The notes beneath the pieces are model-generated. The model was not told the origin of the DNA. It ran no database searches and saw only the letters and a program-made list of their open reading frames with translations. From assembly GCA_034780895.1 (NCBI GenBank), contig JAUZTB010000107.1:28813743-28877742 (forward strand): 64,000 nt of DNA, written 5' to 3'. Numbering within the stretch: position 1 is the first letter of the stretch; each line of letters opens with the position of its first letter. Both the position numbers and the translations under genes were made by a program. The stretch is from Rhynchobatus australiae (Eukaryota). This document shows positions 1 through 64,000 of the stretch, one piece after another.

Positions 1-1430
1 ACTCTCAGCAAAGGAAGATCGAGTTGAGATTCTATACATGGGTTAAAAATTGGTAGAGATACTAGAAATGCTGGCTAAAAAACCTGGTCCAGATGAGATG
101 CATCCTAGGTTGCAGAAGGGAGGAAAGGAAGGCAATAATCTTCCTCATATCTAAAGATTCAGAGATGGTGCTTGAAAAATGGTAAACAGCAAATATTACA
201 TCCTGTCCAAAAAAAAGGTGCTGGGATAAATCCAGTAACTATTGACCAAATAGATTAACCTCAGTGGTGGGGGAAGTTCTAGAAATAATAATTAGGGACA
301 GAGTTAGCAGTCATCTGGGCAAGTGTTGATTGATTAAAGAAAGTCAGCAAATTATGTCTAACTAACTTGATATAATTTTTGTTTAAGTTGCCAAGAAGGT
401 TGATAAGGAAATGTGGTTGATGTTGTATATATGGACTTCCAAAATGAAGTACCGCTTGAAAGCTTGTCAGCAAGACTGAAGTCCATAGGAATAAAGGAGT
501 TGTAGCAGCATGATTTGGTTTCTAAAAAGTGGTGGCAAAGGTTATTTTTAGACTGGTAGTTTTTGTGTAGCAGAGTTCCTCAGGGATCCAAAAGAACCAC
601 TACTTCTCTGTCTATATATTAGTAACTCGGACTTGGGTATACTGGGCACATATCTGCAGATGGAGCAAAACTTGGAGGCACAGAGAACTGTGAGGAGGGT
701 AGTAATAGACCAAGAAAAAGACACAATACTAAAATGGATGAAAGAATGAAGATCTGGCATTACATGTGCATAGTTAGGTGAAACAGGCAAGGTAGATTAA
801 AATGTGGTTAAAAAAGCAGCAGGATCCTGGTCAATATAAAGAGCAGCATTGAATACAAGTGCAAGGAAGTTGTGACAAACATTTATAAAACACCGGTTCC
901 ACTATAACTTGAGTACTGCGATGAGTTCTGTGTGCCACACTTTAAGAATGATGTAAAGGATTCAGAGAGGGTGCAGAAGAGAATTACAAATCCTATTCCA
1001 GAGATGAAAGACTTTAGTTTTTTGGATAGATTGGGGAAGCTAGAGTTGTTGTTCTTGGAATGGAAAACGTCACGAGACAATCTAATGAAATTATTCAAAT
1101 CATGAAAGGTACAGACAAAATTGATGGAGTGAAACTGTTCCCATTGGCAGAAGGGTCAATAATCAGGGTTCAAAGGGTGAAAGTGATTGTTAAAAGAATG
1201 GGAAGAAGCACGAGGAACTACACGTTACACAGCAGGCAGTTGGAGTCTGGCATGTGGTTGTGGTGGAGGCAGATTCAATTGCATCATTCAAAATGGAGCT
1301 GGATAAGTATTTTGAAAGTAATGAACTTGCAAGGCTATAAAGAGAGACTAGCTAGCTTGATCTTAATTAGAAGTAATACAGACTCAACAAGTTGAATGAC
1401 CTCCGAGACTGTAACCATTCAGTGATTCTG
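1..1430 (+). mobile_element. Decayed CR1 LINE, RT region to 3' end
   Basis: Remnants of PGPDEMHPR, LTSVVGKF, CLTNLI, DVVYMDFQ, VPQGS and LEYC..F motifs with stops and frameshifts, followed by a CR1-like 3' UTR. Confidence 0.85.
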
Positions 1431-2029
1431 TCATCCACACTTTTATTGGAAATGTATCTACAGTGTTGACCCTGAGGACGTTTGCTGTATCTGTAGGAGG
1501 TGGTCCTGTGTCACTCTAAGATGGATGTCAACCTGCCTCATGTTGCTGGAAACTGGTCACCACTAAGGGCAGGGTCACCAGAGTCACATATGTTGGCCTT
1601 CTTATGATTTTCTGTAAAGGAGCAGCCTGAAAATAGTTTTTTTTATTATCTGACCTGAGATCTAGACTGTTTCCCTTGCCTGGCTTGCATAATGATGCCT
1701 GTCTCATGGAATGGGACATATTGCCCCACTCTCCATGTTATATTGGACTTTTTATGTGCTGTGAAGATGAGACATAGTAGATCACAATAGATCTCCAGCA
1801 TAGGGAGCATCTTCCTTCGCTCTGTCTCCTCTGACTTGGCCTGTTTCTTAAGCAGTGGGCAAAGGCTGTTCGACTTACAAGGTCTATTGGGATTTCCCAG
1901 CCATGGTGGAAATAATTCGGCTGGTTTCACGACAGTAGACTTTTGGATCTACAGAGGACATTTCCATACTCCAACTTTTCAACAAAATACCAGTTGATTT
2001 CCTACACCATTGCATATCAGAATCAAGAT

Positions 2030-2300
2030 AATGTCCTCAGCTCTGAGTCAAAAGGTTGTGGGTAAAAGCCCCATTCTATAAACTTGACCATATAATCTTG
2101 GTTTGTGCTCCAGAACAATACTGAGGAAGTGCTGCATTGTCACGGGCTTTCAGATGACTGAGGTGCTGGATGCTTCCTCAGTGGGTCTAACATATCCTAT
2201 GGCACTATTTCAAAAAGACTGACTGCTGCATTTTCTACACTGCAACAGTCTCAAATTTCATTGGCTGTAATGCACTTTGTGTATGAAAAGTTCTTCCTGT
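2030..2300 (+). mobile_element. Deu-domain SINE (SacSINE1/AmnSINE-like), decayed
   Basis: tRNA-like head, 'tactgaggaagtgctgcattgtc...ctttcagatga...tcctatggcactatt' core and 'cattggctgtaatgcacttt' tail. Confidence 0.65.
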
Positions 2301-2678
2301 CTTTCTAAGTTAATGTCACTGCAGTCAGTAGAGAGGAGGTTATGGAATTTCAGAAATAGATTATATTGAAATGTTTAATTTGCTTGATATTTAGATATCC
2401 AGCCAAGACCTCAAACTAGCAATCTCCAATGGCAGCCAGGAAACCCTGAAGTCTGATCCCAAAACAGAGCTACAGTCCTGGGGCTGGGCAAAGAAGGCAT
2501 GTAGTCTTGTCTGGTATTAGGATAGTGGCGGGGAAGATGAAAACAAAAATTTCCTTTTCTCAGCAGCAGATACTTTGGCTTTTTTTTACACTTCATTCTT
2601 CACTGTGCGATGTAGAACTTAAAGGGAAATTGATGAAACAAGTAACTTCTATAATTTGTAGTAAGTTTTATACTTTAC

Positions 2679-2846
2679 CTGCGTCCATTCTCCTATTTTC
2701 CATTTAGGACATCTACCTCCTCGACATCGTTTCTGTGATTTAGGTTTTTCCAGATGTTTACAATTTTCTTCCTCTACTTCCTTTCCTTCTTTATTCATGC
2801 AGTAAACAGTACGATACTTATTTCCTTTCCCACAGGAAGTGGAGCA
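2679..2846 (-). CDS. ADAMTS9: ADAMTS9 internal exon, TSP1 repeat (56 aa)
   Basis: TTTTCAG acceptor, GTAAAG donor, 168 bp. Encodes [56 protein letters not shown]; [10 protein letters not shown] as in ADAMTS9. Confidence 0.93.
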
Positions 2847-5800
2847 CTGAAAATACATTAATTATAAAAGTTACTTTTACTTGTTTAGTATCCTTTACAG
2901 TTTTAAGAGAACATTTTCTTTTGTCTCTTAAATGTGGTACATCAAGCAGTGCAAATGCCACAGTTGTAAAGGATGTGCAAGAACTAATGGCATTTGCATG
3001 TCCTTGANNNNNNNNNNGTTCATTTTAATGGAAGCCATGTGCTTTTATACCAGGTTCCAGCAATCAGAGCTTCCAAGGAATCCATCCAAGATGCATCAGA
3101 GCCAGCTTTCGGATCATAAATAGCACAATGTCCTTCTTCTACTCCTCCCTCCTTTCCTCCCTTTCTTACCAATTATTTTTCTACAAACATACATAATTAC
3201 TGTGTCTTCATGTATAGTTAGCAAATACAAGAAAATCAATTTCTTCAAAGTGTGAAAACACTGTGAATAGAGGTAATATGCAATGCATGAGAAATCTCAA
3301 GGAAATACATCTGAAGAAAATAGATGGGAAGACTCAAACATTCCAGCTATTCAGATCAGAGTAGGGGGAGATATGACATTAAAACCAACATGAAGAAAAT
3401 CCCACTTAACTTAATCTGTTACAGCAGGTTCATTGAACAATCAGAAATCTAAGTATTTCTGAAGTACAGACATCAGACCAGACCCTCTTTGATTTCAGAT
3501 CAGCATTACTGAAAGATCAAATAGGGTATGAAATGATGACAAATATTTTATATGGCAAGTATTCATAGAACAAGATATTACACAGTAGGATAATCAAATC
3601 TTTACGTGCTATTTCTCAATAGAGTGAAGGTTGAATGTCCATTGGAAATCCAGGTTTAGACAGTTTCCAAGCTTGCAGAAGTCCCAGTTTCAACATCTGA
3701 AAGCTGGCTGAGCTCAGAATCTGAATAATTCAAGATTCACGTAGCGTTCTGATGACATGCTGTGGGATTATTGAACATAGATTCCAGAAACAACACAGTG
3801 TGACATTCTAGTATTTATCTGCAAAGAAGCTTTTCCCAAAGGAGGGAGAATTTACTCCTACAGACATTTTTGGAGTGCCAAAGATGGTGGTAGGTTGTCT
3901 TATCTCAGTGGAGTAGCGTGAGGCTCCAAATAAGTAGAAGATCTGGAAACAATATTTACTGATCAACAAGTGTAATATACCAACTGGTGTTCTGTAAAGC
4001 CTCATCAGAATGATACAAAACCACGAAGATGCAGATTCATTTATTGCACTGTGTTTATAGCAGATAAGGAGTTAAGGAGGTGTATAATTAGCCTCAGTAC
4101 TGATGGATCAGGAATATGGAAGGCAAGGTTCCTGTACCAAATCACATTTCAATGCCTGCTACTGGAAATGCACCTTTGGACATATTGGTGACAAAGAGAG
4201 AATTTTTTTCTCTTGCATAATCCAAGTGAAATCCTGGTGCAGGTTTCCCCTTACTGGACATGCAACTCAAAACCGTGAAGAGATTAAGCATCAGCTCCCA
4301 ACCTGTAGCTGAACTTTGTGGTACTGAGGTCAGAGTCTTTTGGCTGCTGAATTGTCTCTCTATGTTAGCCTGTTATCAGGGGTTGCACAGACCATCTGGT
4401 TGACAGGGGATAGGTTGGCCTAACCATTGGGTTTTATGAGGTACTCCTGCACTTTGGACCCTAACTTCACCAAGTGAGATAGAAGGTGGAAACACATTTT
4501 TCAGTTCACTAAACCTGGGCCTTAGAGTACCACAGGCACACTCATAGTGTGATGTAGTGGACAAGTCCCAAGGAATCTCATGGCAGTGCAGAGGATGGAG
4601 ACAGATGCATAAGGTTTGTCTTTTTTAAATATTACCTAAAACTATAGAAAAACAAACTTGAAATATGTTGAAACTTGCAGCTCACAGCGTAAATAAATCC
4701 TCTGAGCTTTGAGTTTGACAAAAATTTTGTTAGACTCAAATGATATTAATCTGATCATAGTCATGGCTTTCTCCAAATGCACTTATTAACTTGGGCAGTA
4801 AATTTGTTTTCAGACTGCTTATATTATATTTTCATGTGGCTCACAAAGAAAGTATTTAATTTTCCAAATGTGCATAAAAGCAGATAAAATATGTACATGG
4901 CTAAAAAAAAGGTGATGTTGAAATAGAATGACATTGATCACATAGTATCATGATGGCTGCCAAATATTTAAATATATTGGGACAATGTACAGAAGCACCA
5001 TGACAAACATGATGCAGTTCAATTTAAAAGGCACCATGTCAAAGTATCTGCTTACAGAGAGAAGAAACCTTCACTATGTTGGATTCCAGGTGATATAAAA
5101 TGCAGACATCAAAACTAGATAGGAAGATAATATTTTCAATAATGAGTAGAAAGCAATAAATTGACATCCCTTTCCAGTAAGCACCTACTTCCAAACATCC
5201 AAAGGATCCATGAGATGAAGNNNNAACATCTAATTAATGAGGGTAACCTAAAAATGTCAACAAATACCAGCAGGAATACTGGTTAGCTCCTTGGGGAACA
5301 AGGCAAAACTTAATTATAATTGACATCAGCATGCTAACGGTAAAAAAAATAGGAGATTTTCCTGTACTTCCCCTAAGGTGCATTGCATTCTCCACTTTTA
5401 TTAAAGAGAGGGAAATCAGACTGGTTCCTCTCGGGCAATGCAGACTGAGTTTCTGATATTCACCATGCCAAGACAATTTACTGCACATGTTTCTCATGGC
5501 CAGTACCTAATTTTACATTTAGTTGTACATATCCATATTTGACAATAATTAGAATTAGTGTATTGGTAGAATGCACTTGCAACAATCAGTATAATGAACG
5601 CACGACAAATACTACTTACTATAATTAAACTATCAAGCACAATGAAACAATGTAGATAAGGTTAGATGAGGGTGGATGGGTGGTAAGATGAGATGGCGCC
5701 CCACCTTCTGTCTCATTCTCCTTTTAGCTTGCAGATAGGACATCCATCACCAAATAATATGATGTCTGATCTGCCAATCTGACCCAGGAATAAATCAACT

Positions 5801-5869
5801 GGTGAGATCTGGGTAGCTAAACTGCAACCCTTTCAATGATCCAGTGAAAATCAATTATTTCAACAAATC

Positions 5870-5990
5870 AAGTTGAATTTATTGCCATTTGCACAAGTAC
5901 ATTTAGGTACAGGCACAATGAAACCCTTGCTTGCAGCAGCATCACAGGTACGTAGGTACAGACAACACACAGAATATACATTATACATAA
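5870..5990 (-). mobile_element. LINE 3' tail fragment (Rex1/Babar-like)
   Basis: 'tttattgccatttgcacaagtac...caatgaaacccttgcttgcagcagc' resembles the tails at 35880 and 42285. Confidence 0.45.
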
Positions 5991-8900
5991 AATTGATCAT
6001 CATTCATCTTGAATTATTCCTTATTCAATGTTAAACCATGGGGATCTGACACTTGACTAGGCTATTGGAAATATCTAAAATTCCAGCCAGATATCTGATA
6101 AATTTTTCCTCTTGCTATCCATACTTCATGATATGAAGTTTTTACTTTTTGTGAAGGTTTTTAATCAATACCCATCATGTGCAATGTGGGCAACAGGGCT
6201 CCCACTATTTGTTGCAGCTTCNNNNNNNNNNNNNNNNNNNNNNNNNNNNNNNNNNNNNNNNNNNNNNNNNNNNNNNNNNNNNNNNNNNNNNNNNNNNNNN
6301 NNNNNNNNNNNNNNNNNNNNNNNNNNNNNNNNNNNNNNNNNNNNNNNNNNNNNNNNNNNNNNNNNNNNNNNNNNNNNNNNNNNNNNNCTTTGTTGATGGA
6401 AATGAAATGATCTTCAGATAAATTACATTAAAATTGTTTAACTTTCAGTGTAATACCTTTTGTCACTACCCAGAAAGTCTCAAGGGTAAGTTTCACTTAA
6501 TAATATCTTCTTCAAATGACCTCACATTCCAAATGCTAATGGAATAAAACTGTTGCCAATCTTCTGAGGATAATACATGCAGAAAAAAGACATACTGAAG
6601 CTCCATGCTAAAGAATTTTCACAGTAAAGGGGAAATGTATTAAGTCTCTTTGGGGAAAAGTGGATAAACGATAAGCTAGTCTAAATCTGCTTTAGCAATG
6701 GATAATCCTTAACATTTTTCAAGCCATAAAGTAGCTTAGCCGCAATTATTTGTAAAAACATTACCAATCAGCCACACATGACTTGTGCAAAAGCTTAAAT
6801 ATATATAGTCAATTTAAAAAGCATGCAGAAGATAAAAGCTGCAACCCAATAATATTCCACAGAACAGAATTTTTTTAGTTTGTAATGTTTCATACCTAAT
6901 CTTTCTGATTAATCTATGGCTGCAAAAATGAAAATAGAGTTAATGTTTTAGATCACTAATAACATGTTGATGTTTCCAAGATAGCATTTATTGGTACAAA
7001 AAGTAGGTCCATTTAAAGATGATAAAAATATGAAAATTCATAAGGAAGGTTAGTGTATAATCATCATCTAACTCGTCATTGATGAAATACATGATGTCCA
7101 ATTGATGCTATTTTATACCATTTTAATGATGCTGATTTGAAATGTTTAGCGTGAAATACTAATGTCAACAACATTTGATCACAAAATTTGCAAAATCAAC
7201 TCTTAATTTTTAGTCTTCAATTAATAACGTACTTGTCCATTCATAGTATTACACTGGATCATGTATACTTATAATAAGACTGAAATGTAAAAATGCTACA
7301 CACGCTGCCCTTGAAGAAGAAAATTCAGAAAATATCTTTTGTAAGTGACTTAGAGCAGCACCATATTACTATTAAGATTGTATTTTATTTTGGGTCCTGT
7401 GCCAAGATTTTTTCATATTTGACCTAGAACAAAAATGTTTTGACTGAAGTTGCATTTCCATATTTAACACACCTTTAATGAATAAGAGAAAATATTAGGC
7501 TACAGAAGAAAAGCATTTATATTTATTTGAAGTACTGCTTGAATAATATGACTCTGAGAACCCTGCATACAGTACAATTCTTCCTCTCTATGATGTTGAT
7601 ATGAATCTTGCTTTTTTATAGAAGAAATATTTTGCCAAGGTTAACTCTGTAGTAGGAAATACATGATCATATCTGTTGTGAGATCTTTACTTTGACAATG
7701 ATTGTTCAAAATGTTGACATATCAGTGCATGACAAATCTACAGGAAATGATCTTTAAAACAATATGGTTATCAGATAACAAGCTAGACCCTGGGCTATTA
7801 GTGAAAATACAACAGAAAGAGTTGCACATTAATCTGGCTCTACTTCAATTATTTTACAAGAGCTAACAAGATAACTCCAATCAAAATATATGAAAGGATA
7901 CCAATGGTAAGAAACATAAATCAAGCGTTATTTCACAATTTCCTTTATTTTTTTAAAAATACATATAAAAAGGTATTTTCCAAAATCTGTATCACAACAT
8001 GTGGCCAAGATAAATATTTATTATTTCAGCTGAAAATTGGGTTTGGTGCGGTGGGGAGGAGGGGGCGGGGTTATATCTTGGACACCCCATTGATTCCAAA
8101 GGCCAACCTGAATCATTTTTCAGGTAGGACTGTAACTGGCTGAGTAGCTTGTTTGCCCTTTAGTGGCTGGATCCTGCTCAATATTTGCAGATAGATCTGA
8201 CATTGATTATTGGACCCTCAGGTGCAAATAGCTAGAGCACTTGGTGTTCCATATATGTCTGTTCATAGAGAGTACATATGACCTTAGCAATGATTATTGG
8301 GCCCATGAGAGGGACCTCAAGAAACTGGATGAAGTAATTCTTATACTTTGAAAGGACCAGAAGGAGCAGGACTGAAAAAATTATTCCAGCCTGCTGACAG
8401 GATCTATGAAACCCAGTCTCACAATTATTGAACCCCCATGATACTTAATTTTGAACTGCTCGCCATCATAGCATGGGAGAAGCCTCCTTTCAATGCTGTA
8501 CCACAACTGCTACATTTCAGAGAGTTACCTGCTTGCCACCCACAGATTGCCAGCATCTCTCAAATGAGGTCTGGCCTGAGAAATAGTTCATGGTGAAGGA
8601 GAAAGATCTGAATGTTTAGATAAAAAATAATAAAGGGAGATTTGACAGAAAGTTTTGAAGGCCCTGAGCTTATGAGAAATGATATAAATAATGGTAAATA
8701 CCATATTAATGAGACTATAATAATGATTGTTCATTGTTCATCAATATTTAATCACCTGCTATCCAAATGTATAAAAGCCTTCTTATGTATTTAACATCCC
8801 GGCTCTCTTCACAGACTAACAATTGCAATTCAAAAGCAACTGAGCACTGACCATCAGCACCCCTGCCTGAAGCAGGCATTGGCAGTTACATATCATGGGG

Positions 8901-9099
8901 AGTATAGACACCAGTGAGGTAAGTAAAAACAAGGTGAACATCAACTGCTGGTGAGGAGGGTGTTGAAGTGACTGTTGTTGGAGGTTAACTGTTATAGGGC
9001 AGAGATCCAAAAGGCCAGAGCCCATGGGATCCAAGGCAAGTCAGCAAATTGGATCCAAAATTGAAATAGTAATAGGAGACAAAGGGCCAACCTTGGTGG

Positions 9100-9815
9100 A
9101 GGTCCAGTAAAAGTATGACAGATACTATGAATTCTAGGCCCTGGGATGTATTGAGTAACAAAGGGACCTTGATGTACAAATCCAAAGATCACTGGAAGGT
9201 GGCAGTAGATGGTACTTAGGGTGGTGAAGAAGGCAATTGGAATGCTTGTCTTAATTGGCCGGGGCAGGGAAATCATGGTACAGCTTTATAAAATATTTGT
9301 TAGGCCACAGCTGAAATAATGTTTTCCGTTCTGATTGTAATACTATAGGAAGGATATGATTGTATTGGAGAGGATGCAGAGGGATTCATTAGGATTTTGC
9401 CTCGGATGGAATGTTTCAGTTATGATGAGAGATTGGATAGACAGTTACAGGAGCAGAGGAGGCAAAGGGCGGACCTGATAGAGGTATACAAAAGTATGAG
9501 GGCTATAGTTAGGCAACTAGTTCCCCAAAGCTGAGATGTCTAGATCAAAGGACATAAGTTTAAGATGAGGAGTAAGTGATCTAGAGGGGAACTGAGGAAT
9601 AATTTTGTCACTCAGAGGATGATTGCAATCTGGACTGCACTGCACTGCCTGAGAATGTAGTGGAGGCAAATACTCTCACATCATTTATAAATCTGGTTTG
9701 CCAAGGCCCAGTAGGCTTCAGACCAAGTGCTGGTAAATGGATCAGTGTAAATAGGTACTTGATTGTCAGCATGGACATGGTAGGCTGAAGGATCTGCTTC
9801 TGTGCTGTGTAATGA
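9100..9815 (+). mobile_element. Decayed CR1 LINE 3' portion
   Basis: QRDLDV and LYKIFVRPQL-like remnants, then 3' UTR 'gcatggacatggtaggctgaaggatctgcttctgtgctgt'. Confidence 0.8.
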
Positions 9816-9959
9816 CCATTTAATGTATAATGAATCTTTATAATCAAGCTGCTTCTAAAGGTCATCAGAGGCTGTAATCCAACAAGCAATGAGTTCAATG
9901 GAGGGACAATAAGGAACTTTGCATTGAAATTATGGTGGTGTCCAACTAAACAGCTGAAG

Positions 9960-10220
9960 GTAGGAAGAAGGTGCTAAATGGAGGAAGTTGCAAGGAGATT
10001 CCTATTTTTGATGATGAGGAGTCCGGCATAGGTATCAAAATCAGTGGATAACCCATTTCAGCTTCCTTCAGAGGTCCCTGCTATCATTGAAGCTGGTCAT
10101 CAACCAATTCACAGGATATCAAGAAACATCTGAGAGCACTGGATACAACATAGACTATGGGACTAGACAACATCCTGGCTTTAGTGATGAAGGCTTGTGC
10201 ATCTGAACTAGACAAACCCA
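9960..10220 (+). mobile_element. CR1-group LINE fragment upstream of RT
   Basis: Translates DIKKHLRALDTT*TMGLDNILALVMKACASELDKP, resembling the K-GPD-IP...LK-CA-EL motif. Confidence 0.65.
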
Positions 10221-10779
10221 ACAAAGAACAACATTATATCTAATGATATATTTTGGGTTCAGTATGATTCTCCGCTTTTAAATGTAACCTGTAAAATGTG
10301 TTCAGGTACTTTGATATTTTGTGGCTCTCAAACAGATACCTATACTTCAGTCAATTCTAAGACAAGATGGTAATGTCTGCCACTCATCTGCAATACCATC
10401 GTCACTTTCCTTGCCCAGAGCATGCATTACATGCTGAAAGTGAGCAGCCACATATTCATTGAGAATTAAATGCGATATTGCTGCAGTCCTCCCAGTAGGT
10501 GAACAAGTTTCAGCTCTTGTAAAAGCGTTGAAATTACTAGAAAAAAAATGGGAGGACGGAAGGTAATTTTACACTTGAAGGGAATCATGCCAGTTTACTC
10601 TGGGCAGCATACAAGAGTTTGAAGTTAATTACCACACATGATGGCAGACAGCTTTAAGTGCAGTCCTACAGATCTATATCTCTCCATTAATGTTGGCTTA
10701 AATGAATTTAAGATTGTTAGAATGCTAACCGTTATCTTTCTATAATAGCTAGATATAAAATCTTGCCACACACAGAATC

Positions 10780-11710
10780 CCTCTGATCAGTTTGCTACTC
10801 CTCCCGGTCCTGAAATGACCTCAAGGAAAATTATGAATAAGAGCCTCTCTGACTGAAGTTGTTATGTATTATTTACTTAACCTCTTAACAACCTTCAACA
10901 CAGATAACCATATCGTCCCCCTCTGCCGCTCTCCTCTGTAGTGCGGCTCAGTCATCTTGGCTAGCTTGCTTTCACAATTATTTCAGGCAGCTCCTCTCTA
11001 CCCACAGCTTCCCTTCACATTTCACCACGGGATTTTTCCCAAGTACTCTTCCATTGGCCCTCTTCTCCTCCACACCCATATGATGCCCTTGGGCAATATC
11101 ATCTACTGAAATGGCATTGTTCTGCTCCCAGCTCTGTCTCTCCTTCAGTTTTCCTGGTATTCCCTCTTTATTTGTGGAGCTGATCATCCAGCCGGCCAGG
11201 ATTAACTGGGTGGAAGGTGGCCAGTTGGTGGAGTAATTAGGTTAGATTAACTGATCCCTTGCCCCAAGCCTGTGCATTGTCTTTGACTTGGTCTGAAGTG
11301 GACAGCTCACAATCTCAAGTTTCAATTCATTTTCTATTGAGCTGAGTTTCTAACCCTATACCTCCTGCATCTTATAGACTTCCTATTTCCAGCTCTATTC
11401 CATATGATGGCACCCAATTCTGAATGCTAGTGTCTAAATCCTATTCTCCATTAGATTATGGTCAACCAAAGACTTAGTTATTACCAAAATACATTGGTTC
11501 CCAGTCCCAAATGACCTGACTTTAAAATGCATATTTTTGCATTTAAATTCCTCCATGACTGGAGATTCCTTTGTTCTACAACCTTCTCAGGATGCCACAG
11601 TCTGACCCAATCTTTGCATTTTTATGAGCTGCCTTCTTGTGTAGCTACTGCATCATGTGTCCAAACATCTTGCTGGATTCATTTTTCTAAACTCCACCAC
11701 CTTCTTTAGT
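10780..11710 (+). mobile_element. Decayed L2 LINE
   Basis: LLNLLTTFNTDNH (LLDLSAAFDTVDH-like) and IGPLLL...MMPLGNII remnants, with a pyrimidine-rich L2-like 3' part. Confidence 0.65.
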
Positions 11711-13959
11711 TCACTTCTTTAAAGCAACAGAGCTTTTTGGAATAAGTAAGATTTCCAGCTCCCCAGCATGATGAAGTGTTTTCTGCATTAACTCCTAAAT
11801 GGCCTAGCTGCAAGTACAAGATTATTCCTTTATTTTCCCCGTATTTATTTCTCTCGGGCTAACTTTAAACTGATGAAGGTAGTGTAAAATGAGCGATACC
11901 AAGATGACCGTTTGTTCTACATCTCTTCTGCTTTTCAGGTATTTTGTGAACATTGTCAGGGTGTCAGTGACTTGGGATTTAAGTATGTGCTGCTCACTTC
12001 AACAGGCAGTGCACCAGCTATCCAGCTGCTTGCTGGGAACTGCTCAGAAGCAAGTGGTGATCTCCACAGTAGTATGATGGTGTTGTGAGCTAGGACCCTC
12101 CTCCACTGTGGGAAGGTAGCCCTTTGACTTGATTGACTACCCCAATGACTTACTGAAAGCTCCCAACACAGCACTTGTCCTGATTAATTTTTAAGTCGTA
12201 TCACTGCTTACTATACTGCATGGGAGAAAAAGCCCACCTTGTGTAAGGACCTACTGATAAAGTTTANNNNNNNNNNNNNNNNNNNNNNNNNNNNNNNNNN
12301 NNNNNNNNNNNNNNNNNNNNNNNNNNNNNNNNNNNNNNNNNNNNNNNNNNNNNNNNNNNNNNNNNNTACCTGGGTAAGCTAGTTGGCTTTTCAAACCTTT
12401 ATTTCTTAGGTTATTACATTACTTACCCCAAGGTGACTTATTTACATCCATTTCCATTTTACTGCCAATCAAGTTTCGTGATGAGAATCATCTTGAAAAT
12501 GCTGTTCTTCATTTACAGTATTTGAATCTAATGAACATCAGAAAAAGCAAGCAAAATAGATTGGAACTATCATTTTTTTTATGACTGATCCAATTTTGAA
12601 AGTAGCAGCCCGATTAATGACATCCTGAAAAGAATGGAAATCAGTTCTCAGCAGCTTCTCTCTTCAGTGTGAGTAGCTATAAGAGTGGATCAGCTGGATG
12701 AAGAATTTAATTGTTATCATACTCTAGAGGACTGGGAATGCAACTTCAAGGCACTTTACAATCACTGGAAATATTCTGTTTTGGAATTTCTCAAATGACA
12801 TCTACTTTTGCAGTATCTGACCATTTCCTCCTGTTATAGAAGGTTTTCAGGAATTTTTGAGCATTTCCACACAATACTGACACTGAGAGAGTATTTTTCT
12901 TGATGAAAATAAAACTATACACAGAGCTGCACTGTCTTATGAAGCTAAATTGGCATCCCGGACTTAGTGCAAAGCAAACATATTTTAAGAATAAAAGCTC
13001 TCACTCCATTCAATATGTAAATAGTCTTCAGGCAAAATAATGAATTTACACAACCACCCGGACTAGGAGTTCTGCAACAACATCTGGAAGAAGAGAGAGA
13101 ATTGACGATTCAAACCACAAGTCCACCTTCCCCACCTCACAGCAGGAAGGTGAGCATTACTGTAAATTTTCAGCTCTACTGTTCAAGGAAAATGCTTGAG
13201 AATATTGGTGAGTTGTTAATTTTAATTTCTCATTGGATTCAGGATACAAGTTTCCATGTACAACTATTATTCCACTTTTCAATTTTTAGTTATAGTGATG
13301 TGCTGCATTATATTTACTTTTTTACAAAATGGAGGAATTTAACTAATCAACAATCTTTTTCTGATCATTAGAAAAGTTAGTTAAGTTTTGGAATTAGTTT
13401 AGCTATAAAGTCTATCTGCCCATTCAACAGTTTTGCAAAATATTATCCAGGCAAATCCTACCTCATATCTTTGTTATGCTGCAACAGAATTGTACGAGTG
13501 GGTTCATTGTTACATTATAGATTACATGATTGCAAATGCTAAAACTTATCATTGGATTCACATTGGGTGATTTGGTAAGTAGGATAAGAAATATAAAGGA
13601 TTATAGTTCAAGGAAAATTAAACAAATTATAGAACGAAGAAAAAGAGCAAGCTATAAAAATGGGACTTGATTGTCCATCTACATTTGTGTCTGTGTGTGT
13701 GTGAAACAGCAGACAAATTGCCAAGACCAGAGCTATGCACTGCAATTTAAAAATTTTACTCACATTGTTAGGTTCTTGTTCAACAGTATCAAATGTTAGG
13801 AGCATGGGATTGTGCCTACCTCCTTCTTGTATTCTGAATGTGTCAATCTTTTAGGGGTCAGATAGAATTATATATTTCACTGAGGGTCATGGTTGGATTC
13901 CTCCAAACACCCCTCCTTTGTAGCCTCACTCTTCTTCTCAGGGCCCATTTGGGGTTATA

Positions 13960-15645
13960 CAAACAAATGAATTAGGAGCAGGAGTAGGCCATTCGACCCT
14001 TAGGCACACTCCACCATTCAGTAAGATCATAAATGATCCGATAGTGGCCTCAACTTCACAATGTTACTTTCCATTCCCCTCCCAATATCCTTTCACCCTT
14101 TTGCATATTGTACCTCTGTATCTGCCTTAAAAAGATTTGAAGACTCTGCTTCCTCTGCCCTTTCAGGAAGAGAGCTCTACGGCTCTCTGACAAAGGAAAA
14201 TGTCTCATCTTTTTTAAATGGATGATCCCTAATTTTTAAGCACTGACCTCAAGCAGAAACATCCTTTCCACAGCCACCTTGTTAGGACCCCTCAGGATGT
14301 TTTAATTGTTTCCACCACTCTTCCAAACTCCTGTGCAACACAAAACTGGCCGTCCAACTTTTCCTCATTAGGTAACCTACCCATTCCAGATGTCAGACCA
14401 GTAAATGGGCACTGCAGGTAGTGCAGCAGTCTTGCAGTTCCAGTGACTTGGGCTCAATTCTGACCTCCAGTGCCATCTGTGTGGAGTTTGCATGTTCTCC
14501 CTGTGATTGTGTGGCTTTCCCCTGGGTGCTCCACTTTCTTCCCTCATCCAAAGATATCTGCTTGTTAGGTTAATTGGCTAATACATATTGCCTTTGGTGT
14601 AAGTGGGTGGTAGAAGAATCAGAGGGGTGTTAATGGGTATACAAGGGAGAGAATAGTTTACAGGAAAATAAAATGAGAATGGGATTAATGGGATTGCTCT
14701 GAGAGCTGACATAACTCGATGGCCTGAATGGCTCCTTCCATGTTGTTAGGGAATATGAAATAAGCCTTCTCTGAGCTTCTTCCAATGCCTTTTATATCCT
14801 TCCTTAAATAAGCATACATAGTAATCTGAATGTGGACTCGCCAATGCCCTATATAAACAAAGCATAACCTCTCTGCTTTAGTATTCAATTCCCCCTTGTA
14901 ATATACAACAACATTCTGTTGGTTTTCCTGCATAATAGCCTTTCGTGAATTGTACCAAGGACACACAGATACCTTTGCATCTCAGAGTTCTGCAATCTCT
15001 TATCATTTAGATAGTACTTTTCCAGCCAAAATGGAGAATTTCTTATTTTCCTATTTTATACTCCATAAGCCCTATCTTTGCATACTCACCTTACTCACAT
15101 GCTCACCATATCATCCCTCCAATACCTCCTTGTGTCCTTTATGCAAATTGTTTTCCTAAATTGTCATCAGCAAATTTAGCAACAGTATCTTGCATGCTAT
15201 TATCCAAGCACTTTTCATAAAATTGGGGCCTACTACTGGTACCTGTGACACATGGCTTGTTACAGTTTACCAACCAGAAAAAGGCCATTTATGTCTACTC
15301 TCTGTTTCCTGTTAGCCAGCAATCTTCTATCCATTCCAATACACTACCTTTTACNNNNNNNNNNNNNNNNNNNNNNNNNNNNNNNNNNNNNNNNNNNNNN
15401 NNNNNNNNNNNNNNNNNNNNNNNNNNNNNNNNNNNNNNNNNNNNNNNNNNNNNNTCTATCCATTCCAATACACTACCTTTTACAGCAATAATTTTTGATG
15501 CAGCATCTTATTAAGTACCTTCCGGAGATCTAAGTCAAGCAAATCCACCAGTTCCCCTTTATCAGCTTGTTACTTCTTCAAAAAACAATAAGCTGGTTAA
15601 ATACGCTTTCCCTTTTGTATAATTATGTTAACGTTGCCTGATTAC
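13960..15645 (-). mobile_element. Decayed CR1 LINE interrupted by a SINE
   Basis: Reverse-complement 3' UTR 'ttaggagcaggagtaggccattcgaccc'; RT remnants continue on both sides of 14405-14760. Confidence 0.75.
14405..14760 (+). mobile_element. V-SINE (HE1-like) inserted in CR1
   Basis: V-domain 'tctgtgtggagtttgcatgttctccctgtg...gggtgctccactttcttccctcatccaaaga', with a tRNA-like head and CR1-like tail 'ggcctgaatggctcctt'. Confidence 0.8.
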
Positions 15646-15809
15646 AAAAGCTGTGGCAGGCTGAGAATGTTTGCTGCTCATAATGTAATCAGCAGTCTCT
15701 GAGGTTTGCCCTGAAATTAGATTACTAAAATTTGCAATCAATCCTGCCTCAGCCTTTTAAATTTATTCAAAGCGAATGTCAAGGTGACTAAATTTGAACA
15801 GAACTCAAC

Positions 15810-15950
15810 AACAGTTTTCTAAAAAAAAGGCTGTTAATCTGAAATGTTAACTGCTTCTTTCTCCACTGGTGTTGCTTAATCTGCTGGGTATATCCAGCAT
15901 TTTCTATTTTTATTTCAAATTTGCATCATGTACAGTATCTTGCTTTTGAA
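15810..15950 (+). mobile_element. Penelope-like element terminal repeat, decayed
   Basis: 'ctgaaatgttaactgcttctttctccac...ctgctgggtatatccagcattttctatttttatttc'; same family as 17880-18010. Confidence 0.7.
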
Positions 15951-17879
15951 CCACCAAACATCTTAACCTGTGCGCCTACTGAAAATGCCAACCTGCATCC
16001 CATCAATGTTGAAAGAAAACTGATTTGTGGCTGGGGGCTGCAGCACTTTTGAGATCCAATTATTTTTTATTAGTTTTGTTTGCTAGAATTATGTCAGGTG
16101 CAGTGAGTCAAAGGCCCAGAAGTCTGGGATCCAAACCACTGCTGATCAGGTTTCATTAGCAGTCGTCAGGAAACCACACTCTATGAGCCATCTAATTTTT
16201 AATAAAAAATAATTATTCATAAAAATACAATTAGAACTGTTCCAGTTCACAACTGCCTTTTTTTTCAGGCATTTCTCAGGTTTAATTTTAATTAAGTGCT
16301 TGCTTTGGCTGACATAAAGCTTTTACAATTCAGTCTCCAGTTTCTACTGGTCTTTTGGAAAAGCCAAGAAATCCTGAGATCACCACAGAACAGGGAGATG
16401 TCCTGTTGGTGCTCTGAAACTCCTGCTGGAAAATTCCTCAAACTCAACATGTTCAGAGTACAAAACTGTGATAAGAGCTCTTTCTGACTGCTGCCTTATA
16501 AAGGACTAGATCAGGTAAGCCCTGTGCCACTGCCTGCTGTCCACACCTAACTACACATCTTCTGTGTGCAGAAGGTCAGACAAGCTGGCCTGTTATACCC
16601 AACAGATACACAGTGCATTGNNNNNNNNNNNNNNNNNNNNNNNNNNNNNNNNNNNNNNNNNNNNNNNNNNNNNNNNNNNNNNNNNNNNNNNNNNNNNNNN
16701 NNNNNNNNNNNNNNNNNNNNNNNNNNNNNNNNNNNNNNNNNNNNNNNNNNNNNNNNNNNNNNNNNNNNNNNNNNNNNNNNNNNNNNNNNNNNNNNNNNNN
16801 NNNNNNNNNNNNNNNNNNNNNNNNNNNNNNNNNNNNNNNNNNNNNNNNNNNNNNNNNNNNNNNNNNNNNNNNNNNNNNNNNNNNNNNNNNNNNNNNNNNN
16901 NNNNNNNNNNNNNNNNNNNNNNNNNNNNNNNNNNNNNNNNNNNNNNNNNNNNNNNNNNNNNNNNNNNNNNNNNNNNNNNNNNNNNNNNNNNNNNNNNNNN
17001 NNNNNNNNNNNNNNNNNNNNNNNNNNNNNNNNNNNNNNNNNNNNNNNNNNNNNNNNNNNNNNNNNNNNNNNNNNNNNNNNNNNNNNNNNNNNNNNNNNNN
17101 NNNNNNNNNNNNNNNNNNNNNNNNNNNNNNNNNNNNNNNNNNNNNNNNNNNNNNNNNNNNNNNNNNNNNNNNNNNNNNNNNNNNNNNNNNNNNNNNNNNN
17201 NNNNNNNNNNNNNNNNNNNNNNNNNNNNNNNNNNNNNNNNNNNNNNNNNNNNNNNNNNNNNNNNNNNNNNNNNNNNNNNNNNNNNNNNNAAAAAATTCAC
17301 TTATTGAGGGAAAAATGCCCGATTGTTTTCATGTGGAAGTATTATGAATTATTTAAACAATTTACAGGGAAATGCAATTATTTCATATATGAAAAATTTT
17401 AATTAAATATTTGAATACTACAATGTCATGATAAACTGAAATAACTTTTGTCAAGAGGTATGATACACAAGATGATTAGTGCAATATTGAGATTACTTAA
17501 TGTCCATATTAATACATTGATCTTCACTAGGGCAAGAGGTCACTTAACATAGGGACTAGATTATACAAACAGCTACATTATAGTAACCCAGTAAGCATCA
17601 CCTGCACTCCAGGATACAAAAGGCCAAGTAGAATGATCTATGAAAAAAGAGCAGCATGATTTTAGGTTTTACGCATTCGGGTTTTGAACACAAATGCAAC
17701 AAGGTAATAAAGAACTTGTATTAGATTTTATTTCAGTTGCAGGTGATAGGACAATGTGTAATTTTGGACAACCCATTACAGATGGTGTACTGTCGCATAG
17801 AGTAGATGCAATGTTGGAACCAAAAGTAAATTATTGACCTGACTGGGAAATTCAAACTGGCTGAGTGAGGGGAGGAATC

Positions 17880-18270
17880 AAGAAGCAAAATACAGCAGAT
17901 GCTTGAAATACAAACAGAAGATTCTGGAAATACTCAACAGGTCAACAGCATTTGTGGAGCAAGAAACACAGTTAACATTTCGGGTCAATGACCTTTCATC
18001 AGAACTGAGAACAATGAGAAATAAAGCCAATTTTACATTGAAGAGAAAGGGCTGGGGTGGGACGTGGTGTGTGGGGGAGTGGTGACAACTAAAGGAAAGA
18101 TCTCTGAAAGGGTAGACAGCAGGGGAGGCTGAGTGACAGAAGCATTGGTGCCAGATGAAGGAGGGTGGTTCAGGTATGACCAGAAGAGATATAAAAAGGA
18201 AGAGGTCAATGAAATCTGAATGCCAGAAGAGGAGAGAGAAAAAAAACAAAGTGAATCCAAGAAATGTGTG
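17880..18270 (-). mobile_element. Penelope-like element 3' end (pLTR) with hammerhead motif
   Basis: Terminal repeat 17880-18010, preceded on the minus strand by a pyrimidine-rich UTR-like tract; contains the HHR core. Confidence 0.75.
17969..18007 (-). ncRNA. Minimal type-I hammerhead ribozyme motif (PLE-type)
   Basis: Minus strand reads CAGUU-CUGAUGA-A-AGGUC-AUU-GACCC-GAAAU-GUU-AACUG: 5-bp stem I, intact CUGAUGA and GAAA boxes, 4-bp stem II, GUU triplet. Confidence 0.7.
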
Positions 18271-18384
18271 AAGTAAGTCTGGAATGCTGATTATTATTGA
18301 ATTCAAAAGTGTCACATAATGGGTTAGTAATCAAAATGCGACTAAAAGAGTCCTCAAAAATTTGTCATATGCTGCAGTTATTCA

Positions 18385-18465
18385 CCAGACCCAAAACGTC
18401 GACTGTTTATTTCTCTCCACAGACGCTGCCTGACCTGCTGAGTTCCTCCAGCATTTTGTGTATGC
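18385..18465 (+). mobile_element. Penelope-like terminal repeat fragment, inverted relative to 17880-18010
   Basis: 'gacccaaaacgtcgactgtttatttctctccacagacgctgcctgacctgctgagttcctccagcattttgtgt'; retains CpGs, so probably younger. Confidence 0.75.
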
Positions 18466-18504
18466 TTCACCACATTTATAAATTAGTTTGATGATAGTAT
18501 GCCA

Positions 18505-19090
18505 CATTTTCAAGTTTGCTACTGGCATGAAGATAGGTGACATTGTAAGCAATCTTAAGGAAGCACTAAGATACACAGAGATGCCAATAGATGGAGTGAA
18601 TGGGCAAAATTATGGCAAGTGGATTCTGACATAGTCAAATGCAAGGACAGACCAGGCTACTTTATAGATATTGAACAGCTAGCAGTGGAGTATATGCAGA
18701 GGACTAGAATACAAAGTCCTATTTATACCACATTTGATGTACTGTCAGCAGATCTATATTCACACATATGGACCTTGGAGGGAAAGGGTAAAGATTTACT
18801 AGAATGATACTTATCTCCACAAATTAAACTACAGTGTTTAACACAAATGTGGAAAATTTCTAAATCTCAGGGAGGAATTTGATTAGAGTTTTCCAGATAT
18901 TAAGAGGAATAAGGAGGCCGAATTGAGAGAAACCATTCTCATTGGTTGAACAGTTTAAAAATGAGGGGCAATGTCTGAAACTCAGAACCAGGAAGCAAAC
19001 ACACAGGGGGGGTTACAGAAATTAGGAACTCTCCTGCAAATGGTAACCGACAACAATTATTAATTTTACATCTGAGATTAGTAGATTTTT
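18505..19090 (+). mobile_element. Highly decayed CR1 LINE RT
   Basis: KFATGMKIGDIV (KFADDTKIG-like) and EWAKLWQ remnants. Confidence 0.6.
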
Positions 19091-20993
19091 TTCCCCCATT
19101 CCTACTGTAGATTCACTGGGATAACATATGCAATGGTAGGCATGGATACAATAAGAGATTTGGAAGTCAGGGACTGCAATCACTAGAGTGGCAACAGTAA
19201 ATAGGATTTTAAAATATGAGAGACAGAGAAAAGACTACTTCAATTCATCAGTGAATTGTTAAGGACTGAGCATGCATTTAGGATTAGCAATGGGAACATA
19301 AAAGGAGCAGTTAAAAGATTTCTTTCAAGGGAAGGATAATTAGAACATGGAATACAACTCAACAAGTAGCTATTGAAGTCAAATCAATCACAAGGTTTAA
19401 GAGGCAAACTAATAAAAATTATTTTAAAATTAGTATAAAGATCAGAGAAAAGAGATTATACAATGTGAANNNNNNNNNNNNNNNNNNNNNNNNNNNNNNN
19501 NNNNNNNNNNNNNNNNNNNNNNNNNNNNNNNNNNNNNNNNNNNNNNNNNNNNNNNNNNNNNNNNNNNNNCAATGTGAAACTGGCACCAGTATTGGTAAAG
19601 ATGGCCAAAAGCCCAGCTTCTAAAGTAAGACTTCCAAGATTCCACAGCGATATTTCTTATGTGGTTGAGCCATATTGTACAGCTGTTCTTAGCAGCTATA
19701 ACACTGGAGTTTCCTTTATTATATTGAATACTGACCGTTCATTGAATTTGCAACGCAATAATCTCTATTTTAAGTTAACATTGAATTTAATCAACTTAAA
19801 TTTTATTCTATCAGTGGCTTTGAAAGAAGTTAACAGTGAAGCTTAACAACTTTTTGAGACATTAAATTCTAGACACAGTCATCATATCTAGTCTAGCCCA
19901 AGACCAAGAAACAAATACTTCACAAATTATAAGGAGAGCATATTGTGGAAGACAGTCCTGTGCATCAGATCTAAAAGTGAAGAGATAAAATGGGTACTGT
20001 ATTCCTGGACAAAATGCAGGTGTCATAATCATGACAGGTGAAGAAAGGTACAAGAGTTTGACTTGATATTTTACTGTTTTTAATCTGCCTCATGAAAATC
20101 ATGACATCATTCAAACTTTTCCTCCTATATGAGTCAAAGTGATGTGTAAAGAAATACAGTCCAGTTGTTCATGCAACTAAATCAGCTATTTATCACCCAT
20201 TTGACTTCTGGGAGTCACTGAGTCCTGGGAAATATAAAACATAATTTTTCATTTTAATTTTTATCTGCAGATTTCTAGATTTCACCACAGTGCAGACACC
20301 TGAACAAAGAAACTGAGGACACAGCAGAATGTTTAATTTTTTTTTAAATAAAGCTCTGTTTCAATAGTATTTGCATTCATTTACTATACTTCAGATAAAT
20401 ATAGAAACAAATGCTTGTACTAAAATAGCATTTCATAGGATTGACACCTCAATAATATTAATGGAAACTTATTACAGGATTTTTGGTTACAACTACAAGG
20501 AGAGGGTCACCTTTTGGAAATTTTTTTAAGACCATTTTGGGAAAGTAAAACTAGAATGGTAGAGATTAAGACAAGAGGATATGGATTCAAATTTGATATC
20601 TGAGTTAATTTAATAATCCAGCATCCTTTTCACTTTTGATGCTGCCTTTGTCATATTTGACATAGTGAGTTAATTAACAACTTTTAAAACTCCCACCATA
20701 CCAAACATTGTTCCTCCCCTATTCATACTAACTTCTATTGTGTTTATGATCCTCATCACACAGGTATCAAAATACATTTTATTTTTATTTACAAATGCAT
20801 CTCTTTGCCTCTTAGCCTAAAACCCACATGCTACAGCTTTTGTGCAGACTCTCAATTTGTTCCTAGATTGTTTACTGAATCTAACACAGTAACAGGACCA
20901 CAATTTGAGATTCTTTTCCTTAACCCATTCACCTTGTTGTATCTCTCTTTATTTTGAAAGCATCATGAAAATCTCTGTTTTGGGGCTAATTTT

Positions 20994-21290
20994 CAAAGTA
21001 AAATACTGCAGATGCTAGAAAGCTGAAATAAAAGCAAAGGTGGAAATACTCAACATGTCAGGCAGCATCTGTGACAAGGGAAATTGAGCTAATGTTTCAG
21101 GTCAATGACCTTTCAGCAAAGCTTGGATAAATAGAAATGAAACAAGGAGAGAAAGTGGGGAGTGGCAGAGAGAACAAAATGAAATGTTTGCCATAAGGTG
21201 GAGACCAGGAGAGATCAACAAGTTGAGATGGTACTGGTTGAATGAAGGAGGTCAAACTACTTTTGGAAGAGAAGCAAGTAATTTCTTCTT
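20994..21290 (-). mobile_element. Penelope-like element 3' end with degenerate hammerhead
   Basis: 'aaatactgcagatgctagaaagctgaaataaaagc...ggcagcatctgtg...gtttcaggtcaatgacctttcagc' plus an adjoining purine-rich tract. Confidence 0.72.
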
Positions 21291-24200
21291 GGTGTCTATT
21301 TTCCTTTTCAAGAGGAACCTCTGCAATACCGCACCATTCCCGAACCCTCCATGTTCCTGCTCATCACAGTTGCATCCTGACTGAGGTTACATTACCAACA
21401 AAAAGATCATTTACGTACGAAAGAATGGCTTCCAGCAGAGAGACAAAGGGAACTACACCCTATACCTTCCTCCATAGAGATCCAACTTCCTTTACAATTT
21501 GTTGCGGCTTCTTTTCCAAACACTTGAATTTGTAAGCTGTTATGACCACATGTTCAATCTCTTAACTCAATGGCCATTGAATATGACATTTTCTCAGATT
21601 GTTTGTTGTTACCCAAGTTCCACAGTCAAGCAGAGATGACTTCATTTACTTTTCGTTCAGCATAGAGGAGCAGGCAGAGTGTTTGCATTGAATGCTGCTC
21701 TTGGCTGTAACCCTGTTTTTTTTAAACAGGACCCACTCTATAAAGAACATGCCTCCTTTGGGTACTGTTCTTCCCCAGACTGCCTACATATTTTTTGATC
21801 CCATTGGAAGATCTTCCCACCACGGCAGCAACTAGTCATTAAGCAGCGAAACAGCCCAGAAGCTGGAAGAGTGCGACTTGTGATATGTCCCTTGAAAGGT
21901 TAACTTCTGACAAGGCAGCTGCAAGGCTAAATGCTACCAGGGCTTGCAATAGATCTAGAGTACTGCCTTTCAAAAACAGCACTAGTATGACACACAACAC
22001 TATTTTAACACTATTAAAGTGAAGCTGGACAATTTCTAGGCCCACATGTCTTGTACCATGAGCTCATCCCATCAATATAGAATAGCAGCTCCTCAAAAAT
22101 GTCCAAAGTAATTTTTCCAATTGGGATCAGGAATTCAGGTTCNNNNNNNNNNNNNNNNNNNNNNNNNNNNNNNNNNNNNNNNNNNNNNNNNNNNNNNNNN
22201 NNNNNNNNNNNNNNNNNNNNNNNNNNNNNNNNNNNNNNNNNNGGAATTCAGGTTCTGAGAATGATTAACTGATTGATTGTTTCCCATGGACAAAACACTG
22301 AGACATTCAAACTACTTTTTTCAAGCCTATGAGGGTATCTACTTATTCAGGTTAATTATTTAGCAAAGAAATCAATTTAAATATCAGGGCATATAGGCTA
22401 GGTGTATGATGGAATTTGGGTTAAAATTTTTGTTAAGGTGTAGATAACTTACCAAGCAAAATCATTTAAATGCATGATACTAATGGATCAAAGATATAAA
22501 TGGCTAAATTTTTGCAGAGAGCAGGGACTAAATTATATAGTGAGAATATGAGTAGGTGGATGATAAGTGTTGAACATAATGCTCTTTCTCTGTTCTGTAA
22601 AATGTTATTTCCTTATATAATACAATGCAAGGGGAGGGATGATGGTTACAAAGAAACAGTGTACTTCAGTTATATAAGACAATCTGTTGTGGCGTTTAAG
22701 ACAAAACAAAATGTTTAAGGTTAAAAAATGTCACTCAGCCACTTCTCAATTTTATTTCCTTTTCCCTTTGGTGAATTTTGCATGATTTTATTCCCTACTG
22801 GTAGGATTAGCCAGGCCTCTAAAGGCTTGTGTAAATCTAAGATAATCTGCAGTAAAATGAGTTAATTATATTTTGCTTTAATATTCTTATCTCAGGAACA
22901 TCTGTTTAAACAGTTTAAGCCTACATCACAGAGAGTCAGATTTCCTTACCTTTTGGGGGGTGGGGGAATTAGCAAATTATTGACTTTTGAACAATCTCAA
23001 CTAAATAACATTTAAAAATAATTAGTTATAAAAGATTTTGTTAAACAGGAAGTTATCTGCGGAAATGACCAAAAGTTATAATCATTAAGCATAACAATGC
23101 TGCAAAAGTTGATACTTGTAAAAGCAACTGCATCCGTTCTCTAGAATGTGGTATCTGCTTTAGTCACATAGACTGTTCATGTGAAAGTTGCAAACTACAA
23201 TACCAAGAGAGGTTCAGAATTTATGCTAACCTACAAAACTGGATTTCTTTTGTAGGTAATAAAGTAAATAGATTTATATTCTTAATTTAGAACTTAAGCT
23301 GCTACAAATAAAGAAGCTGCTTCTCGTTTGCTACATTTACTCAAAATCATCTGCAGCAAACCTCAAACAAATCTGCTGGTAATTTGAATAAATGTTCAAA
23401 CACTATTACAGAATTGGGATGTGAAGAATATCCACATCAATTAGAAAAGGCATGTTAATTTTGCAAGAATTTAATGAAGCATTTCAAAATGAAATTGGCC
23501 AATTAGCCTGTAGCATTTCTATCCATTATGGATATGGCATGAAGTATTATTTCATGGAAAACCTACTGATAAATATTGCCTTTCCTACTCTGAATACTGT
23601 AAAGCAGTTTCCTCTCTTGTAAACTGAAATTGCTGGAAGTTGCTCATTGAAGAGTTGCCTTTGACCTACAAACATAGGGGGAGGATGGATTAAAATGAAG
23701 GCTGCCCTCTTGTGAACTTTCATATCAGTATGCTCTCATTTCAGTTTTGTGAATTTCAAGCTGTTGTTGCAAGTGTAAAAACGAACACAGTATAATTCAT
23801 TCTGAAACATTATTCATCTTAGTAAATAAATACTTAATGTGAGTTCTGCTTCAGGAGAGCTGGGTAGAATATTGATCCAGGTAACTGATAAGTAAAGTTA
23901 ATCACTTGTTTAATAAATTCATGTTTTTGTTTAAATGGAAATTAACTTCATGGAACTAGTTTTGCCTCTTCCCATATGTTATCTTCTCATATGAAAGTCT
24001 AAGTTCTAAGGTTGAACAATGTCTACTTGGGCTGACATTTCCTTAAAGAAAACAGAATTTGATCAGGTGGAGACTGTGTTCTTCCAAAGCTATGTTGACT
24101 GCTGTTTTGCTTGGTTCTTTCTGAAATTCTCAATGCTTCTAATATTTCGCACAGAAATGATGACTGATAGTTTGTGTGACCTTTCAGAACCATCTGAGCC

Positions 24201-26644
24201 CAATTTACTGGCTACTAAGTTCATTGCACATCTCAGGATACCCTCTCTATCCAAAACATATTGGGAGTACACTATGCTAGGAGTGAACTAATAAATACAA
24301 AAACTACTTAAATATCTGTAGTTTCTGAAAAGCCATAGGTTTCCACTTATGGATGGAATTGTTGCCTTATGATTTTGAGGATCAGTCTACTAACATATTT
24401 TAATGCACTGTAAATATGATTGTTTCTCCTATGGAGTTTGTATACATTTCTTTTATTTCCTTGATATTTATTTTCATTGTCAAACACATTTAAATATTGT
24501 ACTTTCCTAAGATAGTTATTAATAGCTGCTTCAATTTATTAAAAACTTGATATGAATTTGAAGTAACTTTAGATTCCATTTATGTAATATTCCTACCTAC
24601 AGTGGAAACAGTGGCTTAGAAATTGTGGAGTGCCATTATATTGTGCCATTGTGAGATAATACAATGTATATTTCAGTTGTGAGTCCACCAAAGAAAACTT
24701 CAGTAGCAAATGTGATACATTTTTTCCTTGATGTACTGTAAAGCAGATGCACAGATTGGGTCTGTTGAGTGGGGGAGGGTGCAGGCAGTATTGGGGGTGG
24801 AGGGGTGGTGAGGAGAGGATTAGAAGAATGGGATCAGTTGTAGTGTCTATTACGGCCTGAGGTGGGGCTTTAGTTTGGCTATTAGAGAATGATTGCCACT
24901 TTGTTGGTGGGAAGAGATCAGAGCGTTCACTGGGAAATTGGAGAATTAGCACTTCAGTGGTGGATCTTTGTGGGGGTTGGGTGTGAACATTAAAAAAAGG
25001 AATAGTGCTTATTTTAGTGGGTCTGCTACATGCTGAAATGCAATGAAAACATGGTGGCCACAGGATTTAAAACTTATGCTGGAACATATCCAGTTGACTT
25101 TCCAGAGAGAGGGAAAATGACTGAGGAATGGTTATTACTGCACTTCACGTTGTCCTAAGTACATTTTCAATTGAGTGCCAATGAANNNNNNNNNNNNNNN
25201 NNNNNNNNNNNNNNNNNNNNNNNNNNNNNNNNNNNNNNNNNNNNNNNNNNNNNNNNNNNNNNNNNNNNNNNNNNNNNNNNNNNNNGTTGATCAAGATTGC
25301 ATTACTGATTTCTGAAAACTAAAAAAGCTCCGTAAAAAGCTGCAAAGCTTTTCCTTCCTGTGTCACCACCCACCCATCCCACCACTTTATTACAGCACTA
25401 AAAATGTTATGCTTAAAAACTATTGCAAACATACAGCATTTTTAACATATTACTATTTTTACACTGCATTCACACGACTCTATTTGTAATGAAAGCCTCA
25501 AGGTTTTTAAAGATTCCACAGTACAACTGAATACAGCATCTCATCACTACTGTGTGGCCAACGTTTTTACCATCACCAAAATCAGACCAAAAGATCAAGC
25601 ACTTTATTATGGATTGTGGACCTTCTCATGAGCAAAATGAATGTCATTTTCACATGCGTAATTGCAACTCTGGGACCTCTCATGGCAGGTGATAATACCT
25701 AAGTTTTTTGTTCAGCTGTTGCACAAAATATAATTGTTTCAGTATTTTATGATACAGTAGTTGAATCGATGTCAAATGCAACTTTACTTAAAGTCCAAGT
25801 TTTGATTACATGTTACGTAAACTTATTCCTGACAAAGTTTTTTTCATTGATTGACAATATTGCTCTAGTTAGCAATGAATTTATCATGAATATAGGCTTG
25901 TTTTATCTCTCTTAAAAGTTCTCTCAGTAACTTTTTATTACTTTACAATTTTCTCTGAAGATTATCATTGTGTTTATAATCTGTGAATTTATATCTTTAA
26001 TATTTTTATATTAATTTGTTTGTCCAACTTTCAATTTTTGGACCTGGAAGATAAGTTCTTCAACACAAAATGAAGAATTAAGTCACTATTGATAAATAGT
26101 CAAGAGATGTGTTAACCTTGGACAGAAACAGGGTCTGTTTTTACCACAGATTTTTCCAGGATTGAAACAGTAGTGAACATTTTATTTTCCCTACAGTGTG
26201 CCTTGGCCCAACCTGTAGGTTATCTCTGCCTCACCAATGGAACTTCCTCTACTTCTACAACTACGTTGTATTGTGTGGGGATAACATTTGTAGGTCCGAC
26301 AAATGAAAGACTATAAGTATAATACAATCACGTTCTGTACCAGGAACTTTAATGCATCATATTTATGAAGCAAATGTAAAAATATGGGAAAAAAGTTAGA
26401 AAACTATTCTACCCTGACCTTAAGATTAAAAAAAAACTTATATTTGTTTCTTTGCATTTAAGACATTTCACCTGGCAGACACTCCCTCATCTTGAGTCAT
26501 TAAAGAGCAATGTTAAACTCTGTCACCAACATCAGAACAACCATCATTTGGAAGAGTTGCACTTGTAAACCTGTCCCTCTGGCAAGGAAACCCGTCACCC
26601 CTTCACCCTCGCACTTCTCAGCAGAGTGCAAAAATAATGTTCGA

Positions 26645-26990
26645 AGAACACAAGAAGTAGGGGCAGGAATAAACCATGTGACCCCTTGAATCTCTGTGCC
26701 TTTCAGAACATCATGCATGATCTTCTGTCTTCATTTTCTTATGCACATATCGTTTGATTCCACTGTTATCCAAACATGTATTGAACAAGTTTCGAATGAA
26801 GTCAATGACTGAGCTTGCACAACGTGCATTAATACAAGAAAAATGAGGCATGATACATATGGAAGAATAACCATCACCCACCTCCCCTCCCTCCAGTCCA
26901 CTATTGTACTGACCCTGTTGAATTTTGTTTGAAGATAAGCTCTGCAATATTTCACCCTCTTTTCCCCTTCCACATTGGTTGCTTCTACTA
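26645..26990 (-). mobile_element. CR1 LINE 3' end
   Basis: 'agaacacaagaagtaggggcaggaataaaccatgtgacccc' is the reverse-complement CR1 3' UTR. Confidence 0.6.
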
Positions 26991-29389
26991 TTTCTTTTTC
27001 TTTGAATGCTGAGCTTTTCTTTCAATGAATTGTTTTAATTCTGTAGAGTTCTAAGATTATCATGTATTAAACATTGTTTTTCCCTTACTTCTAGTTTACT
27101 TCAGCTCACAAAGTCCCAGACTCCAAACAATTAGCAGCAGATGCTTCAAATATTGAACAGCTTGAAACAAGACTGAGACAGGAAGTTGGAGGAGAGAATT
27201 TGGCACCACCTGCTGAGCAGAAACTGAGTGGGTGGGCTGTTAGATTCACCCTTGTCATTTAATCTTCCTGATGCTGAAGGATGTAGATTTCAGTATTCAA
27301 CTTAGCAAGAGCATCCACTAAAAGCTGGTAGGGTTTATTTTTGTATGTGCCTTGGCTCACGGGAGTGGAATTATTGCTTGGGTGAAAGCTTTGGTGGCCT
27401 TCCTGCCAGATAAATCATGCCATGAATGCCCATACAGGTACCCAAGTTCAGAAGGAGTTCAAGGCTTCCCATGTTGTGAACCTCCCACTATATCATGATC
27501 AGAAGACCCCTGATGGCAATCCCAACAACTGATCCCACAACCTATTGATCACTGAATAACTTCAAGGTGCACTGCTGCTTTCCTGTTGGAACTGATCAGA
27601 ACTCAATTGATGAGATTTAAATGAATACTGGCATTTACAACATCTCTACTCATCTGGCTAAAACCTTCCCAGATAAAATTTAACATTCAATGCCAAATTT
27701 TATCTGGTTGATCAATGTACTGGTGTGGACATAGTGGAAAAGACTCAAAAATGACTAACGTAAATAGTACTAGACCTTCAAACTGTTTAAATATTTAGAA
27801 CTCAGTTAAATCTTATTGCAAGGAAATGAAGACAGTTGTGAGGAAATTACACCATATTTAATGAGAACTATCAAGTTCTGTACTTACTTACCTTAAGACA
27901 AATTTATACTGAGATGTAGCAGTATAGAGTAATAGAGAAATTGACCTCTATTGTACTCACTGGTATGAAACAGGCACAATCAAGACCAGATTTAGGACCA
28001 ATTATTATTTTCCAAATGATGCCTGAAAGATACCCATCATAATTGCGGGATGAACCATTTTCAGGCATCCTTGATAGCTGCCCAAAACAGATGTTGGTTT
28101 CTTTACATTTATAACTGAGAAGCCTAATGCCTATGTGTACCAACTCCGGGGAATTGTAACACAGGGGGAATCCAGCCTCTTTAGCAGCAGGCACACTATA
28201 AACAAATTGCTGCTGTGTGCAGAAATGCTCCCACAATTCCACAACATGTTGAATAATGATCATGTTAATGAGCCCTAAGACCTAATTTCAGTCTAGTTTC
28301 TGGTTTGGACGTGTGGTGTCTGAAACTGGCAATGCATCAAAATGGGCCATAACCATTTCCTAGAGAGCTCAAAAAGTTGTTCTTGTCCTACTAAGTGGAA
28401 TCATCTAATTACACAGTCCATAGGCAACCAATTAGTTAATCAAAAACTTCACTTAACCTAGCCATTCAATCGCAAGAATCTTTATCCTATTAAAAAGTTC
28501 AAACACATTTTATTTTCTGTTTAGGTACTAATTGGACAAACTCTACCCGTCAGATTACTGATCAGTTACCAGAACAGCACTTCAATCCTTTCTCTAATTC
28601 TACATGTTATCAACTACCAAGTGCTGTTCATCTGAACTCTCCCCAGCATTTGCCTCTATTCCTTAAGAAAATGTCCCTAGCTTTACGTGATTTTACTTTC
28701 TTTTGCTGCTTTTAATAATTTGCAGTTCTTCTGTTTTAGAAATTTACATGCCATTGCATTTTAGGTATTTTTATTCTTTTGTAAGTGGAACCGATTCAAC
28801 ATTTCTTTGCTAAGTGTCATTTAATAACATTTTGGAAGGAATTCTTTTCCGGTAAGGATGACTTCACAGATTTCTTTTAAACTGGAAATGGATTGACAGG
28901 TTTGTTGAGTGAGTGTTAAGAAAATAAAAGTTAGGATAATCAATGTGGAGAAATGATGAACAGTTGTCATCAACAACATTTTACATCTATAAAATGCCTT
29001 TAATGTAGTAAAACAACCTAAAATGCTTCTTAAAGAACAAAGGACTCGTATTCTGGGAATGGGAAGTCTCATGATTGTATTTCTGGGATGAATGTTATTG
29101 CAAGGAGAATATTTCCTCGACAGACAGCACAGTTAATCTGCACACAGCTGAATCTTTTGTACCTTCGATCCTGATTTAGGCAAAGGAATACACAGGTGTA
29201 TCATGCTCAGCAATGAAATATGCTTCAGCAAGGTTAATAAAAGATATGAAAAAATGAGACTCAAGGAATTTGAATAAGGATACATCATCATTTTCAAACC
29301 ATCTTTCCTCCTCCCACCCATACAAAGGCACAGCAATGAGTGCAGAACATCAGACCACCTACTACATTAACTGCTTTCTTCACATTAGA

Positions 29390-30120
29390 AACATATTGCA
29401 TCTTTCTTCATGGCACCTTTTATGACCGCAAGATGTCATACAGTTATAAAGTCATAGAGCATGGAAACAGACCCTTCAGCTAGTCCATGCCAACTAAGGC
29501 ACCCATCTAAGCCAGTCCCATTTGCCTGCATTTGGCCCACATCCCTTGAAACCTTTCATATGTATTTACCTGTTCAAATGTCTTTTAAATGATGTTAATG
29601 TACCTTCCTCAACTAGCCCATTCATAAGCGGTGTTACCTTGAGTAAAATGTCCCAAAGTATTTTATAAGTACTTATGAACTGTGGTCACAAACATTCTAC
29701 AGGGAAAAGTCATTTTTGCAGATACAGATAATCTGTTTTACTGATGTTGAATAGGAACAAATATTGGCCAGGACTCTTGACAGAACTCGGCTTCACTGAA
29801 TCCCTTAATGAGATCTCATGCTGTCATCTCAGGAGAACAGATGGTAACTCTGCTTAACATTCTTTGAGAACCATTTCTTATCTCATCTGAAAGACAGCAT
29901 CTCTAATAACCATCTCNNNNNNNNNNNNNNNNNNNNNNNNNNNNNNNNNNNNNNNNNNNNNNNNNNNNNNNNNNNNNNNNNNNNNNNNNNNNNNNNNNNN
30001 NNNNNNNNNNNNNNNNGACAGCATCTCTAATAACCATCTCAGTACTTACGTATTCAGGTCTCTGGACTGCAACTTGAATTTGCGTCCTTACTCAGAGGAA
30101 GTGAGTTATGATTGAGCCAA
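29390..30120 (-). mobile_element. Deu-domain SINE with a CR1-type tail fragment inserted at about 29445-29620
   Basis: 'aaatattggccaggactc...tctcatctgaaagacagcatctc' is the reverse-complement Deu core; the insert begins 'gtcatagagcatggaaacagacccttcagc'. Confidence 0.6.
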
Positions 30121-32429
30121 GAACCCATCATTGCCACTTAGTTCTGAGCCACAAGATTTATATTTTAAACTATTCATGCTAATAAAACTTCAAAAGAGAC
30201 ATCAATTCGGAAAATCTAATGCCGTTAAAGAGAAGAGCAAGTGGTGCAAAAACAGATCTTCCTTTGAGCAGTGGGTTTACTTGTGATCAGAAAATGACAA
30301 TGAGTTATGATACCAATGTTTTAAAAGAATATGCATGGAAGGACAAGAATACATCTTCAAGCTCATTTCTATTAGTACAACTTACGTCACCATAGACCTT
30401 ATTCGAATAATCGTAACAAATGAAAATTGAGGACATTAAAACTATATCAGCTTTTCTTTTCAACCTCCAAAGATGTTTGAATGAAACTGCAGGACAGGAA
30501 GCTAACATTACAATGTAATCTCTTCTGCCTGATAAATGACAATGATGATTTCTTCCATGGGTCCAGCTATGTGTCAAGGGTCCAGTAATAATATCAGTGA
30601 AAACATATGGGAGGACAAATTAGTTTTTGATTTCTAAACTCCTGTGAGAGTGTCAGCCGCCAGCTGTACTCACCACTCAGACTTTGGTTCCAATGATTTC
30701 AAAAGAATTGAACGTCCGGAGGAGAGTCTAACCTGCAGCTGATGCTCTTGTTTTCATTTACCATGAGTGAGCAAAGGTTAATTTCTCCTCATAACCTTTA
30801 GTCCTACATTTCGTAAAATAATTTTGCAGTAATTTTTGTACAATTGTTGCTGGGAATACATGATATTGAGAGGAGAAAATTCTTCTGAACTTGTCTTCGC
30901 TGTAACTCATGAATTTTGTAACAGTTCCTCTAGTGCAGTTTAATAACTTTCTTTTAACTATATAATCCATTGCTCTCTTAGCAGCTCAAGGAACTGAATT
31001 ATGTTATCTCAAGTCTTTCTTTTCCAAAAGGACATAAAATCTGTTTAATAATTTCAAGATTTATGCCCTGAATCCTTCTNNNNNNNNNNNNNNNNNNNNN
31101 NNNNNNNNNNNNNNNNNNNNNNNNNNNNNNNNNNNNNNNNNNNNNNNNNNNNNNNNNNNNNNNNNNNNNNNNNNNNNNNTCTACATTATTTTCTCGAGAT
31201 ATGGACAATGCATCAATATCATTTAGATGCTAATATATCCAAAAGGTGTTCAAAGAGCTCTAAACATAACTGAATTATTGACCATTGCAGGGTTAACTGA
31301 TATATTTGAACAATTGGAGTCCATCAATAGGCAACTCGATACTTAACTAGCTATGGAAGTAATAACTTCATTTGATTAAGTATATTCAGGGAATCATTAA
31401 TAATTAAAACCAATTTGTTCTTCCTTCATTTTTGCTAATGGACAGCTGTTTTTCTGTACAATGCTTTGTATTTCCTTTATTGATTTGAATTATAATTATC
31501 TCACTACAGTATACCAGTTGTTCTTGGCCAGTCCTGTTTAATTTGTCAAGATCCTTTCGTAAGTTACATGTCTCCATTACACAAGCCAGTTAAACACATT
31601 AGCAAATCCAAGATCACTATAATACCATTAAAAATCAATAATAGGGCAAATCTTCCACTAAGACCCATGTCAGGTCTACAAGCCAATATGTCCATTACTG
31701 GGCAATTGTAGAACAGAGGCTGTAGCTCAGCCTTCCACTTAGCAGAACACCTCCCATGGGACATCCACATGGTGTCCAAATGGGTAAAGTGAATTTGCGC
31801 AGATTTCCCACCTCTCGAGCTGGGAAATCTGCCTGCTGAAGTCATGCCAGGTTAACCTGGCACAAGTACAGTAATCCTGGTGTATCCTCAAAGGGCCATT
31901 GCAGAAATTCTCTAATCATAGCTCCACAAACCCTTTCCTTTCATTTTCCAGGTCAGTTTTAAATCCACTTATCTAATTTCCCATTAATCCTCTTTATCGT
32001 AATCGTCCTCAGTATGAACCATAGAGCCAATAACTTGCAGACAGCACAGTCTGATATACAGAACACAGTTCCAGATGTCTGAAAGCATAGAAACCCACCA
32101 TCAAGTCACAGAGTTCAGTGTAATGGTTTATGATTTTTAATCTAGATTTTCTCTTGGACTCGGCAGCCCAAAGCAATGCCTGAATGAGCCATCACTTCTT
32201 ATGTCCTGAAGTACATCTTTATATCTACATAATTTATAGACAGTCCCAAATTAAAATTGAATTTCACCCCAACTCTCTCCAAACCTGTGTACTCAAATTA
32301 TTCATCACAATTTACATGTCAGCAGCAGCAAAGATTGAGTGCTTGCTGTATCTAGGCAGCGCAGAATAGTTAGAGCTGGAGAATCATGCCTGACATAGTA
32401 AAATAAAAGCAGACATACGTCAATTCAAA

Positions 32430-33195
32430 AGCAAAAATATTGTTTATGACAGAAATTGGAAATATAAAATGAAAATGCGCAAAGACTCACATCAGACGGC
32501 ATCCACAGCAAGGCTCGGAGTTGGTCCAGTTGAGGACAAGGGAAGGGTGGAAGCTCTTCTTATTCTTGTCATTTCCCATTTCACCACCCTCCATAATTCT
32601 CTGGATCATCCTTAGTTATTTTTGCCAAACCTTTATCTCCCCTGTTGGTAATCAGAAGGAACTGTTCCCTCCATGGTCTATTAGTCCTTTCTGCCAATAT
32701 CTTTCTACCTCCCCCACAGCATCTCCCTGTGCAAACACAGGAGATGCAACACTAGTCCTTTTACTTTCTAACTTATTACTATCCAAGCTTGCAAATGTTC
32801 CTTCAAGGTAAGAGGCATTTCTTTCAACTTAGTGTACTGTGTTTGTTGCCCATGATGCAATGTCCTCTACATTTCAAAAACCTGATACAAATCTGATAAG
32901 TGTTTTATCGAACATTTGTTTTGGTCTGCTTGCAAACATAAACTGTTACCAATTTATTTCTCTTTCCCACTCCCAACTACTTCTCTAGTCAAAGCAAGAT
33001 ATGGCAGATGGTGGGAATCTAATACAATAACTGAAAATGGTGGAAATATTCAGTAAATCAGGACAGCATCTGAGAGAGAGAGAGAATAGTGAATTAAAAG
33101 GCCTTTGACCTGAAATGTTAACTCTGTCAGTCTTCACTAAATACTGCTTGACCTGCTGAGTTGTCCCCAAAATGTTCTGTTTCTATTTCTGATCT
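32430..33195 (+). mobile_element. Decayed Penelope-like element with GIY-YIG remnant and inverted termini
   Basis: 32730: CKHRRCNTSPF (Zn-knuckle-like). 32826-32918: NLVYCVCCP*CNVLYISKT*YKSDKCFIEHL (GIY-YIG-like). Terminal repeats at 32430-32510 (reverse), 32990-33095 (reverse) and 33105-33195 (forward). Confidence 0.75.
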
Positions 33196-34224
33196 CTCTG
33201 TCCCTTGCCTCTTGTGCCATTTGAGGTAAGTTGATACAAGCTTGAGGAACAGTACACGATCTTTGAATTTTGCACATTACTGTCTTCTGCACTTGAACTT
33301 GCTTATAGGAAACATAGCTCATCACACATTCACAGTTAATACTTGGATTAAATTAACTGTACACTAAAGGAGCATTTAATTTACAAGCAATTGCACCCTA
33401 AAGAGTAGGAATCAAACCTATTATTTTACATTTTAAAAAAAACTGAGGAGTCAGGACATCCAAGGAAAATCATTAAAATCATGGAAATGCTAGGGAAAAG
33501 AAAAGCCTTGAGAAAATGTCTGTAAACTATTTAAAATAGAAGACAAAAGTTTTTAGTGAATTATTTAAATCAAGCAATTATTGGAAAATAAACAGCATTA
33601 GGGATAACAAAATGAAATTTTGAAAATCAATTATCTACTAAAATGAAACACATGGTACTTACATTATGAGCTTAATTAAGCGGAACATTTTTTGTACTTA
33701 TCCATTATGGAAAATCATAATTTCCTTAAACGATCAGATTGAAGATTGTGAAAGTAACTTCAGAAGGGCTGAGAGAGAAATTTGTTAGAAATGGGGAAGC
33801 TAACTTTTAGATCGGATTTAGAAAGAGCAAGGATTAACAAGAAATGAATTTTNNNNNNNNNNNNNNNNNNNNNNNNNNNNNNNNNNNNNNNNNNNNNNNN
33901 NNNNNNNNNNNNNNNNNNNNNNNNNNNNNNNNNNNNNNNNNNNNNNNNNNNNNNNNNNNNNNNNNNNNNNNNNNNNNNNNNNNNNNNNNNNNNNNNNNNN
34001 NNNNNNNNNNNNNNNNNNNNNNNNNNNNNNNNNNNNNNNNNNNNNNNNNNNNNNNNNNNNNNNNNNNNNNNNNNNNNNTGAGTAAGCAATAAGTGCCTTT
34101 ACTCAGCATTACTTTGAAACAAAAAGCTGGGCAGATTGCTTTGAACACCAGTTTCTAAGAGATTAAAAATCTTGAGGCATTTTATCATAATTTAAACAAG
34201 CTAATTCAATTCATTAGATGCCAA

Positions 34225-34635
34225 CCTTGGTTCGGTGGAAACTCCACCACCATTTTGTTTCAGAAGTGGAAAAAGTCCCTCTCCAGAGTACATGATCTAA
34301 GCTGACACAAAACAGTATTAGACCAGTATAACAGCATCAGTGGTGCTGCCTTTCAAATGAGACATAAAGTGAAACTTTTCCTACTCTCGGAAGTGTAGAT
34401 AAAAGTCAGTATGGCTTCACTTCAAATTTCTCCGTGTTGTCCTGTCAACATTCATCTTTCCACCAATATCATTAAAAAAGGCCACCATCGCATTGCCACA
34501 TATGGGATGTCATCAGTGCAAAATGGTGTTGCAACAGTAATCACACTTCAAGAAGTATTTAATTAACTATGATTCTGGAATGTCATGAGACTGTGAAAAG
34601 CTGCATGTACATAAATGCACATGGTCTTCCTTTTA
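34225..34635 (+). mobile_element. Deu-domain SINE, near full length
   Basis: 'tctaagctgacac...ggtgctgcctttcaaatgagacataaa...cacacttcaagaagtatttaatt...tgtgaaaagc...ataaatgca'. Confidence 0.65.
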
Positions 34636-35879
34636 TGGTTACTACTAACATTTACTGGTAGAATGAACACAAAGTGATGCTCTTTCATATCCTTAGCAGA
34701 AATTTTAATCATGAAAGGAGATTGGATTTTCCAGATCACTTTGAAAGATGTTCTATATCAAGGATTCTCCATTTAAAATAATTGTATATGGTGCTGCTTG
34801 AAAGATGGCCTAATCTGGTAAACCTCATGGTTCATTATGATTGACTGTCATTCTAGTAAACTGATGTCAGGATATTAATTCCACTTTTTGAATTTTGAAA
34901 ACTTTTGAAGACAATGTCTTTACACACTGATAAATTGAAATTAGTTTTTTGAAAGATTTATAATCCAATGAGGATGAGTGACTGGGAAGAACAGGAATTA
35001 AATATGACATTGTCTTGTTCTACTGTTCTTAGCGAGGTTGTACTGCCTTACATCNNNNNNNNNNNNNNNNNNNNNNNNNNNNNNNNNNNNNNNNNNNNNN
35101 NNNNNNNNNNNNNNNNNNNNNNNNNNNNNNNNNNNNNNNNNNNNNNNNNNNNNNNNNNNNNNNNNNNNNNNNNNNNNNNNNNNNNNNNNNNNNNNNNNNN
35201 NNNNNNNNNNNNNNNNNNNNNNNNNNNNNNNNNNNNNNNNNNNNNNNNNNNNNNNNNNNNNNNNNNNNNNNNNNNNNNNNNNNNNNNNNNNNNNNNNNNN
35301 NNNNNNNNNNNNNNNNNNNNNNNNNNNNNNNNNNNNNNNNNNNNNNNNNNNNNNNNNNNNNNNNNNNNNNNNNNTTTTCCATGGCATAGCATAGTTATGC
35401 AACAGATTTGAAGCCAGAAACTGAAACCTCTCTGAAACTTCATAGAAAGTGCTCCAAAACCTAAATGAAACAAAAGGCTAGAGTTTGTTGGATGCCAAGT
35501 CATCATACTGAGATATTTACAATATATATCAGTATAATTCCAGGAAATTTTGCTGCAGCCCACTTATCATATTACTTGGATAACATCATAATTTCAAAGT
35601 GCAAAGAATAGTATGGATTCTGGGGATTGGCATAGATATTAAAACAGCAAAGAGTGAAAAAATAAAGGAAAATTGCAAAAATTAAATGTGATACAAAATA
35701 CGAGAGATAACAAGATCAATGCAAAATGTTTTGGAATTATATTGGAAGGAAAAAAGAATGGGTTTAATTTAGGCCCTTTAAAAACAAAAGTGGGAGACGG
35801 CAAACGTTATCAAGAAAATGTTACTAGAAAAACACTTTGCTAAATGTATACAAATTCCCCAGCAACTGATGATTTCCAG

Positions 35880-36665
35880 AACCAAAATCAGGTTTATTAT
35901 TACTGACTTGTATGTCATGAAATTTGTTGTTTTGCAGCAGCAGTACAGTGCAAAGACATAAATATTTCTATAAATTATAAAATAAATAAATAATGCGCAA
36001 AAAAAGAGGAATAATGAAGTAGTGTGCAGGAGTTCATGAAACATTCAGAAATCTGATAACGGAGGGGAAGACACTGTTCCTGAATCATTGACTGTGGGTC
36101 TTCAGGCTCTTGTACCTCGTCCCCAATAGTAGTAACGAGAAGAGGGCACGTCCTGGATTGTGAGGGTTCTTAGTGATTGATGCCACCTTCTTGAGGGACT
36201 GCCTCTTGAAGATGTCCTCGATGGTGGGGAGGGTTGTGCCTGTGATGGAGCTGGCTGAGTCTACAACCCTCTGTAGCCTCTTGCAATCCTGTGCATTGGA
36301 GCCTCCATACCAAGGAGTGATGCAACCTGCACCATACATCAATAGAAATTTGCAAGAGTCTTTGGTGACATAATAATTCTCCTCAAGCTCCTAATGGAGT
36401 AGAGCCGTTGGCATGCCTTCCTTGTGATTGCAACAATGGGTTGGGCCCAAGATAGATCCTCTGAGATGTTGATGCCCAGAAACCTGAAGCTGCTCACCCT
36501 TTTCAATGGCTGACCTCTCATTAAGGACTGGTGTGTGCTCTCCTGACTTCTAGTTCCTGGAGTCCACAATCAATTCCTTGGTCTTGCTGACGTTGAGTGC
36601 GAGGTTGTTGTTGAGACACCACTCATCCAGCCGAACTCTGTCTTTCCTGTATCCCTCCACATCGC
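35880..36665 (-). mobile_element. Rex1/Babar-clade LINE, 5'-truncated, relatively young
   Basis: WCLNNNLALNVSKTKELIVD, FRFLGINISEDLSW...RKACQRLY and CITPWYGG...KRLQRVV...LPTIEDIF in frameshifted ORFs, plus 3' UTR. Confidence 0.85.
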
Positions 36666-39220
36666 CAAGTGTTGATTTTAAATAAAGTAGGTAAGGAAAT
36701 TACAGAAGCTTTAGCCTTTATCTGCCAAAGGTACTTTAATGCAGATATTGTCCATTTAGAATGGATAATTGCAAATATCAGTGCATTAAGTAAAGATGAG
36801 AGAAAGATGGTAGGAAATTATGTCCCTCCTGTTCAATAATGGTTTTGGGAAGCTACTGAATTTTATAATTAAGGACAGAGTTACTGAAAAGTCAGAAATA
36901 TAAGCTGAGTAATAGAAGCTTATTTTGTAAAGAGTAGAACAGGATACACTCATGTAATGGTTAAATTATTGGACTAATAGCCAGAGGTCTAGATCTTGAA
37001 ACTAGATTTTGACTTCCATCATAGCAACTGGTAAATTTAAAAATTCAAGTCATTAATAAACTGAAATAAAATGCTGGTATCAATAACACTAACCATGAAG
37101 TTACCAGATTATTAAAAAAAATTCATCTGGTTCACCAGTGTCATTTTGGGATAAAAATCTGCCATCTTTACCTGACTTGCCCTTAACTGCCCCCTGAAAT
37201 GGCCTCACAATTCAGGGAGCAACTAAGGATGAACAAGAAATGCCAATCTTGTCAATGACCTTCACATTCTGTGAATAAATAATTTAAAATAACTTCAAAC
37301 AAAACTAATTGAATTTTAGGGAAGTGTCTGAATTAGTGGACGGGAAAACTGTTTATGGATATAGGTTATATGAACTATGAGACGACAATTAGGAAGTTAA
37401 AAGAAAATTGTTAGTGTAATTCATGCACATTCAAACTGAGAGAAAATGACGAGTAGAGTTCCATAAGGATCTGTACTCAAGCCTTCTTCAGCATTTTTAT
37501 TAATAACATAAAATGTTAAGACGCTTCATATATCCAAGCTTGCTAATGATAGATTGGGGGTAAGATCGATTGCCCTAAAAATGTGTGTGGGAACCATTAA
37601 ATTGTATTAGGCTGTGCCTGTCGTTCCAGTTAATTGCTTGCCAGCTAATATGTTTGTCATGTACAGCCACTGCTAACTGTGCAGTTGAGTGATTGTACAT
37701 TGTGTGAGGCAAACTCTATTTAAAGCTAGTTTGCAAATCTCAAAGCTGCCTGCAATGCATAAAGTGGAGGTACATTTTGACTGAATAAGTTAGCAGATTC
37801 TGTGATTATCTTTAAATCCTTACACTGATAATATTTAACTCTCTCGTCCTCAGAGGCTCATGAAGGAGAATTGCTCCCTAAGCACTGTGGGTAGATATGG
37901 CTTCCTGTNNNNNNNNNNTCATCGCAGTCAATCTCTGCTCCAAGGGGAGGCCTTCTTATATATTCATGACTGGGAGCAACTGTTTCATGCAAAAGTCTTA
38001 AAGTCCTTCAGTACCTCACACACCCTCCTATTAACCTTGAGCAATTTTAAAGAGCCCAAAAAAGACAAAACACTTATTGAACTGTAACAGAGCCCAATCA
38101 GCAACTAACCTGAAACTGGATGATGGCCCCTACAGATTGTACTGATGGAGGTCCTTCNNNNNNNNNNNNNNNNNNNNNNNNNNNNNNNNNNNNNNNNNNN
38201 NNNNNNNNNNNNNNNNNNNNNNNNNNNNNNNNNNNNNNNNNNNNNNNNNNNNNNNNNACTGATGGAGGTCCTTCCTGCTGTTAACCGCTCATGAAAAAGA
38301 GAGAGTAAGGCAATCGAACATCAAATCAGCACAGCATACTGGTTGCCTTCATGATCTGTTCACTGTGCACAGTGCATGAATAACTTCACCAATAACCGGG
38401 CACAAATTGTTCCATAAATATTCTCCTGTGCATCATTCAACATTTTACCAAGAATACCTAAGAACAACGCGTTAGATTTGAGCTTTGTGCTGAAAAGATT
38501 TGTGGCACAAAGGTAGTGCTAATAGGAGCATAAAATTACAAGCAGACATTGATGGATTAATTGCCAGAAAAACTGGCAGATGAATTCCAGCAGAGACAGG
38601 CGTGAGGTCATCCATTTTGGATAAAAAATACTGAGAATAGAGGCATTTTTATATGATTCAAGCTCAAAGGCTAGAATATAAAGGGAAGGAAATTTTGCTA
38701 CAGTTATTCAAAAGATTGGTTAGATCCATACTGGAGGACCATTCAGTTCTGGGTAGGACATCTTAGTGCTACATAAAGGAGTTCGAATGAATGAAAGCAA
38801 ATACTGCATTTGTCTTACTGTCTCCTTTTCAAAATATGCAGAGCAGACAGATCACAATTCCAATCAACATGCTGAATATGCCACATGCAGGGGTAGGATG
38901 GAGTGCAACTCAGATTCATCACCAAGGTTCCTGTGACTCCAATGATTTTGTTAAGAGTAGATACAATGTATTCTTGTTTTCCCTGCAATATGGAATGTTG
39001 AGGATTTAATGGAGGCAAAAAAAAAGGAAAAGTTTGGATAGGTAGAGAGAGGCTTTTACTGCTGTTGGTGAAAATAAGCTTGAAACCATTGCCAGGCCAT
39101 TCAGGGAGAATCGAAGATACATTTTGCGAAGGTGATGGAAGTGTGCATTTCTCACCCACAAGCAAAACTACTGATGTTAGTTTAATTAATTATTTTAAAT
39201 TTTGGATTGATTAGGTTGTT
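36666..39220 (+). mobile_element. Old fragmented CR1 LINE (begins left of the Rex1 insert; discontinuous)
   Basis: ILNKVGKEITEALA, EWIIANI, RVP*GSVL, ISKLAND and EILLQLFKRLVRSILE remnants in collinear order. Confidence 0.6.
36950..37285 (+). mobile_element. tRNA-derived SINE (family not assigned) nested in CR1
   Basis: 'ctggttcaccagtgtcattttggga...aatctgccatctttacctg...cttaactgccccctgaaatggcct' core with a LINE-like tail. Confidence 0.6.
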
Positions 39221-39244
39221 TTCTTGCCAAACTTATTATGAAAC

Positions 39245-39455
39245 CAAAAACAATATGCTGCATTTGGTGGACATCTGAAGTAGAAACCAAAAATGCTCGA
39301 AGCTCTCAGCAGGTCAAGCAGCTCTGGAGAGAAACAGAGCAGACATTTTACAGCAATAACCTTTCATCGTGTGTTCAGATGAAAGTCTATTGATCTGAAA
39401 ACTTAATGTTATTTCTTTCCATATATCCTGCCTGACCTGCTGAGCACTTCCAAAA
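39245..39455. mobile_element. Palindromic pair of Penelope-like termini
   Basis: Left arm 'ctcagcaggtcaagcagc', right arm 'cctgcctgacctgctgag', centre 'ctttcatc-gtgtgttca-gatgaaag'. Confidence 0.7.
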
Positions 39456-40856
39456 TTAAAATGGCTGGGGATGTGGAACCAGGCNNNNNNNNNNNNNNNN
39501 NNNNNNNNNNNNNNNNNNNNNNNNNNNNNNNNNNNNNNNNNNNNNNNNNNNNNNNNNNNNNNNNNNTTTCTGTGTTTGTCCCTTGCCAAGATGGGAATTA
39601 TTACTTATTCGGTACATATTCATTGGTAACTTTGTTTAGGGTTTTACTATTATTGACAAAATCATCAGAATGATGATAGTGTGCTTACAAACAGTAAATG
39701 CTCAGGAAACTTTCTTTCACTTTGGAAAAGCTTTCAATTCATAATAAACACTGTATTGAACTTTAAATTTTAGCATTCTCTTGTTAAAATATGATAAATA
39801 ATCAATTTAGGCATCAACATATCACACCTTATTAACAGGATGATTTCAGAATGCTCGGTGTCTTTTAGCTTAACAAGTGAAAGTATCCAGTGTCACGTAA
39901 AGGAGCTATTGGAAGGAATGAAAGCAATTACCACATTTGTCCTACTGTCTCCTTTTCAAAGTATGCAGATCACAATTCCAATCAACATGCTGGCTGTGTC
40001 AAATTGGACCTCACTGAAGCAGCTTACATTTTGTGTTCAACAAATGCACAGAATTAAGTTTTAAGTAGTACCCTACCCCAAACCCACACATACTTCTGCT
40101 CCATTTAAAGAGATCATCAGCAGTTGGTGGTTAATAACAAGGGAGCATTGGTTTGAGCAAGCTGTTGTTGTTCAGTGCTTCCGTAATATCTACACTCAGA
40201 TGTACAAGGAGCTCAAAGAGTTTTTGTTGGCTTCAAGACTCTGCCATATCCAGTTGCTTCAGCATGCTTCTTGGTGTGCAACATAACAAGAGAAAAGAGG
40301 CATGGACACACAGTGGGACAGCCTGCTGTGGGGGTGGGGAGAAGGGACATTACCATGAGGTCATAGCCACCAGGGTCAATTAGATTCAATTTTTCTCCAT
40401 TCATTAAAATATCCCACAGCCACAGCTATAAATAAACAGCCATGCAAGGGCAGCTTTCCCAGTGCTTGATAAGGTCTCAGTGGCAATGAACTTCTATGTG
40501 TTGGGCTCCTTCGGGTGTAGGACTGAAGCATACCCCAGCCTCATAACACCATGACATAAGGGAGCTCACAGTTCCTCTCTAATCCAAGAGAAAGCTGAAA
40601 ACATCCAATTCTCCCTTTCAAGAGAGAGTGGCAGAGTGGGTACATAGCTTGCTTCGAATTGCATGCTTCCCAATGGGTACCACAAACTGTACACACATTG
40701 CTTTGAAAGCAGATGTACTGCAACCAGAAGGATTTCCACTTACACACCCACATACCTGTTGCAACACAGGAAGGACTATTTGACCCACTGGGTCTATGCA
40801 AGCAGATGAATCCCATCAGTCCAATTCCTTTTCATCTTATTTGGTACGTATTGATC

Positions 40857-40939
40857 TATTATTGTCACTTGTACCAAGGTACAGTGAAAAACTTGTCTTG
40901 CATACCGTTCATACAGATCAATTCATTACACAGTGCAGT
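40857..40939 (-). mobile_element. Young LINE 3' tail (Rex1/Babar-like) running into a gap
   Basis: 80/81 identical to 42285-42365. Confidence 0.6.
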
Positions 40940-41439
40940 NNNNNNNNNNNNNNNNNNNNNNNNNNNNNNNNNNNNNNNNNNNNNNNNNNNNNNNNNNNNN
41001 NNNNNNNNNNNNNNNNNNNNNNNNNNNNNNNNNNNNNNNTCCGTGTCTGAGCATAACGACAGGAAGCAAATGTGCAGGGTAAAGGTAAACCCACATCTTT
41101 CTCTCTTTGTGCCTTCACCAACCTCACCTGGTCTGTGAGTTGTCCTCTCTCCCAGCTCGCCTGGTTCCCCCTCTGACACCTGGCTCCGTGTTGGCTGATT
41201 GCCGGTGATGGTGGCCTGCTCACCTCCGAACCTGCCGTCCTCACCCAATGAAAACCCACCTTTTCCTTCCAAACCACCATTCCCTTCGATTTCACAATTC
41301 TTGCCCCGTGTTCCAGTCTGTAACCATCAAAAGGCTGTGTAGGTGGCCATGCCTTCATGTGCCAGGGCTGTGGGATTCCCTCTGTAACCCTCTCTCTGTC
41401 CCTCCCTTAGAGGAGACTGCCTGGGACAGATAAGAGACT

Positions 41440-41882
41440 GCATAAGACTAGAAGATATAGGAGCAGGATTAGGCCATTCGGTCCATCGAGTCTGCTCTGC
41501 CATTCAAACATGGCTGATCCTTCTTCTCAACCCCATTCTCCCCCCTTCTCTCCATAACCCTTAACCCTTAACCCCCTTCCCAATCAAGAACCTATCAATC
41601 TCTGCTTTAACTACACCCAATGACTGGCCTCCACAGCCCTCCACAGATTCTCCACCCTCTGAGATGAAGAAGAATTTCTTTTGCCAGTTCTAAAGGGACG
41701 CCCCTTTATTCCCTCGGATCCCGGACCCTCCCACTGATGGGAACATCCTCTCCATGTCCACTCTATCCAGCCCTTTCAGTATCTGGTAGGTTTCAATGAG
41801 ATTTCCACCCCCCCAACCCCCCCCATCCTCCTGAACTCCATCGAGTACAGACCCAGAGATGTGAAATGCTCCTCGTACATTA
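41440..41882 (-). mobile_element. CR1 LINE 3' end, well preserved
   Basis: 'ataggagcaggattaggccattcggtccatcgagtctgctctgccattc'; minus frame reads YEEHFTSLGLYSMEFRRM. Confidence 0.85.
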
Positions 41883-41889
41883 GCCTGGG

Positions 41890-42275
41890 TTTGTTTTCCT
41901 GTTGCACTGAGGGTGGCTGATGAGACCTGTTAGAGGTGTACAAAATCATGAGGGACGGAGGTAGTTGGTAGGAAATTTTTCTCTTAGCAGAATTGTCAAA
42001 AACCATAGGCCACAGGTTTAAGCTAAGGGGTAAAAGATTTAATGGGGATCTGAGAAACAACTTTATCACCCAGAGGAGGGCTGGAATGTGGAGCGCATTG
42101 CCTGAGGAGATAGTGGAGGCAGAGACCCTCACAATGTTTAATGATGAACATTTGAATCCCAAGGTGGAGCGGAAGCCTACACACCAAGTGCTGGTCAATG
42201 GGATTAGTATAGATGGGTATTTAATGGTCACACAGGCACGGGAGGCTGAAGGGCCAATTTCTGTGCCAGATTGGT
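41890..42275 (+). mobile_element. CR1 LINE 3' end
   Basis: ORF SKTIGHRFKLRGKRFNGDLRNNFITQRRAGMWSALPEEIVEAETL is a typical CR1 ORF2 C-terminus. Confidence 0.85.
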
Positions 42276-42279
42276 AAAA

Positions 42280-42567
42280 TAGTTTATTATTGTCACATGT
42301 ACCAAGGTACAGTGAAAAACTTGTCTTGCATACCGTTCATACAGATCAATTCATTACACAGTGCACTGAGGTAGTACAGGGTAAAAACAACAACAGAATG
42401 CAGAATAAAGTGTTACAGCTGCAGGGAAGTGCATTGAAGGTAGACAATAGGGTGCAATGTCATAACAAGGTAGATTGTGAGGTCAAGAGTCCATCTCATC
42501 ATACAAGGGAACCATTCAATAGTCTTATCACAGTGGGATCGAAGCCGTCCTTGAGCCTGGCGGTATA
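42280..42567 (-). mobile_element. Young LINE 3' tail (Rex1/Babar-like)
   Basis: 'tttattattgtcacatgtaccaaggtacagtgaaaaac...ccattcaatagtcttatcacagtgggatcgaagccgtccttgagcctg'; organised like the 35880 tail. Confidence 0.6.
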
Positions 42568-42584
42568 TACACTGCAGTCCTACA

Positions 42585-42820
42585 ATATATTCTCTCTCAC
42601 ATGCCCATAACCTCCCTTTTTGCTTTCTTTAACCCATATGGGCAATTTACAATAGGCATTCAATCCACCATCACATCTTTGAGATGTGGGAGGAAACTGG
42701 AGTACCTGGAGGAAACCCATGTGCCTATGTTCAAACTCCAACAAAATGCATCCGAGGTCAGAATGGAACCAAGGTCCATGGAGCTGTTAGGTAGCAAGGG
42801 TAACTGTTATGCCATTGTGA
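42585..42820 (-). mobile_element. V-SINE (HE1-like)
   Basis: 'gatgtgggaggaaactggagtacctggaggaaacccat...caaactcca' is the reverse-complement V-domain. Confidence 0.75.
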
Positions 42821-43036
42821 CCATTTACTTGGTGTGCAACCATGGACAATACATCACGATGGTCACTGCAGTACACCATGATGATCAGTGCCTGGTATCC
42901 GGGCACAAATTGTATTGAATTCGTTTGTAGAAGTCTGCTGTGCTATTAACATCAAGTCAAGGGCTACAACTTGACCACATGACTTCTAACTCTGGTGTGC
43001 AACTCAATCCCATGTGGGTAGGGTATCAACAATGAA

Positions 43037-43247
43037 TCAAAAAACAAACTGCTGGAGGAACTCAGTGGGTCAGACAGCATCTGTGGAGGTAGAAGGATAA
43101 TTGACACTTCAGTTTTGAGACCCTGCATCAGAACTGAGAGCACCCAGCCAAGTTATCTCCCTCTCTGCACAGATGCTGCCTGACCCACTGAGTTGCTCCA
43201 GCAAATTGTTTTTCTGCTCCAGGTTACAGCATCTGTAGCCTCTCGTG
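43037..43247. mobile_element. Palindromic Penelope-derived insertion with 10-bp TSD
   Basis: Inverted arms 43040-43088 and 43165-43213 match at 44/49; flanked by CAACAATGAA at 43027-36 and 43248-57. Confidence 0.85.
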
Positions 43248-43489
43248 CAACAATGAAAGCCAATGTTGTGTCACAGAACACAACAGAGAAAACTAATGGC
43301 ATTTTCAAATATTCTGCTGCCTAGATTGCTTTGGAAGAGCCCAGAAATACATGCTAGAATGAATCCTGAGATGCACAACCATCTCACCATGGGCTCAACC
43401 CTCACCACAAGCTGACTGATGAGGAATTATGGTCCAGAAAAAAAGCAGCAAGGAGAGGAGGCCATAGAAATAGCCTCCTTTTGGATGGA

Positions 43490-43950
43490 ATGCAAACAAA
43501 GAGTACTGGAATTACTCCACAGCTCAGGCAGTGACTGCAAGAGAGAGAAACAGAGTTAACTCAATAGGTCGATGATCTTTCAGAAGAATTGGTTGGTCTG
43601 GTAAGGCTGAATTCAACAATTTCAGGTAACAAACACTTAATGTGCCTATTTTCATCTTCATACCATGCACAGCACAGCCCCCCAAACTCAACAATGAATC
43701 TAACAATTTCAGATAACCAGTTGTTCCAGTGTGTATCAGAACTGGTCAGTTTTGAAGAAAGGTCATCAACCTGCTATGTTAACTCCATTTTTCTGTCTCT
43801 CCATAAGCTGCTGGACCTGTTGAGTATTTCNNNNNNNNNNNNNNNNNNNNNNNNNNNNNNNNNNNNNNNNNNNNNNNNNNNNNNNNNNNNNNNNNNNNNN
43901 NNNNNNNNNNNNNNNNNNNNNNNNNNNNNNGCAGTGTATTTTAGCTTTCC
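43490..43950. mobile_element. Palindromic pair of Penelope-like termini (gap in right arm)
   Basis: Reverse terminus 43490-43590 and forward terminus from 43745, 'cagttttgaagaaaggtcatcaacctgctatgttaact'. Confidence 0.7.
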
Positions 43951-46016
43951 AGCAAGAGCAGGTTTTTTGGCTTTTTGTTGTTGTGGGGGGGGGGATGGTT
44001 GTCCATGACAAATTAAACTGATTGCTTTAGCAATGATCACAAATCCCTCTGTTGGCATCTGACCACACAGCAAAAATGAAGATCAGCACAAAATAAAGAT
44101 GATATTTCACTCCATGCCACAAGCCATAACATTTCAATTAATGAACCTTGTGCATATGTTTAATGCCTTTCTTTGTGCCGTGGGGCTCCTATGCAGTGCT
44201 GCCCCACTTGCTGTAGTATGCATTCTCCTCAGAAATAGGCTTGTGAGTTGATGTGCATCATGGAATGTGTTTAAGTAGTGTGGTTGTCATGGTTGAATAG
44301 CCACAGTGCGTGCAAGCTTGAATTATGCGTGTGAAGCTTACAGAAGTAAAATGCATACCAGAGTATGCATTTTAAGATACAAGATTGCTGGGAGGTGCAT
44401 AATGACGGCATGGCGCATTGAGTAGTGCTGCACACTATTAGTGTAGTTGGTGGGATATAAAATTTGAAGATCATTCACTGATCCTGACCACACCTGTAAG
44501 GTCATCAAATATCTTTGCAGCACTGCATCCAGATCCCATTGCACTTGGCTCCAGGCATTTGCACTTTATACCCACAGAGCCTCTGGACCTTCCACAGATA
44601 GATTGCATCACTCCTCCAGCAAGCAACCAGAGCAACATAAAAGACTGAATCGCATTCTCAACTGTGTGGTGTAATGCCTGTTTGACCAAGTCAAATTTAC
44701 CTTGCAGTCACTCCCACTACTCTTTCAAAGCCAAAATTTGCACTACCTTTAAAATTTGTATGCTTGCATTAAGTAGTCTAGGCCAGCTGCAATTGTTGGT
44801 GACCACTCTTCAAATTAGACCACTCCGTTGCTGAGGGAATTGTTAATTTAAAAGAATGGTTAGTGAGGGCTGTGTGCTACAATCACTTTAATGATCAGGC
44901 AGCACACAGATTGCTAGCTGCTTACATTGGGTTGAATGGGTGTGGTGTAATCACGCATCATGATCTCTGCATCCGTTTATCAGTGCTATTAAATTCAACC
45001 TCAACAAATTCTCCAAAGAGAACGCAGCAGTCNNNNNNNNNNNNNNNNNNNNNNNNNNNNNNNNNNNNNNNNNNNNNNNNNNNNNNNNNNNNNNNNNNNN
45101 NNNNNNNNNNNNNNNNNNNNNNNNNNNNNNNNNNNNNNNNNNNNNNNNNNNNNNNNNNNNNNNNNNNNNNNNNNNNNNNNNNNNNNNNNNNNNNNNNNNN
45201 NNNNNNNNNNNNNNNNNNNNNNNNNNNNNNNNNNNNNNNNNNNNNNNNNNNNNNNNNNNNNNNNNNNNNNNNNNNNNNNNNNNNNNNNNNNNNNNNNNNN
45301 NNNNNNNNNNNNNNNNNNNNNNCTCTTTAATCAATATCAATATGGACATTATATAAATATGATGAATAGTTGTTAAGTGTATCAAATTATTTTCAGTATA
45401 CAATTATATCCATGTTAACCATATGGTATGACAACATTATTGAAACAATTTGTAATACATGACAAAATGATAATTTTACTAATCATATCATGAAGATATA
45501 TACTGCTATTGCAGTTCCCAGATTTTTGAGTGGACCTTTTAAAATCTACAAGAGTTGATGAAAGGAAGTTGAGCTTTCTGAAGACAGCCTTCTTTAGAGG
45601 AGATGCAAGGGTTTCAGCTGAGATCAAAGCAGTTGGCTAGGCCAAGAATGTTAACAGATGGAGCACAAGAGCAGAAAATGTACTCGGCTGCAGATAATTC
45701 TGCGTGTGTACTTTTACAGATCATCAACTGACAGAATTTGCTCTTTAGCATGAAGGGATGTTACTATAATAAATAAATTGATAAGCTTTTCATAAATGGA
45801 CAAGCATTTTAAGATTTTTCTTTAACTCTCACTATAGTATTAAGATAAAATTTCTTTACATACCCGAATTCTTGGCTTCAATTCCTATTTACCTGGCTTT
45901 TGCTTTGTTTGTTTCATGTAATGTTTAGCAAAGTACACTTAATAAGAATTCTGAAAAATTGAAAGGACTGGATCTTGCTGGCACAGTTCCCACACCCATC
46001 CCCCCAACAGACAGAA

Positions 46017-46017
<1 letters not shown>

Positions 46018-46049
<32 letters not shown>
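46018..46049. repeat. (AC)16 microsatellite
   Basis: Perfect dinucleotide run read directly. Confidence 0.97.
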
Positions 46050-46051
<2 letters not shown>

Positions 46052-49000
46052 GGAATTGCATCTACAGTATGTTCCAAGTCCTCACTTGCCTACTTACCCG
46101 TTGTGGAAATGGAGGGCCAATCTTGCGGGCCAGAAGGATCCCAAATTCTGAACACTAGCAGGGCCATGCCCTCAAAATGCCCCAAAAGGTCTGACAGCCA
46201 ACAAAGTCCCACCCCAGCTACACTTGCTGTAAAANNNNNNNNNNGCGAGGGATTTTTATTAAGTGATCAAATGACTTCATTCAAAAACATTTAAAATATA
46301 CTAAAATTGAAGTAGTTAAATTTAAAAATAAACTGTTTTTTTACAAAAACCATTGACTAAAATAATTAACACTAAATTAAAATGAAATATTTTTCAAATA
46401 AGAAACTTACCTTCCACTTTGCTTCTTGATCTTCGGCATTACACTCCCAGTCTACTGGGAATCGCAACCATCTTCTGAATTGGTCAGTAAGTATGAAACT
46501 TGTGCATTTGACAATACCTGCATTGAAGTTCCAGACTTACTGTTACTTCTACAGCTAAATGTAGGTGGTACTAGGGTTAACAGTCATGATCTGGGCCATA
46601 ATTTTGTTCGCTGGTGCTGGAGTTCACAAAGCAGGCTCATCATGACAATAAGATGTACTGAACTGAACCACCATGTAAACACTGAACAGACTACACACCC
46701 AGTGAATCCATCATTCTAATAAATGGAGAACTGTTACTTTGCATTATTAATTTGTATTTTTCATTTTCTAAGAATTCCACACCAATAATTGATATAACAT
46801 AATGCCATTGATTGTTGTTAATAGCAAAGATCACTGTTCAGTAACATGCACAAAGCAATCCAGCAATAACTCTTGTTGCAGATGGCAGATTCACTGAACA
46901 ATGTCAACATGTAGTGCGAACTACAGAAATGCAGAAACCTAAGCAAACCATTGCTTCTTCATCAACATCCAACCAAAATAACTGATACATCGAAATCCAA
47001 AATAAATGACAAAAGCCATCACATTTTTCAAAATTACGTGTGCATACATCTACATTTTCTGGATAATGAATTTATTAGTGGTATATTAGATTGTGATGAG
47101 AGCTCAAAACAGGACTATAAACATGCTTGTGGACTAACAACACGACAATTTCTCTACTACAGGTGTCATAGTCATCAAAGCGAAGAAATAATAAAGTCTG
47201 GCTCATATCATGAGAACCTCTTCGCAATGAAAACTTTTCATGAATTTACTCCAAAGTCCTTAGCAAACAACAATGAAATATTTTTAACTTTAGTATAAAG
47301 ATATAGGTTTGTTGAATTACTTGTGAACCTCATAATTTAACTGAATTTTATCTTTGTTGCCTTTGATTCATTGCACAAATGTGATTAATTTTTAAAAGCA
47401 GTTAGTGCAATAATTCATCTCCTTTAAACCTTCAACATGAATCAGATTTTGTTTATTTTCTTAGCATCCTGGTTCACTTTCTCATTATTCTTAATCAATA
47501 TCTCCAATTGTACAAAGGAATCAAACTCAATTACATTAAGATGTCCTCNNNNNNNNNNNNNNNNNNNNNNNNNNNNNNNNNNNNNNNNNNNNNNNNNNNN
47601 NNNNNNNNNNNACACTAATTTGTACAATGTAGCATTTGCAAATGTTAACTCAGAGAAAATGATCACTTGCTTACCTATTTCTGATGTCTGGCAGCTGTTT
47701 TCTCTTGATCTCACCTTTGGTCTTCCTTTCTGTCTTTCACTTCTGTTTCTCCCTCTTTAATTCTTTCATGCATTTCTTTGGTTTAAGAAGTCCAAAACAT
47801 ACCAGTTTTGAATCACAACATCCTTCACCTATGGACACTAGGAAAATGGCTGATTCACCCATATCCTGAGTTAAGCCATTTATCAGACATCTGGGATGAC
47901 TATCCAAAACTGTCTCGGCCTGAGATAACACCAATACTAGGATCTTTATCAGCAAGTGGTTTGTCTTGAATAAAGCAAACCTCAAGCCATATTTTTGGTT
48001 GTGGTCAAGCCAGCACCAAATGGTAAGAAATTAGCTTGTTGAAAAATATTGATGGAGCCAAGAGGAGAATTAATTCAGGAATACTTTCCCAGTTTCATAG
48101 CATTTCCCTGGATCCCCTCTACATCCCACACTCAGGACTTGGCCAAGGACGGCTGATGTTGATGGCAGAGGGCTGAAATTTTATACCTCCACTGGAGATA
48201 CTGCCCATGGAGGTAAAACAGGCTCATATGCAAATGAGGCCCTATAGTAATTAGATGTGATCTGCCAGCTTCAAGTGGAACGAACATTTCCTATACCCAT
48301 TCAGTGCTTTAAAATTGTTTGAAGAAATTATTACCACCAAAGTCAAATGGAAAAATGAAAAGATGTCAATACTTTCAAAAATGCCAGAAAAAAATGGGAT
48401 TCTGATACAATACACGAGTAATTATCAAGGAAGTCAGTTCAGTTTGTGTGTAATGCCTTCTGAATTATTCGCCAGAAGAATGTAACCTTAAGAAGAAAGA
48501 ACAGTAATATTGGTTGACTGACTTTGCATATAGATTTTACATATAGATATCCAAAAGAATGTGAAAGTTTGTTATTATTGCTGAACAGAAGATTTTAGAA
48601 CAGAACTGTTTTAGTTTCAGTGATAATTTGTTGTAGAATTGTCATAAGGATTAACTGCAAGTATATTGATCCATAACCCTTAGCACATTGTCTAATGATA
48701 ATGTTAAGTGTGATCTTCCATAAAGCAATAGCTTCAGCTCTTCAAAGTTCCAGATGCTTCATCTATATACATGCATTACAATCCACAATCATATTTGTGC
48801 TTTAGATTCTGATGTGAAACAAGATGATGCTGAAAGTGAACCTGAGAAATTATCGTCTTCTGCTCTCATTACTAGACATCAAATTTGTAGTGCGTCAATT
48901 AAAAAATTCCTGCAAGATCAAAGAAATCCACATGACATTTGTAGTTGGAGATCATTACAAATGAAGAGGTTTTTATTGGGTTCCAGTGGTGTCAAATCCA

Positions 49001-49309
49001 TTTTTTTCTGTTATGCTTTGTTTGGTTTTTCATTTTCCAATCTTATGTGCTTACTTAATGTCAATATGACTAATTTTTGGATATCTGCAGTCAAATCTTG
49101 AAGTGGTAACTTTTTTTAAATTTACATTATGGAATTGGACCTGGACAACCAGGAGGGCTGTTCACTCTGGATACTTTAGCCAGGGACAATATTTCAGGGA
49201 ATTTTAAATAAAAAATAACCATATATTGTCAAACCACAAAGATGTTTATTTGGAATAACATTGCAAACAGGAATGAGTCAACCAACCAACTATTTGTTTT
49301 TTTTGGGGG

Positions 49310-49490
49310 GGAAATATTCAGCAGGACATCAACTCCCTCCTCTTCATTTAAAAATCTTTGATTCCAAAAATCTACCAGAGAAAAAGGGTAGGCAAAAAGA
49401 GCCTCATTTTAAAGGCTCATTAATAGACTGACAGTGCCAGTGGCGCTGCAGTTCCTCAGAATTGAAATATCACATCTGGATTAAGAGCTG
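49310..49490 (-). mobile_element. Decayed Deu-domain SINE fragment
   Basis: 'aaatattcagcaggacatcaactccc...gcgctgcagttcctcagaattg' resembles the reverse-complement Deu core. Confidence 0.45.
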
Positions 49491-52174
49491 GATTACTGCT
49501 TAAAGTGTAAATGAGACTGCTGTGATGGGATAAACGAGATTACTTATGATATACCAGAGATTGCTTTATGTATAAGGTCTGCAATTCCTGTTGACTGCTT
49601 GAAATCCATCAGAAAAAAAAACAAAATTTCATGGCAGTAGAATGATTCTCCCAAAAGATCTTCACAATGAGTTTCAGTACAGCATACAGGGCATGTCCAC
49701 ATATAATCTTATTCCGAATCCAAAATAACTTAGTTTATTTTGTTCTCAGGTCCTTCTGACTTCAGCAATCCATTAGCAAATTCAGCCCCTCCAACTTTGA
49801 AATTTCCAATGGTTTTAATCTTTTCCTACACAAGGAATTCTCATCTCCTCACAAACCTGCAAGCTTAAGTTGTGAGGTTGAGAGGATGCTGAGATAAAAA
49901 AAAATCATCCCCAATTTTTCAAAAGGCTGTGCAGAATGGCTCATGAATTCTCAACTTTGTGCTGAATTGAAGACTAAATACGAGTTAGCATTACTGCTGT
50001 GATGCCTTCTNNNNNNNNNNNNNNNNNNNNNNNNNNNNNNNNNNNNNNNNNNNNNNNNNNNNNNNNNNNNNNNNNNNNNNNNNNNNNNNNNNNNNNNNNN
50101 NNNNNNNNNNTAAAGTATTCGCAAAGAGATCACTTTAACTGATGACTGTTGAAGCTACTATTGAGATGGATGTAAAACTCTGAAAAGCAAGATAATAAGA
50201 GCTTTGTTCTTACGTCCTAACGCTCAATCTATTACATAAGAGATAATGTTTTGTGTAATTTTAATCTAAGCCTGCAGCAGCTTGCCTTCCTGTCAGTGCA
50301 TTGTTTAATGAGATACTGTTATTGTGCTCTCTCTCTTTCTCCCTCTCTCTGTCTCGCTCTCTTCCCTATATATTTATAAGATATCCATGTTCTATTTCTC
50401 CATCTAACTGGAGAATATTTTTTGGCAAGAATTGGAATTCTCAAACTCCTACATTTGGAAGGGAAGTTGGTAACATTCCCAGCCTGTGTAAACATCAGTG
50501 ATTAATGCAATGGAAAGAGCGTTAGGGGTAATTTCTCTCCAGCTCTTCCTCTTTGTTCCATCTCTTTCACATGCACAAACCCACACATTTGCAGCTGCAG
50601 CTCTGAGCAGCAAATGGAATAGATGAGTTCTATATGCATTCTGACTGTTGATAATTTCTCAGAGATAGCGAGAGATCTGGGGCATTTTGTGTGTACTATT
50701 GACAACATATCAGCTACGGATATCAGATACAGCTACAAATAACACCGTAAGTACTGATGGAAGTCTTGGAATTGTCATGTTTTATTGTCTACTTGGGTAA
50801 CTTGCCTGAAATCTGTTCTTTGGAGTTAGCATTACTGCTGTGATGCCTTCTAAATGTAGATTGGGATGCCAAAGAGGGGAAAAGAAAACTCTATTCAATT
50901 TTAGGAAACATCAACCATTAATTTCTTAATGTTTATGTATCACATATTGATAAATATCCTTTTATATGTATAGTTACTCCCAACAACTAGCAGTACTTAT
51001 GTCCACTGATAAAGTCACTTCATGAGTAGCATAATTTTGTTTTCCAGAAACGGTATATAGCAGGTTAAGCTTTCAAGACTTCTTAGAATTAAATGGTTAA
51101 CTAATTAATAGTTTTATATCACAGAAAACGGATGTCTGGTGGACTTAGAATCAGTTAATTTACTTGGAAGAAAAATCAGACACTCCCTGTTGCAGCTCTG
51201 TGATCCTGCCCACCTGCTGAGCAAAAGCAACAGATACACTCAGGTATATCTGCCCCAATATTTCTTCCACAGAACCAATATTCCATTTCCTCATTAACTC
51301 TAAGCCAAATAGAAAAGCATTTACTTTTTAATTAAAAATACTTGCAGTATATTTTGCAATAAATTATAAAACATTGCTACCACATGTTGATTTTCATCTT
51401 TATAAAATGCAATCCACAGGGTTACTAATATTAAATTTACAAGAGAATTACAAACATGGGGTAGATTTTCATCTTTGCTGGATGTTGATCTGGTGATCTC
51501 CCATACTAATTATATAACCTGCTTAAATTTCATTCCACTAATTTCAATATGGGTTTCAGTAAGGGAATTTGATAATTCCTGCTAGATTATCGTCAGGCAA
51601 TTGAAGAGAAAATCTATTTTGTGCTTGTGGCCAGTTCCATTGTGATGGAAGCATTTCAACCTAGGCAAAAAAAACCAGCAGCATTATTGCAGTAAACAGT
51701 TGTCATTTTAAAATTATTGTATTTGCCAAAGTTTTGGCATTTTTGTAACACAAAGTAATCAGTATGTTGGATAATACTAAAGAGAGTGGACAGGTGACTG
51801 AATTTAGAATTCACATTGAGCTATAAATTATATAAATGTCAAATTATCTTTGATTCAAATAAATGATTTTTACGACATGTAACTCGCCAAATAAAAAAGA
51901 CATTGTTATGTCAACAAAAATTCACATCGGCAATGCTTGCATAGAATGGACTCCCCTTTTTGAAAATGGGAAGGCTCTATTTAAAATACTTTCAAACCAT
52001 CTAATTCTGACGGCAAACTTTCATTGTTCTCATGTATGGCATCAAATTTTAAATGTGGTACTGTACACGCAGAATAAATGCATATAGAAATGGCTCCATT
52101 CTAATACTGCAAAGAGCTACCAAAATCATTCACAGAGTACATGCTATGCAAATTAAACTGTCACCACATTTCTT

Positions 52175-52530
52175 AGAATCTTATACCAATAACAGCACAG
52201 AAGGCAGCCATTAGGTCTTTTGGGTTCATACCATCTTCCAGGAGAGCAATCTCATTAATCCCATTATCTCCACAACTCATTCTCTCTCACACAAGTCCAC
52301 CAACTCCACTTTGATTCTTTTTGCCAAATTAAATGACACTACAATTTACAGTAAACCAATTAACCTACTATCAGTAAATGTATGGGATGAAGAAAGAAAT
52401 AGAAGGAAATCCACATGGTCAATAAAAGAACATGCAAACTCCATACAGACAGCAGCAAGGTCAGGATTGAATCCAGATCCCCTGAGTCATGAGTCAGCAG
52501 CATTAACTACTGCACCACTGTGCCACATGA
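52175..52530 (-). mobile_element. V-SINE (HE1-like) with CR1-type tail
   Basis: 'acagcacagaaggcagccatt' tail; 'gaacatgcaaactccatacagacagc...aggtcaggattgaatcc...tgcaccactgtgcc' V-domain and tRNA head. Confidence 0.75.
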
Positions 52531-55500
52531 GGTAGAATTAGTAGTGTAAATTTTTCTGAAGCTTTCATAAAATGCTTAACTTACATATGACTGAGCTTGA
52601 GACAATAAGATGGGAATCACCCTTCATCATTCATAGTTTGATTAAGTAAATATACTTCAAATATTGTTCCTGACAATTGCAATAATATATTATTAGGTGA
52701 AAGCAATCTTCTAAAAAACTCAAAGTCTTTATAATGTGATGAATATACTCACTGAACCCATTATTTAAATATATTTCACACAACAAAGCAGTACAGGATT
52801 CCATTAAATGTGTTTTTCAGAAGAGTTACTTTATAATAATTGAGTCAATCTTCGGTCATTAAACATATGTGAAAAAATGTGTATTTCTCTGTGGTTACAA
52901 ATCTTTATTTTTGTCTGTGGTGCAAGCTGTTTCTCTTTAATTAGTCTTATATTGAAACTTGAATGACAAAGCTAGCTCTAGTAATGTAGAAACTGCATGA
53001 TACAAAACATTTAACAAAATCCACAATGAAACTGAGCACCTTCACACTAGTTGTTCATTGGCTAAAACTCTTCAAGTCAGAATCAGATTTTGTTAAATTA
53101 TGTTGTATCTCTAGGATGAACAAACACAAAGCTTTTTTCACTTATGATTAAATTTACATTGTAAAAACAGTTCAAAATCATTGTTTAATATTTAGGTTTA
53201 ATATAAACCTGTCAACTGTACAGAACTCTTTTGTACACATTATTAAAGCAAATATATAGAAGATACATTTCTATGGATGTTGGCAATTAGCACCAGAATT
53301 CTCCTCGCACAAAAACATAATTAAACATTTCATCTGCTTAGAATATGCCACAATCATAATCTTTACTGTGCACCATAAAATATTTACACATTTTAAATGG
53401 GAGCAAATACTTCATTAATAAATTAAGCTCTTTAGCAATATGTACATTATTTTTTGTATATAAATGCTTAAATTGCCAGGGTATCTAATGTATAAAAGCA
53501 GTTATCCAGACAAAACTGTTGATATTACTTTTAAGCCCAAATTCAATAAACTGTGAATAAAATAAAAAAACCTAGAAATATGAGATAGTATCTCTGATCT
53601 ATATATGACATTGAATGGAGAATATTGTGGAGGAGAGAATCAAAATGATAAAATGAAAACATCACTGCAAACCAACAGCATCCTGTTTGTAAATATTTAG
53701 CAAAATTGTTTTAATACAGAATAAGTTTGTTCTTTTTCACCTCTGTACATTTGTTTATGTATATTTTACATGAAAGAGTGTGTCTACACTGCTGACAGAG
53801 AATCTGACTCATTGGCAAGTCTGATTTATTAAATTATTCCCCAAGCATTTTGCCACAAATTTGTCTTACATTAATAAGCATTTCCATTCTATTAAGGTTC
53901 TTAATAAGCATATCTGATAGTGGCAAGGCATTTATGAGTTTGATTAGAACCCAACAAACTCCATTTTACTGAGGTCACTGGTTAATATTTATGAGCTCAT
54001 AGGTAGGATAAAAAAAATCACCTTACTCAAAATTGAAAGTAACCAAGGATAACATTTCCCATTGTAGACAGTAAAATGCATGGGCATGCCTATGGTTTAT
54101 CCATATTCACCCGTGTTTGGATGAGATGTTCCCTTGATTTTTCTTATGTACATGTGCAAAATGGAATTTTTTTTCTTCTTTATATTTTGCCAGTGTGCAC
54201 AAGCAATTCAAATAGCTAATGTAAAATAAACCAGACAATCCTGTGTGCCTAATTACTCCAAAAATTCAGTTTGTTAATGCTGCATTGTTCGGACCTGAGG
54301 TAACCAAAAAAACTACGAAGGCTGGGAATGTGATCGAGAAAAGAAATGAAGATATAAATAAGCACATGCATTTGAATCTTGGATCACAATACAAAAACAT
54401 AATTGCCTAAGCACAGTCACTTACCTGCGATACAGAATCTCATCTGTGCATACATCACATCAATCAGTAACATTTCAACTGCTGCAGTAATTTTGCTGTA
54501 TAGCAGGCCAGCAATTTAAATGTAAACATATTGACGAGCACTGCACATATTACGTTCTCACAGAAAAACCTAAAATTATGGAGGAGAAGCTTTGACCAAG
54601 AACTGAATCAGTAAATTCCCTTATTAACATGCTGTTTATACGTTTCTGAGGTGATAAGTTGGTGTTCAAGTAGAGAGTGATTAAATCTATTGACCCTTTC
54701 TTGCATGTCCTGTTTTTGATAAGAAACTAAAAGATGATAATAGAAAATTACCTGAAAAGTTATGTGACAATTCAAAATTTACATTTTAAATTTTTGAACT
54801 GACGATTTACTTCTTACAGACATGAAGATGGGAACAGTAGACAGTACTGATGAGGAGACCAAGTAAGCTTGGTCAAATTTTGATGAAGGATTTTTAAAAT
54901 ACTGAAAGGAGACATCATTTGTTACAGCTGTATTTACAGTTCATATATGATACATGCTGAATGCTAATATGATATTTTTAAGAGATGAGTGGGCTGAAAC
55001 TGGGTTGTGATGTCAGTTGTATTTACGCTATGAGGCAGAATTTAATGTTGCTTAGGTGAGCTGCAAGTCCCACCTGACTTTCAGTTCCATCCAAGTTAAT
55101 GGAAATGAAAATCAGTGAGTGTATATAAAGAATGGTCAATTTGTCTCTAAAGTCAAAGTTCACCCCTCGGATTGGTGACAGTTTTGAGAGATAAAATGGC
55201 CTTCCATAGCATAACACAAATCCAATATCACTGCACACTAAGAGGATGAACTTAAAGAGCCTAATAAATATTTAGAACATAAAGACCTCAAAAGAGAGCA
55301 ACCACAAGCTTGCAGCTAATTTTGTTATGAAAAGACACTTTTGCACCAATTGCCTGACTTGAGGTACATATTGTGTACTGTATTACTGGCCTTTATAATT
55401 ATTAACAGCAGCATGGATTCAATTAGGAAATAATAAATGTAAACTCACAAAGGTGAACATTTACAAAACTATACCCTGGCATTAAGCAAAACTTTTATAA

Positions 55501-55556
55501 ACTAATGTATCCATAGAGTGATGAACTAAGTTATATAAATAGAAGGATTATCGTAC

Positions 55557-55733
55557 CGAGCTCCAACGACCTCTGTGCCAGACATCATCTGTAGGACAAG
55601 CTCGAGTATTGCATTGTTCACGGTCAGGAGGTTTGTCAAGAATTTCACAGTTCTGATCATTTAGCCTTTGGCCGTTTGGAAGCTGACAAATAACTAGTCT
55701 TGTTCTTGCTCCCCCACCACAGACCTGGGTGCA
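55557..55733 (-). CDS. ADAMTS9: ADAMTS9 internal exon, TSP1 repeat (59 aa; absent from the ORF track)
   Basis: Translated by hand: TAG acceptor, GTACGA donor, 177 bp. Encodes [59 protein letters not shown]; [15 protein letters not shown] matches ADAMTS9. Confidence 0.94.
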
Positions 55734-56919
55734 CTATAAATTTAATACCAACAACATATTCATTAAAAAGTGACAATTTTGCAACAAAAGAGAGGAAAGG
55801 AAGGTTGAACAACAGTAATTCTGTTCAGAAACCAAAACAAGCATTTTGGAAATAACAGCAGTGTGAAATAAAATAAATTAGATGTGTACAAGGAAAAGAT
55901 TTTTGGAACTTTAAAGCATCGAGAATATTATCTCACTTTTTATCTTCTGATTTATTAATAGCAACATGCAGATTATTAAATCATTCTAACCTGACAGGTA
56001 AGAGCAGAATTTGAAATGAGAGAAAACAGCTAGGAAGCTTGCTCAGAAGAACTTGGTCGGCATTTCTTTTGGATGAATATAGAGTTCATAATATGGAATG
56101 CAGAATCTAGGCTTTATAAACTGCCTTACACTTAATGAACTTTCCATTGCTACTAACTTTGAGTAAGTAATGAACTCATGAAGCAATAATTGCAAAATAG
56201 TTTATGTAGCAATTCATACAAGAACACTTGTTCATTAAACAAAGGGAATAACAGCTGCAGTCGAGTGCTAAATCCTCAGACTATTAAACATGCAGTGAAT
56301 CATTAGGGAATATTGTTTATATTTCTCTATTAAGAATGACCTATCCAAGTACAGAGCAGAGGAGCGAGAGTGTATAATTCATTCCTGAGCCTGATTTGTG
56401 ATTTGAATATATTATGTGTGAGCAGCTTCTAAGCTTATTTCACACACCCTTCAATATTATGCCTTTTTATCTTTAGTCAAAATAAACTGAACCTAGTATT
56501 GAATATTCCAATGAAATCTATATCGATAGGACATTAAAGGAGTGAGTTTTAGGTTTTCATTATCCTTGGCATAAATTCATGCTTCCTGATTGCACACCTT
56601 ATTAGCTTAGTTACAATTTTAAGACAAATAACTATTCTGTTCTGGATTAACCACACCCTACAAAAAATGTGTCCAGACATCATCTTTAGATCATATCTGA
56701 ATCTTCTAAATTAAAGAGAATATTTGTCAAATTTAGAAAACGTATCCTCATAATTTAGTCCAATAAGTCATTCTCGTTAATCAATGGTAAACATTGATCA
56801 AGACAAATATACATTCATTGAGACCTGGTGCCTAAAACTGGATGCAGGATTCTTGATCAAGTGCGCCAATGTTCTATGCATTTGCAGCAGAACTTCCTCG
56901 ACCTGAGACTGCTGCAATT

Positions 56920-57985
56920 ATGAACATAAATAAAAAGGAGCAGGATTAAGCCAAATGACCCCTCAAGCCTGCTAAGTCATTCAGTAAGATCACCCCTGAT
57001 CCAGTTTTGGCCACAACACCACTTTTCTGCTCTTTCCCCATACCCTCTGACCCCCTAGTAGTTTGACTGTCTGTTAATCTCGACCCTGAATGCATTCAAG
57101 GACTCTGCCTTTGCAGCTCTTTGAAGTAGAGAATTCCAAAGATTGTCTAAGAAATTCCTGCTTTTCTCCATCTTAAAGGGACAGCCTTTCATTTTGAGGC
57201 TCTGGCTCACAGTTCTAAATAACCCCACTCTTTACTAAATAACCTCCCATTNNNNNNNNNNNNNNNNNNNNNAACCTGCTCAGAACCTTGCATGTTTTGA
57301 CAAGATCATCTTTCATAATTTTCTAAATGCCACTGAGCATAGATGCAACCTTCTCAACCTCTCTTCAAATATCAACCCTTTCATCCCAAGAATCAACCTC
57401 GTGAACCTTCTTTGCTCTGCCTAAAAGGCATGTATATCATTCCTTAAATATGGAGGCCCAAACCATATGCAGTACTCCAGGTATGGTCTTATCAGCACCC
57501 TGTAAAGTTGCATTAGAACTTCCCTGCTTTGATACTCCATATCATTTGCAATAAAGAATAACATCCCATTTGCCTTCCTAATTACTTGCTGTACCCAATT
57601 CCTTAGCATTGCAATGTTTTGTAGTCTCAATCTATTTAAATAATAGTTTGCTTTTTCATTCTTTCCAAAGTGGATAAACTCACATTTTCCCACATTATCC
57701 TCCATTTGCCAATTTCTTGCCTACTCATTTAACTCTCATATAGTCTTTGTAGGCTCTCTGTGTCTTCTTATAATGTGCCAACCCACTTTGCATTTTCATC
57801 AAATATGGCTGTGGTNNNNNNNNNNNNNNNNNNNNNNNNNNNNNNNNNNNNNNNAATGTAACTCTTTGAGGCACCATGACATGGATTGCCAATCTGAAAA
57901 TGATCCATTTATCCCAAATTTCTGATCTTTGATCGTTAAACAATTCCTAAGACATGCCAATATATTACCCCAAGGCATAACAAAA
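56920..57985 (-). mobile_element. Decayed CR1 LINE RT to 3' end
   Basis: ORF NVGKCEFIHFG...VIRKANGML...LMQLYRVLIRPYLEYCIWFGPPYLRND; 3' UTR at 56920-57000. Confidence 0.85.
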
Positions 57986-58390
57986 GAAATATATTTTATG
58001 CTCATTGTGGACTGGGGAAAACTGTAGTTTATTGGCAAAATGCTTTAATTGAGTTTGAAATAGACAATTAAGTTCATCTATCAATGGGATATTATATTCC
58101 CCTAATTTTCCTTGTTTGTTCAATCTTCCCTTAGAACTGAATGCACTCTACTTGCAGGAGAAATTACTGGAAGATGTAAAATTTGGATTTCATAGGATAG
58201 CACTTAAATCTCATATTGATTCTGACTAAACTGTAATTATGTAACCTCATTTGCTTTGCCATCTCTGCAAATTATGTGATTTGTGCCCTGAAATCATATA
58301 AAATCTATATTGTGTCAGTGAATTAGAGACCTTAAAACTAAGAAATAAATGCCAAATGGTGAAGAATAATAAAACTATAATGAAACACAC

Positions 58391-58552
58391 CTCTCCCCAG
58401 TTGCCATAGATCCACTGAGGACAAGGACCAGATTCACAGGACCTAATTTCAACAGGCTTAGCCTGCTCAGCACAATTACTGGCATCATAACCATCTTCAT
58501 TCTGGCAAACCACAACACGCCGTTGGAACCCTCCAGCACAAGTACTAGAACA
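58391..58552 (-). CDS. ADAMTS9: ADAMTS9 internal exon, TSP1 repeat (54 aa)
   Basis: TAG acceptor after a T-rich tract, GTGTGT donor, 162 bp. Encodes [54 protein letters not shown]. Confidence 0.94.
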
Positions 58553-59129
58553 CTACAAAAGAAACACAGCAGAAATTGTAGAACAATTAAAAAAAATTTG
58601 ATACCTAAGTGACTCCAAAGAAAAAATTCGCTGGCTTTAAATTATAAGCAAGGTGTTATTGTCTTGAATAATTAACTCTGTTCTCTCTCCACAGCTGCTG
58701 CTCTGGACCTCAAAATATCTAACAAGGCCTGAAGTACCACATAAAATTTGAAGCCTTTCTTTGGAATATTGAGGGACGAATTCTGGTATAGTGTGAGACA
58801 CATGCGAGAGTATCACTGGCGTCTATTAAATACATGCAAGGGAATCAAGAGAGATAGCCACGTGGCAGAACATTCTCAACATTTTCATGAGCCCTGCAGA
58901 AGAACCAGGAAATTAGACATTGCGCACTTGTAAGATGGAAAAGGTAAAGGAGCAAAGGGGAGCCTTTTGAGAACAGGGTAATCATTGTGTTTTGAAAGGA
59001 ATAGAAATAGTGCCCAAATAAAATGAGATATTAACAACGTCAGTAAGAAATGAAGAAATATAGTTTAGGTGATTAGAGCAAGTGGGGATGAAGGGGACAG
59101 ATGTAGAATAGGCAAAAGTTTACCTAAGA

Positions 59130-59315
59130 TTGTTATCTTTACTAGTTACATGTACATCGAAACACACAGTGAAATGCATCTTTTTGCATAGAGTGTTCTG
59201 GGGGGCAGCCCGCAAGTGTCGCCGCGTTTCCGACGCCAACATAGCATGCCCACAACTTCCTAGTGGGAGGAAACCGGAGCACCAGGAGGAAACCCACACA
59301 GTCACGGGGAGCAGT
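59130..59315 (-). mobile_element. Young V-domain SINE fragment with a non-CR1 (Rex1-like) tail
   Basis: 'gtgggaggaaaccggagcaccaggaggaaacccacacagtcacggggag' V-domain, a CpG-rich middle, and tail 'tctttactagttacatgtacatcgaaacacacagtgaaatgc'. Confidence 0.7.
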
Positions 59316-60045
59316 ACTGTAAATGCTGCATGGATTACCTCAAGTTCTGAAAAGTAGAACTTCATGCTCCTGCTGGGTGTGAAGGGAAAAGGTTGAAGGA
59401 TCAAAGAACAAATTTTGAAGCAATGGTTTGTCATTACAAAAAGTGGCTGTGGTTGCCTCAGGGGTATTCCAAGAATAATAGGAGTATTACACCACTGAGA
59501 GCTGGGATCATTCATCCTTGATATGGCTCTGATAAATTTGGAGGTCAACAGTGATAGTAGCTTGTGTCTTATCTGTTCCAATCTGCCTACCTCAGACATA
59601 AGGATGCAAAAGTGACAAGAGGATGAATGACAATGTAAGGGGTGAAAACCAAATCAGTGGGATGAGTATGTTGCAAGCTGAATTGGAAAGGCCAATGGCC
59701 ATAGAGGCTTCTTATCCTGTTGAGAGGCCGGAAAGAGGAGTACTGATAAAAGAAATTGGCTAGTTTGTTCAGAGGTAAAAAGATAATGGCAGCGGGACGA
59801 GGATGGGAAAGGATTGGTAGAGGAGATAAGGAAGTGACTGTGGTGATGCTGTGGTAAGGATAAATGAGATGGCAAGGATAAGACAGTGGGTGCTTGAGAA
59901 GAAATGGTGTGAAGGTTAAAGTTAAAGAAGGGACAAGAAAGGAAAATACAGTGGAGAGGGAAAATGCAACTTTTAATGAGAGCAAGTAGGAAGTACAAAA
60001 ACAGAGTAATTGGTACGCATGTCCAAATAACCAGCAACGACTTAC

Positions 60046-60297
60046 TGCTCCCCAAGGTCCAGTTCTCCACTGACTTCCTCGCAGTTGGGTATAATCTGGG
60101 TCACCATGCGTGGGCAACATCTTGGGGCGAGGAAACAGGTGACTGTTGTGTCGATGACTACAAGATGGCATGGAGCACTCTTGTTCAGTTCGTGGCTGAT
60201 CATCAGGGTCACACTCACTCTCACTAACAATCTGATTCTTGTAATTCATGCAAATCACATGACGTGTTGCTTTACCTTGGCCACAGGTCACTGAACA
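60046..60297 (-). CDS. ADAMTS9: ADAMTS9 internal exon, TSP1 repeat plus linker (84 aa)
   Basis: TAG acceptor, GTAAGT donor, 252 bp. Encodes CSVTCGQGKATRHVICMNY...GSQWRTGPWGA. Confidence 0.93.
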
Positions 60298-61397
60298 CTA
60301 CATCGAATAAAAAAGACAAGAGCAGATGGCACCCTTATTTCTGAAACATCAAATAAACAGGAAAAAAAACTTAAGCTAAGCAAGTTAAATGATGTAAAGA
60401 AGTATGGAGTAGATGAGACTAAATTCACTAATGTGGTTCAGGTATAATGCCTTTGCTTGAAACCTCAAAGATTCAAATAGATAAAAGGGTTAGCTGCAGG
60501 TCAATCTGCATCTGATGGACAGAGAGCACAAATTACCATCTATCACTTATAAATTTGAATTAAAATGCCAATTTACCACAACATGCCCACAACAGAGTGC
60601 AATCCATGAATTATTGCGAAAGGGAAGTGGACATTATAAAAAGAGTTGTTACCATGTCAAACAGACAAGGGCACGATGAGCAACCCGGCTTTAATTTAAT
60701 GTGTTTTTTCAAGAGCTGAAAAGAGCTTTTGACTTCTTACCTGTAATTTTTTTTACAAATCTAATGCATACCATCCTCACAGTTACATTTATAAAGTGTA
60801 AAGCAATGTGTACAATTCTTTCATTGTGGAAAGCTAGATGGAACTTTCTGCATAGTGGATATTGAGATTTGACCCAGTTAATTGCTTTAAGCATCATAAT
60901 TATAAGCAAGGAATGCTTATTATAGGAAGAAAATATTTCATGATTAAATATGAGTTTTAGAAAATCATACACTGAAAAATAGACAGGCAAAGTGGGGAAA
61001 CAAATTACCCCTCAACTCCTTGACATTGTTCCTGGAACATCACAATGTTTTGCAGCTGTTATATTATTTACCAACAGAAGTCATGTCATTTTATTACTTG
61101 CATATGGTTCAGTGCACTGCATTATGAAACTGCAAAATACATTTTTCAAGACAGTGCAATCCCAACACTGATTGTGCTGAAAGTTGACAAGGATAAATGA
61201 ATATATTCAAATGTGCCATGCCTATTTTGAACATATGTCTACTTTTCATTAATACAACCATGTGCATTAAAAATTGGGTCTAAATTAAATATAGTCTTTT
61301 GACAAAATCAAATATGAATGGAATATAATGCTTCTTGTAAAATACCTCCAATGTCTGGTTTAGCAGCTATAATAAAGTTCAGGACAATATTTCTAAC

Positions 61398-61565
61398 CTG
61401 TGTCCATTCACGAGTCTTCCAACGACCACATGGGATAACAACACATTCTTCTCTAGATGGCGGTTTTGGAAGATGCAGGCAAGCCGACTCATCAGCCACA
61501 GCACCATGGAGGTCTCGACAGCTGACATATCGCTCTTTTGTACCTTTTCCACAGGTAGCAGAGCA
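61398..61565 (-). CDS. ADAMTS9: ADAMTS9 internal exon, TSP1 repeat (56 aa)
   Basis: CAG acceptor, GTTAGA donor, 168 bp. Encodes [56 protein letters not shown]. Confidence 0.93.
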
Positions 61566-61815
61566 CTGTTGAATGAGAATGGTTATGCGTATTTTGTTGG
61601 CAATTTCTATTCAAGATAAACTTTAAACAAAACTACTTTTTAAAAAAAAGTCATGTTAACATGAACTTATAATGACGATAAATAAACAGTAATTGATATT
61701 AATTCACCGCCAATGTCATAAATTATTTATTATTTGTTCACTAATAGCTCTTCCTTATGTCATTTTATTGAATAAGTCATTACTTAATGTAAATAGTAAA
61801 TTTAAATATGTATAC

Positions 61816-61923
61816 TGGAGTCCAAGATCCAAATCGCCACTTAGTTGTGTAGGTCATTTGATTGGGTATTCTTTCGTCCCTTCCATCTGGATGTACATCA
61901 GGGCAAGAAGTTATTTCGCAGTC
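61816..61923 (-). CDS. ADAMTS9: ADAMTS9 internal exon, TSP1 end plus linker (36 aa)
   Basis: CAG acceptor, GTATAC donor, 108 bp. Encodes DCEITSCPDVHPDGRDERIPNQMTYTTKWRFGSWTP; WRFGSWTP as in ADAMTS9. Confidence 0.92.
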
Positions 61924-62157
61924 CTGAAACATAAAACACATGGCTGAAAGTAAATGGATGTTTTTGTGTCTTTCAATTAATAGCAATTATCTAAAAGTAA
62001 AATCAGATTTTTATTCCTAAGCTCTCTCTGCCAAAAACAGCTCAAAACTCTTCACATTTACAATTTTTGATACTATTTTGCACAATAACATATTACAAAC
62101 TACAATGACTTATAAGATCAATTGTTTTGGCATTGTGGTAATGTTACAAATAATTAC

Positions 62158-62277
62158 CTGTGTATCTCTAGGCCTGGTGGCAGCGTTGCATTCATTGTCA
62201 TTGACAATTGTGCCATATGAGCCTGCAACACATCTTACAGCTCGCATCTGATAGCCTGTGCCACATGTGGCTGTGCA
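62158..62277 (-). CDS. ADAMTS9: ADAMTS9 internal exon, TSP1 repeat (40 aa)
   Basis: CAG acceptor (62278-80), GTAATT donor, 120 bp, phase 0. Encodes [40 protein letters not shown]; matches recalled human ADAMTS9 ([14 protein letters not shown]) much better than ADAMTS20. Confidence 0.93.
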
Positions 62278-63869
62278 CTGTAAACAGGACACATTTTTAA
62301 CTCTTCCAAGTCATAGCAAAGTCACATTTTCAAAAGGTACCATACAATGTTAGAGTTACAAAAGCAAACAATCAAAATTGCAAATAATTTGCAAACTTTA
62401 ACTATATCATATTAATGGTCCCATCTCTGACCTGAGAAATTTCCTAGACTGTGATCTTCTTTCAAGAACATAGAGAAAGAAGAGGAAGAGAATCAGAAAA
62501 GTAATTGTCACCTTCACTATGTGGACGGCAATCTGATGGAGCAGAAATTAATGTAAAGAATATCAGGTAGATTCTACAGAGGGCAGACAGGTCACCCTAT
62601 TAAGTTTCTACCTGGTCAAATTAGATAAGATTTAGTGCAATAAAAAATTATAATGTTTGAGCATAAATAAAAAAGGGTGAAGACTAAAATTACGGCTCTA
62701 AAAATTTAAAGGAGCTCAATTAAGAAAGATTAAAATGAAAATGGTCAGAGAAAAAAAAAGGTGTGTGCAGAGCAATGTTTTTTTACTGTGACAGAACATC
62801 TCATTTTAGACAATCTTGGATTAATCAAAGCTACAAAGGTTGAAAAAAATAAGACCTTCCAATGGATATCTTAAGAACATTGTGTCTAATATCAACCATA
62901 AATTATGTACATCTGAAAAAACTAGAAGAAATAATCAATACTTTCTATTTGATCACTTCTAGCTGACTTCAAGGGCCAGCTAAATAGTTAGTGCACATGG
63001 TTCATTTAATGCTTTCAAATCATTACTTTCCCAGTGCTTGGCAAACATGACACGTGAATGCAAAATAAATCTATGTCACAAGTCTGTACTTATAAAACTC
63101 TTGCACATCAATACTTTTTCAAAAACATNNNNNNNNNNNNNNNNNNNNNNNNNNNNNNNNNNNNNNNNNNNNNNNNNNNNNNNNNNNNNNNNNNNNNNNN
63201 NNNNNNNNNNNNNNNNNNNNNNNNNNNNNNNNNNNNNNNNNNNNNNNNNNNNNNNNNNNNNNNNNNNNNNNNNNNNNNNNNNNNNNNNNNNNNNNNNNNN
63301 NNNNNNNNNNNNNNNNNNNNNNNNNNNNNNNNNNNNNNNNNNNNNNNNNNNNNNNNNNNNNNNNNNNNNNNNNNNNNNNNNNNNNNNNNNNNNNNNNNNN
63401 NNNNNNNNNNNNNNNNNNNNNNNNNNNNNNNNNNNNNNNNNNNNNNNNNNNNNNNNNNNNNNNNNNNNNNNNNNNAATCTCCTTTCTATTCTCCATCTCC
63501 AAATACCTATCCTTCATACATTTGCTTATTTCCACTGGGCAATAAATATCGTCACATTGCCATGATTCATTCCTCTTCTATTACAATCCCCTTGCTCCTA
63601 TCACAACCACTATCTTTTCCTTTTGAATTATCCACAATATCTTTCTCCCTTTCTTGTTCAACTGTCACTTAACTTGACTAAGGTAGAGGGAGAAGACATT
63701 TTAAGTTATACCAAGACTTTTTTATTTTTTATTTTCTGCGTTGCAACACCATGCAAAAGTAATTTAGTTTTTGATCAGGGTGGTACCATTATAGATAGAT
63801 TCATTTTAAAAAGGAACTTTATGATTTGAGATAAGAAAGTGAAGCTGTGACTTTCAGAGGTCTTCAAGG

Positions 63870-64000
63870 ACATAAAGCATAGAAACAGAGAAGTAGGAGG
63901 AGCAGAAGTAGGCCATTCGACCTTTAAACCTGCTCTGCCATTCAGTCCAAACATGACTGCTCTGTCATTGCAATACGATATTCTTGCTTTCTTTTCATAC
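63870..64000 (-). mobile_element. CR1 LINE 3' end (runs off window)
   Basis: 'ggagcagaagtaggccattcgacctttaaacctgctctgccattc'. Confidence 0.75.

Follow-up and report, generated by a model that had tools for sequence, protein, structure and literature searches.

A hammerhead motif inside an ADAMTS9 intron

Does a hammerhead ribozyme operate inside a large intron of ADAMTS9 in the ray Rhynchobatus australiae, or is the motif found there only what an old transposable element has left behind? The window (the whole stretch of 64,000 nt that was analysed) contains TSP1_ADAMTS exons on its minus strand. The homologs of one of these exons (n = 63) were nearly all named ADAMTS9, a few having no name, and the best of them was from a shark (75%). 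Two exons that follow one another directly on the minus strand, coding for residues 1371-1429 and 1430-1485 in the numbering of the best homolog, define the host intron:

2847..55556, minus strand: ADAMTS9 host intron, 52,710 nt, GT-AG, bounded by these two exons

Since the ADAMTS9 exons lie on the minus strand, the hammerhead is sense in the pre-mRNA. The first-pass annotation had placed the motif in this orientation in a 52-kb ADAMTS9 intron, and the gene structure bears it out; from the same structure, the intron is presumably transcribed. We consider it highly probable that the hammerhead came with the terminal repeat of a Penelope-like element (PLE), an old and 5′-truncated copy that lies sense in the ADAMTS9 intron, and that it is likely inactive there.

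Structure of the motif

Re-reading of the minus strand from 18007 to 17969 confirmed the spelling given in the first-pass annotation. The motif is composed as follows, all on the minus strand:

17969..18007: minimal type-I hammerhead motif, core 12/12, with A10.1·C11.1, U15.2 and U17
18007-18003: stem I, 5′ strand
18002-17996: C3-A9 box
17995: extra A after A9
17994-17990 / 17986-17982: stem II, with a 3-nt loop
17981-17978: G12-A15.1
17977, 17976, 17975 and 17974: U15.2, G16.2, U16.1 and U17
17973-17969: stem I, 3′ strand, 5 pairs

The predicted cut falls between 17974 and 17973. All 12 bases of the core boxes (C3-A9, G12-A15.1, U16.1 and H17) are present, and the earlier call of a hammerhead with intact catalytic boxes and a 5-bp stem I is thus confirmed. 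The extra A at 17995, the 5-bp helix I and the helix II with four of its five pairs agree with the minimal hammerheads (min-HHRs) of PLEs. Two other min-HHR features are lacking: the G10.1-C11.1 pair is A·C in the window copy (C at 17982), and the palindromic 15.2-16.2 dinucleotide is UG, where the family has CG. Helix III consists of A15.1-U15.2-G16.2-U16.1 only and has no loop, so that it falls short of the stable helix III with which RECK-type hammerheads act as monomers.

The isolated 39-mer folded into stems I and II with an unremarkable energy (z = -0.83). The folding program cannot score A15.1-U16.1 (loop <3 nt), and the zero probability that it returned for this pair was left unused. 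Searching with Rfam between 16000 and 20000 gave no match to the hammerhead models, the sole result being one chance snoRNA (E = 9.1). The descriptor search that the first-pass annotation had proposed was also run. A strict descriptor matched once in the window and twice in genome samples (60 of 10 kb each, evenly spaced), and it matched nowhere in 30 dinucleotide-matched simulated windows, which rules out a chance origin of the motif.

The insertion that carries the motif

The feature is the pLTR end of a 5′-truncated PLE insertion that extends from about 18305 to 17880:

18010..18305, minus strand: 3′ UTR/pLTR body of the truncated copy, with paralogs 60-75% identical
17880..18010, minus strand: conserved pLTR end ('arm') of the same copy, with the hammerhead, a pyrimidine tract, a CAG-ATG-like motif (CAA here) and the 3′ end

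This copy begins, at its 5′ end, with the final codons of the GIY-YIG ORF. In three paralogs (L206, L222 and L223) the match to PLE protein runs up to the base that aligns with window position 18294, and the window frame at that point reads EFNN, resembling the ends of family ORFs. The window's own sequence gave no protein match by tblastn. Among 26 paralog loci (24 found via the upstream UTR part alone and two more), 12 have a PLE-protein match directly upstream on the same strand, and in 20 of the 24 the same strand carries a family end downstream. These ORF remnants bear out the origin from a Penelope-like element with a minimal type-I hammerhead that had been proposed from the motif.

The family ORFs comprise a reverse transcriptase (RT), a CX2CxxC linker, observed in L093, L120 and L126, and a GIY-YIG-like end. 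To judge from the sequence, this linker may point to a parent PLE of the Neptune/Nematis type. A search with an RT piece returned 17,493 candidate matches in the genome. Homologs of the family ORFs carry PF00078, PF26215 and PF01541, and the best of them are from rays and sharks. When five local PLE ORF pieces were run against Pfam, RVT_1 and GIY-YIG appeared in two, all below threshold; none of five shorter local pieces matched, and a PDB search with the PLE pieces gave nothing relevant. No complete pLTR-ORF-pLTR unit was present among 19 mapped ORF loci, most of which are broken by masked stretches. The flanks of the insertion share just an 8-mer, which is compatible with chance, as a target-site duplication. 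Separately, three ray proteins annotated as host genes (P0001, P0004 and P0033) match PLE RT at 63-66%, suggesting from this similarity that PLE sequence may have been absorbed into host-gene models.

Another observation concerns the part of the family end right after the cut site (window about 17970-17949, minus strand). It carries a branch-point-like TTAAC/TCGAC and then a pyrimidine tract, followed by CAG in 54 or TAG in 16 of 105 family ends and then by ATG in 72. This arrangement of TTAAC/TCGAC, pyrimidine tract and CAG resembles a 3′ splice site and is perhaps the acceptor of a pLTR intron. A role of the window copy itself as a cryptic splice acceptor was rejected, as the CAG of the family is CAA here.

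Size, covariation and decay of the repeat family

A first look found 2,040 candidates in the genome for a repeat end of about 115 nt that starts with the hammerhead; the occurrence of the motif is therefore accounted for by a repeat. A family profile built from 108 copies identified 116 ends in 505,767 unmasked bases of an independent sample, with none in the reversed control, and 13 ends in the window, 12 of them within the ADAMTS9 intron. Extrapolation from the 116 ends in 0.51 Mb gives about 430,000 ends in the genome. The full 12-base core is kept in 12 of the 61 ends that span the whole motif (the count leaves out the 55 of 116 that do not), which extrapolates to about 45,000 genome-wide. 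Among so many core-intact copies, a special standing of the window copy is not supported. Exact searches returned 1,292 copies of the fully canonical pattern (G10.1-C11.1, full helix II and ACGU) and 44 copies of the pattern of the window copy's subfamily, with no match for the reversed-pattern controls. The family ends showed no depletion on the sense strand, 6 of 13 being sense in the window and 11 of 24 across the 134-kb locus, although this is a weak test.

The hammerhead boxes are retained across the family; the first-pass annotation had named a genome-wide consensus without them as what would refute the hammerhead reading, and this refutation fails. Both stems covary. Of 60 ends, 21 had U-A at 2.1-1.1 and 19 had C-G (Fisher test, P = 7e-5). 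At 10.1-11.1, there were 17 A-U and 1 A-C compared with 25 G-U and 21 G-C (n = 73, P = 0.003). These counts represent a few subfamily-level events and not independent changes. As stems I and II covary across subfamilies, the ribozyme of the parent element was probably under selection. The genomic copies have decayed otherwise: core positions were conserved at 482 of 549 and downstream positions at 988 of 1150 (P = 0.32), so retention of the core is no better than that of the downstream part, as for neutral decay.

Decay of the CpG in the ACGU palindrome, suspected from the window copy in the first-pass annotation, is evident in the 98 sampled ends that cover both 15.2 and 16.2: CA was found in 41, TG in 22 and CG in 11. 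The A·C mismatch at the base of stem II has another history. In the A subfamily, to which the window copy belongs, 15 of 20 copies read TG at 11.1/G12, which implied that the parent of this subfamily had A10.1-U11.1 and that the C at 17982 is a later change in the window copy. Of the A10.1 copies with letters on both sides, 17 of 19 have A-U, and the sister subfamilies have G-C. Judged by these related copies, the mismatch is a U11.1-to-C change and not a G-C pair that was lost.

Some other arrangements were noted in the family. In one subfamily (L141-L200; window 43139-43035, minus strand), which accounts for 19 of 76 ends, a C replaces A9 and is followed by A. At L228/L229 (G000:C1:2828230-2828339) two canonical hammerheads lie on the same strand 76 nt apart, and they could in principle dimerise. 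Opposite-strand neighbours within 700 bp were found for 43 of the 116 sampled ends, compared with 16.5 expected and a maximum of 34 in 1,000 randomisations.

Neighbouring copies and the prospect of cleavage

Two neighbouring family ends bear on the behaviour of the window copy:

18387..18464, plus strand: another pLTR end, inverted and belonging to a sister subfamily, without the 5′ catalytic box
21023..21126, minus strand: nearest same-strand family end, core 10/12, with a CA palindrome complementary to the UG of the window copy

As the inverted end belongs to a sister subfamily and is located about 80 nt past the truncation point, it is probably a separate insertion. Its antisense is read about 380-400 nt before the hammerhead. 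This antisense end was predicted to pair with the 3′ half of the hammerhead, with a probability of 0.89-1.00 at all eight positions checked, and its duplex with the 39-mer had a predicted energy of -24.1 kcal/mol. Four more inverted pairs of the repeat end are present in the intron (33016-33193, 39272-39455, 43035-43225 and 43487-43830) and are potential dsRNA hairpins. As for partners in sense orientation, the core is not intact in any of the other five intronic ends on that strand, although 2,950 masked bases could hide a partner. About 32 kb further downstream, the ADAMTS9 intron that follows holds a sense copy with a 12/12 core (L135:5476-5364, minus strand).

The predicted energy of the active fold was -2.3 (homodimer) to -5.7 kcal/mol for the window copy and -7.7 to -8.3 kcal/mol for three CpG-intact copies. 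The 4-bp self-duplex was predicted at +2.6 kcal/mol in the UG form versus -1.7 kcal/mol in the CG form. In none of the 15 folds with at least 100 nt of upstream context did the probability of stem I exceed 0.01, and stem I formed transiently, with a probability of up to 0.53, with just 20-50 nt. The CpG-intact copies also mostly lost stem I in context; thus, context folding alone cannot separate live copies from dead ones. A GUU triplet and a missing G10.1-C11.1 pair both reduce the cleavage rate. Our literature search gave no numbers for the effect of stem II base pairs or of GUU on the rate.

According to the account in PMC4209133, a single min-HHR did not cleave and dimers had low activity. 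The anole PLE hammerhead was described in PMC11167929 as cleaving only together with PLE protein, with no RNA-seq ends reported there at its site. A review (PMC6765202) states that PLE hammerheads likely act solely as dimers, and slowly. GUU is counted among the cleavable triplets in PMC3138052.

Taken with published PLE biology, these results suggest the following course. In the parent element, two motifs would pair via the ACGU palindrome, and the resulting dimer would cleave the transposon RNA, either weakly or with the help of protein. At the window copy, transcription of ADAMTS9 would produce the antisense of the inverted end first, and this would then pair with the 3′ half of the hammerhead as a long duplex. 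With no intact partner nearby, an active dimer would not form and the intron would be spliced normally. The first-pass annotation had suggested that this copy could cleave nascent RNA, with the caveat that the A·C mismatch and the U·G pair may make it weak or inactive. The caveat stands and the cleavage is not supported, since the inverted end is predicted to lock the motif and an intact partner was not seen in the intron. The A10.1·C11.1 mismatch, the CpG-decayed palindrome, the intact intronic sense partner that was not seen and the antisense lock together make the window copy likely dead.

Conservation and alternative explanations

The insertion is found at the same place in contigs of organisms B, D and E; run X3 of the ortholog comparison had no coverage of the insertion site. 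In a contig of organism D with single-copy depth, 17931-18012 showed no substitutions and one gap over 82 nt, compared with 75 changes in 1,031 nt (about 7.3%) in three flanking contigs. The naive P value was 0.002, and about 0.009 after discounting the choice of the motif for its intactness; both come from one pairwise comparison in which rate variation was ignored. The CpG at 17982-17981 is present in both the window copy and the D ortholog. Over 17600-18006, 10 of 408 nt are different in organism B, and four of these were located among the differences listed. Compared with the majority of its subfamily, the window hammerhead is changed at 1 of 33 positions and 22 sampled copies at 9-34%; these positions exclude the loop, the CpG and two variable columns, and the good preservation is partly a selection effect, as the copy was chosen for looking intact.

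Chance resemblance to a hammerhead might be argued from the modest folding z-score and the lack of a hammerhead match in Rfam. However, the empty simulated windows, the occurrence of the boxes family-wide, the stem covariation and the place within a PLE terminal repeat all speak against it; covariation and PLE context have already refuted this reading, and its probability is practically nil. We also give very little credence to weak residual activity by heterodimer formation with another decayed copy, which would nick the intron occasionally and harmlessly. The decay forms AUGU and ACAU of the palindrome are mutually complementary, and in such models decayed family copies could still build a Watson-Crick helix III as a heterodimer. 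With the copy at 21.1 kb or L135 as the substrate strand, all four stem III pairs would be Watson-Crick, and CA is the most frequent form among the sampled ends (41 of 98). Such a heterodimer would nevertheless have just 8-9 intermolecular pairs, with predicted energies of -3.2 kcal/mol (21.1-kb copy) and -5.7 kcal/mol (L135), and its partners are 3 kb and about 32 kb distant; the local antisense lock that it would compete with is predicted at -24 kcal/mol. The mismatch at the base of stem II would also persist.

It is possible, though unlikely, that the copy was co-opted and that purifying selection has kept it, either for slow ribozyme activity in the intron or for a regulatory function as RNA or DNA (duplex, splicing or enhancer). 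The unchanged 82 nt in D beside flanks changed at 7.3%, the position of the window copy as the least-diverged hammerhead among 23 subfamily copies and the insertion shared by B, D and E are consistent with it, and the conserved intronic hammerheads of amniotes described in PMC6155905 provide a precedent. However, the D evidence is a single comparison blind to rate variation, and the adjacent 86-nt stretch (18029-18113) also has no difference in D among those listed. D carries both damaging changes, A·C and U·G. Moreover, E has no orthologous piece over 17942-17983 among the matches listed, and the downstream part of the window copy has diverged from the subfamily majority at 8 of 57 positions. 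With only one D comparison, a small chance of constraint remains. A fuller scenario is very unlikely; in it, co-option would predate the divergence of several shark or ray species, selection would hold the hammerhead as an intronic switch of ADAMTS9, and the upstream antisense end would gate its cleavage, or pairing with a complementary decayed copy would license it.

Relation to known elements and significance

The decayed remnant that we prefer to see here belongs to a motif class that is already published (Cervera and de la Pena 2014, PMC4209133). As described there, the min-HHRs of metazoan PLE pLTRs have several features in common with the present family: they are type I with no helix III loop, and have an extra base after A9, a 5-bp helix I and a palindromic 15.2-16.2; they are mostly solitary copies from truncated PLEs, with opposite-strand pairs within 700 bp. 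Unlike those min-HHRs, the window copy has lost both G10.1-C11.1 and the palindrome, and its subfamily had A10.1-U11.1 and U17, with a helix II of 5 bp and a 3-nt loop. As two features of the min-HHR consensus fail, we classed the window copy as a PLE remnant rather than an intact min-HHR. The account of PMC4209133 does not mention sharks or rays, and its supplements may list motifs from cartilaginous fish; our literature search found no paper on PLE hammerheads of sharks or rays.

EN+ PLEs of the Neptune/Nematis type, as described in PMC8557442, are alike in their RT followed by a C-terminal GIY-YIG, their CX2CxxC linker and their 5′ truncation. An inverted 5′-truncated copy next to the insertion is a further point of likeness, but the inverted end here has a sister-subfamily sequence and its position is beyond the truncation point. 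Non-LTR retrozymes, reported in one chondrichthyan genome (bioRxiv 10.64898/2026.07.22.740005), are likewise PLE-derived and non-coding with a type-I hammerhead. In contrast to these elements, defined by at least two consecutive tandem units with complete hammerheads, the window copy is a single motif still joined to the PLE 3′ UTR, and it forms no tandem array, the nearest same-strand end being 3.1 kb off and broken. The conserved intronic hammerheads of amniotes such as that of RECK (PMC6155905) share the type-I form, the retroelement origin and the sense position in a large intron. According to that source they are canonical-like and conserved across whole classes, whereas the window copy is minimal, damaged and has a mere hint of conservation.

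As it stands, the window hammerhead matters little, being one decayed copy of a published motif class, and the facts at the level of the family are mildly useful. The approximately 430,000 ends far exceed the published figures for coelacanth and Xenopus (4,000-9,000 motifs), which were counted differently. It seems that an old subfamily operated with a non-canonical A10.1-U11.1 pair together with U17. If constraint held across species, a minimal PLE ribozyme would have been domesticated in a vertebrate intron; the switch scenario, if true, would make it the first minimal hammerhead of the PLE type to be domesticated in a vertebrate gene.
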